Position numbers and translations under genes: made by a program. 64,000 nt of DNA from Candidatus Micrarchaeota archaeon (GTDB taxonomy: Archaea > Micrarchaeota > Micrarchaeia > Norongarragalinales > Norongarragalinaceae). Where the stretch lies: NCBI GenBank assembly GCA_016188965.1, contig JACPGT010000011.1, forward strand, positions 9,798 to 73,797, in the 5' to 3' direction. Shown here piece after piece: positions 1 through 64,000 of this stretch (position 1 is its first letter; every line of letters begins with the position of its first letter). The notes under the pieces are model-generated. The model was given only the letters and a program-made list of their open reading frames with translations. It was not told the DNA's origin and did not search any database.

Positions 1-1114
1 CCGGATTGATCTGCAACGCCAGTTCCTCGATGGTCGACTGGCTGCGCTGCACCATCTGCATCAATTCCCGCTTCTCCATGACGTTCGTCACGAACGAAAT
101 GGCGTCGCCTTTCTTCCCGGCGCGCGCCGTGCGTCCGATGCGGTGGACGTACACTTCCGGCTCGTCCGGAAGATTGTAATTGATGACCAGTTCGACGTCA
201 TCCACGTCCAGACCCCGCGCCGCGATGTCCGTCGCCACCAGCACGTTCTTGTGCCCGGCACGAAAAGCGTCCATGGAGCGTTCGCGGCGGGCCTGCGTCA
301 AATCCCCGTGAAGGCAGACGTTGTCAAACCCCTTGTCACGCAAAGCGAAGTGCAGGTTGTCCGCGCCGCGCTTGGTGCGGGCGAAGATAATCGTCAAATT
401 CGGCTTGCGCTCCGACAAAATCGTGCAGATGGCGGCCAACTTGTCCTTGCCATCCACCGCCACGTAGTGCTGGCGGATGTTTTCGGCCGTCGTCTTGTCC
501 TCCGACGTCTTGACGACTTCCGGCTGTACCATGTTGGTCCGCGCCAAATCGATGATGGTCGAAGGCATGGTTGCGGAAAACAACGCCGTCTGCTTGTGCT
601 TGGGCGTGTGCTTCAGGATGTCCTTGACGTCGTCGATGAAACCCATGTCCAACATGCGGTCCGCCTCGTCCAACACCACCATCTTGACATGATCCAGTTT
701 GATCGTGTGACGCTCCAAGTGGTCCATGATGCGGCCCGGCGTGGCCACGACGATGTCCACGCCTTCCCGCAGCGGGCCGATTTGGCGCTGGATGTCCTCG
801 CCGCCGTAAACCGCCAACACGCGGTGCGGGCAGTACTTGCCCAGTTCACGGAATTCATCGACCACTTGCAACGCCAATTCGCGCGTGGGGACCAAAATCA
901 AGGCCTGGATCTTCCGCTCGGCCGGCAACGACTGTAGGATGCTCAATGCAAAAGCCGCGGTCTTGCCCGTGCCCGTCTGGGCCTGTCCAATCAAGTCGCT
1001 GCCCTGCAACAACAAGGGAATGGCGTGCTCCTGGATGGGGGTGGGCTCGACGAAACCGGCATCGTGGATGGCTTTCAACAACTCGGGCGCAAGGCGCAAT
1101 TCTTCAAAACGCAT
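1..1114 (-). CDS. DEAD-box RNA helicase (runs off the window edge)
   Basis: Minus-strand translation MRFEELRLAPELLKAIHDAGFVEPTPIQ (Q motif), AQTGTGKT, LDEADRMLDMGF, FSAT, HRIGRTARAG; not in the ORF track because it is open at the edge. Confidence 0.95.
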   Translation of the reverse strand, partial: MRFEELRLAPELLKAIHDAGFVEPTPIQEHAIPLLLQGSDLIGQAQTGTGKTAAFALSILQSLPAERKIQALILVPTRELALQVVDEFRELGKYCPHRVLAVYGGEDIQRQIGPLREGVDIVVATPGRIMDHLERHTIKLDHVKMVVLDEADRMLDMGFIDDVKDILKHTPKHKQTALFSATMPSTIIDLARTNMVQPEVVKTSEDKTTAENIRQHYVAVDGKDKLAAICTILSERKPNLTIIFARTKRGADNLHFALRDKGFDNVCLHGDLTQARRERSMDAFRAGHKNVLVATDIAARGLDVDDVELVINYNLPDEPEVYVHRIGRTARAGKKGDAISFVTNVMEKRELMQMVQRSQSTIEELALQINP

Positions 1115-1396
1115 ACTTAGTTCTCACTCCTCAAAAAAATCAAGCGGCGCTCAACAAAGACGTTGAGGGAGCACCATTTCAGTTGAGTCCCAAAGGCCCC
1201 CCAGCAAAACAATCCAACCCATAAAGCGGAAAAAAGAGTTGGAAAAGTGCTTCAGGCCCAAAAACTCGCAAAAAACAGCGCTCGGGCATTGATTTGATTA
1301 TTCAACAGACAATTCCTTGCCGAAACCGGCTTTAAAACCTATTGATGCGCTTCATAGTTGTATTAATTACAAATAAACGTAAATAACTTTAAATAC

Positions 1397-1416
1397 AATT
1401 ACATACAGATGTAATT
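1397..1416. promoter_or_regulatory. Palindromic operator candidate upstream of the AAA ATPase
   Basis: AATTACAT-acag-ATGTAATT directly after a TTTAAATA box. Confidence 0.55.
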
Positions 1417-1428
1417 AAGTGATGTTTC

Positions 1429-2919
1429 GTGGAACCGCTCGAAATTGCCAGAATACTCCAATCGTATAATCCGTGGTGGATTGGTAAGCCTTTGTCTTCA
1501 GTGCCAATCCACTATCGGCGTGATTATTTTCATCTGAAAAAGCTACTTTTAGAAAAAGAACACCGAACGATTGTCATATCGGGTCCCCGTCAAGTGGGAA
1601 AAACAACAATTGTAAGACAACTAATTGATTGTGTTCTTAAAGAAAAAAATGAAGATGGAACGCCAAAATTTGAACCGAAGCGCGTAATGTATGCCACGCC
1701 AGAAATTATTGCCAACGTTTCCGGATCAAAAAAAACTTTGCCGGGGATATTGGCCGCATACGAAGACCTCGTTTTAGGGGAAAAACTCAATTCGACGACG
1801 AAGGATACGCTCATCTTTCTTGACGAAATCCAAGTTGAGCAGGATTGGGCGGAAACGATTAAGCCCTATTTGGATGCCAATCCAGAAAAACTGACTTTTG
1901 TCGTCACCGGCTCCTCGCGGTTAAGTTTGATGGAAAATAGCGCAGAGACTCTGCCGGGCAGACATCTGCCCTACATTTTACTTCCGTTGAAGTTTGGTGA
2001 TAGGCTGTCTTTCAGACATCCTGAACTCCCTGATTTACGGCCGGTGTTTCTGACCGCGGGGGGCATACGAGAAACGCTAATTGAGTCGGTAAAAACTGGA
2101 GATGTAATGCCAATCTACAACCAAGCTGCCCGGATTCTGTTATCGCTTAGTAAGGAAACCCAGGTTACGATAGCAAAGGAACTCACGGTACACTTGCAAG
2201 AGGGCGGGTATCCGCAAATAGTTCTAGAAAATGAAGCAGGTCTGAAGTACGAAATATTCAAAACATACATTTCAGACATTTCGGCAAAAGACCTAGAACA
2301 CTCCAGAAAACCGCAATTGGCCCAACGCTTACTTCTTAACCTGGCAAAATACAACGCGCAAAAAATGAAAGAAAGCGAAATCCGTGAAGAAACCTATAGG
2401 GGGCAAACAGGAAGCCCTAGCACTATTCAAACTTATCTGGACTATTTAGAGCAACTGGCCATAATCAAGCGGGTCTACAAAAATAAAAGCAACAAAAACA
2501 TTCGTCAAAGAAAGCCCAAACTTTACTTTGCGGATACTGGGCTAAGAAATTCAATGCTAGGGTATCTAGAAGGGGACCTATCCCGAGAGGAATTGGGCCT
2601 CCTGGCTGAAACGGTTGCGCTGGATCATCTTTTACGACTTCTATTCAAAATAAGGGGTCACGCTAACAACGTATATTTTCACCAGCACAATGACCAAGAT
2701 AAAGAAATTGATTTCGTGGTGCGGAACCAACACGACCAAGTAACTATGGCTATCGAAGTAAAGTATCGAGAAACCGGCGTGCAAGACATTGGCGAGTTAA
2801 GGAAACTAAAAGCGGAAAAACCAGACGTGTTGGCAATCGTACTCACAAAAGACTTTCTGAAAGTCGAAAATGAAAAAATCCTTTACTTGCCGCTCTGGTT
2901 GTTTTTACTTACGGCCTAA
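1429..2919 (+). CDS. AAA+ ATPase, AAA_14/DUF4143 family
   Basis: GPRQVGKTT, FLDEIQ, VTGSS, GGYP, KLYFADTGL, EIDFV...IEVK C-terminal PD-(D/E)XK-like motif. Confidence 0.9.
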   Translation: MEPLEIARILQSYNPWWIGKPLSSVPIHYRRDYFHLKKLLLEKEHRTIVISGPRQVGKTTIVRQLIDCVLKEKNEDGTPKFEPKRVMYATPEIIANVSGSKKTLPGILAAYEDLVLGEKLNSTTKDTLIFLDEIQVEQDWAETIKPYLDANPEKLTFVVTGSSRLSLMENSAETLPGRHLPYILLPLKFGDRLSFRHPELPDLRPVFLTAGGIRETLIESVKTGDVMPIYNQAARILLSLSKETQVTIAKELTVHLQEGGYPQIVLENEAGLKYEIFKTYISDISAKDLEHSRKPQLAQRLLLNLAKYNAQKMKESEIREETYRGQTGSPSTIQTYLDYLEQLAIIKRVYKNKSNKNIRQRKPKLYFADTGLRNSMLGYLEGDLSREELGLLAETVALDHLLRLLFKIRGHANNVYFHQHNDQDKEIDFVVRNQHDQVTMAIEVKYRETGVQDIGELRKLKAEKPDVLAIVLTKDFLKVENEKILYLPLWLFLLTA

Positions 2920-3695
2920 GAGCTGCAGCTTTCCAGATGCAAGTCGTACCCCGGCGGAACCGGGCACTTGCCGGAAACAATGCAGGCCTCGGCCGTGACG
3001 GTGGAAAGCAGGGATTTGACATCTTCCGTAGCCGGGCCGTACGAGATGAGCAGCTGGTCCAAATCACGCAGTTGATAGCCGGCCGAGTCAGGATTCCAGT
3101 TGCCGTTAACGTAAAACCGCAGGCTCCTTGACGCATCCGTGCAATACAGCGGCTCGCCGGCCGCCACCTGGATACACGACTGGTTCAAAACGCCGTCAAA
3201 AGTGCCGAAAAGGTAGCTCAACGGCACGCCGGACGCATGCAAGTGCACCACGTGGCCGTTGCCGTCATGAAAATGGACGTACTCCGTTAACGCGCGCTCG
3301 TTCGTGCTCTGAAAACGGCGTTCCGAGAAATTGACCGCAACGCCCTGGATGTAAACCTGGATGTCGGCATGCACGTGCTGGTTCTTTTCGAAAAACCCAG
3401 TCTTAAGATTGAAACCCGGACCGGACGCGTACACGACAGCCGCAATCAAAAACATCAATACACCCGCTCCGGCCAGCGGCCACTTACGGAATGAAACGCC
3501 GAAACCGGTCGCCACTGCGCCTGCCACGAAAAGCGCCGCCAAGGCGCCGAACTGCCACAGCGGAATCGTCGCCTCACCCAACACGGGCGCGGCACAACTC
3601 TGCACTTCCGAGCCGTCTTCCTCATGCGCCATAACCAACGCCGAAAACAAGGACAGCAGTAAGACGGAAAAAACAAGCAGACGCATGATTAGCAT
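2916..3695 (-). CDS. Membrane-anchored His-rich hypothetical protein
   Basis: Signal peptide, 2 TM segments, HVHAD and HFHDGNGHVVHLH motifs, several Cys. Confidence 0.75.
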   Translation of the reverse strand: MLIMRLLVFSVLLLSLFSALVMAHEEDGSEVQSCAAPVLGEATIPLWQFGALAALFVAGAVATGFGVSFRKWPLAGAGVLMFLIAAVVYASGPGFNLKTGFFEKNQHVHADIQVYIQGVAVNFSERRFQSTNERALTEYVHFHDGNGHVVHLHASGVPLSYLFGTFDGVLNQSCIQVAAGEPLYCTDASRSLRFYVNGNWNPDSAGYQLRDLDQLLISYGPATEDVKSLLSTVTAEACIVSGKCPVPPGYDLHLESCSS

Positions 3696-3819
3696 TGGGG
3701 AAAAAAATCGATTTAACCCTATCGGCGCAAAGGGAAAAAAATCGGCAAAAAAAGAGCCGAAGCTAGACGAATGAAAAAAAAACGCGCGATATCCGAAGTT
3801 TCCGGAAAAAAAAGAATCG

Positions 3820-3858
3820 AAAAAGAAAAAGGAAAAACGGGAGCCGCAAGGCCCCCGT
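3820..3858 (-). terminator. Hairpin plus U-tract terminator of the CxxC-x17-CxxC gene
   Basis: Minus strand ACGGGGGCC-TTGC-GGCTCCCGT followed by T-runs. Confidence 0.6.
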
Positions 3859-3883
3859 CAACTGGCTAAACGTCTAAACCAAG

Positions 3884-4099
3884 TTACTGGCCGTCGTCGT
3901 AGCCGCGTCCGCCACCGCGTCCGCCGCCGTAACCGCCGCCACCGTGGAAGTCACGCTTGGGCTTGCGGTGCTTGGGGAAACAGTTCTGACAGTACACCGG
4001 GCGGTCCGCTTTCGGCTCGAACGGCACTTTGCAGGCCTGGCCGCAGTCGCTGCACGTGGCATCGAAGAGGCTTCTTCCAAACTTGTCTTGGTCACTCAT
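3884..4099 (-). CDS. CxxC-x17-CxxC zinc-ribbon protein with Gly/Arg-rich tail
   Basis: CSDCGQACKVPFEPKADRPVYCQNC followed by GGGRGGGRG. Confidence 0.9.
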   Translation of the reverse strand: MSDQDKFGRSLFDATCSDCGQACKVPFEPKADRPVYCQNCFPKHRKPKRDFHGGGGYGGGRGGGRGYDDGQ

Positions 4100-4383
4100 A
4101 TTCTTACTTCACCTACTCTACAATAGGCAAAACGATTTCCGAAAAAAAGGTCGATACTCGCTTCAATTTCTATCCGCTTCGTTCCGAACTTCCAGGAACC
4201 CGGTTTACCTATGACTTACAATCTTGTCCCGAAAGACGCTTTTAAGGCTATGTTTTGATGCTGACCGGTGACGATTGTGAAAGCCACGCAACCGGTCCAA
4301 AACGGAACAACATCCAAAAATCATACAATGCACTACCAGTAAGCAACGAATATATAGTTAGATGAACATTTAATCTATTGGTG

Positions 4384-4629
4384 ATGGAAATGAACGTGAA
4401 CCTCGGAGCACCATATGAACACATCGTCCAAAAACTCATCGAAAAAGGCTACGCGGGAAACCAAACCGAAGTCATCCGACAGGCGCTTATGGCGTTGGAA
4501 CGTGAAATCGACGAGGAAGAAGCCCAATTGGTCCATAAAGCCGTGGAAATCGAAATGAACAAAATCCGAACGGGCAAAACCAAGACGCACTCCATGAAAG
4601 ACGTATTCAAAGAAGCGGGTTTGGAATGA
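4384..4629 (+). CDS. Putative antitoxin (ParD/CopG-like RHH)
   Basis: LIEKGYAGNQTEVIRQAL motif; overlaps the downstream toxin-like gene. Confidence 0.7.
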   Translation: MEMNVNLGAPYEHIVQKLIEKGYAGNQTEVIRQALMALEREIDEEEAQLVHKAVEIEMNKIRTGKTKTHSMKDVFKEAGLE

Positions 4630-4889
4630 ACATCGAGTTTTCCGACACGGCAAAAGAAGACTTCGAAGGTTTTGAGCGGCAGTTACAGCTTTTTTTTAAA
4701 AGCCACCTAGAAAAATTGTCGGAGATGCCGCCACGTCGCCACCTGAAACACGGCGTGCCCCACCATGTGGAAAACGTGACGAAACAGGCCCGAATGGTTT
4801 ACAACATTGAATCGGATACGCTGTACATCATCCGCTGTTTTGCCACGCACAAGGAATACGAGAAGTGGTATAGGTCATACCAGCAATGA
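4626..4889 (+). CDS. Putative RelE/ParE-like toxin
   Basis: 87 aa, MNIEFSDTAKEDF start, RMVYNI...LYIIRCFATHKEY end; ATGA overlap with the antitoxin. Confidence 0.7.
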   Translation: MNIEFSDTAKEDFEGFERQLQLFFKSHLEKLSEMPPRRHLKHGVPHHVENVTKQARMVYNIESDTLYIIRCFATHKEYEKWYRSYQQ

Positions 4890-5048
4890 AACGGCCAAAA
4901 AACCATAAAAGAATAACGGACCGGTTGCACGCTCCGGCAAACAACCTTAAAAAACAGCCCGTACACCGAAATAACCGGTTCAACCAGCTACCGTTGAGGC
5001 CAAACCCCGACGCGACCAAACAACGCCCGGAGACAGCCAAACCAAACA

Positions 5049-5134
5049 GGAGGGGTAGCAAAGCTTGGCCAAATGTGCAGCGTTCAGGGCGCTGTCCCTT
5101 TGTGGGTTCGTGGGTTCAAATCCCACCCCCTCCA
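5049..5134 (+). tRNA. tRNA-Leu(CAG)
   Basis: GGAGGGG/CCCCTCC acceptor stem, CAGCG-TTCAGGG-CGCTG anticodon arm, long variable arm, GGTTCAAATCC T-loop; CCA not encoded. Confidence 0.93.
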
Positions 5135-5258
5135 CTATCCAAAAACACGCCAGAAAAAGGATTTTTAACCCGGCGCGTTCCAAGACAATCCCCGCTTACG
5201 CGCGTAAGCCGCTTTGTCTTTCCAACGCCGATGGCGACAAGTCAAGGTAAGATTCTTC

Positions 5259-6371
5259 ATGAAGATACCCAACCCGTACGAGAACCCGCATTACAAGAAA
5301 CTGCTCGTCGTGCCGGCCGTACTCATCGCCATCTCCCTGGGCCTGATTTTCTTCGGCCCCGGCATCAAGCCCGGCATCGACTTCAAAGGCGGCTTGCTGA
5401 TCACCATTCAATCCACCAGCGGCATCGACTCGGCCGCCCTCTCGGCTGCCATCGAACGCGTCGCCGGCGAAAAACCCGCCTTGCGCGTCTTTGAGAGCCC
5501 CGCCGGTTCCGGCGTCGAAATCGAACTACCCCTCAAAGCCCAGCTGGACCAAGCTGACGAACAACTCGCAACCGTACACTCCCTCCAAGAACAATACGAC
5601 CGCGCCCGCATCGCACTGTCGCAAGGCCAAGGAAGCCAAAGCGCCACCGACGCCCTCGGACGGCAACTGCTGGACGCCGCCGCGGCCACGGTCAAGACCG
5701 CCAGCGGCAGCAGCCTAAGCACAACCGAGCCCACCGCCGCGGTCATTGAAGCTGAAAACGCCGTGGCCGACGCCCGCAGCGCCTACCGCCAAGCCCTGCT
5801 GGACGCCGTCAACAGCGCAGTCACGGCTGACTCGGTCCTGGTGCGCGAAGTCGGCTCGTCGTTAAGCGGCTTCTTCTTTTCCAAACTCCAGCAAGTCGTC
5901 CTCATCTCTTTGGTCCTGCTGGCCCTCATCGTCTTCATCATGTTCCGCTCCATCGGACCCAGCCTCGCCGTCATGATCGGCCCCCTGACGGACGTCATCA
6001 TCGCCGCCGGCGCCATGAGCCTATTCCAAATCCCGTGGAACTTAGCCTCCATCGCCGCCATGCTCATGCTCGTCGGCTTCTCCCTAGACTCATACACCAT
6101 GCTGACCGTCCGCATCCTCAAACGCACCCAGGAAGGCACCGGGCCGGAACGCGCGTTTGACGCCACCAAGACGGCCTTCCTGATGAACGCCGCCCAAATC
6201 ACCGGCTTCGGCGTCCTGGCCGCCATCGCCATGGTACTGCAAGTGCCCACGTACTACCAAATCGGCATCGTCGCCACCATCGGCGGCCTCACGGACTTCG
6301 TCACCACGTGGTTCGGAAACGCGCCGTTACTGCTCTGGATGAGCGAACGCAAACGGAGGAACGCCCAATGA
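5259..6371 (+). CDS. secF: Protein translocase subunit SecF
   Basis: GIDFKGG motif, large external domain, C-terminal TM bundle with GFSLD; coupled to secD. Confidence 0.9.
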   Translation: MKIPNPYENPHYKKLLVVPAVLIAISLGLIFFGPGIKPGIDFKGGLLITIQSTSGIDSAALSAAIERVAGEKPALRVFESPAGSGVEIELPLKAQLDQADEQLATVHSLQEQYDRARIALSQGQGSQSATDALGRQLLDAAAATVKTASGSSLSTTEPTAAVIEAENAVADARSAYRQALLDAVNSAVTADSVLVREVGSSLSGFFFSKLQQVVLISLVLLALIVFIMFRSIGPSLAVMIGPLTDVIIAAGAMSLFQIPWNLASIAAMLMLVGFSLDSYTMLTVRILKRTQEGTGPERAFDATKTAFLMNAAQITGFGVLAAIAMVLQVPTYYQIGIVATIGGLTDFVTTWFGNAPLLLWMSERKRRNAQ

Positions 6372-7972
6372 ATATCCCCCGCCTCCTGGCCAACCGCAAA
6401 ATCCAAATCCTCATCGTCCTGCTGTTCATCTGCACGTTCCTCATCTTCCTGCGCGACGGCGACCCCTCCACCATCGATTTGAACCTCGGCATCGAATTCG
6501 AAGGCGGCGTCCGCATCCCCATCTCGCTGGAAAAAACGGTCGACGCCCAACAGATGTCCGTCATGGTCGACACCATCAAGACCCGAATCAACAAATTCGG
6601 CCTGACGCAGGCCGTCGTGCGCCCGCTGGGCAACAAGGAAATCCTCGTCGAACTGCCCAAAGCACAAGCCAGCGTCATCAAAAGCGTCGAATCCATCCTC
6701 CGCGACCAAGGCCAATTTGAAGCCATCGTCGCAGGCAAAACCGCCCTGAACAGCTCGCACATCATCCCCACTGGCATCGGCGGAGCCAACGGAGAACAAA
6801 TCAATCCCGACGGCAGCTGGCAACTGACCTTCAGCGTAACCGGTGAAGGCGAACTGCACTTTGCCACCATCGCCTCCGGACACAAAGGCGAAAACGTCTA
6901 CATGTTCCTCGACCGGCCCCACGAAGCCGCCTTGCTGGTGCCCCGCGACTACATCCCGCCCGGCTCCGTCATCACCGAAGCGCTCCAAAAAGAAGGCGAC
7001 GACATTCGGCTATACTACCTGGAAGACGTCACCGCCAACACCACCTACGCCGCCGCCACCCTTATCATCCCGCAAAACCTATCCGCCAGCCACCCGGCCA
7101 TCTACCGAGCCTTGCAAAACGCCGGTTACTCCACCACCAACGCCTCGGCAGAAAAGAAACTCGTCAGCGCAACCGAAGCCGAACTGCGGCCCCAACTGCT
7201 AGGATTCGGAACCGGCGCCGCACTCACCGGATGGGACGCCATCGGCCTGCAATCCGCACCCGTCCTCCAAGTCGAACCCCTCCGCAAAGCCACCATCACC
7301 CAATACTCCATCACCGGCTCCGCCCAAGGCGCCGACGCGAAAGAACTCAAAGAAAACGCGGCCATCGAAGTCCGCGAACTCAAATCCGTCCTCGCCGGCG
7401 GCCGCCTCCCCGTCGCCGCATCCGTCGGAAGCTACTACAACATCGCCCCCACCTTAGGCAACCAATTCCTCATCTACAGCTTTTACGGCGTCGGAGCCGC
7501 CATCCTCCTAGTCGCCATCGTCGTCACCCTGTTCTACCGCCGTTTTGAACTGATCTTGCCCATCATGTTCACCCTCGTAATCGAAATATTCGTCACCATC
7601 ACCCTGTTAGGCGCCCTAGGCACGCTCGATTTAGCCGCCATGGCCGGCGTCATCGCCCTCATCGGCTCCAGCGTCGACAACCAAATCGTCATCACCGACG
7701 AGTTGACCAAGAAACGCGGACACGACGTCTCGACCAAACGCCGCTTCCAAGACGCGTTCTACATCGTATTCACTACCGCCGGCCTCGCCTTCGCCTCCAT
7801 GCTCCCATTGCTGTTGTCCGGCATCGTCGAAATCGCGGGCTTCGCCGTCGCCGCCATCCTCAGCGTCATCGTCGGCATCCTCATCACCCGCCCCGCCTAC
7901 GCCGCCGTCGTCGAAGAAACCCTCTTCGACCACGAAACGCCCCACGGCGGACACGAACACAAGAAAGAGTAA
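6368..7972 (+). CDS. secD: Protein translocase subunit SecD
   Basis: LNLGIEFEGG, RINKFGL, GGRLP, IAPTLG, IGSSVDNQIVITDE. Confidence 0.92.
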   Translation: MNIPRLLANRKIQILIVLLFICTFLIFLRDGDPSTIDLNLGIEFEGGVRIPISLEKTVDAQQMSVMVDTIKTRINKFGLTQAVVRPLGNKEILVELPKAQASVIKSVESILRDQGQFEAIVAGKTALNSSHIIPTGIGGANGEQINPDGSWQLTFSVTGEGELHFATIASGHKGENVYMFLDRPHEAALLVPRDYIPPGSVITEALQKEGDDIRLYYLEDVTANTTYAAATLIIPQNLSASHPAIYRALQNAGYSTTNASAEKKLVSATEAELRPQLLGFGTGAALTGWDAIGLQSAPVLQVEPLRKATITQYSITGSAQGADAKELKENAAIEVRELKSVLAGGRLPVAASVGSYYNIAPTLGNQFLIYSFYGVGAAILLVAIVVTLFYRRFELILPIMFTLVIEIFVTITLLGALGTLDLAAMAGVIALIGSSVDNQIVITDELTKKRGHDVSTKRRFQDAFYIVFTTAGLAFASMLPLLLSGIVEIAGFAVAAILSVIVGILITRPAYAAVVEETLFDHETPHGGHEHKKE

Positions 7973-8109
7973 AAGCGCGCCGGAGAATTCACCGGCCAGG
8001 ACGCCTCCATTGGTTCTTAACCACCAGCGTACGCTTTGACTACGGGAATGAGAAAATGGAAAACCAAAGCGTTAAAATAATTCAAAATCACCTGGAATTA
8101 GGTGAAATT

Positions 8110-8370
8110 ATGTCAAATAACGTTACCTTGAATCTCAAAGTTGACGCATATACTCGCAAAGTACTCGGCGTCATCAAAGAAAAGTACGGCCTAAACGACA
8201 TGGGACAAGCACTGGACAAACTTGCGCATACATACGGCGACGCCTATGTCGAACATGAAGCCTCCGACGAATACGTCAAGAAAATCCTAGCCATCGAAGA
8301 AGAACACTTCCGGAAATACGGACACAGGGCAATGAGCAAGAAAGAAATGGACGAACTCTTCGGAAAGTGA
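8110..8370 (+). CDS. Putative antitoxin (DUF2683-like)
   Basis: Small protein (RKVLGVIKEKYGL) directly upstream of a RelE-like toxin; GGTGA SD before the ATG. Confidence 0.65.
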   Translation: MSNNVTLNLKVDAYTRKVLGVIKEKYGLNDMGQALDKLAHTYGDAYVEHEASDEYVKKILAIEEEHFRKYGHRAMSKKEMDELFGK

Positions 8371-8374
8371 ACCA

Positions 8375-8656
8375 ATGGCCCCGCAATACGCCTTCAGCGA
8401 CAAACTGAAGGCCATCATCCAAAAACTCCGAAGCAGCGACCCGCAACGGTTAGAACGCATCTACAAAAAAATCAACCAAATCATCGAATCCGACGAGACG
8501 ACCATCGAGCACTACAAAAACCTCAAGAACCCCATGAACCGCCTCAAAAGAGTCCACATCGACTCCAGCTTCGTGCTGACTTTTCACTACGACAAAGCCA
8601 AAAAATTCATCCTCTTCGTCGACTTCGACCACCACGACAACATCTACCGCAACTGA
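8375..8656 (+). CDS. RelE/YafQ-family toxin
   Basis: HYKNLKNPMNRLKRVHIDSSFVLTF...DFDHHDNIY. Confidence 0.85.
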   Translation: MAPQYAFSDKLKAIIQKLRSSDPQRLERIYKKINQIIESDETTIEHYKNLKNPMNRLKRVHIDSSFVLTFHYDKAKKFILFVDFDHHDNIYRN

Positions 8657-8659
8657 CCC

Positions 8660-9061
8660 TCACCCACCCGGCTTCTGCCACCACCACGCCGCCGACGCCA
8701 CGGCCACTAACAACGCGCCGAACGCCACCAACAACCACACCGCCGACGCCGGAGGCTGCCACGGCTTGGACACGCGGCCAGAGCGTGCCGGCAACGCCTT
8801 GGACACCAAGCCCGCCGTCAGCACGCCCCCTTCCGACTCCTCCGCCACCCGCGGCTTCGGCACGGAATCCGCGTTCTTGAATAACCACGCCGTCACCCGG
8901 CCCGGCAATTCCAACGATTTGGAATCCGAAGGCAAGACCACCGTCGACACGCGGGCGGCTTCAACAAAGCCCCCGGCAGGCGCCAAACCCTGCACCGACG
9001 ACGTCCACAAAACGCCTAACGCCATCAGAACCAACAACCAACGCAACATGAAGACCACCAT
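8660..9061 (-). CDS. Hypothetical membrane protein
   Basis: N-terminal signal-like segment and C-terminal TM helix. Confidence 0.55.
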   Translation of the reverse strand: MVVFMLRWLLVLMALGVLWTSSVQGLAPAGGFVEAARVSTVVLPSDSKSLELPGRVTAWLFKNADSVPKPRVAEESEGGVLTAGLVSKALPARSGRVSKPWQPPASAVWLLVAFGALLVAVASAAWWWQKPGG

Positions 9062-9223
9062 GACCTACTTGGAAAGCGACAACCAACACGCGCACAGCTC
9101 GCACTCCGAACCGCATGCCTCACGTAAACCCGAATCCCGAAAACGCATTCCGAACACCTGCTACTGAAACCAGTCCAAACCCAGACAGACCGCGACAAAA
9201 CCGCTATCCACCGGCCGACACCA

Positions 9224-9577
9224 TCAAAACCACTTCACCACTTCGAACTCTTTTTCCGCCCGCTTGACGCACACCACGCCCGCAGGCTCGCTGCGCTTGG
9301 CCGACTCCACCGCGATGACGTGACCCAACAAACCCCGCACGCGGAAGCGGTTGCCCTCCGCATCCCGCACCTGAACGAACGGATTAAACAACTGCCGAAG
9401 CTTACGAGGGTAAACGAACTGCACCGTACCCACGAAAACGGCCTCGCCATTGACCTCCGCCGGCACCAACAAACCGGACTTTGAAACACTCGTTTGTTCC
9501 GACACCGACGCGCCACTCGCAGTCACGGCCACAGCCGCCTTATCTTCCACCCTTCCCCCATTCCAGAATCCTTCCAT
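9224..9577 (-). CDS. Hypothetical protein
   Basis: ATG with SD-like GAGG; beta-rich C-terminal half. Confidence 0.5.
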   Translation of the reverse strand: MEGFWNGGRVEDKAAVAVTASGASVSEQTSVSKSGLLVPAEVNGEAVFVGTVQFVYPRKLRQLFNPFVQVRDAEGNRFRVRGLLGHVIAVESAKRSEPAGVVCVKRAEKEFEVVKWF

Positions 9578-9984
9578 CCGCCTCAAACACCTCAAAGCTC
9601 CGCTAGACCCAATACGCCAAACGTCCAAACCGCAGGCTGGACCCTACAAAGTCCTGCCGCGCCAAGACAAAGCCAAAAACGCCCGTCCGCCTTCCAAAAA
9701 CCCAACCTTCAAGCTGGCTTAGGAAAACGTTTCGGCGCCCTGAAGCAGGCCTGGTCAGACCCGCCGCCCCACCCAAAACGCGAAAAAAAGCGCCCGAGCG
9801 AGACTCACAATGTCTTGGACCACTTCCTACGAAATTTACATTTATATACGTTATGCAAAGATGCTTGAGAAAAAAAGAGGAATTGAAGCTCTTTTTGTAA
9901 AGCAATAATGTGAAAATAACGTAAACCAGTAAAGATAAACGGGAAATAATTGCGTAATAAAATAATCGTACGCTCGGTGGGATT

Positions 9985-10851
9985 TCAACGCGGGGTCGCG
10001 CCATCAAAATCCACCGCATCCCCATACAACGCCTTCGCCTTCAGACGCAACTGGCATGCAAATTCGGCATTCCGCGTCACCACCATGCGACACGAAGCCT
10101 GCGTCCGACACGCCAACTTATGCGCCAACCACAAACCCCGCGAATCCTCCTCGGCCAAGACGTCGTAGAACGTATCCCACGCCTTCCGCGTGCCCGCCGA
10201 ATGGACCAACTGGAAGACAAAATCCCCACAGACGAACAAATCCGAAACCTTCGACACGGCCCTGACACCGATCTTCGTCTTGAAACCCGACTCCTGCCAC
10301 AGACGCGAAAAATACGCATCCATCACGCCATCATGAGACACCAACGCGTACTGCTCCCCGTCACGGAACACCGACGAAAACAACCCCATCATCCGCCCAT
10401 CCAACACCACCAACGGCCACGCCCGCCGCTGGAAACACGCCGCGTCCAGACGCCCGGAAGCCTTGCGGATTTTCGCCGCCTGTTTCAGCACCCACAAATA
10501 CGGCTCGCACAACACTCCAGACGACTTGGATTCAAACGAGCCGAACTCCTCCAACTCCAGAACCGAGCCCAACCGCCCATACGCATGCGCATCCCCCACT
10601 TCATCCAAAAAACCCGACGCCTCGTGCAACCACTCACCCGACACGGCGTACGAACGGCCCGACTTTTCCAACACCGACTGCCGGCGCAACTGCGACAACG
10701 CCTTATGCACGTACTGGTACGTCACGCCGTACGAGTAATCCCGCACCACGCGCGCATGCAAATCCCGCGCGCTCAACTTCGGCTCACGCGCCAACTGACG
10801 GATCAACTCCGCCTTCAAACCGCCTTCCCGCGTACACACCACCGAAAACAT
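9985..10851 (-). CDS. Winged-HTH putative regulator (paralog 1)
   Basis: LSARDLH...VTYQYVHKALSQL...Y.VS.EW; aligns by eye with 11224-12060. Confidence 0.75.
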   Translation of the reverse strand: MFSVVCTREGGLKAELIRQLAREPKLSARDLHARVVRDYSYGVTYQYVHKALSQLRRQSVLEKSGRSYAVSGEWLHEASGFLDEVGDAHAYGRLGSVLELEEFGSFESKSSGVLCEPYLWVLKQAAKIRKASGRLDAACFQRRAWPLVVLDGRMMGLFSSVFRDGEQYALVSHDGVMDAYFSRLWQESGFKTKIGVRAVSKVSDLFVCGDFVFQLVHSAGTRKAWDTFYDVLAEEDSRGLWLAHKLACRTQASCRMVVTRNAEFACQLRLKAKALYGDAVDFDGATPR

Positions 10852-10909
10852 AAGCTACAGACCCCGAACCGAAACAGCCCAAAAATCAAAACAGATTGAA
10901 ACGACAGGA

Positions 10910-11023
10910 TTACGCGCTGGCCGCGGCCAACGCCTCGTCTTCACGAGCAGCCACGAAATCCGCGCCGGTCTGAACCCGCTTGTCCCGAACAAAAACCCGC
11001 CGAGACTTCTTACGAACCGACAT
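10910..11023 (-). CDS. Small 37-aa ORF
   Basis: MSVRKKSRRVFVRDKRV... preceded by GGAGG. Confidence 0.35.
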   Translation of the reverse strand: MSVRKKSRRVFVRDKRVQTGADFVAAREDEALAAASA

Positions 11024-11135
11024 ACGCGCCTTCCTCCAAAAACCACGAAACACGTGCGCAGCCCCCAAAAACGAAAACCAACGCGCGCAGTAACCCACCC
11101 GCACGCCATCCGATAAAAAACGTTGGTTGAAAACC

Positions 11136-11155
11136 AATCAACCGAATGGTTGATT
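11136..11155. promoter_or_regulatory. Perfect palindrome, candidate operator
   Basis: AATCAACC-gaat-GGTTGATT between the two wHTH genes. Confidence 0.55.
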
Positions 11156-11223
11156 TACAAAATGAGGTTTGGGAAAATAGCTAGAAACACGAGGAAATTT
11201 AAGCAAAATGGACTGCCAACAAC

Positions 11224-12060
11224 CTACTTGAAATACTGCAAGGTTTCAGCGCGAATCTCATCGGCAAGTTGCTTGTTTTGAGTAATAATAACTTGCACAT
11301 TTCCTTTTAGACCAAAAACGCAAGAATAGAGGCTTGCGAAATCGATTCGTCCGGTGGCGCTTGAGCGAAAAACAGAGTCAATTCCGTTACGCACAGGCGG
11401 CGATAAAAAAATTTGAACGATATTGTCACGCGTCACAAGAAGATCGCAGTGCGTTGCACAAGGTACGCCAAATTGAACTTTAGCGTTCAAATCTTTCCAG
11501 AAGTCGACAAGAACCAGGTCCAAAGGCGTAGATTGATTGCAAAGCCCATACTGAGTACCGACAGACATCATCCGCCTTACTTGGTCGAACTCTTTTTTTG
11601 AAACACACATGACGGGCCATGCGTGATACCAATGCGCAATAGCCAAATCAGACTCACGGTTTGACTGACGGTCTCTATCCATGTTATCCAATAAAGAATA
11701 CAACGCATCCATGTAAGAATCAAAGGACAGGGTTGTGGAGGTAGCGTTTTTTATCTCACCAAAGTCTAAAGCCGCCCGTCCCGAACGTCGGGCCTCCATC
11801 TTTGAAACAAACGCGTTCAACTCGGAAAGCCACCTGGAGTTAACGGAATACCTGTTTGACTCCGCGTCCAAAATTCCCTGCGCCACCATGGAACGAAGAG
11901 CTTTATGAACGCCTTGATACGTTATTTTCGAACCGTAATCTAGCTTAATCGATTGAAAAACAGATTTTGCAGAAAGATGTTCTTCACGAGACAAAGTCGT
12001 AATAATCAAATCTTTAATCTCAGAAGACGATGAAGAATAAGGGGGAAGTTTAGGCATCAT
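11224..12060 (-). CDS. Winged-HTH putative regulator (paralog 2)
   Basis: IKDLIITTLSREEHLSAK...ITYQGVHKALRSM...YSVNSRW. Confidence 0.78.
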   Translation of the reverse strand: MMPKLPPYSSSSSEIKDLIITTLSREEHLSAKSVFQSIKLDYGSKITYQGVHKALRSMVAQGILDAESNRYSVNSRWLSELNAFVSKMEARRSGRAALDFGEIKNATSTTLSFDSYMDALYSLLDNMDRDRQSNRESDLAIAHWYHAWPVMCVSKKEFDQVRRMMSVGTQYGLCNQSTPLDLVLVDFWKDLNAKVQFGVPCATHCDLLVTRDNIVQIFLSPPVRNGIDSVFRSSATGRIDFASLYSCVFGLKGNVQVIITQNKQLADEIRAETLQYFK

Positions 12061-12271
12061 TTTTTACTGGGAACCAAATCGAAGTAAGATTTCGCTTCTT
12101 TTCTTAGCTAATCGACTCTTTCTGATTTCAAGATAAAGAGCTTGGACAGACGAAAACGGCAAAACAGTAAAAGTAGAAATGAATGCGTTTTTGAGATTAA
12201 AACGAAGACAAAACATCTAATCCGCCCGAAATATCGTTCCAAGAAACATTACTGCTAAACACTGCTACCGT

Positions 12272-12965
12272 TTAGAAAATATAAACATTTAGTTGATTAG
12301 GGAGCGTCCAATAAATCATTGAATTAAAAAGGCGTGCGAGCGTTCGCACGTTGTGGGCGACGGCCCACAACATGCACGCGATGGTGCGCGTGCCTTTCTT
12401 TTGCTCTTCAACAGTGGAATGGTACCGTTTGGCGAAGCCACCAAATGGCGATTCCACTCGTCCACGCAACTTCTTGTACAACTCATCGTCGTATTCTTTC
12501 AGAACGCGGCCTCGCAGGCCGCGGTTCCACTCACAAGTAGAGCGTTGGCGCATGCAAACGCGCCAACGCTTCTTGTACGCTAAACGATAGAGTTTGAACG
12601 CGTCGTAGCCTTTGTCGGCCAAAAGCAATGACGGCGGCACGTCGGAACGCATGAATTCGTACCCGACGAGCACGTCGGGCACGTTGCCGTCCGTGATTTT
12701 GACTTTCGCAAACCAAACCGCGTGAGCGTTTTTCGAGTATTCTTCAAGGGCATGCAGCTTCAAATACGGTCGGTACTCGCCAGCTCTTTTGAAGCCAAAT
12801 GCCCGCACACTCACGCCCGTCGAGTCCAAAATAGCGCAGTCGGGTTTGAATTCCCGACGCAACCGTTCCGCCGTGCTGGAAATCAGGTTCTGCACCCACC
12901 ATTTTTCCAGCTTTTGGAACGCCCAATTCGAACACGAACACGGCAACTAGATTATCAACAGAGCC
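12272..12965 (-). mobile_element. IS5-family element remnant with N-terminally truncated DDE transposase
   Basis: ILDSTG, KLH, LLADKGYD, RGRVESPFG motifs; higher GC than the flanks; ends GGGAGCGTCCAATAAATC (12300) and GGCTCTGTTGATAATC (minus strand, 12965) resemble IS903-type termini. Confidence 0.8.
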
Positions 12966-13011
12966 GGACAAATGCACCATATTAATACGGGGTAAAACAG
13001 ATAGAAAAGTA

Positions 13012-13896
13012 ATGGAACGATTTTTTTCCACTCACTTAAAGAACAGTAAGATTTCAAGCCTAATTGAAATAGGCAGGCCATGGAATGGAATCGTTACTGG
13101 CCTACTAGGAGTCCTAGGGGTAGTATTAGCAATCGGAGGAACCATGCCGATTGAACAGACTAGCCTGATATTCTTAACATTTCTCACAGCGTATTTAGGC
13201 GGAGCAATTGTTAACGACATTTTCGACACCGATGTCGATAGAGTGAATATGCCATACCGGCCAATAATGCAAGGACGAGTGACGGTAAAAGAGGCAAGCG
13301 TAGTTTCGGGAATTTTACACATAATGAGCTTGGCAATAGCGTTTATTGTAGACCCTAAATTATTCGGATTTACAATATTATTTCTAATTTTGAGTTTGTG
13401 TTATTCAATGCCGCCAATATATTTTGTCAGGCGTGGAGCCTTAGCACAAATAAGCCTGGCATTGATTACGTCAGTAATACCCATATACGCTGGGGCCGCA
13501 GTGGCAACAAAAAATATTGAACTTCCGACATTAACCATCATGCAAATAGCGGCATTCTCCGCACTATTCGCATTCATATTTTTACTGAAGGATTTCAAAG
13601 ACTTGGAAGGGGATTTAGAAGGCAAAAAAATGACGGTGGCACTTCTTGCAGGGCCAGAATTAACAAAGAAAATTACAATTATTGGAACAATAGTGTTCTT
13701 TTTGGCAAGTCTAATATTGTTCAATCAAAAAATAAACTCGGCCTGGTTCATTGGCGCCGGCATAACCACATTACTAGCATTGATTATGACCGAGAGTGAG
13801 ATTATCAAATATCCGGAAAAAATGTTCGGACAGGCAAGATTGTTATTACTCACATACGTGGTGTTGATCTTCTTAGGACTACAGCACATCATCTAG
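13012..13896 (+). CDS. UbiA-family prenyltransferase (DGGGP synthase-like)
   Basis: RPWN, NDIFDTDVDRVNMPYRPIMQGR, KDFKDLEGD, multiple TM segments. Confidence 0.88.
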   Translation: MERFFSTHLKNSKISSLIEIGRPWNGIVTGLLGVLGVVLAIGGTMPIEQTSLIFLTFLTAYLGGAIVNDIFDTDVDRVNMPYRPIMQGRVTVKEASVVSGILHIMSLAIAFIVDPKLFGFTILFLILSLCYSMPPIYFVRRGALAQISLALITSVIPIYAGAAVATKNIELPTLTIMQIAAFSALFAFIFLLKDFKDLEGDLEGKKMTVALLAGPELTKKITIIGTIVFFLASLILFNQKINSAWFIGAGITTLLALIMTESEIIKYPEKMFGQARLLLLTYVVLIFLGLQHII

Positions 13897-13897
13897 C

Positions 13898-15157
13898 CTA
13901 AAGTTTTTCCTTCACTAACAGATTTTTGCCCGTAGATAAAACGTACTTTAGCCACCAACCGGCAAACAAAACGGTGACTAATGCTGATAAAACAATTGCC
14001 ACAAAAAACTTCTCACTGATAATACCAGATTCAAATGCGATTGTTGCGACAACAATCCCAAGCGCTCCACGGGCATTTAATGCAACAGACAAATTAAACG
14101 AAGAAAGCCACGAAAAACCCAAAATTCTTGAAGTTAGTAGTACAGAAACGCCCTGAATCAATGAAGAAGCAAGCAAAAAGTAGACAAACAGGGAAAAGTC
14201 CAAGCTTGCGATTAAATCAATCTTCAGACCAACAAGAGCAAAATAGATTGGGACAAAAAAAGCGAAAGAAAATTCTCGGATATGCATCATGGCATTCTGA
14301 ATTACAGGTAAAGAAAACGCACCCAAAAATACTCCGGCCAACATTGCGCCAAAAATAAGATTAATGTTAAGATAATAGGTTAAAACAACAAAAAATAGTA
14401 CGAAAATTAGGACAAAATTTAGAGTCAGAGTGGGCGAAAAATCAGAGGAAGGCTTTTTGCGCACTAATTCATTAAGTCGTGTAGATAAGAAAATCACTAC
14501 AAATAATATTAGAATCGTGAGAATGAATTGTAAATAAATGGAATCCGAAGCTAAAGTAGAGGAGTTAGTTAATTGCGTAGCGATTGCAAGTAAAACCCAG
14601 ACAAGAATATCGTGAACAGAAGCTACACTTAAAACGATACTTGAAAATCTAGTTTTAATTATTCCCAAATCAAAGAAAATTTTGGAAATTACCGGTATAG
14701 AGGTAATGGCAATAGCAGCGGCAACAACAATTCTAAATGCGTCTAAATTTGTATCGGAACCAATTAACTCAGAAACATCCACTAAGCCCAGACCAAACCA
14801 GCCAATAATCAAAGGTAACAAAGTCGAAGTAACTACCAAAGCCAAAACAGGTAAATGATCGTCCTTTGAAAAGTTGTTTCGAATCTCAGACCCAGAAACA
14901 AAAATAAGAAAAATAAGGCCAATCCAATAAAACAAAAATAAAAAGTCAGTTGCGGGAAGAAAAGAGGTTTTAAAAAAATCAGGGAAAAATTGCCGGAAAA
15001 GACTAGAACCAAGAATAAGCCCGCCGAAAATTTCACCAAAAACACTGGGTAAACCCATTCTCCTAAATAACACGCCAAAAAAAAATGCAAAAACCATTAA
15101 CAAAAGTAATGAAACAAAGAAGAATGGAAACCCCAAAGTTTCATTAAAAGAGAGCAT
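13898..15157 (-). CDS. Cation:proton antiporter (CPA2/Kef-like)
   Basis: PSVFGEIFGGLILG, ITSIPVISKI, FFVPIYFALVG, LNARG; ~12 TM. Confidence 0.9.
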   Translation of the reverse strand: MLSFNETLGFPFFFVSLLLLMVFAFFFGVLFRRMGLPSVFGEIFGGLILGSSLFRQFFPDFFKTSFLPATDFLFLFYWIGLIFLIFVSGSEIRNNFSKDDHLPVLALVVTSTLLPLIIGWFGLGLVDVSELIGSDTNLDAFRIVVAAAIAITSIPVISKIFFDLGIIKTRFSSIVLSVASVHDILVWVLLAIATQLTNSSTLASDSIYLQFILTILILFVVIFLSTRLNELVRKKPSSDFSPTLTLNFVLIFVLFFVVLTYYLNINLIFGAMLAGVFLGAFSLPVIQNAMMHIREFSFAFFVPIYFALVGLKIDLIASLDFSLFVYFLLASSLIQGVSVLLTSRILGFSWLSSFNLSVALNARGALGIVVATIAFESGIISEKFFVAIVLSALVTVLFAGWWLKYVLSTGKNLLVKEKL

Positions 15158-15169
15158 GTTTTTTCCTAA

Positions 15170-15859
15170 TTACACGGGCGGCTTAGGGGAAGAAGCGGTT
15201 AACGACGAATCATTACTTAATTTTAGATACCAATCGGAATCAATCCCTAGTTCCTTGAGAAGAGCCATCTGTTTTGGAATAATATAGTCCAAATCAATTT
15301 GAGACCGTACGAAATCAGGCTTAACCATTTTAGATAAATTCTCATTTGAAGCGCTAATAAACTGACATTGAGTTCGAGTCTCAGCACAGCACTCAAACTC
15401 AATGCAATTCATTATTCGTTCGTGTACTACCGTACTTCCACCGGCATTCATTCCCCTCAAAAGATGATCAACTAAACCCGAACCTTTAGGATACTGCAAA
15501 GCAAAAGGATTGGAAAAAACGTTGTACTTAGCAAAACCGGGGTAGAATTCAACGGTTTTGAAGTCGCCAAATCCAATCATTGCTGCAATTTCCATGACAA
15601 CTTTGTAACGTTCTTCGAATTTCTTTAAATTGAACGCATCAGCAAGGCGTTTGGTAAATGTATACCCGAAAACCCAACCTTCAAAGTATAAGTCGTTTAA
15701 AGATTCGGGACCATGACGAGTTGCGTCGTCATTCATTTGCTTCAGGGTCCGCATTGACAGAATCGCCATAGGCGAACCCAATAAATCTATTTCGCCTTGT
15801 TTGAATTGAAAATTGCCTGAAACTAAGAGTTTGGTCACAAACCCGTAAAGACCAATCAT
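15170..15859 (-). CDS. V4R-domain protein
   Basis: GFG...NPFA...DHLLRGMNAG...CIEFECCAETRTQCQF pattern typical of V4R. Confidence 0.75.
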   Translation of the reverse strand: MIGLYGFVTKLLVSGNFQFKQGEIDLLGSPMAILSMRTLKQMNDDATRHGPESLNDLYFEGWVFGYTFTKRLADAFNLKKFEERYKVVMEIAAMIGFGDFKTVEFYPGFAKYNVFSNPFALQYPKGSGLVDHLLRGMNAGGSTVVHERIMNCIEFECCAETRTQCQFISASNENLSKMVKPDFVRSQIDLDYIIPKQMALLKELGIDSDWYLKLSNDSSLTASSPKPPV

Positions 15860-15865
15860 GAAAAA

Positions 15866-16627
15866 TCACTTCATCATGATGGACATTCCTTCGGCGGTAA
15901 TTAAAAAGCCATCCTTAGAAATTCCGAAGGGAAAAAAGCCCTTCTTTTGACTTGTCCACCGCATTTTCCTTATCTGGAGATTTCTAGAATTTTCTCCACC
16001 GAGACCAAGATAGTACATGGAAATAATACCATCACACATGAATTCACTAATTCCATCACTGCTTAAGAGACTAGACTCATCAGGAACATCGGTGATAAGC
16101 AAACTAGTCGTATTTTTCAAGTTTTTTAACGCACTGATAAAATAATGGATGAGCATCCTTCGGATTGACTCTTCGGAAATACTAGTAGTAGGTTGTTTCT
16201 GAGTGATGAGGCCAACTAAGCGGTCGGCATTACGTAGCATTGCGGGATAATTTTGTAAAGCAGTGAGTGAGTCAATTACTAAGCGAACTGAACCCGCGCC
16301 TTTGGGGATAATTTCTTTTATCAAATCGAAAATGTTCTGCTCGGCCAAGATATCTACGTGGCGTACTATCAACTTACCAGACTTTAGATGTTTTATTAAA
16401 TCCCAAGAAAAACCGTCAACTTGGGATAAGATATCCGCTTCACTTTGTTCAAAGGAGAGGAATACGCCATATTCGCCAGCCTCACAACCGCGATAAAGAG
16501 TCTCGAGACAAAAAATAGTCTTCCCAGTACCAGGAGATCCTGAAATCAAAATTACCGAGCCCTTTGGTAAACCACCTTCGACTAGCTCATCGAAGCCAGG
16601 TACGCCAGTAGGTATTCGCTCAACCAA
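15866..16627 (-). CDS. KaiC/RAD55-like ATPase (single domain)
   Basis: RIPTGVPGFDELVEGG, GSPGTGKT, VIDSL, IRKMR. Confidence 0.9.
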   Translation of the reverse strand: MVERIPTGVPGFDELVEGGLPKGSVILISGSPGTGKTIFCLETLYRGCEAGEYGVFLSFEQSEADILSQVDGFSWDLIKHLKSGKLIVRHVDILAEQNIFDLIKEIIPKGAGSVRLVIDSLTALQNYPAMLRNADRLVGLITQKQPTTSISEESIRRMLIHYFISALKNLKNTTSLLITDVPDESSLLSSDGISEFMCDGIISMYYLGLGGENSRNLQIRKMRWTSQKKGFFPFGISKDGFLITAEGMSIMMK

Positions 16628-16632
16628 TTCAA

Positions 16633-17385
16633 CTACCTGAACACATCTTCGACTTTCTTTACAACAAAGCCGTTTTCTGTGATTGCAGAAGGGTGGATGG
16701 CACCGCTGTGGTTGGTTCCACGCATTTTTCTTATGTAAACAGTCCGGTCTGCTTTCGAACTAGTGCCAATAAGGCCAAACAAAAGTACACCATCCGCAAT
16801 GTACTCCTCTACTCCGTATTTTGAGAAAATCATTTGCCCTTGTCCGGTGGGTTGTTCGGGTAGTTCCGTGGTGATGATGGAGGTCATGCCGGATTTGCTT
16901 AAGACTTGGCTTAGGCGGAGGATGATTTTGCGGATTTCGTGTTCGTCGTTGAGTTGGAAGCCGAGGGCGGGGATGGAGTCGATGACGAGGCGTTTGGCGC
17001 CGATTCGGCGGGCGACGGTCAAGACTTCCGTCAGGACGCGGTTGATGTCCAACTGGGTGGGCTGTAAGGCGTTTTGTTCGGTGGAGGGAGTGCCGGCGCG
17101 GGCGGAGGCGCCGTCGATCATGGCAAATGAGTTGTGGGATTCGAGTTCTTGGAGGTTCCAGCCGAAGCGCAGCATGTCGGAGCGGATGTTTTCGGGGGCT
17201 TCGTCGAAGGTGACGAAGACGCCGGGCTCGTTGCACTGCGTAATGCCGTGGTACAAGTACTGCATGGAAAAAATGCTTTTGCCGGTGCCGCAGGCGCCTG
17301 CCACCAAAATGGTGCGGTTTCGGGGGAAGCCGCCTTCAATCAGGTCGTCTAGGCCGTGGATGCCGGTGGTGGCGCGTTCTACCAT
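16633..17385 (-). CDS. KaiC/RAD55-like ATPase (single domain)
   Basis: TGIHGLDDLIEGGFP, GACGTGKS, VIDSI, YGVEEYIADG, IRKMRGTNH. Confidence 0.92.
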   Translation of the reverse strand: MVERATTGIHGLDDLIEGGFPRNRTILVAGACGTGKSIFSMQYLYHGITQCNEPGVFVTFDEAPENIRSDMLRFGWNLQELESHNSFAMIDGASARAGTPSTEQNALQPTQLDINRVLTEVLTVARRIGAKRLVIDSIPALGFQLNDEHEIRKIILRLSQVLSKSGMTSIITTELPEQPTGQGQMIFSKYGVEEYIADGVLLFGLIGTSSKADRTVYIRKMRGTNHSGAIHPSAITENGFVVKKVEDVFR

Positions 17386-17592
17386 ACGGCTTTTAGAACG
17401 CAGACCGGTCGCTTAAAGGTTGTGGTGGCGTAACGGGGGAAGCTGCACAAAAAGCCGGTCGGCGGGGTGTGAAAAGAAAGGCAAACACATCCAGGCGGTC
17501 AAGAAAGAAGGCCGGAATAGACTCAACAAATTCGGAAATATTATATATTACTTTAAAGAAACAAGTGTTAATCAAAAGAAACAGGGGTAAGG

Positions 17593-18186
17593 ATGCGGTT
17601 TCACAACGTTTGGGAAGAGCTGTTTTCCAGCAAGGAAAAAATCCGGCTTTACGGGTTATTCCTGCGATTTCCCGAAAAGGCATTCTCTGGTAGGGAAAGC
17701 GCGCGGATGGCGGAGATTTCGGCGCCGGGGGCGTGGCGGATTTTGAAGCTTTTTGAATCCCACGGCCTCATCACCCGGGTCAGGACAGGTAAGACTGATG
17801 CCTGGAAGCTCCAACCCGAACACGTGCTCGCACTGGTGCTACGTGACGCATTGCTTATTGAAAAAACATTGGTTCCGAAAATAGGCCAGTTCATCCAGGA
17901 CCAGTGCCAGGGCGTTCAGATCGAAAAAATCACGTTGTTCGGGTCGGTCGCAAAAGGATTGGAGCGGCCGGACAGCGACATCGACGTCCTCATCGTAGTT
18001 GCTGCGGAAGAAGACAAGCAAAAAACCATCGGTTGTTTGGCCGACGCGGGTCTGAAGCCCTACGCGTTATTCGGCAACCGCCTGGCGCCCATCGTCCTGA
18101 CCGGCGAGGAATACCGGAAAAAGAAGGAAACGGAATTCCATAAGAAGATCCAAAAAGAAGGCATAATTCTCTATGAACGAGGTTGA
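17593..18186 (+). CDS. HTH + minimal nucleotidyltransferase (MNT) antitoxin
   Basis: N-terminal HTH; LFGSVAKG...DSDIDVLIV. Confidence 0.85.
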   Translation: MRFHNVWEELFSSKEKIRLYGLFLRFPEKAFSGRESARMAEISAPGAWRILKLFESHGLITRVRTGKTDAWKLQPEHVLALVLRDALLIEKTLVPKIGQFIQDQCQGVQIEKITLFGSVAKGLERPDSDIDVLIVVAAEEDKQKTIGCLADAGLKPYALFGNRLAPIVLTGEEYRKKKETEFHKKIQKEGIILYERG

Positions 18187-18593
18187 ATCCGATGCGTGAA
18201 ACGCCGACCAGGCCCGTGGAGAAGCATAAGCACGCCGCGTTCCTCAACAAAGCCCACGAGTTTTACGATGAAATGAAGCATGCGGAGAGCGAACGGAATT
18301 GGTCCGCGGCTTCCTTGAACGGGATCCATTGCATGATTTCAACCGCTGACGCCTTATGCACGTATTATCTGGGCAAGCGTTCCGCTGGCTTCAAGCATGA
18401 AGACGCGGCGTGGCTCGTTGGACAAACCGGGCTTCCCAACTGCACGGAAAAAGCCAAGCAGTTCCTGGACGTCATCCGGTTGAAGAATCTCGTAGAGTAC
18501 GAAGCAGATGAGCCCACCGAAAATCAAGCACTGCAAATCGTAAAGCAAGTCACCCGTTTTTACGAATGGGCCGTACAGCAGATCAACCGGTAA
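18183..18593 (+). CDS. HEPN-domain protein
   Basis: Helical protein overlapping the MNT stop; HEDA and KNLVEY motifs. Confidence 0.8.
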   Translation: MNPMRETPTRPVEKHKHAAFLNKAHEFYDEMKHAESERNWSAASLNGIHCMISTADALCTYYLGKRSAGFKHEDAAWLVGQTGLPNCTEKAKQFLDVIRLKNLVEYEADEPTENQALQIVKQVTRFYEWAVQQINR

Positions 18594-18682
18594 CGGATTT
18601 CAAATCAAACCATTACGCCCTTTGCACCCAAGCGAACCGAGGGTTTGCCGTGGTTTGGAAAGCAGCGTTGGAAAAACGAGGG

Positions 18683-19105
18683 CTAGATTCCGAGCCGTGC
18701 GCGGGCGGTTTTGGTCGTCAGGATGGGTATTCCTTCGAAGGAGCGGAGTTTGAGCAGATGCTCGTCGCCCGAGATGATGTAGTCGGCGTTGGCGGCTTGG
18801 GCGCATTCCAGCACGCGGTTGTCCGAAGGGTCTTGTTGGATGAGGTCCACGGTTTGGCGGGGGTGGACGAATACGGCCATGGATTCAAGTTTTTCAGCAT
18901 AATGAGCTGGATCCGAAACGAATGGCCGCAGTTTCTCATAGGACAGCACGCGGACGAATTCGGAAAGCAAAGCAGGTGAGCAAAAAAGGACGGCGTTTCG
19001 TTCCAGTACGGCGGATAGGAGTCGGTATTCGTTTCCGCGCCAAAGAAAGCCGGAGACCAAGGTATTGGTGTCGCAGACGATTTTGGAAGTCGAAATGCCA
19101 ATCAC
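18683..19105 (-). CDS. PIN-domain toxin (VapC-like)
   Basis: DTNTLVSG, DPSDNRVLECA, ADYIISGDEHLL. Confidence 0.9.
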   Translation of the reverse strand: MIGISTSKIVCDTNTLVSGFLWRGNEYRLLSAVLERNAVLFCSPALLSEFVRVLSYEKLRPFVSDPAHYAEKLESMAVFVHPRQTVDLIQQDPSDNRVLECAQAANADYIISGDEHLLKLRSFEGIPILTTKTARARLGI

Positions 19106-19386
19106 CCGCGCCTTGTCTTTTCTATCGCTTCCTGGACTAGACGGTGGAGGTCGTCTTCGTTTACGAAGCCGGCGGCGCGGAGCTTGCGCTCGCCTTGTTC
19201 GACCAGTTTTTCAAGCTCGTTCTGGGAGAATTTAGGCAACTGGATTTTCTTGAGCACGATGGTGTCGCCGCGGCCGTACACGATGAATTCCGTGCCGGCG
19301 TGCGCCTCGACGGCTTCGCGTACGGCGCGGGGTACGACGACTTGGCCTTTGGACGACATGGTGACGACGTTTGCGGTGCCGGACAT
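19102..19386 (-). CDS. AbrB/MazE-family antitoxin
   Basis: TMSSKGQVVVPRAVRE...IVLKK. Confidence 0.85.
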   Translation of the reverse strand: MSGTANVVTMSSKGQVVVPRAVREAVEAHAGTEFIVYGRGDTIVLKKIQLPKFSQNELEKLVEQGERKLRAAGFVNEDDLHRLVQEAIEKTRRG

Positions 19387-19746
19387 TGAACCACCCGATA
19401 AAAGTAAGACGGACTTACTTAATAATGGCGGATGGTTCGGAGAAGAAAGTCGAAGCGAATCGTTCGAGTCCATTGGTTCAACCGAGTTTGTGCGAAGCGG
19501 CGCCGTTGGCCTTCAGAACCGAGCTTTTCCGGGTTTTTTCAAGGAGGAAGGCAAAAACGCTCCTGAAAACGAGGCCCGGATCAGCTTTCGGCGGGGCCGA
19601 AGACCGCAAAGCGCCGCTTCGGTAAAGGCGGTCGCAAAAGCAGGTTTTAGGCGTTAGGTAGAGAAAAGTTCAACCGGAACCGCAGAAAACGGAATGGGGG
19701 AAAACCGAGCCAAAGTGCTTTAAGGCGGTTTTGCGTGGTCTTGCTC

Positions 19747-20436
19747 ATGAAGGCCGCTTTTTTTGATTTGACGGGGACTTTGCTGAAGGAGTCGTCGATT
19801 CCGCAGTATATCCGTTTCTTGGCGAAAGCCGGGTTCTTGGACCGCAAGACACTGGGCCATTTGGAGAAGATCCATGAAGAGCACAAGAAGCACCACTTGA
19901 CCGAGTTGCAGAACTCGCAAAAGATCCTGCGGGAGTTGGCGCATGCGCTTCAGGGGGAGTCTAAACGGAAGTTTGACGAGGCGAATCGGCGGTTCATGAA
20001 GGAAGAGAAGATGCCGTTGTATCCGTACACGCAGAAGCTGTTGTCCGAGATGAAGGCGAAAGGATACACATTGGTGGCGGTTTCCGGCGCGTTCGAGGAC
20101 GTCGTCAAGCCGGCCGCAGGCGTTTTGGGCTTAGATTCGGCGTTCGGCAGCCGCCTAGAAGTCCAAAACGGCAAGTTTACCGGTCGCTTGGCGTTGGATT
20201 TGACGCAGCCGCACCAAAAGCGCAAAATCGTGGAAGCGTACGCCCATGCCCGAAACGGCGTGTTGAAGCAGTGTTGGGCGTTCGGGGATATGGTGCTGGA
20301 CGAAGAGATGTTCCGCGCCGTGGGCCACCCGGTTGCCTTGAATGCCGGGCCGGCGTTGAAGCGCGAATGCAGGCAGAACGGCTGGCCGAGCGTGAAAGAA
20401 ATCCAAGTAGTCAAGTGGGTTGACAAAACCGCATAA
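19747..20436 (+). CDS. HAD-superfamily hydrolase (SerB/IB-like)
   Basis: FFDLTGTL, VSGA, K, AFGDMVLD...VGHPVALN. Confidence 0.85.
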   Translation: MKAAFFDLTGTLLKESSIPQYIRFLAKAGFLDRKTLGHLEKIHEEHKKHHLTELQNSQKILRELAHALQGESKRKFDEANRRFMKEEKMPLYPYTQKLLSEMKAKGYTLVAVSGAFEDVVKPAAGVLGLDSAFGSRLEVQNGKFTGRLALDLTQPHQKRKIVEAYAHARNGVLKQCWAFGDMVLDEEMFRAVGHPVALNAGPALKRECRQNGWPSVKEIQVVKWVDKTA

Positions 20437-20543
20437 ACCGAATTGGAAGTGGCGCTGCAACGCAATTTTTCAAGTCATGGATCGTACAAACCAACATTAT
20501 TTAAAAGTGAATAGCTCTATTCATTTCAGGTTAAGGTGTTTGT

Positions 20544-21077
20544 TTGGATGCCGTGCAGTTGGTGAAGTACAAGGGGTCCAAAGCGTTGTTGGAGACGCTC
20601 GTGGCGTTCCCGGAGCGATTGTTCACGATCAGCGAGTTGGCGAAAGTCGCCAAAGTGCCTTTTTCGTCTGCGTGGCGGTTGGTCAAAAAGTGGGAGCCGG
20701 CGGGAATCATCCAAACGGGCCGCATTGGAGGCAGCGTCACGGTGAAGCTGAAAAAGTCGGAGTACGCGGACCGGGTCATCGAATTGATGCGCTTGAGCGT
20801 CAGCCCGCAGGGTTTCACGGTGGAACGGTTGGAAGAGGCCTTGAGAAAGACGCCGGGTTTGAAGGAAGCGTTCTTGTTCGGCAGCGTGGCGAAAGGGCAG
20901 GAAAAGTTGGATAGCGACATTGATTTGGCTGTGTGGGCGGATGGCCGTTTTGACGCCGACGCATTGGTGTTTCAAATAGCGGAAAAATTTGGTACAAAAG
21001 TAGTGCCATTGGTTTTCGCAAAAAAGAGCGAAATAGACGCGTTTCTGGAAGGCAAGGAGCACGTGAGAATCGCATGA
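20544..21077 (+). CDS. HTH + MNT antitoxin
   Basis: FTISELAKVAKVPFSSAWR; LFGSVAKG...DSDIDLAV. Confidence 0.85.
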   Translation: MDAVQLVKYKGSKALLETLVAFPERLFTISELAKVAKVPFSSAWRLVKKWEPAGIIQTGRIGGSVTVKLKKSEYADRVIELMRLSVSPQGFTVERLEEALRKTPGLKEAFLFGSVAKGQEKLDSDIDLAVWADGRFDADALVFQIAEKFGTKVVPLVFAKKSEIDAFLEGKEHVRIA

Positions 21078-21469
21078 CGGACAACCCGCAAAAGGCGTTG
21101 AAGGAAGCGGAAGCATGGGTCGCATCGACCAAGCATACGTTGGTGGAAGCACATAGCGACGAGGCGTTAACGGCAGTGGCGTGCGCGCAGGCGATTCACG
21201 GAATCATCCGGGCCAACGACGCGCTGATGCTTCATTTTTTCAAGGTGAAGCCCACGCGGCACGATGACGCACCGATGGGTTTTGCCAAACTGGTCCGAGA
21301 GAATAAGATTCTGAAGGAAGACGAACGCTTCAAAAACCTCGTATCACGCGCGATGCGGGAAAAAAGCGGGGCCGACTACGGCAAGCAGACGTTTTCGCAT
21401 GAAGACGGAAAATGGTACGTTGAAAAATCGGAAGAATTCATCGCGGCATTAAGACGATACGTGCGATAA
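21074..21469 (+). CDS. HEPN-domain protein
   Basis: ATGA overlap with MNT; RANDAL, RHDDA, KSGADY. Confidence 0.8.
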   Translation: MTDNPQKALKEAEAWVASTKHTLVEAHSDEALTAVACAQAIHGIIRANDALMLHFFKVKPTRHDDAPMGFAKLVRENKILKEDERFKNLVSRAMREKSGADYGKQTFSHEDGKWYVEKSEEFIAALRRYVR

Positions 21470-21482
21470 GTGTTCCAGAAGT

Positions 21483-22004
21483 TCAGCGTTTTTTCTTGCG
21501 TTTTTTTGAATGAGCGGCAGCGTGGGTTTTGGCCGGTCCGGCAGTGTGTTTCCACACGTGTTCGGCCACTACGTACCCTCCATCAAACAGCAACACCGCG
21601 ATTAGTGGCGTTGAGGAGTGGGTCAGGACGCTGATGAGAGCGGCGGCAGCCGGAAGGAAAGGACGCGGGTAGGGTAGTTTCAAGTCGATTTTTTCGTCGG
21701 CCAAGGCGGCGGCAAAGGCAATGAAGGCCAACGGCAGGGCAATCGTCGGGAAGCCGAAAGCAAAGTCACCGAGGATGAAGCCGGCAAAGCCGAGGGCGTG
21801 GGTTTTCGAGTCGATTTTTCCGGCTGCCAGGTTGGCCAATACGGATGGCAGGAAAACCGTGGCGACCAGGGGGTCAAGCGAAGCAGCGACAGCGAGGGCG
21901 ACGCCGTAGGTAACGCCGGCGGCCAGGCCGAGGGGCGTCTTGATTTCGTCGGCCGTCTTGGTCAGAAAACCGGAGAAAGCGGAGAGCAAGAAGGCCAGGA
22001 CCAT
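21483..22004 (-). CDS. Hypothetical membrane protein
   Basis: Multi-TM; KTADE, AGKIDSKTH, DE motifs. Confidence 0.75.
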   Translation of the reverse strand: MVLAFLLSAFSGFLTKTADEIKTPLGLAAGVTYGVALAVAASLDPLVATVFLPSVLANLAAGKIDSKTHALGFAGFILGDFAFGFPTIALPLAFIAFAAALADEKIDLKLPYPRPFLPAAAALISVLTHSSTPLIAVLLFDGGYVVAEHVWKHTAGPAKTHAAAHSKKRKKKR

Positions 22005-22148
22005 GGAATCAAGTCACTTCGAAGGAAAATGGACGGGCAGGCGCGGGAAAGAAAAAAATGGGAAAAGGCAAATTGCAGCGAAGCAGGTTACTTTCTTTTT
22101 CCGGTGCAAAACGCGACATCCTCGTCTGGTTAACGCCGTTTTCCGGAT

Positions 22149-23090
22149 TCAATCCACGAAGGGTGAGATGGATTCGGTGGTTTGGATGGCGTGGATGACT
22201 TTGGCCAAGACCGGCGCGATGGGGCAGATGAGGATCTTCTTGCTCTTGGGGACAGGGATGGTGTCGGTCACGACGAGGCGCTCCAGAGCAGGAGATTTTT
22301 CGATGCGTTCCGTCGCGTTGGCGGAGAGCACGGCGTGCGCGGCGTAAGCGTAGACGCTTTTCGCGCCGGCATCCTTGAGGGCTTGCGCGCCGTTGAGAAG
22401 CGAGCCACCTGTGTCGACCATGTCGTCGATCATGAGGCACGTTTTTCCGGCCACATCGCCGACGACGTGCGTCACTTGCACTTCGCCGGGTTTTGGGCGG
22501 CGTTTGTGGATGATAGCCAATGGCGCGTTGAGACGGGCGGCAAAGTCGTAGGCGCGTTTGACTCCTCCAGCGTCCGGTGAAACGACGACGAGGTCTTTGG
22601 AGTCCAGTTGAAGGTTTTTTTCGAGGAATTCCGACGCAATGCGCGTGGTGTTCAAATTGTCAAAGGGTATGCCGAAGAAGCCTTGGGCTTTGACGGAGTG
22701 GATGTCGATGGTAACGACGTTGGTCACGCCGACGGCTTGCAGCAAGTCGGCCACGACGCGGGCCGAGACGGGCTCGCGAGGGGCCATCTGGTAGTCTTGG
22801 CGGGAATAACCGAAGTAGGGGATGACGGCGACGATTTTTTCGGCGGACGAGCGGCGCATGGCGTCGGCCATGAACAGCAATTCCATCAACGAATCGTTGA
22901 CGGGCGCGCAGGTGGATTGGATGATGAAGACGGTCTTGCCGCGGACGGTGTGTTGGATCTGCACGCGGGTCTCGCCGTCGTTGAAGCGCGTCACGTTGGC
23001 CGGAAGGATGGGGGCTTTGAGGAGTTTGGAGACGGATTCGGCTAGGGGGCGGTTGGCGTTACCCGTGAAGAGCAGTGGTTTTTCGACCAT
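22149..23090 (-). CDS. prs: Ribose-phosphate pyrophosphokinase
   Basis: FNDGE, PYFGYSRQD, VVSPDAGG, IDDMVDTGGS. Confidence 0.96.
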   Translation of the reverse strand: MVEKPLLFTGNANRPLAESVSKLLKAPILPANVTRFNDGETRVQIQHTVRGKTVFIIQSTCAPVNDSLMELLFMADAMRRSSAEKIVAVIPYFGYSRQDYQMAPREPVSARVVADLLQAVGVTNVVTIDIHSVKAQGFFGIPFDNLNTTRIASEFLEKNLQLDSKDLVVVSPDAGGVKRAYDFAARLNAPLAIIHKRRPKPGEVQVTHVVGDVAGKTCLMIDDMVDTGGSLLNGAQALKDAGAKSVYAYAAHAVLSANATERIEKSPALERLVVTDTIPVPKSKKILICPIAPVLAKVIHAIQTTESISPFVD

Positions 23091-23310
23091 GAGTCGTTTG
23101 GGCCAAGCCGGCATTTAAAAGGTATGGAAAAAGAAAACCCCGCAAAACGTTTCGCATTGCGGGCTTTGGGAAAAAGGGGTTCCCGTGAGAGGAAGTGGGG
23201 GCGGAGCCGCCGGGGGAAAGGGGAAGAATCAAAAGACAGGCAAGTCGTGTGCACAAACTGCCCGGGGTTTGGTTGGTCCTTCCAAGCCGGCCGCTTTTTT
23301 CCGCCGCTTT

Positions 23311-24369
23311 TCAATCCACGATTCCTTCCGGGGTGACGCGGAATACGACTTCGCCGTCCGGCAGGTTGGGCGAGTCCACCAGTTTGACGATGCGGCGGTC
23401 TTCCTTGCTGCGCCGCACGTAGAGCCGGTAGGTCGACGTGTGGGCCAGGACGTGGCCGCCGATGGGCATGGTGGGGTCGCCGAAGAGGATGTCCGGCTTG
23501 TCCATCACCTGGTTCGTCACGTACACGGCCAGGTTGTACTGGTCGGCGTAGCGGAGCAACAGGTGAATGTGCTTGTTGAGTTTTTGCTGGCGTTCGGCCA
23601 ATTCGCCGCGTCCGACGTAGTCGGCGCGGAAAGCGGCGGTGAGAGAATCCACCACGATGATGCGGATGTTCTTCTCCTTGATCATGGGCTCCAGTTTCTC
23701 GACTAAGAGCATCTGGTGGTCCGAATTGAGGGCCTTGGCGACGTGGATGTTGCCAAGCACCACGGCGGGGTCCAGGCCTTTGGCTTCGGCCATCTGGGCG
23801 ATGCGTTCGGGCCGGAAGGTCGATTCCGTGTCGATGAATGCCACGGAGCCTCCCAAACCGCCTTTTTCGTGGGGTAGTTGCGCGTTGACGCAGAGTTGGA
23901 AGCCGATTTGAGACTTTCCGGAGCCGAATTTGCCGAAAATCTCAGTGATGGCTTGCGTCTCGATGCCGCCGCCGATGAGGTTGTCCAGTTCCAGCGAGCC
24001 GGTTGTGGATTTTTCGATCAGTTTGCGGCGTTCCAGCACGTCGACACCCGTTTCGAAGCCTAGTTCCAGCGCGTCGCGGGCAGCGTTGATGACTTTGACG
24101 GCCGAGCCTTCGCCCACGCCGGAGATTTCCTGAAGTTCGGAAGGCATGCAGTAGGCCAGGGTTTCGATCTTGTCGTAGCCGGCTTCGCGCAACTTGGCGG
24201 CGATGGATGGGCCGATGCCGGGCAGTTCGTCAATGGAGGTGATGACGGATTTCTTGTTCTTTTCCTTGGTGGCCGTGTTGATTTCCATCACGGGCGCCTC
24301 GGAGGAGGCTTCGGGAGTCGGAAGTTCGTCCGTCATCGTTTCAGTCACTTCTTTTGCCGCGCGCGCCAT
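23311..24369 (-). CDS. radA: DNA repair and recombination protein RadA
   Basis: LPGIGP Hh[40 protein letters not shown]. Confidence 0.96.
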
Positions 24370-24629
24370 GTTTCCATCCACCTTTTTTTCTGATTGCAAC
24401 TGCGGCAAGACGTGTTTTGCTTCCCGCGACACTAAAGGGTATCGGACGCTTTATAAACGAAAAGAGGGGTGCTGGCCGGTGACCTTGAGCAATACCGTTG
24501 GTGCTGCCGCACACGACGGCAACCTCCGCAACTTTTGGGCCTTTCTGTTGTCAGCGAAGCGAAACGGGTAATTAGCTCCAAACGCCACGTTGGGCAAATG
24601 CCTTAAAATGCCGGATTCGTAAGCCGTCC

Positions 24630-25112
24630 ATGCATTACCGCCACGCCGGCTTTGCCGTCTTTTGGATCGTCGTGTTCGTGACGCTGGCGTGGGCCTGGTA
24701 CGGCCGGTTGGACGTGGCTGCCGTCATCTTCCTCTCTGGCTTGGTTTTCGTCGAGCAGGCCTTCGCCGCGGCCCGGGCGCAGGAAACGGCGCCGTTCGAC
24801 GGCAAGATGCATTTGGGCGCCTTGGACGCCAAAGTCATCACCGAGCCGACAAACGGCGTTTTCGAGCGTCTGGAGTGGGAATGCGACTTCAAGGACTGGC
24901 AGCCTCCGTTCGTGCTGCGCGTGACGGCCCGGCATGAACCGCACCATGTCCGCGCCAAGGTGGAAAAGGCCCGAAAGAAGCTGGAAAGCATCAAGGGCCT
25001 ACAGGACGTTGTGATTGACGGCAAGGCCGTGGCGTTGTACTTCCGAGACGAACCGGGCAAGACGCCGGGAGCCAAAGAGGCTTTGGCGTGGCTTGAAAAA
25101 GCCCTGCGCTAA
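24630..25112 (+). CDS. Hypothetical membrane protein
   Basis: Two N-terminal TM segments; directly upstream of nurA. Confidence 0.65.
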   Translation: MHYRHAGFAVFWIVVFVTLAWAWYGRLDVAAVIFLSGLVFVEQAFAAARAQETAPFDGKMHLGALDAKVITEPTNGVFERLEWECDFKDWQPPFVLRVTARHEPHHVRAKVEKARKKLESIKGLQDVVIDGKAVALYFRDEPGKTPGAKEALAWLEKALR

Positions 25113-25124
25113 AGAAGAACACTC

Positions 25125-26129
25125 ATGTTGGACGCCTTGGACCAAGTCGGCCGCCAAATGCAGGAACGCCGAGCAAAGCCGCTGGGCCAGCCGTTTTTTT
25201 CTGACCCCCGTTACGAAGCCGTGGCATTCGATAGGTCGCGTTTCGTGCCGCTGGAAGGCAATGTGCGGTACTTGGCCGCCGTGGACGGGGGCAACCAGGA
25301 ACTCATCGGCGGAGCCTCCGTCTCGCTGCAGCTGGTGCGGGCGTACGCCAACGTCTTTGGAGGAAAAAAGCGGGCGCACCAGGAAAAGCACGAATTCTTG
25401 TGCTTGACGCAGGCGGTGGACGGCGAGCGTTTTGAAAGCCGCATCATCCCACTGAAAGGCGGATTGTTGCAAGAGGAAGGCGTGCTGGAAATGAGCGCCT
25501 CGGAAGTGCCGGACAGTGACGAGCGCACCAAAGCGGCGCAGATCGGCAGCCTGACGCGGCGCTTTGCCGAGTGGGCGTTGTGCGAGCGCATCCTGGAGAA
25601 ATTCGACGACATTTTGGTGCTCAAGGACGGCACGCTTCAGACGTCGGTGCGGCGCGAAGCATTCTATGCCCGGCGGGCACAGGAGCGCGTGCGATCCGGA
25701 AAATTCCTGGCGTCACTGTCCAAGACGTGCACGCTGCTGACCAGCACGGGTTGGAGCGTGACGGATGCCGTCGAGCACATGGCGCCGCAAAGCCGCGGCG
25801 AATGGGCGTATCAGTGGTTGGCAGAAAGCAAGCATCCGGATCACCCGGCGCGCATCGGCTGCGCCAAACTGCACAAGGCGGCGCGGCAGTCGTTCCGGCT
25901 GGAGTCGTTCTTGGGCCATGAATCGCTGCCGTTGGAGTCGTTGGCGGAAAACGCGTGCGATCCGGCGTTTTTGGGTTATCCCTATGCCTTGGTGGATGCG
26001 GACCGCAATGCCAAGGTGACCAACGCGGAGTGCGGATCGTTCAAGGGCCTGGCCGCGGCTAAATTGGGCCGGAAGTTGGACGAAGCGGCGCGCCACACCG
26101 ACGCGCACGCGTGGTTAAGCAAGCTATAA
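25125..26129 (+). CDS. nurA: NurA nuclease
   Basis: AAVDGG, LKDGTL, SKT, GYPYALVDAD; adjacent to herA. Confidence 0.88.
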   Translation: MLDALDQVGRQMQERRAKPLGQPFFSDPRYEAVAFDRSRFVPLEGNVRYLAAVDGGNQELIGGASVSLQLVRAYANVFGGKKRAHQEKHEFLCLTQAVDGERFESRIIPLKGGLLQEEGVLEMSASEVPDSDERTKAAQIGSLTRRFAEWALCERILEKFDDILVLKDGTLQTSVRREAFYARRAQERVRSGKFLASLSKTCTLLTSTGWSVTDAVEHMAPQSRGEWAYQWLAESKHPDHPARIGCAKLHKAARQSFRLESFLGHESLPLESLAENACDPAFLGYPYALVDADRNAKVTNAECGSFKGLAAAKLGRKLDEAARHTDAHAWLSKL

Positions 26130-26159
26130 CTACGCGGACACGTAAGGAGAGCCTGGAAT

Positions 26160-27629
26160 ATGGACATTGTTTCCCAGATCGTCGGAGGCCAGCATGCTGA
26201 CATCCTGCTTCGGCAGAAAAGCGGCGCAAACCTGGAGCTGGGCGAATTGTTGGTGGCGCAGGAGCCCGGCTCGGCCGACCGCATCCTCCTTCAAGTATTC
26301 GACTTGGTCTACGGCAGCCAGATGCAGGAAGAAGCCCTGCAATGGGCGTCCGGATTGCAGTTGGAAAACGTCTCGTCCGAACCCTTCCTCGAAGCCGAAT
26401 TGCGCAACTACGTCCTGGCCAAAGTCAAAGCCGTGGCGCACATCCGGGATGGCGTAGCCAAGACGCCCAAGAGCCTGCCGCGTTTCTTCTCCGCATTGCG
26501 GCGCATCCAGGACGACGACTTGGCGTTCCTGGAGAACCCCAAGATGCCGCTGTTTGCAGGCCAAGTGCGCTCGGGAAGCAAATGCCTGGATAAGCAGGTG
26601 ATGCTGGACGGCGCACAAGTATTGCCCACGCACGTGCTGATTGCCGCAGGCACGGGTAAGGGAAAATCGAATTTGACGTATTGCATGCTATACCGCTTGT
26701 TGGATTCGGATTACGCCGGCGTTTTGGTGTTGGATCCGCACAACGAATACTACGCCAAGCTTTCCGGCCACCCCAAAGCGGAGCGGGGCCTGGCGGCATA
26801 CTCGCCGAATCCGCAACGCGGCGCGTTGAGCATGGCCATCAACTACGAAAGCGTCAAGCCCTGGCATTTTTCTGGAATCGTGCCATTCACCGACGCCCAG
26901 AACGATGCCACTTGGATGTACTTCAAGCACTTCGGCAACCGCTGGCTGTACGAAGTCCTCTCCGAGAAGCGCGGCGAGAAGACGCAGGAGTGGATTGACA
27001 ACCGCCGCCTGCACGAAGGCACTTTGGCCGTGCTGCAGCGCCGGCTCGAACTGGCGTTGGACAAGTCCATTTTCCGGCCCGAAGGCGGACTGACCACGGT
27101 CAGGGACATTTCCGACGCGCTGGACGCCGGACGAAAAGTGGTGGTGGACACCTCGCGTCTGGCGTCGAATACGGAGCTGCTCATCGGCAGCATCTTGGCC
27201 CATGAGACGTTCGAACGCTCGCGCCGCAATCCGGGCCGAATCAAGAGCATCGTCATCGAGGAGGCGCCGCGCGTGTTGCGCGAAGGCGAGTCCAACGTGT
27301 TTTCCAGCATCGCGCGCGAAGGCCGCAAATTCGGCGTCGGACTCATCGCCATCACCCAATTGGCATCCATGATCCCGCGGGAAGTGTTGGCCAACATGAA
27401 CACCAAGATCATCCTGGGCAACGAGATGCGCGCGGAGCGCGAAGCGCTCATCGCCTCGGCGGCGCAAGACCTGACCGACGACAGCAAGGCCATCGCCGGG
27501 CTGGACAAGGGCGAAGCCGTCATTTCCAGCGTGTATACGAAATTCGCCATTCCGGTGCAGTTTCCAAAGTTCGAGGCTATGGCCGCACAGGATGCAATGG
27601 CGCCGGCCGCGGTCCGACGCTTCGCCTGA
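26160..27629 (+). CDS. herA: HerA helicase/translocase
   Basis: HAS-barrel-like N-terminus, [26 protein letters not shown]. Confidence 0.9.
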
Positions 27630-27679
27630 CGGCCGCCGCAAACGATAGTCTTTTCAGGTCGACCAACATGCTCGTACCG

Positions 27680-30600
27680 ATGCGCGCGCAAGGAACCTTT
27701 GAATACGTTTTACTGCTGGGCGGCGCCCTCCTGGTCACGTCCCTCGCGCTTTTCGTGCTCACCACCAGCCAGCCCGGTATTGACGCGAACAAGCAATGCG
27801 CTATCGCCGCCCGCCAAAGCCTGGAATGTTTCGGCCCAAGCGGCGCGTTCAACGAGGCCGCGACGTTTTCCTTCCAAAACCAGAAAACACCGTGCACTTG
27901 CGTCACCGGCAACACCGGCGCTACGCCCATCCCGACGCCGTCCTTGAATCCCACCGCCACGGCAACACCGGACCCAACGGTTTCCGGTTCCCCAACCGCA
28001 TCGGTGAGCCCCACCGCATCCGCAACACCGACCGACACCCCCGGTCCCACGCCTTCCGCAACGCCAACAGCGTCAGCTACCCCGACTCCGACAGGATCGC
28101 CAACACCGTCATCGACACCAACCGCAACGCCGATTCCGGCGCAGGTGGCCCTGATTGTCCCGGACGGCACGGTCCTTGAAGGAATGGCGCATCTGCAGTT
28201 CGCTTCGGCCGGCGCCCCTATTACGCCTAAAGAACTAGCGGTCGAAAACGCGATCCGGTCATACGGCACACCGCTGAAGCCGTTGGTCGTTATGCGCGTC
28301 GAGGCTTCCGCCGCCACGTTCGACAACTTGAAGGATTACAAGGCCGTGTTTGCCGCGTCGTACTTTCCACAACTCACGCCGGCAACCATCAACAGCTTGC
28401 TTGGCAGAGGAGTAAGCGTCGCACTGCTGCACGACGCCGTGGGCTCCGGGCAGGGCCGTCCGGCCAGCGCACGCAGCGAGACAGGCGTCAAGGTATCGCA
28501 AAGCGCGGCCTTCTTTGACAAATACGACACGGCGGAGCAGTACGCGAGCATGACGACCGGCGGGAACGACTACACGTTCAACATTGGCGGGTGGCAAACC
28601 ATCGGCGCCGTCGACATACCGTGGAGTTATCCGGTGCCCACCGCCCAGTACACCGTTTCGACGGCAAACGGAAGGGGCGCGGCATTGGGATACGACCCGT
28701 CGGCGCTGACGGATGAAGGAAAAGTCGTGATGGATCAGATGCTCCGCTGGACGCTGGGCATTATCGCGCCGTCGGACGTGGTGGACGGCAGAGTGGCCCT
28801 GGTTGCATCGACTTACAAGGACAACCCGCAGGACATTGACTTGGACGCCCAAGATAAGACGTTGAAAAGACTCATGGAGGAAAACGGACAGGCCGTGCAA
28901 ATCATATCGCAGAAGAATAGGTTTACCGCGGATTTTGCCAAGGCCAAGGCAATCACAACGACGTATTTCCCTGGCGTTCCGCTTTCAAAGTACTACAACG
29001 CGCTGGGCGCCACGACCCCGCTTTTGCTGGTTCACCGGGCCGCGAGTCTGATTCGATACCAGCAACCCTGCATGAATTGCCAGTGGATGCATGTGTCGGC
29101 AAGCGTGTCGTTCCTCGGCAAGTATGACGCGGGCGACTACGCAATGCAAATCACGAAAGGAGGGGATGCCGCTTACGCGACAACGTTGTACAACGGATGG
29201 ACCCAGATTTCACGCAATCCGGGTTATGGATACGACGGTGCGTCGCATTACCGCGCCGTTGGAAAAATGTATAGTGCGTCGTTCGGCTACGACCCGTCGC
29301 GGCTTACGCCGGAAGGCGAACTAGTCCTGGGTGAAGCCATCGCCAACGTCACGGGTGGCGCTCCTGCCAAACAAGCTCAACCCGGCGCGTATGTACTCAT
29401 AGCGAAAAGCTATGACGCGGTCCCGCAACTTACGGCTGAGGAATCGGCCGCAAAAACCGTTCTGGAATACGGCGGAGCTGCGGTACAGGTAATCCCGCAA
29501 AATGAACGCTTCAAAACCGACTTCTCGAACGCAAAGGCCGTCGTCGCAGTCCATTCGCCCCCGGCTAAGATTTCCGGATACATGCAAGCACTTAGTTCAC
29601 GCCGACCCATGCTTTTCCTTCACGATGGAATCAGGCTGCTGGCGGGCGCCAATGACGCATCCGGCGGTAACCTGATGATCCTTCCCAAAACGGGATCGAA
29701 CGTAGGAAAAGGATTCCTCCAGAATTACGACTCGGCTCCAAACTATGCCGAAATCCACATCAGCGACGGCAAGATGTTCGAGACCGGTGGCGTCGGCGGA
29801 TGGGAGGCGTTGAACCAACGGGGCGGGTGCGGAGGAGTATGTTATCCAGGGTCGGCGTTTTCAAAGGAAACGGGAACCGGAGATGGGAGCATCCGCAGCG
29901 CGATACTCGCGCACGATCCGTCGGCCTTAAACAATGAAGGGAAAGTGATGCTCGACGAAGCGGTGCGGTGGATGGCGCACGACAGCGCGTACGCGTACAC
30001 CGTGCCTTCCGGAACGGTCGCCCTTTTGACCCGCGATTACAACTTCGACAATAAAGTACAACCCGGTTTGACACTCAACGAAACGCAGGCGGAAAGCGTG
30101 TTTACGGGCCTCGGACTACCGGTGGCACGGGTGCCGCAAAAGCTGAAATACAAGACGGATTGGAGCAAAGCGGCGTTCGTCGCGGTCGCGGATTCGCCGC
30201 CCAGCGGGTACAGCATCAACACGTACCTCAACACCCGCGCGCCGCGAATGGTTTTCCTGAACACGGGACTCAAAGCGCTAACGATGGGCACAGGAGTTAC
30301 CCTCAAGAACAGCTATGAAGTGCTTAACACGGCTGACCGGCCGGAAAGCTTCATGCAAGCCTATGCCCCAACGGACCACCGGGGCGGAGCGTTCCCAATA
30401 CAAGCCAATCCAGGAGCGTACACGCTGCCGGACTACGGCACGAGCGGCAGCTGGAACGTGTGGGGATGGAAAACGGCAGGAGGGGAAGTGGACAGCAATC
30501 CGGCAAACTACGCGGTGCGCCCAACGGCGTGGTACGTCAAGAACGCGGCCAGGTGCGGCGCTGCGTTCGGATACGCGCCTGACCGCTTGAACCAAGCCGG

Positions 30601-31177
30601 GACGCTGTTGTTGAAAAACGTAATCCGATGGGTGTACCACGCGTGCTATCTGCCAAGCAAAGGCGCGGCAAGCAGCGAAACGGTAGAAACAGTGCGACCC
30701 TACTACAGCGCTGCGACGGGAACGCAAGGAGCGGGCCAGTACTCATACAGCTGCGGCGCGGGCCGTGGCGAAGACACCAAGAATATCATGATTGGCAGCG
30801 GAATCAACGAGTACGTCTACAAAGTCGAGCTTGAAAGCTACAACATGGATGACACGGGCGTTGTCGAGATAAACGGCCAAACCGTCGTCAACAAGGATGT
30901 GTGCAGCTACGGCCAGAATACGCCATGCAGCGGCGGGCCGACCAGCGTGCCGGGACGGGAATGCAAAGGCGGCTGTGCTTGGACCGGCTCCGGGTGGGGC
31001 CCGTACCTGACAACTCCTGAAAACGGTTGTGTAAGGCCGCCGAAGGTCAATCCTCAAATCACGTTGGGCATGCTTCATGAAGGCAGCAATCCGGTGCACG
31101 TGAAGGCGAACGACTGCATATGCGGCCAAAACACGGCAGAAGCCACGATCAAAGTATACAAAAAAACCGCGCCATGA
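27680..31177 (+). CDS. Large class III signal peptide (pilin-like) surface protein
   Basis: MRAQG-TFEY plus hydrophobic helix, Pro/Thr linker, four ~190-aa repeats, Cys-rich C-terminus. Confidence 0.85.
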   Translation: MRAQGTFEYVLLLGGALLVTSLALFVLTTSQPGIDANKQCAIAARQSLECFGPSGAFNEAATFSFQNQKTPCTCVTGNTGATPIPTPSLNPTATATPDPTVSGSPTASVSPTASATPTDTPGPTPSATPTASATPTPTGSPTPSSTPTATPIPAQVALIVPDGTVLEGMAHLQFASAGAPITPKELAVENAIRSYGTPLKPLVVMRVEASAATFDNLKDYKAVFAASYFPQLTPATINSLLGRGVSVALLHDAVGSGQGRPASARSETGVKVSQSAAFFDKYDTAEQYASMTTGGNDYTFNIGGWQTIGAVDIPWSYPVPTAQYTVSTANGRGAALGYDPSALTDEGKVVMDQMLRWTLGIIAPSDVVDGRVALVASTYKDNPQDIDLDAQDKTLKRLMEENGQAVQIISQKNRFTADFAKAKAITTTYFPGVPLSKYYNALGATTPLLLVHRAASLIRYQQPCMNCQWMHVSASVSFLGKYDAGDYAMQITKGGDAAYATTLYNGWTQISRNPGYGYDGASHYRAVGKMYSASFGYDPSRLTPEGELVLGEAIANVTGGAPAKQAQPGAYVLIAKSYDAVPQLTAEESAAKTVLEYGGAAVQVIPQNERFKTDFSNAKAVVAVHSPPAKISGYMQALSSRRPMLFLHDGIRLLAGANDASGGNLMILPKTGSNVGKGFLQNYDSAPNYAEIHISDGKMFETGGVGGWEALNQRGGCGGVCYPGSAFSKETGTGDGSIRSAILAHDPSALNNEGKVMLDEAVRWMAHDSAYAYTVPSGTVALLTRDYNFDNKVQPGLTLNETQAESVFTGLGLPVARVPQKLKYKTDWSKAAFVAVADSPPSGYSINTYLNTRAPRMVFLNTGLKALTMGTGVTLKNSYEVLNTADRPESFMQAYAPTDHRGGAFPIQANPGAYTLPDYGTSGSWNVWGWKTAGGEVDSNPANYAVRPTAWYVKNAARCGAAFGYAPDRLNQAGTLLLKNVIRWVYHACYLPSKGAASSETVETVRPYYSAATGTQGAGQYSYSCGAGRGEDTKNIMIGSGINEYVYKVELESYNMDDTGVVEINGQTVVNKDVCSYGQNTPCSGGPTSVPGRECKGGCAWTGSGWGPYLTTPENGCVRPPKVNPQITLGMLHEGSNPVHVKANDCICGQNTAEATIKVYKKTAP
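27735..27801 (+). repeat. 67-bp exact direct repeat, copy 1
   Basis: TCACGTCCCTCGCG...AAGCAATGCGC identical to 31393-31459. Confidence 0.9.
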
Positions 31178-31337
31178 CCTCGAGAATCGCCATGGAACGC
31201 GAAACCAACACGACAAAGACACCCGGCAAACCATCCCCCAAAAAAATGGCCAACGCGCTCCGGCTTTCGGCCTGAAAAAAAGAGACTTGAAAAAACAAAA
31301 TACGATACATTTAAACGCAAAGGCATATTCCTAAACT

Positions 31338-32699
31338 ATGCGTGGCCAAGGCACGTTCGAATACATCCTACTGTTAGGTGGCGCAGTCCTCATCACGTCC
31401 CTCGCGCTTTTCGTGCTCACCACCAGCCAGCCCGGTATTGACGCGAACAAGCAATGCGCCGTCGCCGCCCGGTCGGCAATCGAATGCTTCAAAGCCGACG
31501 GCACATTCCGCGGCGACGCCACCTTCCAATTCAACGACAAGCTGACGCCATGTAACTGCGCGGCATACGAAAGCGCAACGGCAACACCGTCCGGTTCAAC
31601 GCAATCGCCATCGCAAACGCCGACGGCCACGACGGCGACGCCGACCGTTAGTCCCGTCGCTTCCACTGCGACGCCTACGGCTACGCCCACGGCTACTCCG
31701 AGTGCGACCCCGACAGCCACCCCCAGCGCCACGCCGGAACCGACCGGTACACCGATGCCTACCGTTACGGCCACGCCGATTCCCACGACAACCGCTACGC
31801 CCACACCGACACCAACGGCAAAGCAGTACATGATCTATGACTTTGCGCCCACATGCGATACATGCAATAACAAACGGGTGCTTATCGTCGAAGTTTCTGC
31901 AGGGCAAGCAAAGATAGTTTCGAAGCTGGACGGAGTGTACGCGGATCATGTCGTACCGTCAGGTAATGGCCGCTTGCTTCTTTCAAGAAGCGCAGAAAAA
32001 GAAATTCGCGAAATCGATTCTGGCGGTAACACAGTATGGACTTACAGAAAAGAGTTTGCCAAAGGTCCTAATTGGGCCGAGGATTTAGTCCCGTACACGG
32101 CGCAACGGCTCAAGAACGGAAACACGTTCAGCGGAAGTTTCGATGGGCCGTATTTTGACTCGCGGCTTCTGGAAATCAAGCCGGATGGAACAATCGTAAA
32201 CGACGTACACGGAACGTCGTTCGAGCCCAAAACCGCCTTCCGCCTGCCCAACGGAAACGCATTAGTGGTGGATAAGTGGCAAAGCGTCAAGGAAATCGCA
32301 CAAGGGGACATACCGGGGCAAGCGATAGTGAAATACTCGATTACGGCCGGCAGTTTGGGCCTCACGCAAATCATTTACGCATATCCGGTCGGGGGGAACC
32401 TCTTCGTGTACGGAAGCGGAAAGATTGTCGAAATGAGTAACTATCAAACTGACGCGCGAGCCAAGACGTGGGAAAAACAAGTGGGCGACATCGACCACTT
32501 TTTCCCGGTGGACGAGAACACGTTGCTTGTCGCAGACCGATGGGGCAAGGCAGTGTACGAAATGGACAGAACAGGAGCCAAAACATGGGAGTTGAGAAAC
32601 TCGCTGGACCTTGGCAACTACTGTAGTGAAGCCGGCATCGTAAACTATCCGTGCAGGCCTCTCCAAATCTACCCCGCGGGGTTCACAGGGTACGGTTAA
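31338..32699 (+). CDS. Class III signal peptide (pilin-like) protein with beta-propeller-like domain
   Basis: MRGQG-TFEY, Pro/Thr linker, repeated RL.NGN / EID..G..VW motifs. Confidence 0.85.
   Translation: MRGQGTFEYILLLGGAVLITSLALFVLTTSQPGIDANKQCAVAARSAIECFKADGTFRGDATFQFNDKLTPCNCAAYESATATPSGSTQSPSQTPTATTATPTVSPVASTATPTATPTATPSATPTATPSATPEPTGTPMPTVTATPIPTTTATPTPTPTAKQYMIYDFAPTCDTCNNKRVLIVEVSAGQAKIVSKLDGVYADHVVPSGNGRLLLSRSAEKEIREIDSGGNTVWTYRKEFAKGPNWAEDLVPYTAQRLKNGNTFSGSFDGPYFDSRLLEIKPDGTIVNDVHGTSFEPKTAFRLPNGNALVVDKWQSVKEIAQGDIPGQAIVKYSITAGSLGLTQIIYAYPVGGNLFVYGSGKIVEMSNYQTDARAKTWEKQVGDIDHFFPVDENTLLVADRWGKAVYEMDRTGAKTWELRNSLDLGNYCSEAGIVNYPCRPLQIYPAGFTGYG
31393..31459 (+). repeat. 67-bp exact direct repeat, copy 2
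   Basis: Identical to 27735-27801. Confidence 0.9.
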
Positions 32700-32753
32700 G
32701 CCACCGGCCACTCCGCCCTAAAACATATTAGCCTCACGTTCCAAGAATGCGCC

Positions 32754-33995
32754 ATGGCCCGCTTTGCCCACATTGCAGACGTCCACCTCGGTGCTTTTCG
32801 TGACGCGCGCCTGCGCGAGTTGAACCTTAGGGCCTTCGAGAAGGCGTTGGACGAAGTCCAGCAGCAGAACGTCGATTTTCTCATCATTGCCGGCGACTTG
32901 TTCGACATTTCCATCCCCGACTTGTCGGTCGTCGAGCGCGCGGTGCGCAAGATGCGTTCGTTGGATAAGCCGATTTACGCCGTGTACGGATCGCATGACT
33001 ACTCGCCTACGCAGACGAGCGTCATCGACGTGCTGAACGAAGCCGGTGTGCTGCAAAAAGTCAGTTCGGGCCAGTACGTGGAAGTCAACGAAGCCGGACA
33101 AAAAGTGCAGAAACTCCGTTTGGACGTGCTGACCGATCCGAAGACCGGCGTGCGAATCACCGGCATTTCGGCGCGCAAGCTGGGTTTGGAAAAAACGTAC
33201 TTTCACGACTTGGACGCCCAGGCATTGGAGGCGCTGCCGGGTCCGAAGATCTTCGTCTTTCACTGCGCCATCCAGGAACACAAACCGCAGTCGCTGCAAC
33301 GCGTGGACGCCGTGCCGCTCTCGCTGTTTCCAAAAGGCTTTGATTATTACGCCGGCGGCCACGTGCACGCCCGCCTTCTGACGGACGCGCCGGACGGCGG
33401 GGGCAAAATAGTATACCCGGGCCCCCTGTCGGCCGCCGACTTTAGAGACATGGAAGAGATCGCGGGCCAGCCGCACGGCTTTTACGTCGTCGACCTTGAC
33501 GCGAAGAAAGCCGAGTTCGTTCCCGTGCCTTTCGGGAAAGTCCGAATCGTCCGCATCGACGCCGAAGGCATGGGCTCGCAGGATGCGAATGAACGCATCC
33601 AGAAAGCCTGTGGCACGGCGCAAAGCGGAGACGTGGTTCTTCTGCATACACTCGGCACGCTGGCAGAGGGAAAACCGTCCGACATCGACTGGACGGCCGC
33701 GCGGCGCGCGTTGGAACAGGCATGCCCCATCGTCTACGTCAACAACGCGTTGGAAAGCCGCGAGCGGCAACAGGTCCGGGTCGAGGCGCAGACGCCGGAT
33801 GCCATTGCCGAAAAAGTGTTCCGAGATACGTTGGCTGACCGCGACCTGCCGGAAGGTCTTGGAAAAGAAGCGGGCGTCAAGCTCAGCCTGCAACTGCTGG
33901 AAGTATTGCGCAAAGAGAATCCGGGAGACAACAAGAAACGCTGGGAAGACGTCGTCGCGGCGCAAGGCGCACAGGTGCTCGGAATTGAGGCTTGA
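32754..33995 (+). CDS. mre11: Mre11 nuclease
   Basis: ADVHLG, GDLFD, GSHD, GGHVH, YPG; upstream of rad50. Confidence 0.92.
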   Translation: MARFAHIADVHLGAFRDARLRELNLRAFEKALDEVQQQNVDFLIIAGDLFDISIPDLSVVERAVRKMRSLDKPIYAVYGSHDYSPTQTSVIDVLNEAGVLQKVSSGQYVEVNEAGQKVQKLRLDVLTDPKTGVRITGISARKLGLEKTYFHDLDAQALEALPGPKIFVFHCAIQEHKPQSLQRVDAVPLSLFPKGFDYYAGGHVHARLLTDAPDGGGKIVYPGPLSAADFRDMEEIAGQPHGFYVVDLDAKKAEFVPVPFGKVRIVRIDAEGMGSQDANERIQKACGTAQSGDVVLLHTLGTLAEGKPSDIDWTAARRALEQACPIVYVNNALESRERQQVRVEAQTPDAIAEKVFRDTLADRDLPEGLGKEAGVKLSLQLLEVLRKENPGDNKKRWEDVVAAQGAQVLGIEA

Positions 33996-35994
33996 GTTCC
34001 TCGAATTAGACAACATCCGCACGTACGGCTACGCCCGCGTCGACTTCGCCCAAGGCGTGACGCTGTTTGAAGGCGACGTCGGCTCGGGAAAGAGCACGCT
34101 TTTGTACGCAATCGAATTCGCACTTTTCGGCCTGGGCGATTTGAAAGCCGGCCACTTGTTGCGCCACGGCGCGACGGAAGGCAACGTCAAGTTGGGCTTC
34201 GAAGTCGACGGCCGAAAAATCGTCGTTTGCCGCCGTTTGGAGCGCAAGAAAGACGCCGCACGCCAGGCGCCGGGTTGGATCGAGGAAGACGGCGTGCGCA
34301 CCGATTACTCGCCGGAAGAACTCAAGGCCCGCGTCTTGTCCATCTTGCAGTTCCGTGAGAACCCGGCGGTGCGCGCCACGTCGTGGATCTTCCGCTACGC
34401 CGTGTTCACGCCGCAGGAGCAGATGAAGGAAATCCTGACGCTGAAAAGCGAGGAGCGCCTCCAAACTCTTAGAAAAGCCTTCGGTGTCGAGGAGTACAAG
34501 ACCGCGCAGGAAAACGCCGGCGTGCTGCAGCAACGGTTGCGTGAGAAAAGCCGGGAAATCAGAGGGCAATTGTCCAACGTCGAGGAATTGCAACAGCAGA
34601 AAGCCGCCGTGGAAAAGCAGCTGGCCGAATTGGAAAGTCAAAAACCCGCACTGGCTCAACGAGTCCAAGACGCGCAAATGCAAGTCCAAGCCGCGGAAAA
34701 GGACGTGCAAAGCCGGCGGGCCGAAAGCCTGGCGCTTGAGCGCGAAGCGGCTGAAGTGCCCTTATTGCAAAAACGCGTGGAAGAATGGCAACGCCAAGCC
34801 GCGCGCCTACAGAGCGACGGGGCGAACCTGGACGGAAAAGCCAGGCAGTGGGCCGCCGAGCTCAAGACCCTCCAAGGCCAGAACCCGGCCGCATTGGACG
34901 ACCCGCAGAAAGAATGGGAAGCCGCCCAGGAAACCTTGCGCAGACGCCAGACGGAACTGGGCGCTTGCGAGCACGCCGCGCGCGAACACGCCGCGTTACG
35001 CTCCGGTACCTGTCCAACGTGCGGGCAGAAGATTTCCGACGGGCTGAACGGCAAGATCCAGGACGCGGAGAATGCACTCAAGCAGGCACAAATGGCGGTG
35101 CAAATGGCCCGCCAAGCCGAGATGGCGCTGCGGAACCAACTGACCGCATACAACCAGCAGAAACTGGCGTTGCAGAAAATCCAACAGCTTTCCGAGATGT
35201 TCCAGCAGGCTGAAACCCAGCGTCAGGACGTCAAAGCCCGCGAAGCTGAAGCCTTACAGTCCCTCCAACAGGCCCGTGACGAATTCGAACGCAAGAAACA
35301 CCACCTGCAAGCCGCAAGCGACGCCAAAGCCAACCTGCAACAAACCGAAAACACCTTGCGCCAAAATCAGGCGGCCTTGCAGGCCACGCTCAGCGCCCAG
35401 GCCGCGTCCGAGGCCAAGGAAAGCCACCTCAAGCAGAATCGTCAGGACCTTGAAGCCGCGCTGGAGCGAAAGAAACAGCTGGACGTGAAGCTGAAGGATC
35501 TTGAATCGAAGAACGCCTGGCTGGCCGATCCGTTCATCCCCGCGCTTTCGCTCATCGAGGAGCACGTCTTGCAGCGCATCAACGACGAGTTCAACCGCAT
35601 GTTTTCCAGATGGTTCGTCCAGCTGCTGGAAAGCCAGGACCTCTCCGCGGAAGTCGACGCGTCGTTCACGCCCCAAATCCGGCAACAAGGATTCGAGCAG
35701 GACTTCACCGCCTTGAGCGGAGGCGAAAAAAGCGCGTTGGCGTTGGCCTACCGCTTGGCCCTCAACACGTTGGTGCGCCAGACGACGCCGTCGTTGAAGC
35801 ACAACCTGCTCATCCTTGACGAGCCGACGGATGGCTTTTCCAAAGAACAGCTCGGCCGCATGCGCCAAGTGCTGCAAGAAGCGGGCGCGCAGCAAATCCT
35901 TTTGGTTAGCCACGAGCGCGAACTGGAGGCCTTATGCGACCAGGTATTTCAGGTCGAAAAACACGGCGGCGAATCGCGCATCAAGGAACTATAA
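33985..35994 (+). CDS. rad50: Rad50 ATPase (TTG start)
   Basis: NIRTY, GDVGSGKST, coiled coil with CPTCG zinc hook, LSGGE, LDEPT, SH. Confidence 0.93.
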   Translation: MRLEFLELDNIRTYGYARVDFAQGVTLFEGDVGSGKSTLLYAIEFALFGLGDLKAGHLLRHGATEGNVKLGFEVDGRKIVVCRRLERKKDAARQAPGWIEEDGVRTDYSPEELKARVLSILQFRENPAVRATSWIFRYAVFTPQEQMKEILTLKSEERLQTLRKAFGVEEYKTAQENAGVLQQRLREKSREIRGQLSNVEELQQQKAAVEKQLAELESQKPALAQRVQDAQMQVQAAEKDVQSRRAESLALEREAAEVPLLQKRVEEWQRQAARLQSDGANLDGKARQWAAELKTLQGQNPAALDDPQKEWEAAQETLRRRQTELGACEHAAREHAALRSGTCPTCGQKISDGLNGKIQDAENALKQAQMAVQMARQAEMALRNQLTAYNQQKLALQKIQQLSEMFQQAETQRQDVKAREAEALQSLQQARDEFERKKHHLQAASDAKANLQQTENTLRQNQAALQATLSAQAASEAKESHLKQNRQDLEAALERKKQLDVKLKDLESKNAWLADPFIPALSLIEEHVLQRINDEFNRMFSRWFVQLLESQDLSAEVDASFTPQIRQQGFEQDFTALSGGEKSALALAYRLALNTLVRQTTPSLKHNLLILDEPTDGFSKEQLGRMRQVLQEAGAQQILLVSHERELEALCDQVFQVEKHGGESRIKEL

Positions 35995-36018
35995 ATTCGG
36001 TCCGAACGTTAGGGCAGT

Positions 36019-37404
36019 ATGGACGAAGCCCTCTCACGCCGCATGCGCCTCCTGGACGCCAACCTGCCGTGGTTCGGCTACTCGGTGCTGGACGCCATGG
36101 AGAAAGCCGGATCGGGGGCGGCGCGCGAAATCGACAAGTCGCTCCAAAGACGAGGCCGCAAGGCTAACATCGCCATCTTCACCGGTCCGGGCAACAAGGG
36201 CGGCGACGGGCTCGTCGCGGCACGGCATTTGGCCGAATCCGGACATGAAGTGCACGTGTTCTTGGCCGCCGAGCCCAAAACAATGGAAGCCAGACTCAAC
36301 CTGCTGCGCCTGAAGAAAAACAAAAACGTAAAAATCGAAAAAATCGATGCCACGCACCTGCCCAAACAGGAATTCGACGCCTACGTGGACGCGTTGCTCG
36401 GAACGGGCCTGAAAGGCCAATTACGGCCTCCGTACGACGCCATCGTGACTTGGTTGAATACCCAAACCGGCGCGAAGGTGGCCATTGACGTGCCGACGGG
36501 TTTTGGCTCAACGCTTTTCTTTCACGACGACCTCACCATTTCCATGCACGTTTCCAAAAAACGCGGCGCCAAAGTCGTGGACCTCGGATTGCCCAAAGGG
36601 CTGCAGCACGTCGTGGGCCCGGCGCACGTCAAGACCTTGAAATTGAACCAAGGACAGCACAAGGGCCAAAACGGAGTCTTGAGCATCATCGGCGGATCCA
36701 AAAAATACCACGGCGCGCCGCTGTACGCGATTGAAGCCGCCGCGCCCTTCGTGGATTTGATTTACTTCCATTCACCGGAAAAAGACAATCACTGGATTGC
36801 ACGACAGATGAAAACCAAGTCCAAAGCGTTCATCACGGTGGAAGATAAAAGCGAACTGCAGACCGCCGTAGCCGAAAGCGACGCCGTTTTGATGGGCAAC
36901 GGGCTGGAGGAAAATGCCGCCAACAAAGGCCTCGTCAACCGCCTGCTCCGACAATTTCCGAACAAGGCATTCGTGCTGGATGCGGGAGCCATGATAATGG
37001 CCGATTCCAAGCACTTTGGCGGCCGCGTCCTGCTCACGCCGCACGCCAGCGAATTCAAACGCCGCTTCGGCCTGGCCGCGACGGCGGAAAACGTCCGCAA
37101 AATGGCCGCGAAAACCAACTGCATCATCCTGCTGAAAGGCGTCATCGACGTTATCACCGACGGAAAAGACGTCGTCCGGAACGTGACGGGAAATCCGGGC
37201 ATGACACGGGGCGGCACCGGCGACGTACTGGCCGGGTTGGTGGCGGCGTTGAGTACGCAGAACAACTTGTTCCAATCCGCACAGGCCGGTGCCTTTCTGA
37301 ACGGCCTGGCCGGTGATTGGGTGGCGAAAAAGCGCCGCGCGTTCACGGCCGACGACGTGGCGAAGGCCTTGCCGGACGCATTGGAAACGGCGTGGCGGGC
37401 TTAA
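36019..37404 (+). CDS. nnr: Bifunctional NAD(P)H-hydrate epimerase/dehydratase
   Basis: GPGNKGGDG, DALLGTG, IDVPTG, HKGQNG, TPHASEF, GGTGDVLAG. Confidence 0.92.
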   Translation: MDEALSRRMRLLDANLPWFGYSVLDAMEKAGSGAAREIDKSLQRRGRKANIAIFTGPGNKGGDGLVAARHLAESGHEVHVFLAAEPKTMEARLNLLRLKKNKNVKIEKIDATHLPKQEFDAYVDALLGTGLKGQLRPPYDAIVTWLNTQTGAKVAIDVPTGFGSTLFFHDDLTISMHVSKKRGAKVVDLGLPKGLQHVVGPAHVKTLKLNQGQHKGQNGVLSIIGGSKKYHGAPLYAIEAAAPFVDLIYFHSPEKDNHWIARQMKTKSKAFITVEDKSELQTAVAESDAVLMGNGLEENAANKGLVNRLLRQFPNKAFVLDAGAMIMADSKHFGGRVLLTPHASEFKRRFGLAATAENVRKMAAKTNCIILLKGVIDVITDGKDVVRNVTGNPGMTRGGTGDVLAGLVAALSTQNNLFQSAQAGAFLNGLAGDWVAKKRRAFTADDVAKALPDALETAWRA

Positions 37405-37451
37405 AAAAGACAAAAAAAGGCGTATAAACTGGTTTTTCCACCATCTTGGAC

Positions 37452-37754
37452 ATGGCGAATCCGACTGCAACGGCTGCGCAAGCCGCGGCCGCGTTTCCGT
37501 TCGACGTGCTCATTTTCGGCATCGTGCTCATCCTGTTGGCCGTCGTCTTGTGGTACTTCTTCAAGAACCTGTTAGCCAACACCGTTGCCGGCGTCATCGC
37601 GTTGCTGGCCATCAACATCTTGGCCGACGTGGCGAACTACCCATCCATTAAAATATCCATCACGCTAGTCACCGTGATCATTTCCGCCATCCTGGGCTTA
37701 GCCGGCGTGGGCCTTTTGATTCTCCTTAAATTGTTGGGCGTCGTCATCCAGTAG
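37452..37754 (+). CDS. BofA-like small membrane protein
   Basis: LLANTVAGVIALL...ISAILGLAGV pattern. Confidence 0.7.
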   Translation: MANPTATAAQAAAAFPFDVLIFGIVLILLAVVLWYFFKNLLANTVAGVIALLAINILADVANYPSIKISITLVTVIISAILGLAGVGLLILLKLLGVVIQ

Positions 37755-38102
37755 ATGAAAATCGAACGAAAGGTCCAAGAGATTTCGCCGTCGGCTTCGA
37801 CTCACCAACAATACGATCCGGGAAAAGAAGAAGCCAAACGGTTCGGCATGTGGCGCCAAGCCATCATCGACAACAACCGCCGCGGCGGATTTCCGTTTTC
37901 TCACCACGTCATCCGCGTGCTCAAGGCCCATGTTCAGCCACCAGGAGAGCCGCAAAAGGCACCTTCACCGACCGAACAACCCAGTCGTCAAGTGGACGTA
38001 CTCCCGGAAGAACAAAAACGCGCCGTGGTTCAAGCCGCGATAAAAATTCGAAGCCGCGGGTGGAAGCCCGAAGACGACGCTAGAAAGGCGTACGAAGATT
38101 AA
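37755..38102 (+). CDS. Hypothetical protein
   Basis: ATG immediately after the previous stop; fills the gap to RPA. Confidence 0.5.
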   Translation: MKIERKVQEISPSASTHQQYDPGKEEAKRFGMWRQAIIDNNRRGGFPFSHHVIRVLKAHVQPPGEPQKAPSPTEQPSRQVDVLPEEQKRAVVQAAIKIRSRGWKPEDDARKAYED

Positions 38103-39310
38103 ACCATCCAGCCCAATACGGCTTTTCCGACGAGTTCTTTCTGGCCCGTGCGGGCGCTTTCTTTGGCGTACGCCGTGAGCCGCACGGTCTTGCCGACGAG
38201 GTAGTCCCGCTTCAGTTGGGACAGCAGGTTCAAATCCGTCGTATTTTTGGCACCCAACAATTCAGTGGCTGCTGCGTCGAACAGCACGGCACGCATGGGG
38301 CCCGAAGCATCGGACACTTCCAGCGACACGTAGACCAGCGAAAAGAAGTCCTGCGAACCGCAAGCGCACACGTCTTTTTTCTCGGCGCTCTTGGCACCGC
38401 AAGATCTGCACTTGTGCTGCCGCTGCGCGTCCAGCACCTTGTCGATGCGGACTTCAACGGGCGCGTCGGACGCGTCCAAAGCGGCCAACGTCTTGGGGAC
38501 GGCGGCCTGCATTTCGACTAAGTCGTGGTTGGCAGGATTCGGCAAAAGACGGCCGGACCACGAAACATTGATTTCGCCGTTTTTCAGCACCGCGCCTTCG
38601 ATTTTCACTGCCTCGCCGATCTGCAAGGATTGTGCGACGTGGGCGTTCTCATCCCAGCACGCGGCAGCCAGACGCGTGGCGCCGTCTGACAGCGTGATCT
38701 TGGACAAATAGCCGGCCTTATTCTGGCGTCGGAATTCCTTCAACGACTGCTTATCCAACACGCGTGCAAACACGTCGGCTTCCTCGCCTTCGCGCAGTTC
38801 GGCCAGGCGGCGGGGCACGACGGGGGACAGCGGAAGGTTCGCACCGGCGGATTCCGTGGCGTCCGCCACCCAAAATTCGGACGACAGCCGCGAATGAAGC
38901 TCTAGGGGATTCTGGATTTTGACGAAGACGTCCTTGAGGCACAACACGTCGTTGCGCTGGATGCCCGAAGCGGCGTCGACGTCGGAGTTCCACAACACCA
39001 GGTCCGCCGCAAAGGTGGCGTCGGCGACGCGGAGCTTGCAGAGCCGGCCGGAGCGCTCCGCGTTCTGGAAGCGTTTGGGTGAAAAGACGGCGAGCACGCG
39101 CACCTGGCAGGATAACGAGGATCCGGCTTGCGCCGACGATAAGGGAAAGAACTCGACGGGCAAGCGAGGAGTAGGGATGCCGTTTTCGTAGGCCAGCACG
39201 CGCAAGGCGGCGTCTTCCGTCAGGAGGCCGACGAACTGCTCCTGTTTGCGGCGCACCGCGTCGTCCAGATTGTCGGCCGATAATCGCTGCAGGAGGGCAT
39301 CTTTGAGCAT
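38099..39310 (-). CDS. Replication protein A (multi-OB fold with Zn finger)
   Basis: Three OB-like units (VADAT..LVLWN, LSDG...CWD, VSDASG..VLFD) and CRSC...CAC. Confidence 0.85.
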   Translation of the reverse strand: MLKDALLQRLSADNLDDAVRRKQEQFVGLLTEDAALRVLAYENGIPTPRLPVEFFPLSSAQAGSSLSCQVRVLAVFSPKRFQNAERSGRLCKLRVADATFAADLVLWNSDVDAASGIQRNDVLCLKDVFVKIQNPLELHSRLSSEFWVADATESAGANLPLSPVVPRRLAELREGEEADVFARVLDKQSLKEFRRQNKAGYLSKITLSDGATRLAAACWDENAHVAQSLQIGEAVKIEGAVLKNGEINVSWSGRLLPNPANHDLVEMQAAVPKTLAALDASDAPVEVRIDKVLDAQRQHKCRSCGAKSAEKKDVCACGSQDFFSLVYVSLEVSDASGPMRAVLFDAAATELLGAKNTTDLNLLSQLKRDYLVGKTVRLTAYAKESARTGQKELVGKAVLGWMV

Positions 39311-39472
39311 TTATAAAACCCGGCGGGTCATTATGTTCCAAACACGGTCGCGTTGGAATTTGGGAACCGCCGGCCATAAAAACATGCGGCCGAAAAACGC
39401 CGCCGGAAAGTCGGTTCCCGCCTAATATGAGGCAACGCTGCCGGAAAGCCGACGATTACAAGGTGCATCCCC

Positions 39473-40234
39473 ATGGGTCCGACCGAGAAGTACTACCACG
39501 AAAAACTCAAGGACAGCGGCGCGCTGTTCTTCGCGCTGATTGACCCGGACAAGCTGTCGATGGAAAAAGGAGCCCAAGCGGCCGTCCATGCCGAAGAGGC
39601 CGGTGCGGACGTCATCTTGGTCGGCGGCTCCATTGGCGCGCAAGGCCGGATCCTGGACGACACCGTCAAGATGATGCAGGATAAAATCGATTTACCCATC
39701 GTGTTGTACCCAGGCTCTCCCGCGGGCTTGACCGAATACGCCGATGCCGTGTACTTCATGCAGATGCTCAACTCGCGCGACGTCTACTGGCTAGCCGGTG
39801 CCCAAATCCAATCCGCCACGGTCGTGCAGCGCATGAAACTCGAACCCATTCCCACGACGTACCTGGTGCTTTCGCCGGGCAAGGCCGTGGGCTGGATGGG
39901 CAACGCCAACCTGATTCCGCAGGAGCGCGGCGACTTGGCGTACGCCTGCGCCCTGGCGGCTAAATATATGGGCTCGCGCGTGGTCATCACCGATTCGGGC
40001 TCCGGCGCGCCCACCATTCCGGAAGCGCCGTTCTTCGCCGCGGTCAAGAAAGCCTGCGGACCGGAAGTCCTCTATTTCTATGGCGGAGGCGTCAAAACGC
40101 CGGAAATGGCCGCTCACGTCATCAAATCCGGCGCGGACGGCGTGCAGATCGGCAACGCTTTCGAAGAGAGCGACCCGGCCAAGATGAAGAAGATGGTCGA
40201 CGCCGTCAAAAAGGAAGGCAAGAAGAAGGTCTGA
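39473..40234 (+). CDS. Geranylgeranylglyceryl phosphate synthase
   Basis: LIDPDK, LVGGS, LYPGS, DSGSGA, GGGV, GADGVQIGN. Confidence 0.93.
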   Translation: MGPTEKYYHEKLKDSGALFFALIDPDKLSMEKGAQAAVHAEEAGADVILVGGSIGAQGRILDDTVKMMQDKIDLPIVLYPGSPAGLTEYADAVYFMQMLNSRDVYWLAGAQIQSATVVQRMKLEPIPTTYLVLSPGKAVGWMGNANLIPQERGDLAYACALAAKYMGSRVVITDSGSGAPTIPEAPFFAAVKKACGPEVLYFYGGGVKTPEMAAHVIKSGADGVQIGNAFEESDPAKMKKMVDAVKKEGKKKV

Positions 40235-40236
40235 AA

Positions 40237-40389
40237 ATGAAGAATCGGGATCGACTCATTTTTGGCGCAATAGTTGGGGCAATACTAGGTACCCTCATCG
40301 CACCATACAATGCTACCATACCGCTAGCGCAATTTCTAATTTACTTCGCAATTGTAGGGGCAATAGTTTTTAGGCTAGTGAAGTTTTGA
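40237..40389 (+). CDS. Small 50-aa two-TM protein
   Basis: Own translation MKNRDRLIFGAIVGAILG...; TGATG overlap with the next gene; AT-rich. Confidence 0.5.
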   Translation: MKNRDRLIFGAIVGAILGTLIAPYNATIPLAQFLIYFAIVGAIVFRLVKF

Positions 40390-40721
40390 TGGCACTTCTA
40401 CCAATTATTTTAGGAATCGCAGTAGTTGTAGCCTTGCTTTTCATGATTTATTGCCATATGAAAGAAATTGAACTTGATCTGAATCGTGCGGGCTACTTCG
40501 GATATGGGATATTAGCACTGCTTAGTGGGGCATCAATATTGATTGCAGTTTTTCTAAACGCATTTATTCCTCAGGAGCTGCAAAAAATGTTTGAAATTAA
40601 CTTGTCGGGATTCAATGACTTTTTACTTCCTTTGTTTATTGGTGGATTGATGAGCACGGTAAATGGAATTAGTACTACAAAAAAAGCATTTTCAAAAGAC
40701 CTAAAAAAAACCGCAGAATAG
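40389..40721 (+). CDS. Hypothetical three-TM protein
   Basis: Hydrophobic, AT-rich. Confidence 0.6.
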   Translation: MALLPIILGIAVVVALLFMIYCHMKEIELDLNRAGYFGYGILALLSGASILIAVFLNAFIPQELQKMFEINLSGFNDFLLPLFIGGLMSTVNGISTTKKAFSKDLKKTAE

Positions 40722-40823
40722 GTTGTGACTTAAAGCGTAATTTTTTCGAAAAGGTCACCGGCCAGCACCTCTCTTTTCCTTTAAATATATAAAGATATTC
40801 GGAGATATCTTAGTGATGATGTC

Positions 40824-41063
40824 TTGCAGAAAGGAGAGTACGAAGTCGAATTCAGCGGCCACGCCGTTTTTAGAGCCGAAAGCCGAAACGTGCCAAGTGA
40901 CGTCATCGAATACGTTATTCAGACTGGAACCTTTCACCGGTTCGGAAAAGATATGGTAAAAATCAGAAAACCATGGGGTGGCCGAGTCATCACGTGCGTC
41001 GGACAAATCAAGGACCAACGAATCCGAATCATCACGATCACATGCAGGAAGGCAAACCCATGA
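40824..41063 (+). CDS. DUF4258/RelE-like putative toxin
   Basis: FSGHAVFRAESRNV...IRIITI. Confidence 0.65.
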   Translation: MQKGEYEVEFSGHAVFRAESRNVPSDVIEYVIQTGTFHRFGKDMVKIRKPWGGRVITCVGQIKDQRIRIITITCRKANP

Positions 41064-41365
41064 AAAAGAAAACCTGTTTTGAATGCGGCGGCCATTTGGA
41101 GCTATTCCGGAGCACTCGCAAAGGAGTGGCGTACCAGGCATATCGGTGCAAGAAATGCGGAGAAGTTACGTTCGATATGCAACAAGCGGAAACCTACTGG
41201 AAAGCCGCCGAAGAATCCAAAAAAGTCACCTTTAGCCAATGGGGTCAAAGCCTTGGGCTTCGGATTCCCAAAGAATTGGTCAAGGCGCTTAAGCTCAAGC
41301 CCAAGCAAAGCGCCTGCATCTTTGCCGAGGACGACGGTTTGCGAATCGTGCCGATTCCAGGTTGA
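41060..41365 (+). CDS. Zn-ribbon + AbrB/MazE putative antitoxin
   Basis: CFECGG...CKKCGE followed by QWGQSLGLRIPKE. Confidence 0.8.
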   Translation: MKKKTCFECGGHLELFRSTRKGVAYQAYRCKKCGEVTFDMQQAETYWKAAEESKKVTFSQWGQSLGLRIPKELVKALKLKPKQSACIFAEDDGLRIVPIPG

Positions 41366-41422
41366 ACAAAAACGAGCGAACAGCACGCCAACCCTTAAAT
41401 CGGCGTTTTCCGTCTTTGCTTC

Positions 41423-42628
41423 ATGGCCGAATTCTTCTCCTCCGCCCTGCTGGCATTAGCGTTGGGCGGATTGATTGGCCTTGAGCGCGAGCGTTCGGGC
41501 CATCCTATGATGGGCGTGCGCAGCTTCGCGCTCTGCGGCCTGATGGGGTTCCTGGCCACGGTCTTGCCAGGATCCGAATGGACCATCCTGGCCGGATTCG
41601 CCGGCATCCTCGTGCTGTCCGCGCTGGTGTACCACCTTAAGAGCGAACGCAAAAGCGTGGGCCACGGCATCACCACCGTCATCATGCTGCCCTTGACGTT
41701 CCTCTTCGGAGTCCTGGTGGGACTCGACTTGCGTCTGGAAGCGGCGGCCGTGGCTATCGCCGTCACGTTCATCCTGTTGGAGAAAAGCTACCTGCACCAC
41801 GCCGCCAAAATGGTCACCAAGGAAGAAATGACGGACTTGCTCGTCTTTGCCATCATCGCCTTTATCGCGTATCCCTTTATTCCGAAAGTGCCCATCTCGT
41901 TTCTGGACACGTCGTTAAGCCTGGAATACGCCTGGAAAGTCGTCACACTCATCACCGCCATCGCGTTCGGCTCGCACCTACTCGTCAAGTACACCAAGCA
42001 TCAAGGCGCCGAAGCCGCCGCTTTTTTAGGCGCGACCGTCAGTTCGTTGGCCACGCTGCTGATTTTCCTGCCGAAAGTGCGGGACGAACGGCACGTACTG
42101 TCCTTGAATCATCTCGTCAGCGTCGGCACCGTTGCAGGCTCCCTCTTCGTCCTGGCCATCATGTCTTCCGGCCTATTTGAAAAAGCGTTTTTGCCTTTGG
42201 GGTTCATGGGCGTCGTCTTTCTTGGCGCATACCTGACGTTCGGACCGCGCCTGCGCAACGAGGACGCGCCGTTGCAGCAGCGCGTGTTCTCGCTGGGATT
42301 CATCGCCAAATTCACGTTGGTCTTCCTGGCCGTTGGTATGTTGATCAACCTGCCGCACACCCCCCAGACGCTGTGGATTTCCGCATTCTTAGGCGGATTG
42401 CTTTCCTCCACGTCCGTCATCGCCAGCCTAGGCTATCTTTTTACCGCCGGACAGGTCAGCACGTCCGGCGCCTTGACGGCCGCCGTCTTGAGCGTCATCG
42501 GCTCAAGCCTTTCTAAGTCTGCCGTCTCGTTTTCACGCCATCCGCGGCATTGGGACCTCTGGAGTCCGGCCGTCCTCAGCCTGGTTTCCGGCGCCATCGT
42601 ACTGGTCGCACAGTCCCTGCTGGGCTGA
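41423..42628 (+). CDS. MgtC/SapB family membrane protein (DUF4010)
   Basis: LGGLIGLERE...GVRSF, GITT, VSSLAT. Confidence 0.88.
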   Translation: MAEFFSSALLALALGGLIGLERERSGHPMMGVRSFALCGLMGFLATVLPGSEWTILAGFAGILVLSALVYHLKSERKSVGHGITTVIMLPLTFLFGVLVGLDLRLEAAAVAIAVTFILLEKSYLHHAAKMVTKEEMTDLLVFAIIAFIAYPFIPKVPISFLDTSLSLEYAWKVVTLITAIAFGSHLLVKYTKHQGAEAAAFLGATVSSLATLLIFLPKVRDERHVLSLNHLVSVGTVAGSLFVLAIMSSGLFEKAFLPLGFMGVVFLGAYLTFGPRLRNEDAPLQQRVFSLGFIAKFTLVFLAVGMLINLPHTPQTLWISAFLGGLLSSTSVIASLGYLFTAGQVSTSGALTAAVLSVIGSSLSKSAVSFSRHPRHWDLWSPAVLSLVSGAIVLVAQSLLG

Positions 42629-42682
42629 AAAACGGCCACAGGGACAAAAACAGTTTAACTTAGCCGCGTTCACCTTAAACCG

Positions 42683-43687
42683 ATGAAGACCATCGACGCG
42701 GGCCACGGCGGCGGACAAGTATTGCGCTCGGCCTTGAGCCTCGCCGCGTTGACCGGACAAGCCGTCCACATCACCCACATCCGCCAGAACCGGCCCAAAC
42801 CCGGCCTGCAGCCGCAGCATTCGGCCTGCGTCAACGCCGTAGCGGCCATCAGCGGCGGCATTTGCACCGGCAACGACATCGGCTCGCCCACCGTCACGCT
42901 GAAGCCCAAAGCCGTGCACGGCGGCGCGTATGAATTCAACATCGGCACCGCCGGTTCGTGTTCCTTGCTGCTGCAATGCGTCTTGCCGCCGCTGTTGTTC
43001 GCACCCAAGGCCAGCACCGTGCGCATCGTCGGCGGCACCGACGTGCCATTCGCGCCGCCGGCGTACTTCCTGGACCGCATCTTTCTTGCGGCCATCCGGG
43101 CCACGGGGGCCGACGTTGCGCTGCGCATCGAACGCCACGGATTCTATCCCAAAGGCGGCGGCGTACTGGAGGCTGAAATTCGGCCCGCGCAAAAGCTCAA
43201 AGTCCTGGATTGGACCGCCCAGAAAGCCGTGGCAAAAGCCCACGCCATCATTTTATCCTGCGGATTGCCGGCGCACGTGGCCGAACGCGAAAAAACCGCG
43301 TTGATGGAAGCAGGAATCCACGACGTGCAAGTGGGGACGCCGCCGGCAACGGGTACTGGAAATGTCGTTTTCCTTCAGACCGACTACGCGCAGGCAGCAG
43401 CCATGGGTTTTGATGCTTTGGGGAAAATCAGAAAAAGTGCCGAAGCCGTGGCCCAAGAAGCGCTGGACAAGATGCAGGCCTTCGAAAAGACGGACGACGC
43501 GTGCGAGCCGCACCTGCTGGACCAACTGCTGCTGTACGCCGCAGTGGCGGACGGCCAAAGCCGCATCCGGTTGCACCATTTAAGCGAGCATGCCATCAGC
43601 AACCTCCGCGTGCTGCACGAAATGATGGGAACCGAGCACTCGTTTGACGGAAAAGTGCTGACGGTCCAAGGCAAAGCCCCGTGCTAG
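42683..43687 (+). CDS. rtcA: RNA 3'-terminal phosphate cyclase
   Basis: GGGQVLRSAL, RPKPGL.PQH, GGTDV, GFYPKGGG, HLLDQL. Confidence 0.95.
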   Translation: MKTIDAGHGGGQVLRSALSLAALTGQAVHITHIRQNRPKPGLQPQHSACVNAVAAISGGICTGNDIGSPTVTLKPKAVHGGAYEFNIGTAGSCSLLLQCVLPPLLFAPKASTVRIVGGTDVPFAPPAYFLDRIFLAAIRATGADVALRIERHGFYPKGGGVLEAEIRPAQKLKVLDWTAQKAVAKAHAIILSCGLPAHVAEREKTALMEAGIHDVQVGTPPATGTGNVVFLQTDYAQAAAMGFDALGKIRKSAEAVAQEALDKMQAFEKTDDACEPHLLDQLLLYAAVADGQSRIRLHHLSEHAISNLRVLHEMMGTEHSFDGKVLTVQGKAPC

Positions 43688-43858
43688 GCGATTGCTGGCA
43701 CGGCAAACGAAAAAGGGCCCGCAAAAAAGCGGTCCAGGAGAAAAACAGGTATTTTTGTAAGAAAACGAGGCTTAAAACTGTCAAGAATGGAAAAACCACT
43801 CCAAACGTTTTGTTTTAATAATGCCTTGCGTCCTAAACGCATGAGAGGTGGGGTTTGA

Positions 43859-44245
43859 ATGACGGAACTGACTATAGTGGCCAAGGACCGCGTCGGCCTG
43901 CTGGCGGATATTTCCGACGCGCTAGCCAAAGACGGCATCAACATTGAATTCGTATCCGTCGAAGCCACGTCCAGTACGGCTATCGTCCACCTCAAAGTCG
44001 CCAATTCGCCGGCCGCCAAGAAAAGCCTCACGGCCGCGGGCTTCCGCGTAGTCGACAAGCACAACCTCCTGTTGCGCCTGAAGGACCGGCCAGGAGAACT
44101 GGCGAAGGTCAGCCGCAAACTGGCCGACTCCGGCATCAACATCAAGAACGTCTACATCCTGGATGCCGCGAAAAACGAGAAGATCATGGCCATGGACACG
44201 TCGGACAACGCCAAGGCCCGCACCGTCCTCAAATCATACCTGTAA
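43859..44245 (+). CDS. Tandem ACT-domain protein
   Basis: DRVGLLA...GINI and DRPGELA...GINI. Confidence 0.88.
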   Translation: MTELTIVAKDRVGLLADISDALAKDGINIEFVSVEATSSTAIVHLKVANSPAAKKSLTAAGFRVVDKHNLLLRLKDRPGELAKVSRKLADSGINIKNVYILDAAKNEKIMAMDTSDNAKARTVLKSYL

Positions 44246-44289
44246 GCTAAACCAGGCAGCCGAAGACATCGGGCGCACACGCATGCCGG

Positions 44290-45138
44290 TCAACCGGCCA
44301 CCAGCGCCCAGACCAAGTCGCCGAAAGCCAGGCTGAAAAGAAGGCCGGCCAGCAGGTAGGGCCCGAAGCGGGGTAGATGACGGTAGACGGGCACGGTCTT
44401 TCTTTTTTTGGCAGACATGAAGTTCTTCAGTTTTCCCATGGCGGGAATCGTCAACACGCGTTCCAATCCGAAGCGAGTCACGTCCTTTTTGTCCAGTTTT
44501 TCCAAAGCCAAGACGTCTTCATCCAGGAGTTGGCCCAGCGTCTGTGGCGCGACGACGGCGTAATCCACCACGTCTTGGCGGTAGATTAGATAGAATGCGG
44601 CGGGAATCCCAAAAAGCATGATGAACGCCTGGCCGGACATGCCGAAGGGCAGCAGTAGGGATAACGCCACGACGGCCGCGAAACCGGTCAGAAATAAAGC
44701 CGCTTTCTTTCCGGGAAACTTTCCGCGTTGCCGCAGCAAGTCGGCATACCAAAGTGCCGAGCCGGCGGATGCTAAAAGCGACGCTGCCAGAAAGACGCTT
44801 AACACGAAAGGCCAGAACACCGGAGTGCGAACAAAGGGAGAAACGGGCAGCCATAGCGCCAAGCCGGACAGCAGCAAGACGTCCCCGCCGCCGAATTGGC
44901 CGGCGCGGTACGAAAAGTAGCCCACGATGCCGATGAGGGCGGCGGCCAGCACTGGCGGCCACATCTGGGAAAAAGGAAGGAAGAACACGTTCCAAAGCAG
45001 TCCGGTAGCCAGGAAAGCGTACAGCACGCGTTCGTCCATGAAACTGGTTTTGTGGTCCTGCCAGGCCAATACGGCCGTGACCAAGACGGCGACAAAGACA
45101 CGGATCCAGGCGTCAAACGGCAGTGCATCGAACAACAT
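44290..45138 (-). CDS. Prepilin/class III signal peptidase (A24)
   Basis: QD, FGGGDV (GxGD), PRFGPYL, multi-TM. Confidence 0.88.
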   Translation of the reverse strand: MLFDALPFDAWIRVFVAVLVTAVLAWQDHKTSFMDERVLYAFLATGLLWNVFFLPFSQMWPPVLAAALIGIVGYFSYRAGQFGGGDVLLLSGLALWLPVSPFVRTPVFWPFVLSVFLAASLLASAGSALWYADLLRQRGKFPGKKAALFLTGFAAVVALSLLLPFGMSGQAFIMLFGIPAAFYLIYRQDVVDYAVVAPQTLGQLLDEDVLALEKLDKKDVTRFGLERVLTIPAMGKLKNFMSAKKRKTVPVYRHLPRFGPYLLAGLLFSLAFGDLVWALVAG

Positions 45139-45215
45139 GAAAAACCAACGTCAGGTGCGGGATGAGTAGAGGAAAGAATCCGGACGCTTTAATCCGTTTG
45201 CAGGCCGACGGCGCA

Positions 45216-45431
45216 TCATCCGAAGTCGAAATAGTCGTTGTCCACCGACCAGACGATGAACAGGATGCCCAAGAGGGCAGAGCCGAGGAAGTTGAAGTAG
45301 CCGAAGTAGCCTAACGCCAGCATGCCGAGGCCTGCGACCAGGAAGTGTGGTTTGATGCGGCCGTAACCGGGACGCGGGTCAGTCGGATCGCCGGGCGCGA
45401 CTTTCGGCGCGGAGTGGTGCGGGTCAGACAT
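45216..45431 (-). CDS. Small membrane protein
   Basis: 71 aa with hydrophobic hairpin. Confidence 0.55.
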   Translation of the reverse strand: MSDPHHSAPKVAPGDPTDPRPGYGRIKPHFLVAGLGMLALGYFGYFNFLGSALLGILFIVWSVDNDYFDFG

Positions 45432-45604
45432 GGGAGGAACGAATCAGACAACGCAGGACGAATTGAAAAAGCAGACGGAAAGCGGAAAACGAGGTCCGTC
45501 GGGCACCCCGCGGGAAAAGAAGAAATGGACGCGGAGAAGAAAAATAATGCCGGTAAAGGGAAAAACGCGGCCGGAGAACGGAGAATCACCGAGTTTGGAA
45601 AACC

Positions 45605-46909
45605 TCAGGAACCCAGTTTTCCGCCGAATTGCTTGCTCAACTTGGATAAGAGGCCCTTGTTGCGCTTGACTTCCTTGAGCATTTTCTGCGTTTTCTCGAA
45701 CTGCTGCACCAATTCGCGGACGTCCGAATCCTTCATGCCGGCACCACGGGCTACGCGGGCCTGGCGGCTGGATTCCTTCATCAGGGCCGGGTTGCGCCGC
45801 TCCGCCAGGGTCATGCTGTGCACTGCCGCCTCGAACGACTTGAGCTTCTTCTCGCTTTGGCCCACCAGTTCCTCCGGCAAATCGTGCTGGCCCAGCATCT
45901 GCATGACGGACTTCAGGGGGCCCATCTTCTTGAACGCGTTCAGTTGAGAAAGGAAAGTCTCATAATCCAGTTTGCCTTCGTTCCAGGCTTTTTCCAGCTT
46001 CTCTTCTTGAGAAGCCGCCTTAGCCGTTTCCAGCAATTGATCCAAGTCGGGAAAGCCCAGCAAGGTCGCGGCGAACTTCTTCGGATCGAACGCACGAAAA
46101 TCGGCCAGTTTCTCACCCGAACCTAAGAAGGCGATGCGCGAGCCGGATTCGACGACGGAGCTCAACGCGCCGCCGCCCTTGCCCGAGCCGTCCATCTTGG
46201 TGATGATGACGCCGGAGAGGCCGACGGCGTCGTGGAACTGCTTGGCCTGCCGCCCGGCCACCTGGCCGGCATCGGCCGAGACGACTAGGAAAGAGCCGTC
46301 GGGTTGGAATTCGCGCGCCACGGACTTCAGTTCAACGGCCAGTTCTTCATCAAAAGCGCTGCGGCCGGCGGAATCCAGGATGACGACGTCGTACTTATCG
46401 GAGAGCGCGCGGGCCTCGCGCGTAATGGCCACCGCGTCGTTCGACTCCAACGTGAAGAACGCCACATGCGCCTGTTCGGAAAGCTGTTTTAATTGGGTGC
46501 GGGCCGCCGGACGGTGCACGTCGGCGCCCACCAGGACGACTCTAAGGCCTTTCGAAGCGTAAAAGCGCGCCAACTTGGCCGCCGTGGTGGTCTTTCCCAC
46601 GCCGAACAAGCCGAGCAGGAGGATGCGTTGCTTCTGAAGCGAAGGTTCAAAGCCGTTGCCCATGAACGCTTCAAGTTCCTCGTAGACGACCTTGACGACG
46701 TGCTCCCGCAGGCCGACGCCGGGCAGAGGCTTTTCGCTCAAGGCGCGCTCTTTGATCTTCTTCGTCCAGCCCAGCACGAAGCGGACGTTGACGTCGTTGG
46801 AAATCAACACGCGCTGCAGGTCCTTGACCAGTTCGGTTACAGCCGCTTCGTCCACGTAGCGGCCCGACAGCTTGGCCAAAGCCTGACGCAATCCCTTACC
46901 CAGGTCCAT
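45605..46909 (-). CDS. srp54: Signal recognition particle protein Srp54
   Basis: DLQRVLISNDV, GVGKTT, DSAGR, TKMDGSGKGGG, M-domain KMGPL. Confidence 0.95.
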   Translation of the reverse strand: MDLGKGLRQALAKLSGRYVDEAAVTELVKDLQRVLISNDVNVRFVLGWTKKIKERALSEKPLPGVGLREHVVKVVYEELEAFMGNGFEPSLQKQRILLLGLFGVGKTTTAAKLARFYASKGLRVVLVGADVHRPAARTQLKQLSEQAHVAFFTLESNDAVAITREARALSDKYDVVILDSAGRSAFDEELAVELKSVAREFQPDGSFLVVSADAGQVAGRQAKQFHDAVGLSGVIITKMDGSGKGGGALSSVVESGSRIAFLGSGEKLADFRAFDPKKFAATLLGFPDLDQLLETAKAASQEEKLEKAWNEGKLDYETFLSQLNAFKKMGPLKSVMQMLGQHDLPEELVGQSEKKLKSFEAAVHSMTLAERRNPALMKESSRQARVARGAGMKDSDVRELVQQFEKTQKMLKEVKRNKGLLSKLSKQFGGKLGS

Positions 46910-47072
46910 GAGGAACAAATCGTGCCGAAAGGGAGTTAAAAATGAACGCGTACGGGGGAGGCCGAGGGGCAGCCCGGTGGCGGTCATGCTCCGCGCCGGA
47001 ATCCAGAAAAAGAAGCCGCAAAGCGCAAGAAGCGTCGCAAAAGAATAAAGGCGGTTGCGACACTGTCGGCCA

Positions 47073-48476
47073 TCAGGCCGATTTTTTGTAGTACTCGTCC
47101 AAAAAGGCCGCGAATTGAGCATGGTCCGATAAGCCCTGTTCCAGCAGGTAGTCGAGCATCTTCTTGCGCGACGAGACTTCATCCATGATGTCTTTCGGGC
47201 GTTTGCCAGTGCCGTTGGCCAACTTCTCGATAGTGCCGGCCGGATTCGGCGTGCGTTCAATCGAATCGTTCTCCGAATTCCACGCGTAGACCTCGTTGAT
47301 AGCCGGCCCGTTCTCGCCTGGAAACACTTCCGTCACCTGCACCACCCGGCGCACCAAGCCGCGGCGGCGATCGTAGAAGCGCTGCTGGACCACGATCAAA
47401 TCGGCCAGCGGCAGAAGCGAGCGGGGCACGTTCATGGGGTTGTTCTCCAGGCGCGTGATGGCATCGCGCGCGTTGTTCGAATGAAACGTACCCGAAGCGC
47501 CGCGCAAGCCCGTGTTCATGGCCGTAAATAGCGTCTCGGCTTCCGAAGAGCGGATTTCGCCCAGGATAAGCCGGTCCGGACGCATGCGAAGCGAGTTAGT
47601 CAGCAGTTCCTGCGCCGTGGTGTGCGTGCCTGAAATCAACGGAACCCAGTTCTGACGGCCCACCAAGTTCAACTCGGGCGTGTCCTCGATGGAAATGATG
47701 CGTTCATTCGGCGGAATCAGGCTGGACAACGCGTTGAGCGTCGTGGTCTTGCCCGCCGCGGCCGAGCCGACGATGAGCACGTTCAACGGGTAGAGGCGCA
47801 AACCTTCGAACGCGACCCACAAAAAAGCCGCGACTTCCGAGGAAATGGTGTTTTCCTTGATGAGGCCCAGCAAGGAGAAGGGGCGCTGGTGGAAAAGCCG
47901 GACCGTAACGGCTGGAAACGGCGCGGCAGGCGATTTGATGACGTTGGCACGCGAGCCGTCCACCAGACGCACGTCGTCGTACACGTTCTTGGACCCGAAC
48001 TGCGAAAGGAGCGCGTCCAGGCTTTTTTCGTCGAAACGGAGGTTGGTGTTGCATACGCCGGCTTTGCGGTGGTAGACCATGACGGGCGTCTCGGTGCCGT
48101 TGATGAAGACTTCCTCCAGTTCGTCATCATCAAAAAGCGGTTGGATGACCTGGTAGCCGTAGAAGCGGCGCAGAACGGCGCGGGCGATGGCCGCCGGATT
48201 CTTCGCACCCGACAAAAGCATGGACAAAGCCGACAGCAGTGCTTCGGATTTCTTGCGTTGCAGGGGAAGGCCGAATTCCAGCACGTCCAGCGAATTCATG
48301 AATTCCTGCCAACCGTTAACGTCGAATGCGTGCGTCTGGCAGAACGACGGCAACAACAACCGCCTCTCCACGAGGGCCACGACGTCGTTGAACACGGCCA
48401 CGTCACTGCCGGACAACGCCTCGGGCTGGACGTCGTACATCGAAAACGGAAAACCCTTGGATACGGTGGCAGGCAT
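47073..48476 (-). CDS. Type IV pilus/secretion ATPase (TadA/VirB11-like)
   Basis: DDELEEVFING, GSAAAGKTT, IEDTPEL, LRMRPDRLILGEIR, TFH. Confidence 0.92.
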   Translation of the reverse strand: MPATVSKGFPFSMYDVQPEALSGSDVAVFNDVVALVERRLLLPSFCQTHAFDVNGWQEFMNSLDVLEFGLPLQRKKSEALLSALSMLLSGAKNPAAIARAVLRRFYGYQVIQPLFDDDELEEVFINGTETPVMVYHRKAGVCNTNLRFDEKSLDALLSQFGSKNVYDDVRLVDGSRANVIKSPAAPFPAVTVRLFHQRPFSLLGLIKENTISSEVAAFLWVAFEGLRLYPLNVLIVGSAAAGKTTTLNALSSLIPPNERIISIEDTPELNLVGRQNWVPLISGTHTTAQELLTNSLRMRPDRLILGEIRSSEAETLFTAMNTGLRGASGTFHSNNARDAITRLENNPMNVPRSLLPLADLIVVQQRFYDRRRGLVRRVVQVTEVFPGENGPAINEVYAWNSENDSIERTPNPAGTIEKLANGTGKRPKDIMDEVSSRKKMLDYLLEQGLSDHAQFAAFLDEYYKKSA

Positions 48477-48617
48477 ACGCACAGAGGCACGCAAAACGCC
48501 TATAAGACGGTTGCGGAAAAAAGGGAAAGAAAAACTACCCGGCACCTCCTAAAGCAACCGGCCGCAGGACAAAGCCCGCTTTTTTATTCGGCCGCGCCGT
48601 CATGCTTGCGAGCCGTC

Positions 48618-49982
48618 ATGGATTCCAAACCCCGCTTGGAGAAAATCGCCCAGCGCGTCGCCCATAAAGTCTCGCCCACGCCCAAACAGGCGGCGGATGA
48701 ACAGAAGTTCGCACACGGCCTGATGGCCAAACTGTCCAAAGCGCTGCCCGAAGCCAAATTGCACTTGGTCGGCTCGACTGCGCGCGACACCGGCTTGGTG
48801 GGGGACAAGGACATCGACGTCTTTGCCGCTTTTGAGCGCCACCTGGCTGAAGAGTACATCGTCAAGAAGACCGTCGAGGCCTGCCGCAGATCCTTCCGCA
48901 TCAAGTGGGAAATGCATTACGCCGAACATCCGTACCTCCAAGGCCGCATCGAAAACTATAGTGTCGAAGTCATTCCCTGCTACAAAACGCAGGCCGGACA
49001 GAAAATCCAATCCGCCGTGGACCGCACGCCCTTGCACATGGACTACCTGCAAAAACAGCTTTCTGCGGCCCAGCGGCAGGACGTAAGGGCCCTCAAACGC
49101 CTGCTCAAGAGCAACGGCCTGTACGGCGCCGAACTGCGCATCCGAGGCTTTTCCGGCCTCCTATGCGAATACCTCATCCTCAACTACCGCAGTTTTTCCG
49201 GACTCATCGACGCCGTTCGGCAGTGGAAGCCGCCGGTGCGCATCGACATGACTGCCGGACCCGGCCGCGGCTCGTCCGCTGCCTTCGACACGCCCCTAGT
49301 CCTGATTGACGCAGTGGATGAGTCACGCAACGTCGCCGCCGTGGTCTCCGCCACCACCCTGCACCGATTTATATCGCTCTGCCAGGCCTTGTGGGAAAAA
49401 CCGGATGAGATACTGTTCTTCCCTAAAAAGGAAAAGGCCGCTACCGCAGCTCAGCTGCAGAAAATCCTGGACCGACGCGGCACGCAGTGGGCTGTGTACG
49501 CCATGCGCAAGCCGGACGTAGTCGAAGACATCCTCTGGCCGCAACTGGAGCGAACCGGATTGAACATCCAGAAACAACTCGAACTGAAGGACTTTATGGT
49601 CCTGACTCGACATGCTTTCGAAGACGAGAAAAAAGTCTGCCTTTTTTTCGAATTGCAACACGCCACGCTGCCATCCGTCCGCCGCACCAAGGGCCCGTCG
49701 GCTATGCATGGCCCCGCCGTTCGCCAATTCGCCGCCGGAAAGACCGCTTGGAAAGGACCTTACGTAGAGGGCGAGCGCGTATGGGTGGAGGAAAAGCGTC
49801 CGCACACCAACGCATGGAAATTCGTAGGCGAAATCCAACGCAGGCCGGAGCGCTTCGGCATCGCCTCGCACCTGCAAAAGCCCTTCAAAACGGCCAAGGC
49901 CATCCGAAAAGCTTCAGGCCTCCAACCGCAAGCCCGCGGTCAACTGGCGCGGTTTCTGACGTTCCGGGAAGCGTGGCTGTAA
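48618..49982 (+). CDS. cca: CCA-adding enzyme (class I)
   Basis: GSTARDT...DIDVF, YAEHPY, SAVDRTPLH, YGAE, GFSG. Confidence 0.95.
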   Translation: MDSKPRLEKIAQRVAHKVSPTPKQAADEQKFAHGLMAKLSKALPEAKLHLVGSTARDTGLVGDKDIDVFAAFERHLAEEYIVKKTVEACRRSFRIKWEMHYAEHPYLQGRIENYSVEVIPCYKTQAGQKIQSAVDRTPLHMDYLQKQLSAAQRQDVRALKRLLKSNGLYGAELRIRGFSGLLCEYLILNYRSFSGLIDAVRQWKPPVRIDMTAGPGRGSSAAFDTPLVLIDAVDESRNVAAVVSATTLHRFISLCQALWEKPDEILFFPKKEKAATAAQLQKILDRRGTQWAVYAMRKPDVVEDILWPQLERTGLNIQKQLELKDFMVLTRHAFEDEKKVCLFFELQHATLPSVRRTKGPSAMHGPAVRQFAAGKTAWKGPYVEGERVWVEEKRPHTNAWKFVGEIQRRPERFGIASHLQKPFKTAKAIRKASGLQPQARGQLARFLTFREAWL

Positions 49983-50034
49983 AAGCCGAAGACCAAAACG
50001 CTTAAACCCGCCCGCGGCCAGCTCTTTCAATCCC

Positions 50035-51171
50035 ATGATCATCCGCGACGCCATCCACGGCGGCATCGACGTGAACCCGCTGGAAGAGCAGATTCTCGAC
50101 CACCCACTGGTGCAGCGCTTGCGGCACGTCCGCCAATTGTCCTTGGTCCATTTAGTTTACCCATCGGCATTGCACACGCGCTTTGAACACTCCCTCGGCT
50201 CCATGCACCTCTCCGGAAAACTGGCCAAGAGCCTCGGTCTGTCGGATGAACAAGTCCAACTCGTCCGCCTGGCCGGATTGCTGCACGACGTGGGACACGG
50301 CGCGTTTTCCCACAGCTCCGACCGGCTTTTAATCCAGAAGACCGGACGCACGCACGAGATGCGCGGCATGGACCTCGTCGAAAAGACGGGATTGAAAGAC
50401 GCATTGCAGCAAAACGGAGTCTCCATGCACGAGCTGCGTGAATGTTTCGAAGGAAAAGGCGGCGGCACCATCATTACGTCGGAACTGGGTTGCGACCGGA
50501 TGGACTACCTCATGCGCGACGCCTACTTCACCGGCGTGTCCTACTCCTTGCTGGACCACCAGCGCCTGTTGGAGACCATGACGCTGAAAGAAGGCCAATT
50601 GGTCATCCAGGAAAAAGGGGCCGTCGCGGCCGAAAGCCTCTTGGTCAGCCGGCACCTCATGTTCAACGCCGTCTACCTGCACCCCACGGTGCGCATCTGC
50701 GAAGCGATGGTTGAGAAGATGCTGGACACGTCACTGCAAGACGGCCAAATCACCATGGAAGGAGTCGCGCAAGGCACGGACGACGCGGTTCTGGCTGACC
50801 TGGCGGAAAAACGCAATCCGTTGGCCAACCGCCTGCTACGACGCGAATTGTTCAAGAAAGCATTTGTCCAACCCGCGGGCCAAAATCAAACGGAAAGCGC
50901 GAAAAAACAGATGCATTGCATCATCACCGACGCGCTGCAGGACGCTGACCTGGATGAAAAACAGCATGTCATCTGCCTGCCGCCGGAGAACAAGACGCAC
51001 CACGGCATCCACGTCCTGATCAAGGACGGCCGCGTCATGCCGTTGGAAAAAATTTCGAACCTAGTATCCGCCCTGAACCGTCCATCCAGCCGCGACACGC
51101 TCATTGTCGCGTGCGAGAAAGGAATGGAAGAAAAAGTAGCCAAGGCAGTGCAAACCGCTCTGGCGGACTGA
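50035..51171 (+). CDS. HD-domain phosphohydrolase (dNTPase-like)
   Basis: RDAIHG, QRLR, HTRFEHSLG, LHDVGHGAFSH, DRMDYL. Confidence 0.92.
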   Translation: MIIRDAIHGGIDVNPLEEQILDHPLVQRLRHVRQLSLVHLVYPSALHTRFEHSLGSMHLSGKLAKSLGLSDEQVQLVRLAGLLHDVGHGAFSHSSDRLLIQKTGRTHEMRGMDLVEKTGLKDALQQNGVSMHELRECFEGKGGGTIITSELGCDRMDYLMRDAYFTGVSYSLLDHQRLLETMTLKEGQLVIQEKGAVAAESLLVSRHLMFNAVYLHPTVRICEAMVEKMLDTSLQDGQITMEGVAQGTDDAVLADLAEKRNPLANRLLRRELFKKAFVQPAGQNQTESAKKQMHCIITDALQDADLDEKQHVICLPPENKTHHGIHVLIKDGRVMPLEKISNLVSALNRPSSRDTLIVACEKGMEEKVAKAVQTALAD

Positions 51172-51186
51172 AAAAAAGAAAAAAAA

Positions 51187-51435
51187 TCAGCCGATTAGGC
51201 CGACCTCTTCGACCTGGACGTTGGATACTCCGGACAAGGCCTGGACTTCCGCCTCGAAGTCGCGGCCCGAGCCATCTTCCGTCACGAAGGACGCCTGGAT
51301 GACTTTGGCGCCGAAGACGTAATCAATGACTTTCGCAGTGTTGCACTCCGACACTGCCTTGACGCGGGCGCACAACTCATCCGGGTTGACGCCTTCGTCG
51401 GGGAAGACTTTCATGACGACCATGACTTTACCCAT
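51187..51435 (-). CDS. ef1b: Translation elongation factor 1-beta
   Basis: MGKVMVVMKVFP...VFGAK...GVSNVQV; near DUF1610 gene as is usual in archaea. Confidence 0.85.
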   Translation of the reverse strand: MGKVMVVMKVFPDEGVNPDELCARVKAVSECNTAKVIDYVFGAKVIQASFVTEDGSGRDFEAEVQALSGVSNVQVEEVGLIG

Positions 51436-51557
51436 AGCACACACCTTTTGAACTAAAACCAATTGATTCGCGAGCTTACCCCTTTCTTTTTGGTTAGGCC
51501 AGCTTTTTCTTTGGAAAGAAAAAGATGACCATCCACTCCAACGGCATTGATGGCCCA

Positions 51558-51971
51558 CTACAGGCCGACGTGTTTTTTCAGGATCGAACTTTTGAACTTG
51601 TAGGTTTCAAACCCTTTGCCCCGCACCACGCGGGTCTTCAAACCGTTTTTTTCCAGGAAGGCACGGAGCGCCTCTTTATCGACGCTCTGGTCATAACCCA
51701 GCAGCAGGACATCGGGTCGCACTTCACACAGCACCAAAAACCAATCACCGGGATTTCCAAGGCGCGCCGAGTCGACGTAGCGGACGGAGGCCACCATTTC
51801 CAGGCGTTCGATTTCCGAAAACACTGGTTTTTTGCCTTTGGTTTTTTCCGCGCTGGAATCACGCGAGACGACCACGACCAGTTCGCCGCCCAGGTCTTTG
51901 GCCTGTCGGAACAAGTCCAAGTGACCGGGGTGGATGAAGTCGAACGTGCCGGCCACCATCACGCGGACCAA
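51558..51971 (-). CDS. ribL: FAD synthase / cytidylyltransferase family
   Basis: GTFDFIHPGH, VSRD, LGYDQ, KSS. Confidence 0.85.
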   Translation of the reverse strand: MVRVMVAGTFDFIHPGHLDLFRQAKDLGGELVVVVSRDSSAEKTKGKKPVFSEIERLEMVASVRYVDSARLGNPGDWFLVLCEVRPDVLLLGYDQSVDKEALRAFLEKNGLKTRVVRGKGFETYKFKSSILKKHVGL

Positions 51972-51983
51972 GGCGTTCGCACC

Positions 51984-52139
51984 TTACGGGCCGGAGAAGC
52001 CGTCGTTGTTCGGGCACGAAAAATGCGTGCCACGCTTCTTGCAGTCGTCGCAACGCGCAAGGTTCGAGCCGCACGAGGGGCAAGCAAAGCTGGTGCCGCC
52101 CAACGAACAGTCACGACCGCAGCTGATACAGGACTTCAT
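51984..52139 (-). CDS. DUF1610-type zinc-finger protein
   Basis: CISC...FACPSCG...RCDDCKK...CP...GFSGP. Confidence 0.85.
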   Translation of the reverse strand: MKSCISCGRDCSLGGTSFACPSCGSNLARCDDCKKRGTHFSCPNNDGFSGP

Positions 52140-52395
52140 AATGCAAAACACCTTCTGAAGGCTAATGGATTGAACCAACAAACCGTGCCGAAAACGGCTT
52201 TTATAGGTTGTGACATTAACGGGCCGACACAAACAGCCGCCACGTCAGCCTTAAAAGACGCGCCCGCCACCGTTTATTTCTCCGGTCCCAGCCTGCCGGC
52301 GATTCCGCGTCGCCCGTTTTTCAGTCAGAAGGAAAGACCCGAGAACCCGCGGAGCTTGCGGTTGCACCCGGCAGGGTCCGACCGTTTTGCTCAAA

Positions 52396-52469
52396 GGGCC
52401 CATAGTATAGCCTGGACAGAATGGGAGCTTGCGGAGCTTCAGACCGGGGTTCGAATCCCCGTGGGCCCG
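52396..52469 (+). tRNA. tRNA-Arg(GCG)
   Basis: GGGCCCA/TGGGCCC acceptor stem, GGAGC-TTGCGGA-GCTTC anticodon arm, GGTTCGAATCC. Confidence 0.95.
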
Positions 52470-52528
52470 TCCTCTTTTTTTCATACCAATCCCAAGCCAC
52501 AAAAAGCCTCCGTTCCAACAGAAAAGCC

Positions 52529-53671
52529 ATGCTCATCGGTTTGGTCGGCTTGCCGAACAAAGGCAAGTCCACGTTGTTCAACGCCCTCACGGGAGGCGCC
52601 GCGCAGGTCGCCAACTATCCATTCACCACCATCCAACCCAACGAGGGCATCGCCTTTGCGTCCCAGCCCTGCCCCCACGTCGTCCTGGGATTGCAGAAAT
52701 GCGACCCGAACAACAGCGCCTGCCAAAGCGGCCTCCGCAAGATACCCGTCAAACTGCTGGACGTCGCAGGGCTTGTCGAAGGCGCGCACGAAGGAAAAGG
52801 CATGGGTAACCAGTTCCTCGCCGACTTGGCGGCCGCCGACGCGCTCATCGTCGTGGCCGACGCCGCCGGAAAGACAGACGACGAAGGCAACCTTACGTCG
52901 GGACACGACCCGGCGCGGGACGTGCGCATCCTCGAAGACGAATTGCAGGCCTGGTTTGAAAGCGTGGTCAAAAAGCACGCCGTGAAGAACAAGGGAAAGC
53001 CCCTCAAGGAATTCTACGGGTTGCTCTCCGGGCTGAAGGTGTCGGAAAACGACGCCGCACACATAGCCACCGACTTGGAACTGCCATCCGAGACGTCGCA
53101 GTGGACCAAAGACGAAATCCGGGATTACGCCGAAGAGATTCGCAAGAAAAGCAAGCCCATCGTCATCGCGGCCAACAAAATGGACGCCGCGCCGGACAAA
53201 GCCGCGGCGTTGGAAACCTTGCAAAAGCGCGGCTACCCCGTCTTTGCGACTTCGGCCGAAATGGCATTGGCCAAGCAAAAAGCCGTCAGAAACGGATTTG
53301 CTCGTGAAGAAAACGGAAAACTGGTGCCTTTGAAAGAGGATGCCGCAGTGAAGGCGGCCATCGAGCGCATCAACGCGTTCGGCGACGACGGCGTGCAAGC
53401 CTTGATGGACCACGTCGTCTTCGACGTTCTCAAACAGATCGTCGCGTATCCGGTCGAGGACGAAAAACACTACGCGAACAATTTCGGCAAAGTCCTACCT
53501 GACGCTTTCCTGCTCACACAAGGCAGCACCGCCAAAGACTTGGCAGAAAAAATCCACACGGACCTCGCCGCTGGCTTCCTATACGGCATCGACGCCAAGA
53601 CCAAGATGCGCCTAGGCAAGGATACGGCTCTCAAGTCAGGCGACGTCGTCAAAATCATGTCGGCCCGATGA
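52529..53671 (+). CDS. ychF: YchF/OLA1-family GTPase/ATPase
   Basis: GLPNKGKST, NYPFTTI, DVAGLV, GMGNQFL, NKMD, TGS domain. Confidence 0.93.
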   Translation: MLIGLVGLPNKGKSTLFNALTGGAAQVANYPFTTIQPNEGIAFASQPCPHVVLGLQKCDPNNSACQSGLRKIPVKLLDVAGLVEGAHEGKGMGNQFLADLAAADALIVVADAAGKTDDEGNLTSGHDPARDVRILEDELQAWFESVVKKHAVKNKGKPLKEFYGLLSGLKVSENDAAHIATDLELPSETSQWTKDEIRDYAEEIRKKSKPIVIAANKMDAAPDKAAALETLQKRGYPVFATSAEMALAKQKAVRNGFAREENGKLVPLKEDAAVKAAIERINAFGDDGVQALMDHVVFDVLKQIVAYPVEDEKHYANNFGKVLPDAFLLTQGSTAKDLAEKIHTDLAAGFLYGIDAKTKMRLGKDTALKSGDVVKIMSAR

Positions 53672-53709
53672 CCGACCATATTATAAATAATATGAACATA
53701 AAATGAAAT

Positions 53710-54252
53710 ATGTTCAGGTCTTGGCATCGGTTCAAAGGCTGGAGCGTCCTGGAATACTTCCTCCAACATCCCACGAGCGCCATTCACGTCAACGCTTTGG
53801 CGCGACATTTGAAAATAAGCCCCCTAACAGCAAACACGTACCTGACTGAATACTTCAAAGAAGAAATGCTTGAACGCGAAGCCAAGGCCAACGCCATATT
53901 CTACCGGTTAACCGAAAACCCAATGGTGAACGCGCTGAAACGGACCTACGCACTCGCCACGCTGCACGAAAACGATTTTGTCAAATCAATCATCTCGGAA
54001 AACCCCCAAGCGACCTCGATTGTCCTGTACGGGACACGCGCATCGGGAACCTACGATGAAAAAAGCGACTACGACGTCTTGGTCTTTTCCAAGAATCCCA
54101 CATTTCCAAAACGTGCCGCGTCACGGCTCGACGCCCCCGTGAGCCTTCGCATCGTTACCGTTGGACAGTGGCGCATGATGAATCCGTCCTTCAAAGAGTC
54201 CGTCCGAAAAAACCACGTCGTCCTCTTTGGGACCGGACTGGTGATGGGATGA
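53710..54252 (+). CDS. HTH + MNT antitoxin
   Basis: HVNALARHLKISP HTH; LYGTRASG...SDYDVLV. Confidence 0.85.
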   Translation: MFRSWHRFKGWSVLEYFLQHPTSAIHVNALARHLKISPLTANTYLTEYFKEEMLEREAKANAIFYRLTENPMVNALKRTYALATLHENDFVKSIISENPQATSIVLYGTRASGTYDEKSDYDVLVFSKNPTFPKRAASRLDAPVSLRIVTVGQWRMMNPSFKESVRKNHVVLFGTGLVMG

Positions 54253-54683
54253 ACGTCCAGACGTGTTTTGAGTCCGGACTGCTCAAGCGCATACCTGTCG
54301 AGCCCGAACGGGTTCAAAGCGCGCTGGATTTAGGTCGCCACTACCTGGAACGCGCCCAGGGGAACATGAAAATGCAATACCACGACGTGGCGTTCCTGAT
54401 GGCCTACAACGCGATGCTGCAAGCCGCCAAAGCCGCGTTGTTCCACGCAGGCGTCAAGGAACGAAGCCATGTCTGTGCCGTCGCATACCTCCGAACATTA
54501 TTCGAAACCGAACCGGAAGGGCCCGACCTCGTCGAATTACTGGACACGTACCGACTCCAACGCCACCGTACACAATACGATGGAGAAACCTTAAGCCAAG
54601 AGGAAGCGGAAATGATCATCGAAGACGCGCAACATTTCCTGGACTTCGTTGAAGCGAAAACAGAAAGAAGAAAACAAAAATAA
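54249..54683 (+). CDS. HEPN-domain protein
   Basis: AYNAMLQAAKA, ERSH, RHRTQY; ATGA overlap with MNT. Confidence 0.85.
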   Translation: MNVQTCFESGLLKRIPVEPERVQSALDLGRHYLERAQGNMKMQYHDVAFLMAYNAMLQAAKAALFHAGVKERSHVCAVAYLRTLFETEPEGPDLVELLDTYRLQRHRTQYDGETLSQEEAEMIIEDAQHFLDFVEAKTERRKQK

Positions 54684-54688
54684 TTGGC

Positions 54689-55750
54689 CTAAACTTTCCG
54701 CACCAGTCTTCTTTTTCCAGGCCCGTCGACGTTCTGTTCTTCCTCGATCGTCACCAAACGCTTGTCGGCCAATTGCTCCAGGTAGCGCCGGAGCGTGCGT
54801 TCGGCCACATCCAGTTCCTTCTGCAAGTCGCCGGAATACTTCGGCCCGGCCTCCAAAGCGGCCAGGATCGATTGCTCGCCTTCCAAAGCGCCGGCCATGC
54901 GTTTTTTGACCGAAGCGTTCAGCGCGTCGTGTTCAGCCATGGCCGCCCGTACGTCATCCGGCGTCACTTTCAGCGCGCCGCGCCGCTCGGCCGCCTTGCC
55001 TGATTTCCACAACACGTCCAACGCCACGCGGGCGTCGCCACCGGTCTTCGCCGAATACGCCGCGCACAGCGCCACGGCCTCTTCCGGGCACGCGCCCATC
55101 TTGAACGCCTTGGGCAATCGGTCGCGCAGGATGGATTTGAGCTCCAACGGCGAATAGCGGGGAAAATCCAACGGTTGCAATGAAAGCGAGCTTCTCACGC
55201 GGGAATCGAGTTTTTCGAACACGTCCGGCGTGTTGGTGATGGCCACCACCACGATGGGCACCGGCGAGCGCGACACGTCGTACAGCAATGCTTCTTCTTT
55301 CTTGTGGAAAAGCCGGTCGGCCTCGTCCAGCACCAGCACCAGGCGAATGTCGTTCTTCTGGATGAACTGCAGCAAGTCGGTGCGGACCTCGTCAGTGGCC
55401 AGGCCGCGGCGGGGCACGACCAAGCCTACCAACCGAGCGGCTTCGGCCAGGACGGACTGTTGGGTGTAATGCTGCCAGCAGTTGACGTATGCCACGTGGA
55501 CGCGTTGCGCATATTCTTTGAATTGCTGCAGCACGTACTTAGCTGAACTGGTCTTGCCCGTTCCTGGCGGGCCGAATATCAGCACTGAAGACGCCTTGCG
55601 CCCGGAGGCAAACGGACGCAACGCCATGGCCAGCTGTTCAATCTGTTTTTCGCGTCCCGGAAGGACGTCGGGCAGGAATTCAGGCGACAGGGCGGATTCG
55701 TCACGGAACACGCCGGACGCAGGCATTTCGTCAAAGACGTTGGAAGACAT
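54689..55750 (-). CDS. cdc6: Orc1/Cdc6 family replication initiator
   Basis: LSPEFLPD.LPGRE, GPPGTGKT, YVNC, LDEAD, RVRS, GDAR. Confidence 0.9.
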   Translation of the reverse strand: MSSNVFDEMPASGVFRDESALSPEFLPDVLPGREKQIEQLAMALRPFASGRKASSVLIFGPPGTGKTSSAKYVLQQFKEYAQRVHVAYVNCWQHYTQQSVLAEAARLVGLVVPRRGLATDEVRTDLLQFIQKNDIRLVLVLDEADRLFHKKEEALLYDVSRSPVPIVVVAITNTPDVFEKLDSRVRSSLSLQPLDFPRYSPLELKSILRDRLPKAFKMGACPEEAVALCAAYSAKTGGDARVALDVLWKSGKAAERRGALKVTPDDVRAAMAEHDALNASVKKRMAGALEGEQSILAALEAGPKYSGDLQKELDVAERTLRRYLEQLADKRLVTIEEEQNVDGPGKRRLVRKV

Positions 55751-55853
55751 GGGGACACAAGCTTAGGCCAAAAAGCCAAATAAAACGGGCGGTTAACGGA
55801 GAGAAGCGAGGGCCAAACGGCCTTTAAATCCGTCCGAATCCAAGAAGGCTTCC

Positions 55854-56666
55854 ATGCTTAAAAACTGGTGGAGGCTGACCCGCGCCGAGCACGGACTCAT
55901 CGTTTTCTTAGCCATTCTCGTCAGCCAGTTCGTCGTCACCAAGGCCCTGACGGCCGCCATGATTTGGCCGGCCGTCGGACCCATGCTGATCACGTGGGGT
56001 GCGTTTGCCTGGAACGACTACTTCGGCTACAAGTCGGACAAGGCACTCAACCGGAAGGACCGCCCCTTGGTCGCCGGCACCATCACACCTAGAGTGGCGC
56101 TGTGGGTTGGCTCGGCCCTTATGATCCTGGGCGTGGCCTTGACGTACCCCGTCGGCGTGGCCGCCTTCGGCATCGCCATCGTCTACACGGCATTGAGCAT
56201 GGCGTACGACCTGTTCCTCAAGACCCGGCCCTTGTTAGGCAACCTGTTCATCGCCTCATCCATGAGCATCAGCTTCATTTACGGCAACTACGCCGCCTCC
56301 GACACGCTGCATCCCTACGTTTTGCTGTACGCCGGCGTGGCTTTTTTCGCCGGCCTGGGACGCGAACTAATCATCACGCTGCGTGACGTCGAGGGCGACA
56401 AAAAAGCCGGCGCCACCACGTTGCCCATGCTGCTCGGCCCGCGCGTGACGGTCACAGCCGCCTCCGCGCTCATCTACGGCGCCGCCGCGTTGAGCCTGGT
56501 GCCTTTGTTGCGGCCCGTCAGCATTCCCTACATCGCATTGGCCGTGCTCACGGATGCACTGTTCCTGGTCTCAACGTACTACGTCCTGTTGAGCCAGAAG
56601 CTACAGAACCTCAACATGCATGGGAGGGTTGGCGTTCGCGGCGCTAGGGATTTAGAAAAAAAATGA
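55854..56666 (+). CDS. Digeranylgeranylglyceryl phosphate synthase (UbiA); C-terminus possibly frameshifted
   Basis: NDYF...D..NRKDRPLVAG, GREL...DVEGD...TTLP. Confidence 0.85.
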   Translation: MLKNWWRLTRAEHGLIVFLAILVSQFVVTKALTAAMIWPAVGPMLITWGAFAWNDYFGYKSDKALNRKDRPLVAGTITPRVALWVGSALMILGVALTYPVGVAAFGIAIVYTALSMAYDLFLKTRPLLGNLFIASSMSISFIYGNYAASDTLHPYVLLYAGVAFFAGLGRELIITLRDVEGDKKAGATTLPMLLGPRVTVTAASALIYGAAALSLVPLLRPVSIPYIALAVLTDALFLVSTYYVLLSQKLQNLNMHGRVGVRGARDLEKK

Positions 56667-56703
56667 AGACGGCGAAAAATAGGAAAAGTAAGCCTGGCCG
56701 TTT

Positions 56704-56991
56704 TTAGCCCAAAACGTCCATTTTGCCGAATTTTCCGAGGGTCAGTTGGGCCTTGTCCTGCCACGTGTTGACGTAGCCGTTGGTAATCTTGACCTTGCTG
56801 CCTTCCTTGACCATGTCGATCTGGTCGTTCCAGAGCACCAGCGTGATGGTGCCGGAATCGTCCTGGATCGTGGCGTTGGCGACGCGAAGGGCACGGCCCA
56901 TCTTGTTGATCTCGCGCGGCGGCTCGATGCCCACGACTTCGGCATCCAAATTGACGCTGCCCATTCCAGGCGTAAGCTCGTTGATCTTCAT
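56704..56991 (-). CDS. ssb: Single OB-fold ssDNA-binding protein
   Basis: MKINEL, DDSGTITLVLWND, NGYV...LTLGKFG. Confidence 0.88.
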   Translation of the reverse strand: MKINELTPGMGSVNLDAEVVGIEPPREINKMGRALRVANATIQDDSGTITLVLWNDQIDMVKEGSKVKITNGYVNTWQDKAQLTLGKFGKMDVLG

Positions 56992-57070
56992 ACCATTCCA
57001 CCCACGTTGTTTAAGTAAAGACAACTGGGACGGCCGCGCGTTAAAAGCGTTTCGAGCCGCCGACACGGAC

Positions 57071-57234
57071 CGCCCTCTTGGGAAAGCCGATGGACCGGAT
57101 GTAATAGGCCCAGCCGGCTTGCGGGTCGTCGAAAAGATAGTCAAGGACCGACGTGGCCATCAGAGTGACGGCGCGTGAAGCCGCTTACCGGCAAGGCACC
57201 GGGGTGAAAAACATCCACGAACGACACAGAGGGG
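57071..57234 (+). ncRNA. Candidate structured non-coding RNA
   Basis: GC-rich intergenic stretch after a TTAAAAG box; CCCTCT/AGAGGG closing stem and several internal complementarities. Confidence 0.4.
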
Positions 57235-57339
57235 AGTAGTCGAATCAAAAGCCGCCTCGCGGGGGGAACGACAACGGATTTAAAAATCCGGGTTGGCGAA
57301 AGTATGACTACAACTCATTCTTATCCGGAGATGATTTCC

Positions 57340-58389
57340 ATGAAAAACGCCGAAGAAACCCTCAAGGCCCTTAGCCTGATGCACGCGCCTACTGGGCAGG
57401 AAAACGAAGTTGCCGATTTCATGGAGAAAAAATTCAAAGCCTGCGGCTTTTCGGTGACCCGCGACACCTTGGGCAACGTCATCGGCCGCAAGGGAAAAGG
57501 AAAGAAAGTCATGGTCGCCTCGCACATGGACGAAATATCCATGGCCGTCAAGAGCATCACCGACAAGGGCTTCCTCAAATTCGTCAAAGTCGGCGGCATT
57601 TACGATCCGATGCTCATCGGCGCTCGCGTCTTGGTCCACGCCAAAGAGCGCCGCATGGGCGTGGTCGCAAGCAAAGCCCCGCACGGCATGGACGGCGAAG
57701 AGATGAAGAAGATACAAGAGGCCAAGGACCTCTACATCGACATCGGCGTTTCGAGTAAAAAAGAAGCGGAAAAACTCGGCATCCGGCCCGGCACGCACAT
57801 CACGTTTTCCGGCGAATTCAGCCGCCTCAACGAACACTGGGTCAGCGGCAAGGCCTTTGACAACCGCGTGGGCTGCACGGTCAACTGTGGCATCGCAGAG
57901 GCCTATGCCGACAAACAACCGCCCGTGGAGTTGTGCCTGGTCGGCTCGGTCCGTGAAGAAAGCGGTCTGTTCGGCGCGGGCGTGGCCACGTTCGCCATCG
58001 ATCCGGACCTCGCCATCGCGGTCGACGTCACGCACGCCTTTGGCGCACCGGGCGAAAGCGAGGAAGACATCCCCGTCGGCCTGGGCAAAGGCCCAGCGTT
58101 GGCCATCCTGGAAGGCGGCGGCTACGGCCTTATCACGTCCAACGACGTGGTCGAATGGCTCGAATCGGTCGCCAAGAAAGCGAACATGACGCTGCAAATG
58201 GAGATTTCCGAGCGCGGCGCGTCCGACGCCTCGCGCATCCAATACATCCGCCACGGCATGCTCACGGCCTCCGTCGGCGTCCCGTTGCGCTACATGCATT
58301 CGCAAGTGGAAGTCGTCGACGTGCGCGACATCGTGCAGACCGTCAAGTTCATGCAAGGCGTCATCGAGGAATTCCCCAAACGCAAGTAA
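57340..58389 (+). CDS. M42 (TET-like) aminopeptidase
   Basis: SHMDEI, KAFDNR, REE, AVDVT, SDA, RYMHS. Confidence 0.93.
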   Translation: MKNAEETLKALSLMHAPTGQENEVADFMEKKFKACGFSVTRDTLGNVIGRKGKGKKVMVASHMDEISMAVKSITDKGFLKFVKVGGIYDPMLIGARVLVHAKERRMGVVASKAPHGMDGEEMKKIQEAKDLYIDIGVSSKKEAEKLGIRPGTHITFSGEFSRLNEHWVSGKAFDNRVGCTVNCGIAEAYADKQPPVELCLVGSVREESGLFGAGVATFAIDPDLAIAVDVTHAFGAPGESEEDIPVGLGKGPALAILEGGGYGLITSNDVVEWLESVAKKANMTLQMEISERGASDASRIQYIRHGMLTASVGVPLRYMHSQVEVVDVRDIVQTVKFMQGVIEEFPKRK

Positions 58390-58450
58390 GACGCGCAAAC
58401 AGCCACGCCATAAAGAAAGCCACAAAAACCCCGGCTCCGTCTCTTTATTC

Positions 58451-59452
58451 ATGGCATCCCAAACGCCGTCCCGGCTTTCCCGGCTCACGCCGCTTCTGTC
58501 CAAGCACCCGGTCTTTTTGTCGTCGTTCTACCACGAGAACCCAAACACCTACTACTTCACCGGCGTGCAGGAAGATTGGTTTGCCGTCTTAGTGACGCAG
58601 GACGAGACGGTCGCCTACGGCATAGGGCCGGAAGGCGGGTATGACTTCGCTGACCGGACCATCGTCCCGCGGGACATGCGCAAGCACTTCTGGCACTACC
58701 TGGAAAAACACAAGATCAGAAAACTAGGGGTGGACGAGTCGGACGGCTTGCTGCTGAACCGCCTGTTGCAGAAAAAAATCAAGCCCGTCGGCCTGCATGA
58801 GGAATTCCTCAAGATCCGCACCTTCAAAGACGCGCACGAGAAAGCCTGCATCGCCAAGGCGCAACACCTGACCAAAGCGTGCTTCAACGCGGTGCGGCCG
58901 CACATGGTCGGCAAGAGCGAGAACCACGTCGCCGGACTTCTGGAACTGCAAGCGCGCATGCGCAACGTGCGATTTGAAGCATTCCCGCCCATTATCGCCT
59001 CCGCGGCCAATGGCGCTATACCTCACCACCGTCCCGGCTCACGCAAGATCAAAAAGTCCGACCCCGTCGTGGTGGACATCGGCGTCAAGTACGAGCACTA
59101 TTGCGCCGACTTCACCCACACGGTCTACGAAGGCCGCAACGCGCAAACAAAAGACGCAGTGGACGCCGTTAAAGAAGCCTACAAAGCGGCCCGGAAACGC
59201 GCAAAACCCGGCGTGAAAGGACACGTCCTCAACGACGCGTCGCTGGACGTCATCAAGGAATACGGTTTTGAGAAGCACAGCCACCGCCAACTCGGCCTGC
59301 GCATCGGACACCACGTGGGCCTCGACGTGCACGATGGCACTGGCGGACTGGAAGAGCAGACGCTAAAAAAAGGCATGGTCTTCACCATCGAACCGGGCAT
59401 CTACATCCCCGGAAAATTCGGCGTGCGGTTCGAAGACATCGTACTGCTCTGA
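58451..59452 (+). CDS. Xaa-Pro aminopeptidase (M24)
   Basis: PHH, DIG...YCADFT, GHHVGLDVHD, TIEPGIY, VRFED. Confidence 0.92.
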   Translation: MASQTPSRLSRLTPLLSKHPVFLSSFYHENPNTYYFTGVQEDWFAVLVTQDETVAYGIGPEGGYDFADRTIVPRDMRKHFWHYLEKHKIRKLGVDESDGLLLNRLLQKKIKPVGLHEEFLKIRTFKDAHEKACIAKAQHLTKACFNAVRPHMVGKSENHVAGLLELQARMRNVRFEAFPPIIASAANGAIPHHRPGSRKIKKSDPVVVDIGVKYEHYCADFTHTVYEGRNAQTKDAVDAVKEAYKAARKRAKPGVKGHVLNDASLDVIKEYGFEKHSHRQLGLRIGHHVGLDVHDGTGGLEEQTLKKGMVFTIEPGIYIPGKFGVRFEDIVLL

Positions 59453-59461
59453 TACGAACCG

Positions 59462-60367
59462 TCAAGGCGCGTGCCGGACGACCAAGACGGACGCGTCTTC
59501 GACTGGATGCGGCGAGCCGCGCATGAAGTACCGAAGCGAGCTTTTGAACCGCGCGATGAAGCCCGCGGCCTCCTTGAAGTCCCAACTTGACGCTTGGCTC
59601 AAGAGGTGTGGTCCGAAAAACCGGCGCTTGCGGTCCCGCGCCTCTTCCACGCCGTCCGAATAAGAAACCAACGCATCGTGATGGCCCAAGTCCAGCACGC
59701 GCGGACGGTACGAACGGGGATGGTCCTTTAAGAACAGGCCAAGGTTCGGCAGGTCGCTGGGTACTCCTTGGCCGGGATTGAACCAGTCGAGGCGCGAGCC
59801 TAGCGGGTCCGAACCCCGGTGGACGAAAAGGGGCATGCCGGCGAAATTGAGGTAGTGCACCCGGACGTGGGATGGCCGGGAACCGCCGTGCTCCACGGCC
59901 ACCAACTGCATCAGGCCTTGCGCAAAGACGGGGTGGGCGCCGGTGCATCCGAAGCCCGACGCGCGCATGAAATGGTACGCGTCGGAAGCGACCGATTTGA
60001 GGGCCTTGCCTTCCTGACCCGGGATGAAACGCAGCTTTGGTAGGGAATTGGCCACGCTGGCTGAAAACAAGTGGGACAGCACGTGAGCTGTCGCTCCTTT
60101 GCCCACCCAGTCCATGTGATGCGCCCAATAGTACGAAATCTTGCGGCCAGAACGGCCCAAAGGCACGGTCTGCACATGACGCACCTGGACCACATCGCCT
60201 CCGGGAACGCCCCGCCAGGACTGCACATGGTGGGCCACGTCCAAATGAGGCATGGGCTGATCTGGCAATGGCGGGCGGTGCTGCGTATCAAATTCCGCCA
60301 GCCGCGCGGCATCCCGTTCGAGGAACGCCTGCCGGGCCGAACGCGGCGTCCGGGGGCCTAAAACCAT
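59462..60367 (-). CDS. SpoIIE/PP2C-like phosphatase domain protein (divergent)
   Basis: GGD, DWVGKG, NFAG, YSDGVEEARD, EDASVLVV. Confidence 0.7.
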   Translation of the reverse strand: MVLGPRTPRSARQAFLERDAARLAEFDTQHRPPLPDQPMPHLDVAHHVQSWRGVPGGDVVQVRHVQTVPLGRSGRKISYYWAHHMDWVGKGATAHVLSHLFSASVANSLPKLRFIPGQEGKALKSVASDAYHFMRASGFGCTGAHPVFAQGLMQLVAVEHGGSRPSHVRVHYLNFAGMPLFVHRGSDPLGSRLDWFNPGQGVPSDLPNLGLFLKDHPRSYRPRVLDLGHHDALVSYSDGVEEARDRKRRFFGPHLLSQASSWDFKEAAGFIARFKSSLRYFMRGSPHPVEDASVLVVRHAP

Positions 60368-60505
60368 GAAGAGCACAGGACGTATAGAGAAAATAAGGCT
60401 TTACAAGGGAGCCGTAAAGCATCGGTTTAAAATAACGTCCTGCCCTAAGAATCCACGAGGCAAAAACGCTTCTTTTTCGCATTGATTTTCAGGTGATTTG
60501 GGACC

Positions 60506-60916
60506 ATGGTGGACGATTCGACCGCGACTTCACAGGCCATTCCGCAAGCCGAAAGCGGCGCCCCGGCCTCGGGCGAGGCGGACGACATAACCGAAGAGGA
60601 AAGCGAAAAGCTGCCGTTTCCGAACGCCCGCGTCGTGCACATCATCAAGGAGAACCTCAAGCGCGAGCACCAGGTCAAGCGCGAGGCGAAGCTGGCGGCC
60701 AACGAGCTGCTCGGCGAGATCATGGCCGACATCGCGCAGACCATGGACAACGAGGAATACTTCACCCTGTCCGTCGAGCACTTCAACAAAGCGGCGCGCA
60801 AGTACCGCGAAATCGGCCTGAACAAGAAACGCATCATCCGCATCAAGAAAGTGCTGGAAAAGCAGCGCGCCGAACTGGATGAGATCATCGCCGAAATCGA
60901 GCTGGAAAACCCGTAG
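60506..60916 (+). CDS. Histone-fold protein with acidic N-terminus
   Basis: LPFPNARVVHIIKE...AKLAANELL...TLSVEHF. Confidence 0.75.
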   Translation: MVDDSTATSQAIPQAESGAPASGEADDITEEESEKLPFPNARVVHIIKENLKREHQVKREAKLAANELLGEIMADIAQTMDNEEYFTLSVEHFNKAARKYREIGLNKKRIIRIKKVLEKQRAELDEIIAEIELENP

Positions 60917-61040
60917 AAGAACGGGAACCGAACGCGAAGGAAAAAATAAACAGCAGGGGCACAACGAACAACAAAGCAAAGTGCCGAAGCCGTCTTTTTC
61001 CCCACTGCCATGAACCGCCCAACCCCCTCGTGAATCAATC

Positions 61041-61919
61041 GTGACCGAACTGAAAGAACAACTTCACAAGGCCAAGGCCGACGTCCAGGCCGTCCAGGAA
61101 CAGGCGTATGCCCTGCGCTTGAAGAGCCGCGAGGCCATCGCCGACGTCAAGAAGTTCTACGCCGACGCGGCCGAACTCAAGAAAATGCGCGACGCCGAGA
61201 ACGAGAAAGTCCGGGAATTCAAGAAAAAACGGCAGGAAGCCGAAAGCAAAGTCACCGAGGCCATCGAGAAGCTCAAGCCGTTACGCGGCCAATTGGACGG
61301 CCTGCCCCGCGCCGAGTCGCCCGGCCGCCTGCGCGCGGAACTGGAACGCCTCGAGTGGGAACAGCAGACTGAAGCCGTCTCGCCGAAAGCCGAAAAGGAA
61401 CTCTCGCGCCGCATCAAGGATTTGCGCGAACAACTCGCACCGGCTGAAAAGGCGCGAGGCGTGTTCGAACAAATCAAGCCCTTGGAGGAAAACCTGCGGG
61501 CGGCCACGGCCGAAGTCCGCATTTACCGAACCGAATTGGCCAAGCATGCCAAGGCCTCCGACGCCCACCATGAAGCCATGCTCAAATTGTACAAGAAAGC
61601 CGAATCGCTATCCAAGAAAATCGGCGAGAATCTCAAGCAACTTGACGAGAAACGCGCCTTGCTGGACGAGGAGCGAAAGGAATTCTTCCAAATCCAAGGC
61701 CAGGTCAAAGGCGCCGAAAAAGCCCAGATGGATGCCCGCCGCGCAGAGGAAAAAGCCGAACGCGACCGCATCCAGGCCGAAAAAGAAGCGGAGCGCAACG
61801 CCATCAAGCAGAAAGCCACCGGCATTGCCGAAAAAGCGCTGGAAAAGTTCCGCGCCGGCGGCAAACTGACGTGGGAAGACCTCCAAGCCATCCAGGAAGC
61901 CGGATTGGAACTCAAATAA
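61041..61919 (+). CDS. Archaeal coiled-coil protein (COG1340-like)
   Basis: LEWEQQT...EKEL, HEAM, KFRAGGKLTWEDL. Confidence 0.8.
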   Translation: MTELKEQLHKAKADVQAVQEQAYALRLKSREAIADVKKFYADAAELKKMRDAENEKVREFKKKRQEAESKVTEAIEKLKPLRGQLDGLPRAESPGRLRAELERLEWEQQTEAVSPKAEKELSRRIKDLREQLAPAEKARGVFEQIKPLEENLRAATAEVRIYRTELAKHAKASDAHHEAMLKLYKKAESLSKKIGENLKQLDEKRALLDEERKEFFQIQGQVKGAEKAQMDARRAEEKAERDRIQAEKEAERNAIKQKATGIAEKALEKFRAGGKLTWEDLQAIQEAGLELK

Positions 61920-61957
61920 AGGCAAAGCCTGAAGAAGGCAACCCCCCTACTTTTCGA

Positions 61958-62338
61958 ATGCGCGACATCCTGTACGCGTTACGCCACGTCCCCGCCACTG
62001 TGCACGAGTGGAAGGACAAGGCAGAGCAAAAGAAAATCCAGAGCGCAGTGACGCAGCTTCGCCGGATCCGGAAAGCCGAACGCGACGGAAAAGTACGCGG
62101 CATCCCATTGAGCAAAGGCGACGTCTACGTCGCACCCCATCCGGCCGCGAAGCCGAACGGGTCGTACCCCGTCCCGTGGAATGAGAACGGCGGCCTGGAA
62201 CATTTTTTCCACCAATTGGGACGCCTGAACGAACGAATGGAGCAAAATGGCCGCCATGAGGCGTTCAAGGAATTGAACGCCGAAGTCGCCCGCGTGGAAG
62301 CCCTCCTCCTGCCACCGTTGAAAACCAAAGCCCGCTGA
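61958..62338 (+). CDS. Hypothetical protein
   Basis: ORF fills the gap between co-oriented genes. Confidence 0.5.
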   Translation: MRDILYALRHVPATVHEWKDKAEQKKIQSAVTQLRRIRKAERDGKVRGIPLSKGDVYVAPHPAAKPNGSYPVPWNENGGLEHFFHQLGRLNERMEQNGRHEAFKELNAEVARVEALLLPPLKTKAR

Positions 62339-62348
62339 GTGAAACCCT

Positions 62349-63233
62349 ATGACCAAGACCATCGCCGTCGTGGGCGCCGGAGGCGTGGGGGCCGAAACCC
62401 TGCTGCGGCTGAAACCCACGCACCACAGAATCCGCGTCATCGACCGCGATTTCATCGACGAAGACACGCTCAAACGCCAGACGCTCTACCGCAAAGCCGA
62501 CTTAGGAAACCTCAAGGCGGATGCCGCGGCACGCAAATTGGGCAAACGGTTCGAAGCCGTCAGCGAACACCTGTCCGAAGAGAACGCCGAAGCCCTGCTG
62601 AAAGGCGCGGACGTCGTGCTGGACTGTACGGACAACTGGGCCACGCGCGCGCTCATCAACCAGTGGGCCTTGGTGAACCGCACGCCGTGGATCTTCACGT
62701 CGGCCATCCGCAGCGAAACGATGACGACCTGCCTGACGCCGCAGACCGCGTGCTTCATCTGCTGGAACCCCAGCGCGCAAACGCCGCGCTCCTGCCGCGC
62801 CGAAGGCATCCGCAAAGCCACCACGGCCACGGCCGGCCACACCCAAGTGATAGAATTAGACGCGTTACTGGCCGGAAAGCCTAGTTTAGCCGGAAAACTG
62901 CAGTACACCGACGTGCAGGCAAAGACGTGCACCACGACGGCACTTTTAAGAAATCCGAACTGCCCAGCATGCATGAAAAAAACGTTCCGCTTGCCGAAAA
63001 CCAAGGCGCTGACGTTGTGCGGCAGCGACGAGTTCCTCTTCCAGCTGGAAAAGCCCGTTTTGCAGAAAGCGTTGGCTTCCTTGAAGCCCGAACGATTCGG
63101 CCAAGTGACGAAAATCGCCTGGAAAAAAAGAGTCCTAGTCGTCTTTCCTTCCGGCCGCATCCTCGCCCGCGGCATGGACGAAAAACAAGCCCGGGCAGCT
63201 ATCGACACACTACGGCAGAAATCCGAAGCGTAA
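62349..63233 (+). CDS. ThiF/MoeB (E1-like) adenylyltransferase
   Basis: VVGAGGVG, IDRD, RQTLY, DCTDN, CFIC, SC, CPAC. Confidence 0.9.
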   Translation: MTKTIAVVGAGGVGAETLLRLKPTHHRIRVIDRDFIDEDTLKRQTLYRKADLGNLKADAAARKLGKRFEAVSEHLSEENAEALLKGADVVLDCTDNWATRALINQWALVNRTPWIFTSAIRSETMTTCLTPQTACFICWNPSAQTPRSCRAEGIRKATTATAGHTQVIELDALLAGKPSLAGKLQYTDVQAKTCTTTALLRNPNCPACMKKTFRLPKTKALTLCGSDEFLFQLEKPVLQKALASLKPERFGQVTKIAWKKRVLVVFPSGRILARGMDEKQARAAIDTLRQKSEA

Positions 63234-63278
63234 GGCAACGCCGGAGGAATTAAAGCCGCCAAAGCCATTACGACACGT

Positions 63279-63929
63279 ATGTTCCGATTGAGCGTGGCGT
63301 CCCGCGCCTTGGAAATGGCGAAGCGGGCGGATGACCGAAAAGCAGGCATCCGAGTGCAAGGCATCACGTGCGACACCCAAAGCATCCGGATTCCGGTCGA
63401 AAAAATAATCGACGACAAGAAAGTAGTGGAGCAACAGATGCGTTCTGGCGGCGCCGTCACGTTAAAGCTGCGGGCAACCGGCATCCGCCGCAACGCGGAC
63501 GCCCTCGTCCGGCTTTTGGCTGATTTGGTGCACGGCCAGCCGACCAACATGCACGAAGTGACGCGCCGGGATTTGGCCGCCGCCTTCGTCAGAACAAAAA
63601 GAGGCGTGCAAGTCGCCCCGAAAATAAAGGAAGGCGCCGTGCATGAAGTGCACGCCGTCATCCGCGAAAGCATCGGCACGATCCGCCAGCGCATCTGCCT
63701 GACTTACCGAGACCGCGGCTTGGACATCGAAATCCGATCCTGGCAGCCGGAAGGATTCGACCTGACCGGACTGAAGAAGACAGGTACCAACCCCGGACGG
63801 ATGGAAAGCGGATTCGTCCGTGATTTGCGCCACCTCCAAACCGGTTTCGAAGAACACGGAATAAACGTGCAGTGGCCCACCCAAACCCGGAGTTCAGGGT
63901 GGCAGAGCGGGAGGCCCCGGAAAACGTAA
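63279..63929 (+). CDS. Hypothetical protein
   Basis: 216-aa ORF after a TTAAAG box. Confidence 0.5.
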   Translation: MFRLSVASRALEMAKRADDRKAGIRVQGITCDTQSIRIPVEKIIDDKKVVEQQMRSGGAVTLKLRATGIRRNADALVRLLADLVHGQPTNMHEVTRRDLAAAFVRTKRGVQVAPKIKEGAVHEVHAVIRESIGTIRQRICLTYRDRGLDIEIRSWQPEGFDLTGLKKTGTNPGRMESGFVRDLRHLQTGFEEHGINVQWPTQTRSSGWQSGRPRKT

Positions 63930-64000
63930 GGCCCATCGAAACCCAGGAAGATCAGGCGTGCATGCGGCGGGCCAGTTCCGAAAGCCACGCATGCACCGCC

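Follow-up and report, generated by a model that had tools for sequence, protein, structure and literature searches.

Two adjacent, probably pilin-like modular surface proteins of a Micrarchaeota-type archaeon and gene conversion in their shared N-terminal module

Two adjacent genes (gene 1 and gene 2), both encoding large surface proteins, were analysed in the small genome (1.37 Mb) of a groundwater archaeon. The products are probably modular type IV pilin-like proteins carrying a class III signal, whose N-terminal handle is family-wide and whose 67-bp stretch of identity goes back to gene conversion; we give this reading as a whole a probability of about 0.6. The original prediction of a class III signal, a disulfide-type cap and a Pro/Thr stalk followed by unrelated payloads was borne out by BLASTP, the motif table and Pfam. 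Its assignment to a probable DPANN archaeon is in accordance with the relatives, which are labelled Candidatus Micrarchaeota (DPANN group) and have genomes of 0.7-1.6 Mb.

The coordinates are summarized in Table 1 and refer to the window, that is the whole stretch of 64,000 nucleotides that was analysed. The gap between the herA stop and the gene 1 start is 38-50 nt, and no AT-rich box was visible in it when the sequence was read by eye. Gene 2 may have its own promoter, as suggested by the candidate TATA box in front of it.

Table 1. Positions of the two genes, their parts and the neighbouring genes in the window
Feature	Position	Strand	Remarks
nurA	25125..26129	+	NurA 28.5 bits; opens the nurA-herA ... 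mre11-rad50 set
herA helicase gene	26160..27629	+	upstream of gene 1; Pfam DUF87/HerA central domain 73.7 bits
Gene 1, modular pilin-like protein	27680..31177	+	1165 aa; alternative ATG at 27668
Gene 1 constant module	27680..27901	+	leader MRA, mature QGTFEY..., hydrophobic helix, four-Cys cap (C-x9-C ... C-x-C)
67-nt gene-conversion tract, copy 1	27735..27801	+	in gene 1
Gene 1 Pro/Thr-rich stalk	27902..28138	+	79 aa, 0.81 P+T+S+A
Gene 1 four tandem copies of a ~200-aa domain without Pfam family	28139..30667	+	28139-28786, 28787-29383, 29384-30007, 30011-30667
Gene 1 C-terminal domain (tip)	30665..31174	+	170 aa, 8 Cys
AT-rich box CATTTAAA	31308..31315	+	~25 nt upstream of gene 2 ATG; candidate archaeal TATA box
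Gene 2, modular pilin-like protein	31338..32699	+	453 aa
Gene 2 constant module	31338..31559	+	leader MRG, mature QGTFEY...
67-nt gene-conversion tract, copy 2	31393..31459	+	in gene 2
Gene 2 Pro/Thr-rich stalk	31560..31823	+	88 aa, 0.85 P+T+S+A
Gene 2 payload	31824..32696	+	distant relative of ~310-aa beta-propeller proteins (arylsulfotransferase-like / PQQ-like Pfam families)
mre11	32754..33995	+	downstream of gene 2; Metallophos 58.5 bits; orthologs found in relatives
rad50	33985..35994	+	start set at TTG 33985 from comparison with the G009 ortholog
Prepilin (class III signal) peptidase	44293..45138	-	expected leader-cleaving enzyme; Peptidase_A24 46.7 bits, cut-off 26.5
Second T2SSE-type assembly ATPase	47073..48545	-	T2SSE 97.2 bits

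The constant module and its family

The two proteins were compared by BLASTP, which gave 53 identical residues out of 74 over residues 1-74 (E 1e-32); beyond this part the likeness between them was never better than E = 4. A class III signal was defined as a short basic leader ending in Gly or Ala, followed by Gln+1, Glu+5 and a hydrophobic stretch of about 20 residues, and this pattern was found in both genes, as MRA followed by QGTFEYVLLLGGALLV... in gene 1 and MRG followed by QGTFEYILLLGGAVLI... in gene 2. The cysteines occupy mature positions 37, 47, 69 and 71 in both proteins alike. The scores for PF04021 (DUF361 type) lie around the gathering cut-off of 23.7 bits, with 18.4 bits for gene 1 and 22.1 bits for gene 2 in the whole-protein Pfam scan, 24.2 and 26.7 bits in the six-frame genome scan, 24.7-25.1 bits for the paralogs and up to 29.7 bits in relatives.

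The module heads at least eight genes of this genome (8 matches at E<=1e-3), as had been expected of further copies, and is present in about 27 public proteins, nearly all from relatives labelled Candidatus Micrarchaeota. A leader ending in R-G or R-A and followed by QGTFEY was seen in 27 of the 28 module proteins examined. These 27 all carry the C-x9-C pair and 24 of them the distal C-x-C, while Glu+5 is retained in 27/28. Glu+5 of type IV pilins has its role in assembly rather than in export. In a set of 5.8 billion proteins, 22 longer module proteins were recovered at E<=1e-5, with payloads such as a GH114 glycosidase, melibiase-like and trypsin-like domains and LamG with Kazal; the total length in the family reaches 1974 aa.

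Payloads of the two genes

The payload of gene 1 consists of four repeats of about 200-215 aa each, with a pairwise identity of 22-30%, and a Cys-rich tip that is present in 3/68 genomes of the order (G000, which is the genome studied here, G001 and G009). The unnamed ~200-aa repeat domain is new. Neither the repeat profile nor the tip matched any PDB sequence at E<=10. Pfam analysis of 12 repeat copies at E<=10 revealed nothing consistent; a ThuA match in one copy (1/12, E 0.13) leaves a ThuA/GATase1-like fold as a guess without support. The ESM Atlas provided leads, with scores of 0.92 for the repeat towards unnamed bacterial clusters, a 'xanthan lyase fragment' cluster, DUF4960 and DUF2194, and a maximum of 0.86 for the tip. 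Homology of the tip to the small Cys-containing end domains of paralogs C2 and C9 is not supported (hhalign probability 1.8%, BLAST E>=3.9), and a short likeness of the form 'DDxG..(I/L)NGxxV' is all that remains.

The four-repeat payload was also found behind a lipoprotein anchor in a paralog, and the orthologs of gene 1 have a Cys-rich linker in place of its Pro/Thr stalk. Both observations support a reading in which anchors and payloads have been shuffled over evolutionary time.

For the gene 2 payload, 80 homologues were obtained at E<=0.01 (best 9.7e-8, identity 24-37%), and those between E 1e-7 and 1e-2 carry PF14269, PF05935 and PF13360. Gene 2 itself has no propeller Pfam match above cut-off, PQQ_2 reaching 14.3 bits against 27.6 (E 0.032). 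The earlier description as propeller-like is borne by these distant homologues and not by a Pfam match of gene 2 itself, and the payload, judged from its homologues, appears to be a distant propeller relative rather than a filed member of the arylsulfotransferase-like or PQQ-like families. It occurs in 2/26 genomes of the family. The 308-aa propeller-like neighbour of the G009 gene 1 ortholog showed no significant similarity to gene 2 (BLASTP E = 0.12).

Assembly machinery and proposed display of the payloads

The main pilus locus of the genome was located on another contig (G000:C4, ~65.4-69.8 kb) and contains a T2SSE ATPase (164.2 bits), two T2SSF platform genes (71.1 and 62.3 bits) and small PF04021 pilins at C4:69003, 69113 and 69424. 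The presence of all three components in one locus matches a type IV filament system of the archaeal system 1 or Epd-like kind. Over its first 27 mature residues, the small pilin next to this machinery (C4:69427) is identical to two giant paralogs (C20 and C1:158380). For archaeal T4F system 1 a layout of two platform genes and one ATPase has been described (PMC13705601), and Gln+1 with Glu+5 is given as the mark of EppA-processed Methanococcus pilins (PMC3875500). Type IV filament systems are reported as rare or missing in DPANN (PMC13705601; 10.1101/2020.05.14.094862), so a working pilus is not a given here.

We infer leader cleavage, disulfide formation, filament incorporation and ligand binding from these features. 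The short basic leader (MRA or MRG) would be taken off by the A24 prepilin peptidase of the genome, exposing the mature end QGTFEY(V/I)LLLGG with Gln+1, Glu+5 and Tyr+6 ahead of the hydrophobic helix. After the helix, a mini-domain of about 45 aa would be held by two likely disulfides (C-x9-C ... C-x-C). The helix may retain the protein in the membrane, or an Epd/Tad-like machinery comprising one T2SSE ATPase, two T2SSF platform genes and three small pilins may insert it into or onto a filament. Since 1165 aa is too large for a repeating filament subunit, the gene 1 product would occupy at most the tip or a rare position. The flexible Pro/Thr stalk would keep the payload at a distance from the cell, so that gene 1 may display four unnamed ~200-aa domains with a Cys-rich end domain and gene 2 a beta-propeller. 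The module would act as a display handle across the family, with conversion keeping the handles alike, presumably to fit one peptidase and one platform.

It is conceivable, if rather unlikely, that the class III module is a general device for export and membrane anchoring, comparable to the bindosome, and that the payloads are stalked surface enzymes or binders that never enter a pilus. The glycosidase, melibiase-like, trypsin-like and LamG/Kazal payloads of the family are in line with this, as are the very large proteins of up to 1974 aa, the lipoprotein signal before the four-repeat payload, the position of genes 1 and 2 away from the assembly genes in this genome, and the fact that class III signal proteins other than classical pilins are described (PMC13705601). 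The enzyme payloads are equally compatible with a general export and anchor signal and with a pilus. Three points speak for filament incorporation over simple anchoring: the retention of Glu+5 in 27/28 proteins, the two giant paralogs that match the small pilin, and the arrangement in G009. There the gene 1 ortholog comes directly after the assembly genes, and the ATPase, both platform genes, a propeller-like gene, this ortholog, mre11 and rad50 all point the same way. The boundary between the two readings is thin, as bindosome proteins too are described as requiring a T4F-type base machinery (PMC13705601).

Given the prepilin peptidase of this genome and its pilus assembly locus, which includes small pilins, the nearest known counterpart is the bacterial modular pilin, for which PilB and PilC of Streptococcus sanguinis are the described examples (Raynaud et al. 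2021, PMC8179133). These likewise join a small class III pilin module, a linker and a bulky functional module, occur in many architectures with lectin-like and enzyme modules, and have a proposed location at the tip (PMC8179133). Genes 1 and 2 share the defining combination of a pilin module, a linker and domains unrelated to pilus biology. They differ from the modular pilins as described there in the archaeal Epd/DUF361-type motif (Gln+1, Glu+5), which takes the place of IPR012902, the bacterial N-methylation signature by which that set was defined. The module is also far smaller (~70 aa, four Cys), a long Pro/Thr stalk serves as the linker, and sizes go up to 1165 aa for the payload in gene 1 and 1974 aa for whole proteins of the family. 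The bacterial Flp motif G/XXXXEY has Tyr+6. This residue is kept here, whereas the Methanococcus pilins are described without it (PMC3875500). The DUF361 (PF04021) pilins of Epd pili and T4F system 1 resemble the present module in the short Gly-ending leader, Gln+1 and Glu+5 (PMC3875500; PMC13705601); the one ATPase with two platform genes, the small major pilins and the additional pilin-like genes dispersed over the genome, some of them large, are further likenesses in these accounts. In their descriptions of Epd pilins, neither of these two sources mentions a four-Cys cap, a Pro/Thr stalk or such a range of payloads. The Sulfolobales bindosome, in which sugar-binding proteins carry a class III signal, is similar in having its genes away from the base machinery (PMC13705601). 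In contrast to it, no solute-binding Pfam family is present in genes 1 and 2 and no ABC transporter adjoins them; their neighbours are nurA, herA, mre11 and rad50, and the payloads are repeats, a propeller and hydrolases.

The module proteins are concrete candidates for the proteins by which DPANN archaea contact their hosts. The predicted role as an adhesin for host attachment holds as one possible use only, since the family payloads include hydrolases (GH114, trypsin-like). The results describe a Micrarchaeota lineage with a complete assembly set and a private, well-conserved mini-pilin handle; this one handle displays a new repeat domain, a propeller, glycosidases, proteases and lectin-like modules, and carries the idea of the modular pilin from bacteria into archaea.

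The 67-bp tract and gene conversion

The two copies of the 67-mer are exactly equal, cannot be extended by even one base, and form direct repeats 3658 bp apart; a search of the whole 1.37-Mb genome that allowed up to 12 mismatches found no third copy. Over the 74 shared codons the genes differ at 60 of 222 nt. Outside the identical run 18/32 same-residue codons differ synonymously, while inside it 21 consecutive codons are identical, for which the chance from those counts is (14/32)^21, about 3e-8. In a GENECONV-style permutation with 138 polymorphic sites of five paralogs, the run of 47 polymorphic sites observed between gene 1 and gene 2 was reached in 0/10,000 shuffles. The run between paralogs C9 and C11 (74 sites) was likewise reached in 0/10,000, and that between gene 1 and C9 (18 sites) had p = 0.003. 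The gene 1 module is 63-71% identical to its paralogs within the genome against 49-52% to its own orthologs; the gene 1 payload is 60% identical to the G009 ortholog. The identity first seen, with synonymous differences beside it, and gene conversion at the anchor, were both confirmed by the codon counts and the shuffles: the 67-bp identity is the result of recent short-patch gene conversion between tandem paralogs.

As diverged sequence flanks the tract on both sides, it is read as a non-crossover patch. The conversion is concerted evolution of the anchor, which homogenises the constant part and moves no payload, and the proposal that tip domains are swapped through the 67-bp anchor is not supported by this internal patch. 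The pilE/pilS system of Neisseria has silent, 5'-truncated donor copies, from which conversion carries variable C-terminal segments into a single expressed gene. The likeness lies in gene conversion between pilin paralogs, whereas the tract converted here belongs to the constant N-terminus of two genes that are both complete, and a module query of the same genome found no 5'-truncated donor copies.

That the anchor is a recombination handle for payload exchange or deletion within the population, forming a variable adhesin cassette for host attachment at herA-mre11, is improbable. A crossover between the 67-bp repeats would remove the payload of gene 1 and join the start of this gene to the gene 2 payload, the linker architecture varies between orthologs, and in the second paralog pair (C9-C11) an identical cap-plus-stalk tract of up to ~394 nt ends near unrelated payloads. 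The interval between herA and mre11 holds 0, 1 and 2 such genes in G002, G001 and G000 respectively. Against this stand the diverged flanks of the tract and the completeness of both genes with starts of their own, and no silent promoterless cassettes were found. In other genera the interval is filled by a LemA/M48 pair, a HAD hydrolase or small membrane proteins, and the unrelated genes in G005, G006, G008 and G014 rule out a dedicated pilin slot. The expected variable site was therefore confirmed as far as gene content differs among relatives, but not as a site reserved for pilins.

At similarly long odds, the handle could be the recombination substrate by which a DPANN archaeon reshuffles or switches its host-facing outer domains, with a possible tie to DNA-damage or DNA-exchange responses. 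If so, the tandem direct repeats would allow payload 1 to pop out, and the second pair would allow whole-payload exchange. The location of the gene 1 lineage in the nurA-herA / mre11-rad50 set, and directly behind pilus assembly genes in one relative, could then tie adhesin display to responses to DNA damage or DNA exchange, for which the UV-induced Ups pili of Sulfolobus would serve as a parallel.

The assembly was checked with independent Logan contigs, built from 31-mers, of 4 runs of one study. The contigs end at the repeat edges, and both 67-mer copies are present with their own flanks in all 4 runs; the 67-mer forms a contig by itself in X2 and X3, with a depth roughly double that of its flanks (13.5 vs 6.9-8.1 and 18.7 vs 8.4-9.2). 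Recombinant joints were absent from these contigs, which at a word size of 31 could not span one. Two joints, 33362 to 34386 in X1 (side 24) and 31698 to 26091 in X4 (depth 3.2, 19 foreign letters, Pro/Thr stretch), were discarded as unreliable. An assembly chimera or a selected nucleotide-level element (RNA structure or binding site) in place of recombination is very improbable and largely refuted: the tract does coincide with the part of the module whose protein sequence is best conserved, where some identity is expected from protein constraint, but the independent contigs exclude the artefact, the same-residue codons outside the run differ synonymously, and paralogs with similar peptides differ at more than 12 of the 67 bases, so that no nucleotide element is conserved. 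Concerted evolution of an anchor is seen here in a clean, small case, the mosaic identity between paralogs; because of it such genes break metagenome assemblies, and the assembly is broken at the C9-C11 tract.

Constant module and its family

The proteins of the two neighbouring pilin-like genes were compared by BLASTP. A single significant segment was obtained, covering residues 1-74 (53/74 identical, E 1e-32), and beyond it no segment was better than E = 4, which is in accordance with the original observation of a constant N-terminus followed by an unrelated remainder. The genes lie on contig C15 of a 1.37 Mb genome (G000; 21 contigs, 89% complete, 58% G+C), in the + strand order nurA, herA, gene 1, gene 2, mre11 and rad50. 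In both proteins a leader of three residues (MRA or MRG) is followed by the predicted mature end QGTFEY(V/I)LLLGG, a hydrophobic stretch, a segment of ~45 residues whose Cys lie at mature positions 37, 47, 69 and 71, and finally a stalk rich in Pro/Thr/Ser/Ala that is 79 or 88 residues long. The profile PF04021 (Class_IIIsignal, cut-off 23.7 bits) gave 18.4 and 22.1 bits for genes 1 and 2 in the whole-protein scan and 24.2 and 26.7 bits, above the cut-off, in the six-frame genome scan; the module paralogs and the relatives also exceeded it (24.7-29.7 bits).

Positions of genes 1 and 2, of the prepilin peptidase and of the other module places in G000
Feature	Position	Strand	Description
Gene 1	window 27680-31177	+	1165 aa; alternative ATG at 27668; module place
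Gene 2	window 31338-32699	+	453 aa; module place
A24 prepilin peptidase	window 44293-45138		
C9 paralog	C9		cut by contig end; module place
C11 paralog	C11		cut by contig end; module place
C4:27437 paralog	C4:27437		552 aa, Cys-rich repeats; module place
C20 paralog	C20		920 aa; module place
C1:158380 paralog	C1:158380		1410 aa, GH114 glycosidase domain; module place
C4:69427 paralog	C4:69427		small pilin; module place

The search of G000 with the 74-residue module revealed eight places at E<=1e-3, and further copies than the original pair therefore exist. At the same threshold, matches were found in 38 of the 41 genomes searched, G000 counted; full-length matches (49-53% identity) occurred among these 41 only in G001 and G002 of the same genus and in G009 of another genus in the same family. 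In large protein sets the module profile detected 22 longer proteins (170-1974 aa, E<=1e-5) among 8000 candidates scored; the Pfam domains precomputed for the payloads of these proteins comprise, among others, GH114, melibiase-like, trypsin-like and LamG plus Kazal. The Q-x-x-FEY motif was present in 27 of 28 aligned module proteins, the 28th being cut at its start, and the proteins with an intact start carried the C-x9-C pair (27/27) and mostly the distal C-x-C (24/27). The relatives are labelled Candidatus Micrarchaeota and come from groundwater, which fits the earlier guess of a DPANN symbiont. No published description of the 74-residue module was found in the literature searched, and the supplements of PMC13705601 may list such proteins.

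Some related starts were also observed. A PD40-propeller protein (L078, G000:C1:270233-271909, - strand) has a cap-like C...C...C-x-C and the N-terminus MVRA|QSSW... without Glu+5, and is perhaps a family member that has decayed or diverged. The C9 copy is preceded by another MRGQGTFEY start, which is broken (C9 about 227-330, -) and leads into an in-frame Pro/Arg-rich stretch; the C20 copy has a similar stretch before it (about 28374-28550, -). Genes 1 and 2 are untouched by this duplication.

Gene conversion between modules and possible payload switching

The bases 27735-27801 recur exactly at 31393-31459, a 67-mer that permits no extension, and a third copy was not found in G000 with <=12 mismatches allowed. 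Over the 74 common codons of genes 1 and 2, 60/222 bases differ; 18 of 32 same-residue codons outside the 67-mer differ synonymously, and inside it 21 consecutive codons are identical. Runs without difference were evaluated by a permutation test on five paralogous modules (ungapped, 219 nt, 138 polymorphic sites), in which the columns were shuffled 10,000 times. The run for genes 1 and 2 was 47 polymorphic sites and that for C9 and C11 was 74, each reached in 0/10,000 shuffles; the pair gene 1 and C9 had a run of 18 sites (p = 0.003), and the remaining seven module pairs gave p values of 0.08-0.99. The 47-site run, flanked by diverged synonymous sites, supports the gene conversion proposed for this anchor.

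The possibility that the repeat is an assembly artefact was checked in Logan contigs of four runs (X1-X4) of one study; some of these runs may have supplied the DNA examined here. In all four, contigs terminate where the repeat begins or ends (27764/27772 and 31422/31430), and in X2 and X3 the 67-mer forms its own contig of ~2x depth, from which it is concluded that the repeat is not an artefact; the contigs cannot tell which flank joins which. Other contigs of this study contained small variants: an in-frame deletion of 3 nt in the second repeat of gene 1 (window 29118-29120; X1, X3 and X4), a 3-nt in-frame gain in the gene 2 Pro/Thr stalk (31629-31631; X4), and an X1 variant contig with 4 changes within the 67-mer at ~1/4 of the depth.

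The gene 1 module has 71, 70 and 63% identity with in-genome paralogs and only 52% (G001) and 49% (G009) with the modules of its orthologs, even though the payloads of gene 1 and the G009 ortholog are 60% identical. The orthologs carry a Cys-rich linker of ~150 aa in place of the Pro/Thr stalk, and a similar unit is present in the C4:27437 paralog of G000. Since the module is closer to paralogs than to orthologs and the linker differs, paralogs have either homogenised the front of gene 1 or supplied a replacement for it. Another case is formed by the C9 and C11 gene starts, which run off their contigs and are identical over 119 bases as far as the end of the C9 contig. Two 3' halves at the C2 and C9 ends open with the same 141 bases as the C11 end and are 97.4% identical for 310 bases before passing into unrelated end domains; a 394-base contig of ~2x depth carries this common piece in four of four runs, and the assembler could not pair the starts and ends. 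Judged from the direct repeats and long common tracts in the sequence, switching of payloads through the common module, or handle, is possible on paper.

These starts and ends on C9, C11 and C2 make up a second modular pilin-like pair, which extends over four contig ends (C11, both ends of C9, and C2; L003, L004, L087, L088). Its two starts differ from each other, as do its two end domains; the link between them is a cap-plus-stalk repeat, identical and at most about 394 nt long, and a 9-kb circle or a tandem arrangement are possible solutions of its graph.

Payloads and the herA-mre11 gap

Behind the stalk, gene 1 has four tandem domain copies of ~200 aa with pairwise identity of 22-30%. The repeat profile found 142 copies in 41 of 184 sequences compared, at 2-7 copies per protein. 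Of 29 such proteins scanned with Pfam, 18 lacked any family, nine had a sorting tail for type IX secretion and one had CARDB; accordingly the domain is an unnamed extracellular repeat that bacteria also possess. The family (P0036-P0079 and others) comprises archaeal and type IX-tailed bacterial proteins, with giants of 4318-7108 aa. Within the order the repeat was present in 4/68 genomes (G000, G001, G002 and G009). The tip of gene 1, a 170-aa end domain with 8 Cys, was present in 3/68 and had no match among PDB sequences. The gene 2 payload was detected in 2/26 family genomes, namely G000 itself and, weakly, G012. Sequence comparison (best E 9.7e-8, 24-37% identity) indicates that it is a distant relative of propeller proteins of ~310 aa with arylsulfotransferase-like and PQQ-like Pfam families.

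In nine of the 26 family genomes HerA and Mre11 were located on a single contig, and the distance between the two matches was taken as the gap. It is empty in G018 (94 nt), in G002 (108 nt), whose HerA is 86% identical to that of G000, and in G003 (115 nt). A small membrane protein occupies it in G014 (510 nt), a HAD hydrolase in G005 (586 nt), LemA and an M48-type peptidase in G008 (2170 nt), and a small membrane protein with others in G006 (2357 nt); one gene 1 ortholog of 1383 aa lies there in G001 (4727 nt), and genes 1 and 2 in G000 (5127 nt). The interval content thus varies, as anticipated, with unrelated genes in other genera. In G009 the gene 1 ortholog, whose payload is 60% identical, is directly 5' of mre11-rad50; a propeller-like gene, two platform genes and an assembly ATPase precede it on the same strand, and herA sits on a separate short contig. 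It follows that this gap is, in general, a loosely held site, and that the gene 1 lineage has sat at it in two genera.

In G005, G006, G008 and G014 (L079-L082) the DNA-repair set is repeatedly interrupted at this point by unrelated small genes; the small membrane protein of these gaps is conserved (~140 aa). The G009 HerA (L034, G009:C76, 2662-4079) is split between two frames that overlap, with matches at 2728-3015 and 3012-4049, which is a frameshift or sequencing error. An IMP dehydrogenase gene of G009 (L073, G009:C102, 6214-7716) has an intein-type insertion, with Intein_splicing and Hint matches inside the IMPDH domain.

Proposed display proteins and the pilus assembly genes

The best-supported reading is that genes 1 and 2 belong to a group of modular display proteins of pilin-like type. 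Each would begin with a conserved mini-pilin handle, which the A24 peptidase would process and which would be compatible with Epd/Tad-like machinery; behind the handle would come a flexible stalk and an outer part that varies freely. Short-patch gene conversion keeps the handles alike. The closest described kind is the bacterial modular pilins (PMC8179133).

It can also be argued that the class III module is a general display signal, the proteins being only at the cell surface and not on filaments. Enzyme payloads in the module family argue for this, as does a lipoprotein-anchored twin of the four-repeat payload: a second four-copy protein of G000 (C1 about 378.3-382.4 kb) has a lipoprotein-type signal start and no pilin module, and its ortholog is the sole repeat protein of G002. 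Against it, and for a filament, stands firstly Glu+5, which together with Gln+1 is shared with the EppA-processed DUF361 pilins of Methanococcus, whose leader ends in Gly (PMC3875500). Secondly, the small pilin C4:69427 has an identical helix, its first 27 mature residues being the same as those of two giant paralogs. Thirdly, there is the G009 gene order, in which the assembly genes are included; of the evidence from gene context it speaks most strongly for a role in a pilus. On C4 of G000 a T2SSE ATPase, two T2SSF platform genes and small PF04021 proteins are consecutive, resembling the layout (ATPase, two platform genes) of archaeal T4F system 1, which occurs in methanogens and Nanobdellati (DPANN) according to PMC13705601. 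Type IV filament parts are described as rare or missing in DPANN in PMC13705601 and 10.1101/2020.05.14.094862, and the present lineage is a noteworthy exception.

A T2SSE-type ATPase gene (97 bits) was also observed at window 47073-48545 (-). It overlaps the first ~650 nt of the + ORF 47889-49982, in which the Pfam domains (CCA-adding enzyme) are found from residue 282 onwards and which probably has a later true start. The region 12000-16000 of the window is an island of low G+C (0.37-0.43 versus about 0.58), is possibly acquired DNA, and contains a DDE transposase (12272-12946), a UbiA prenyltransferase and a Na+/H+ exchanger.
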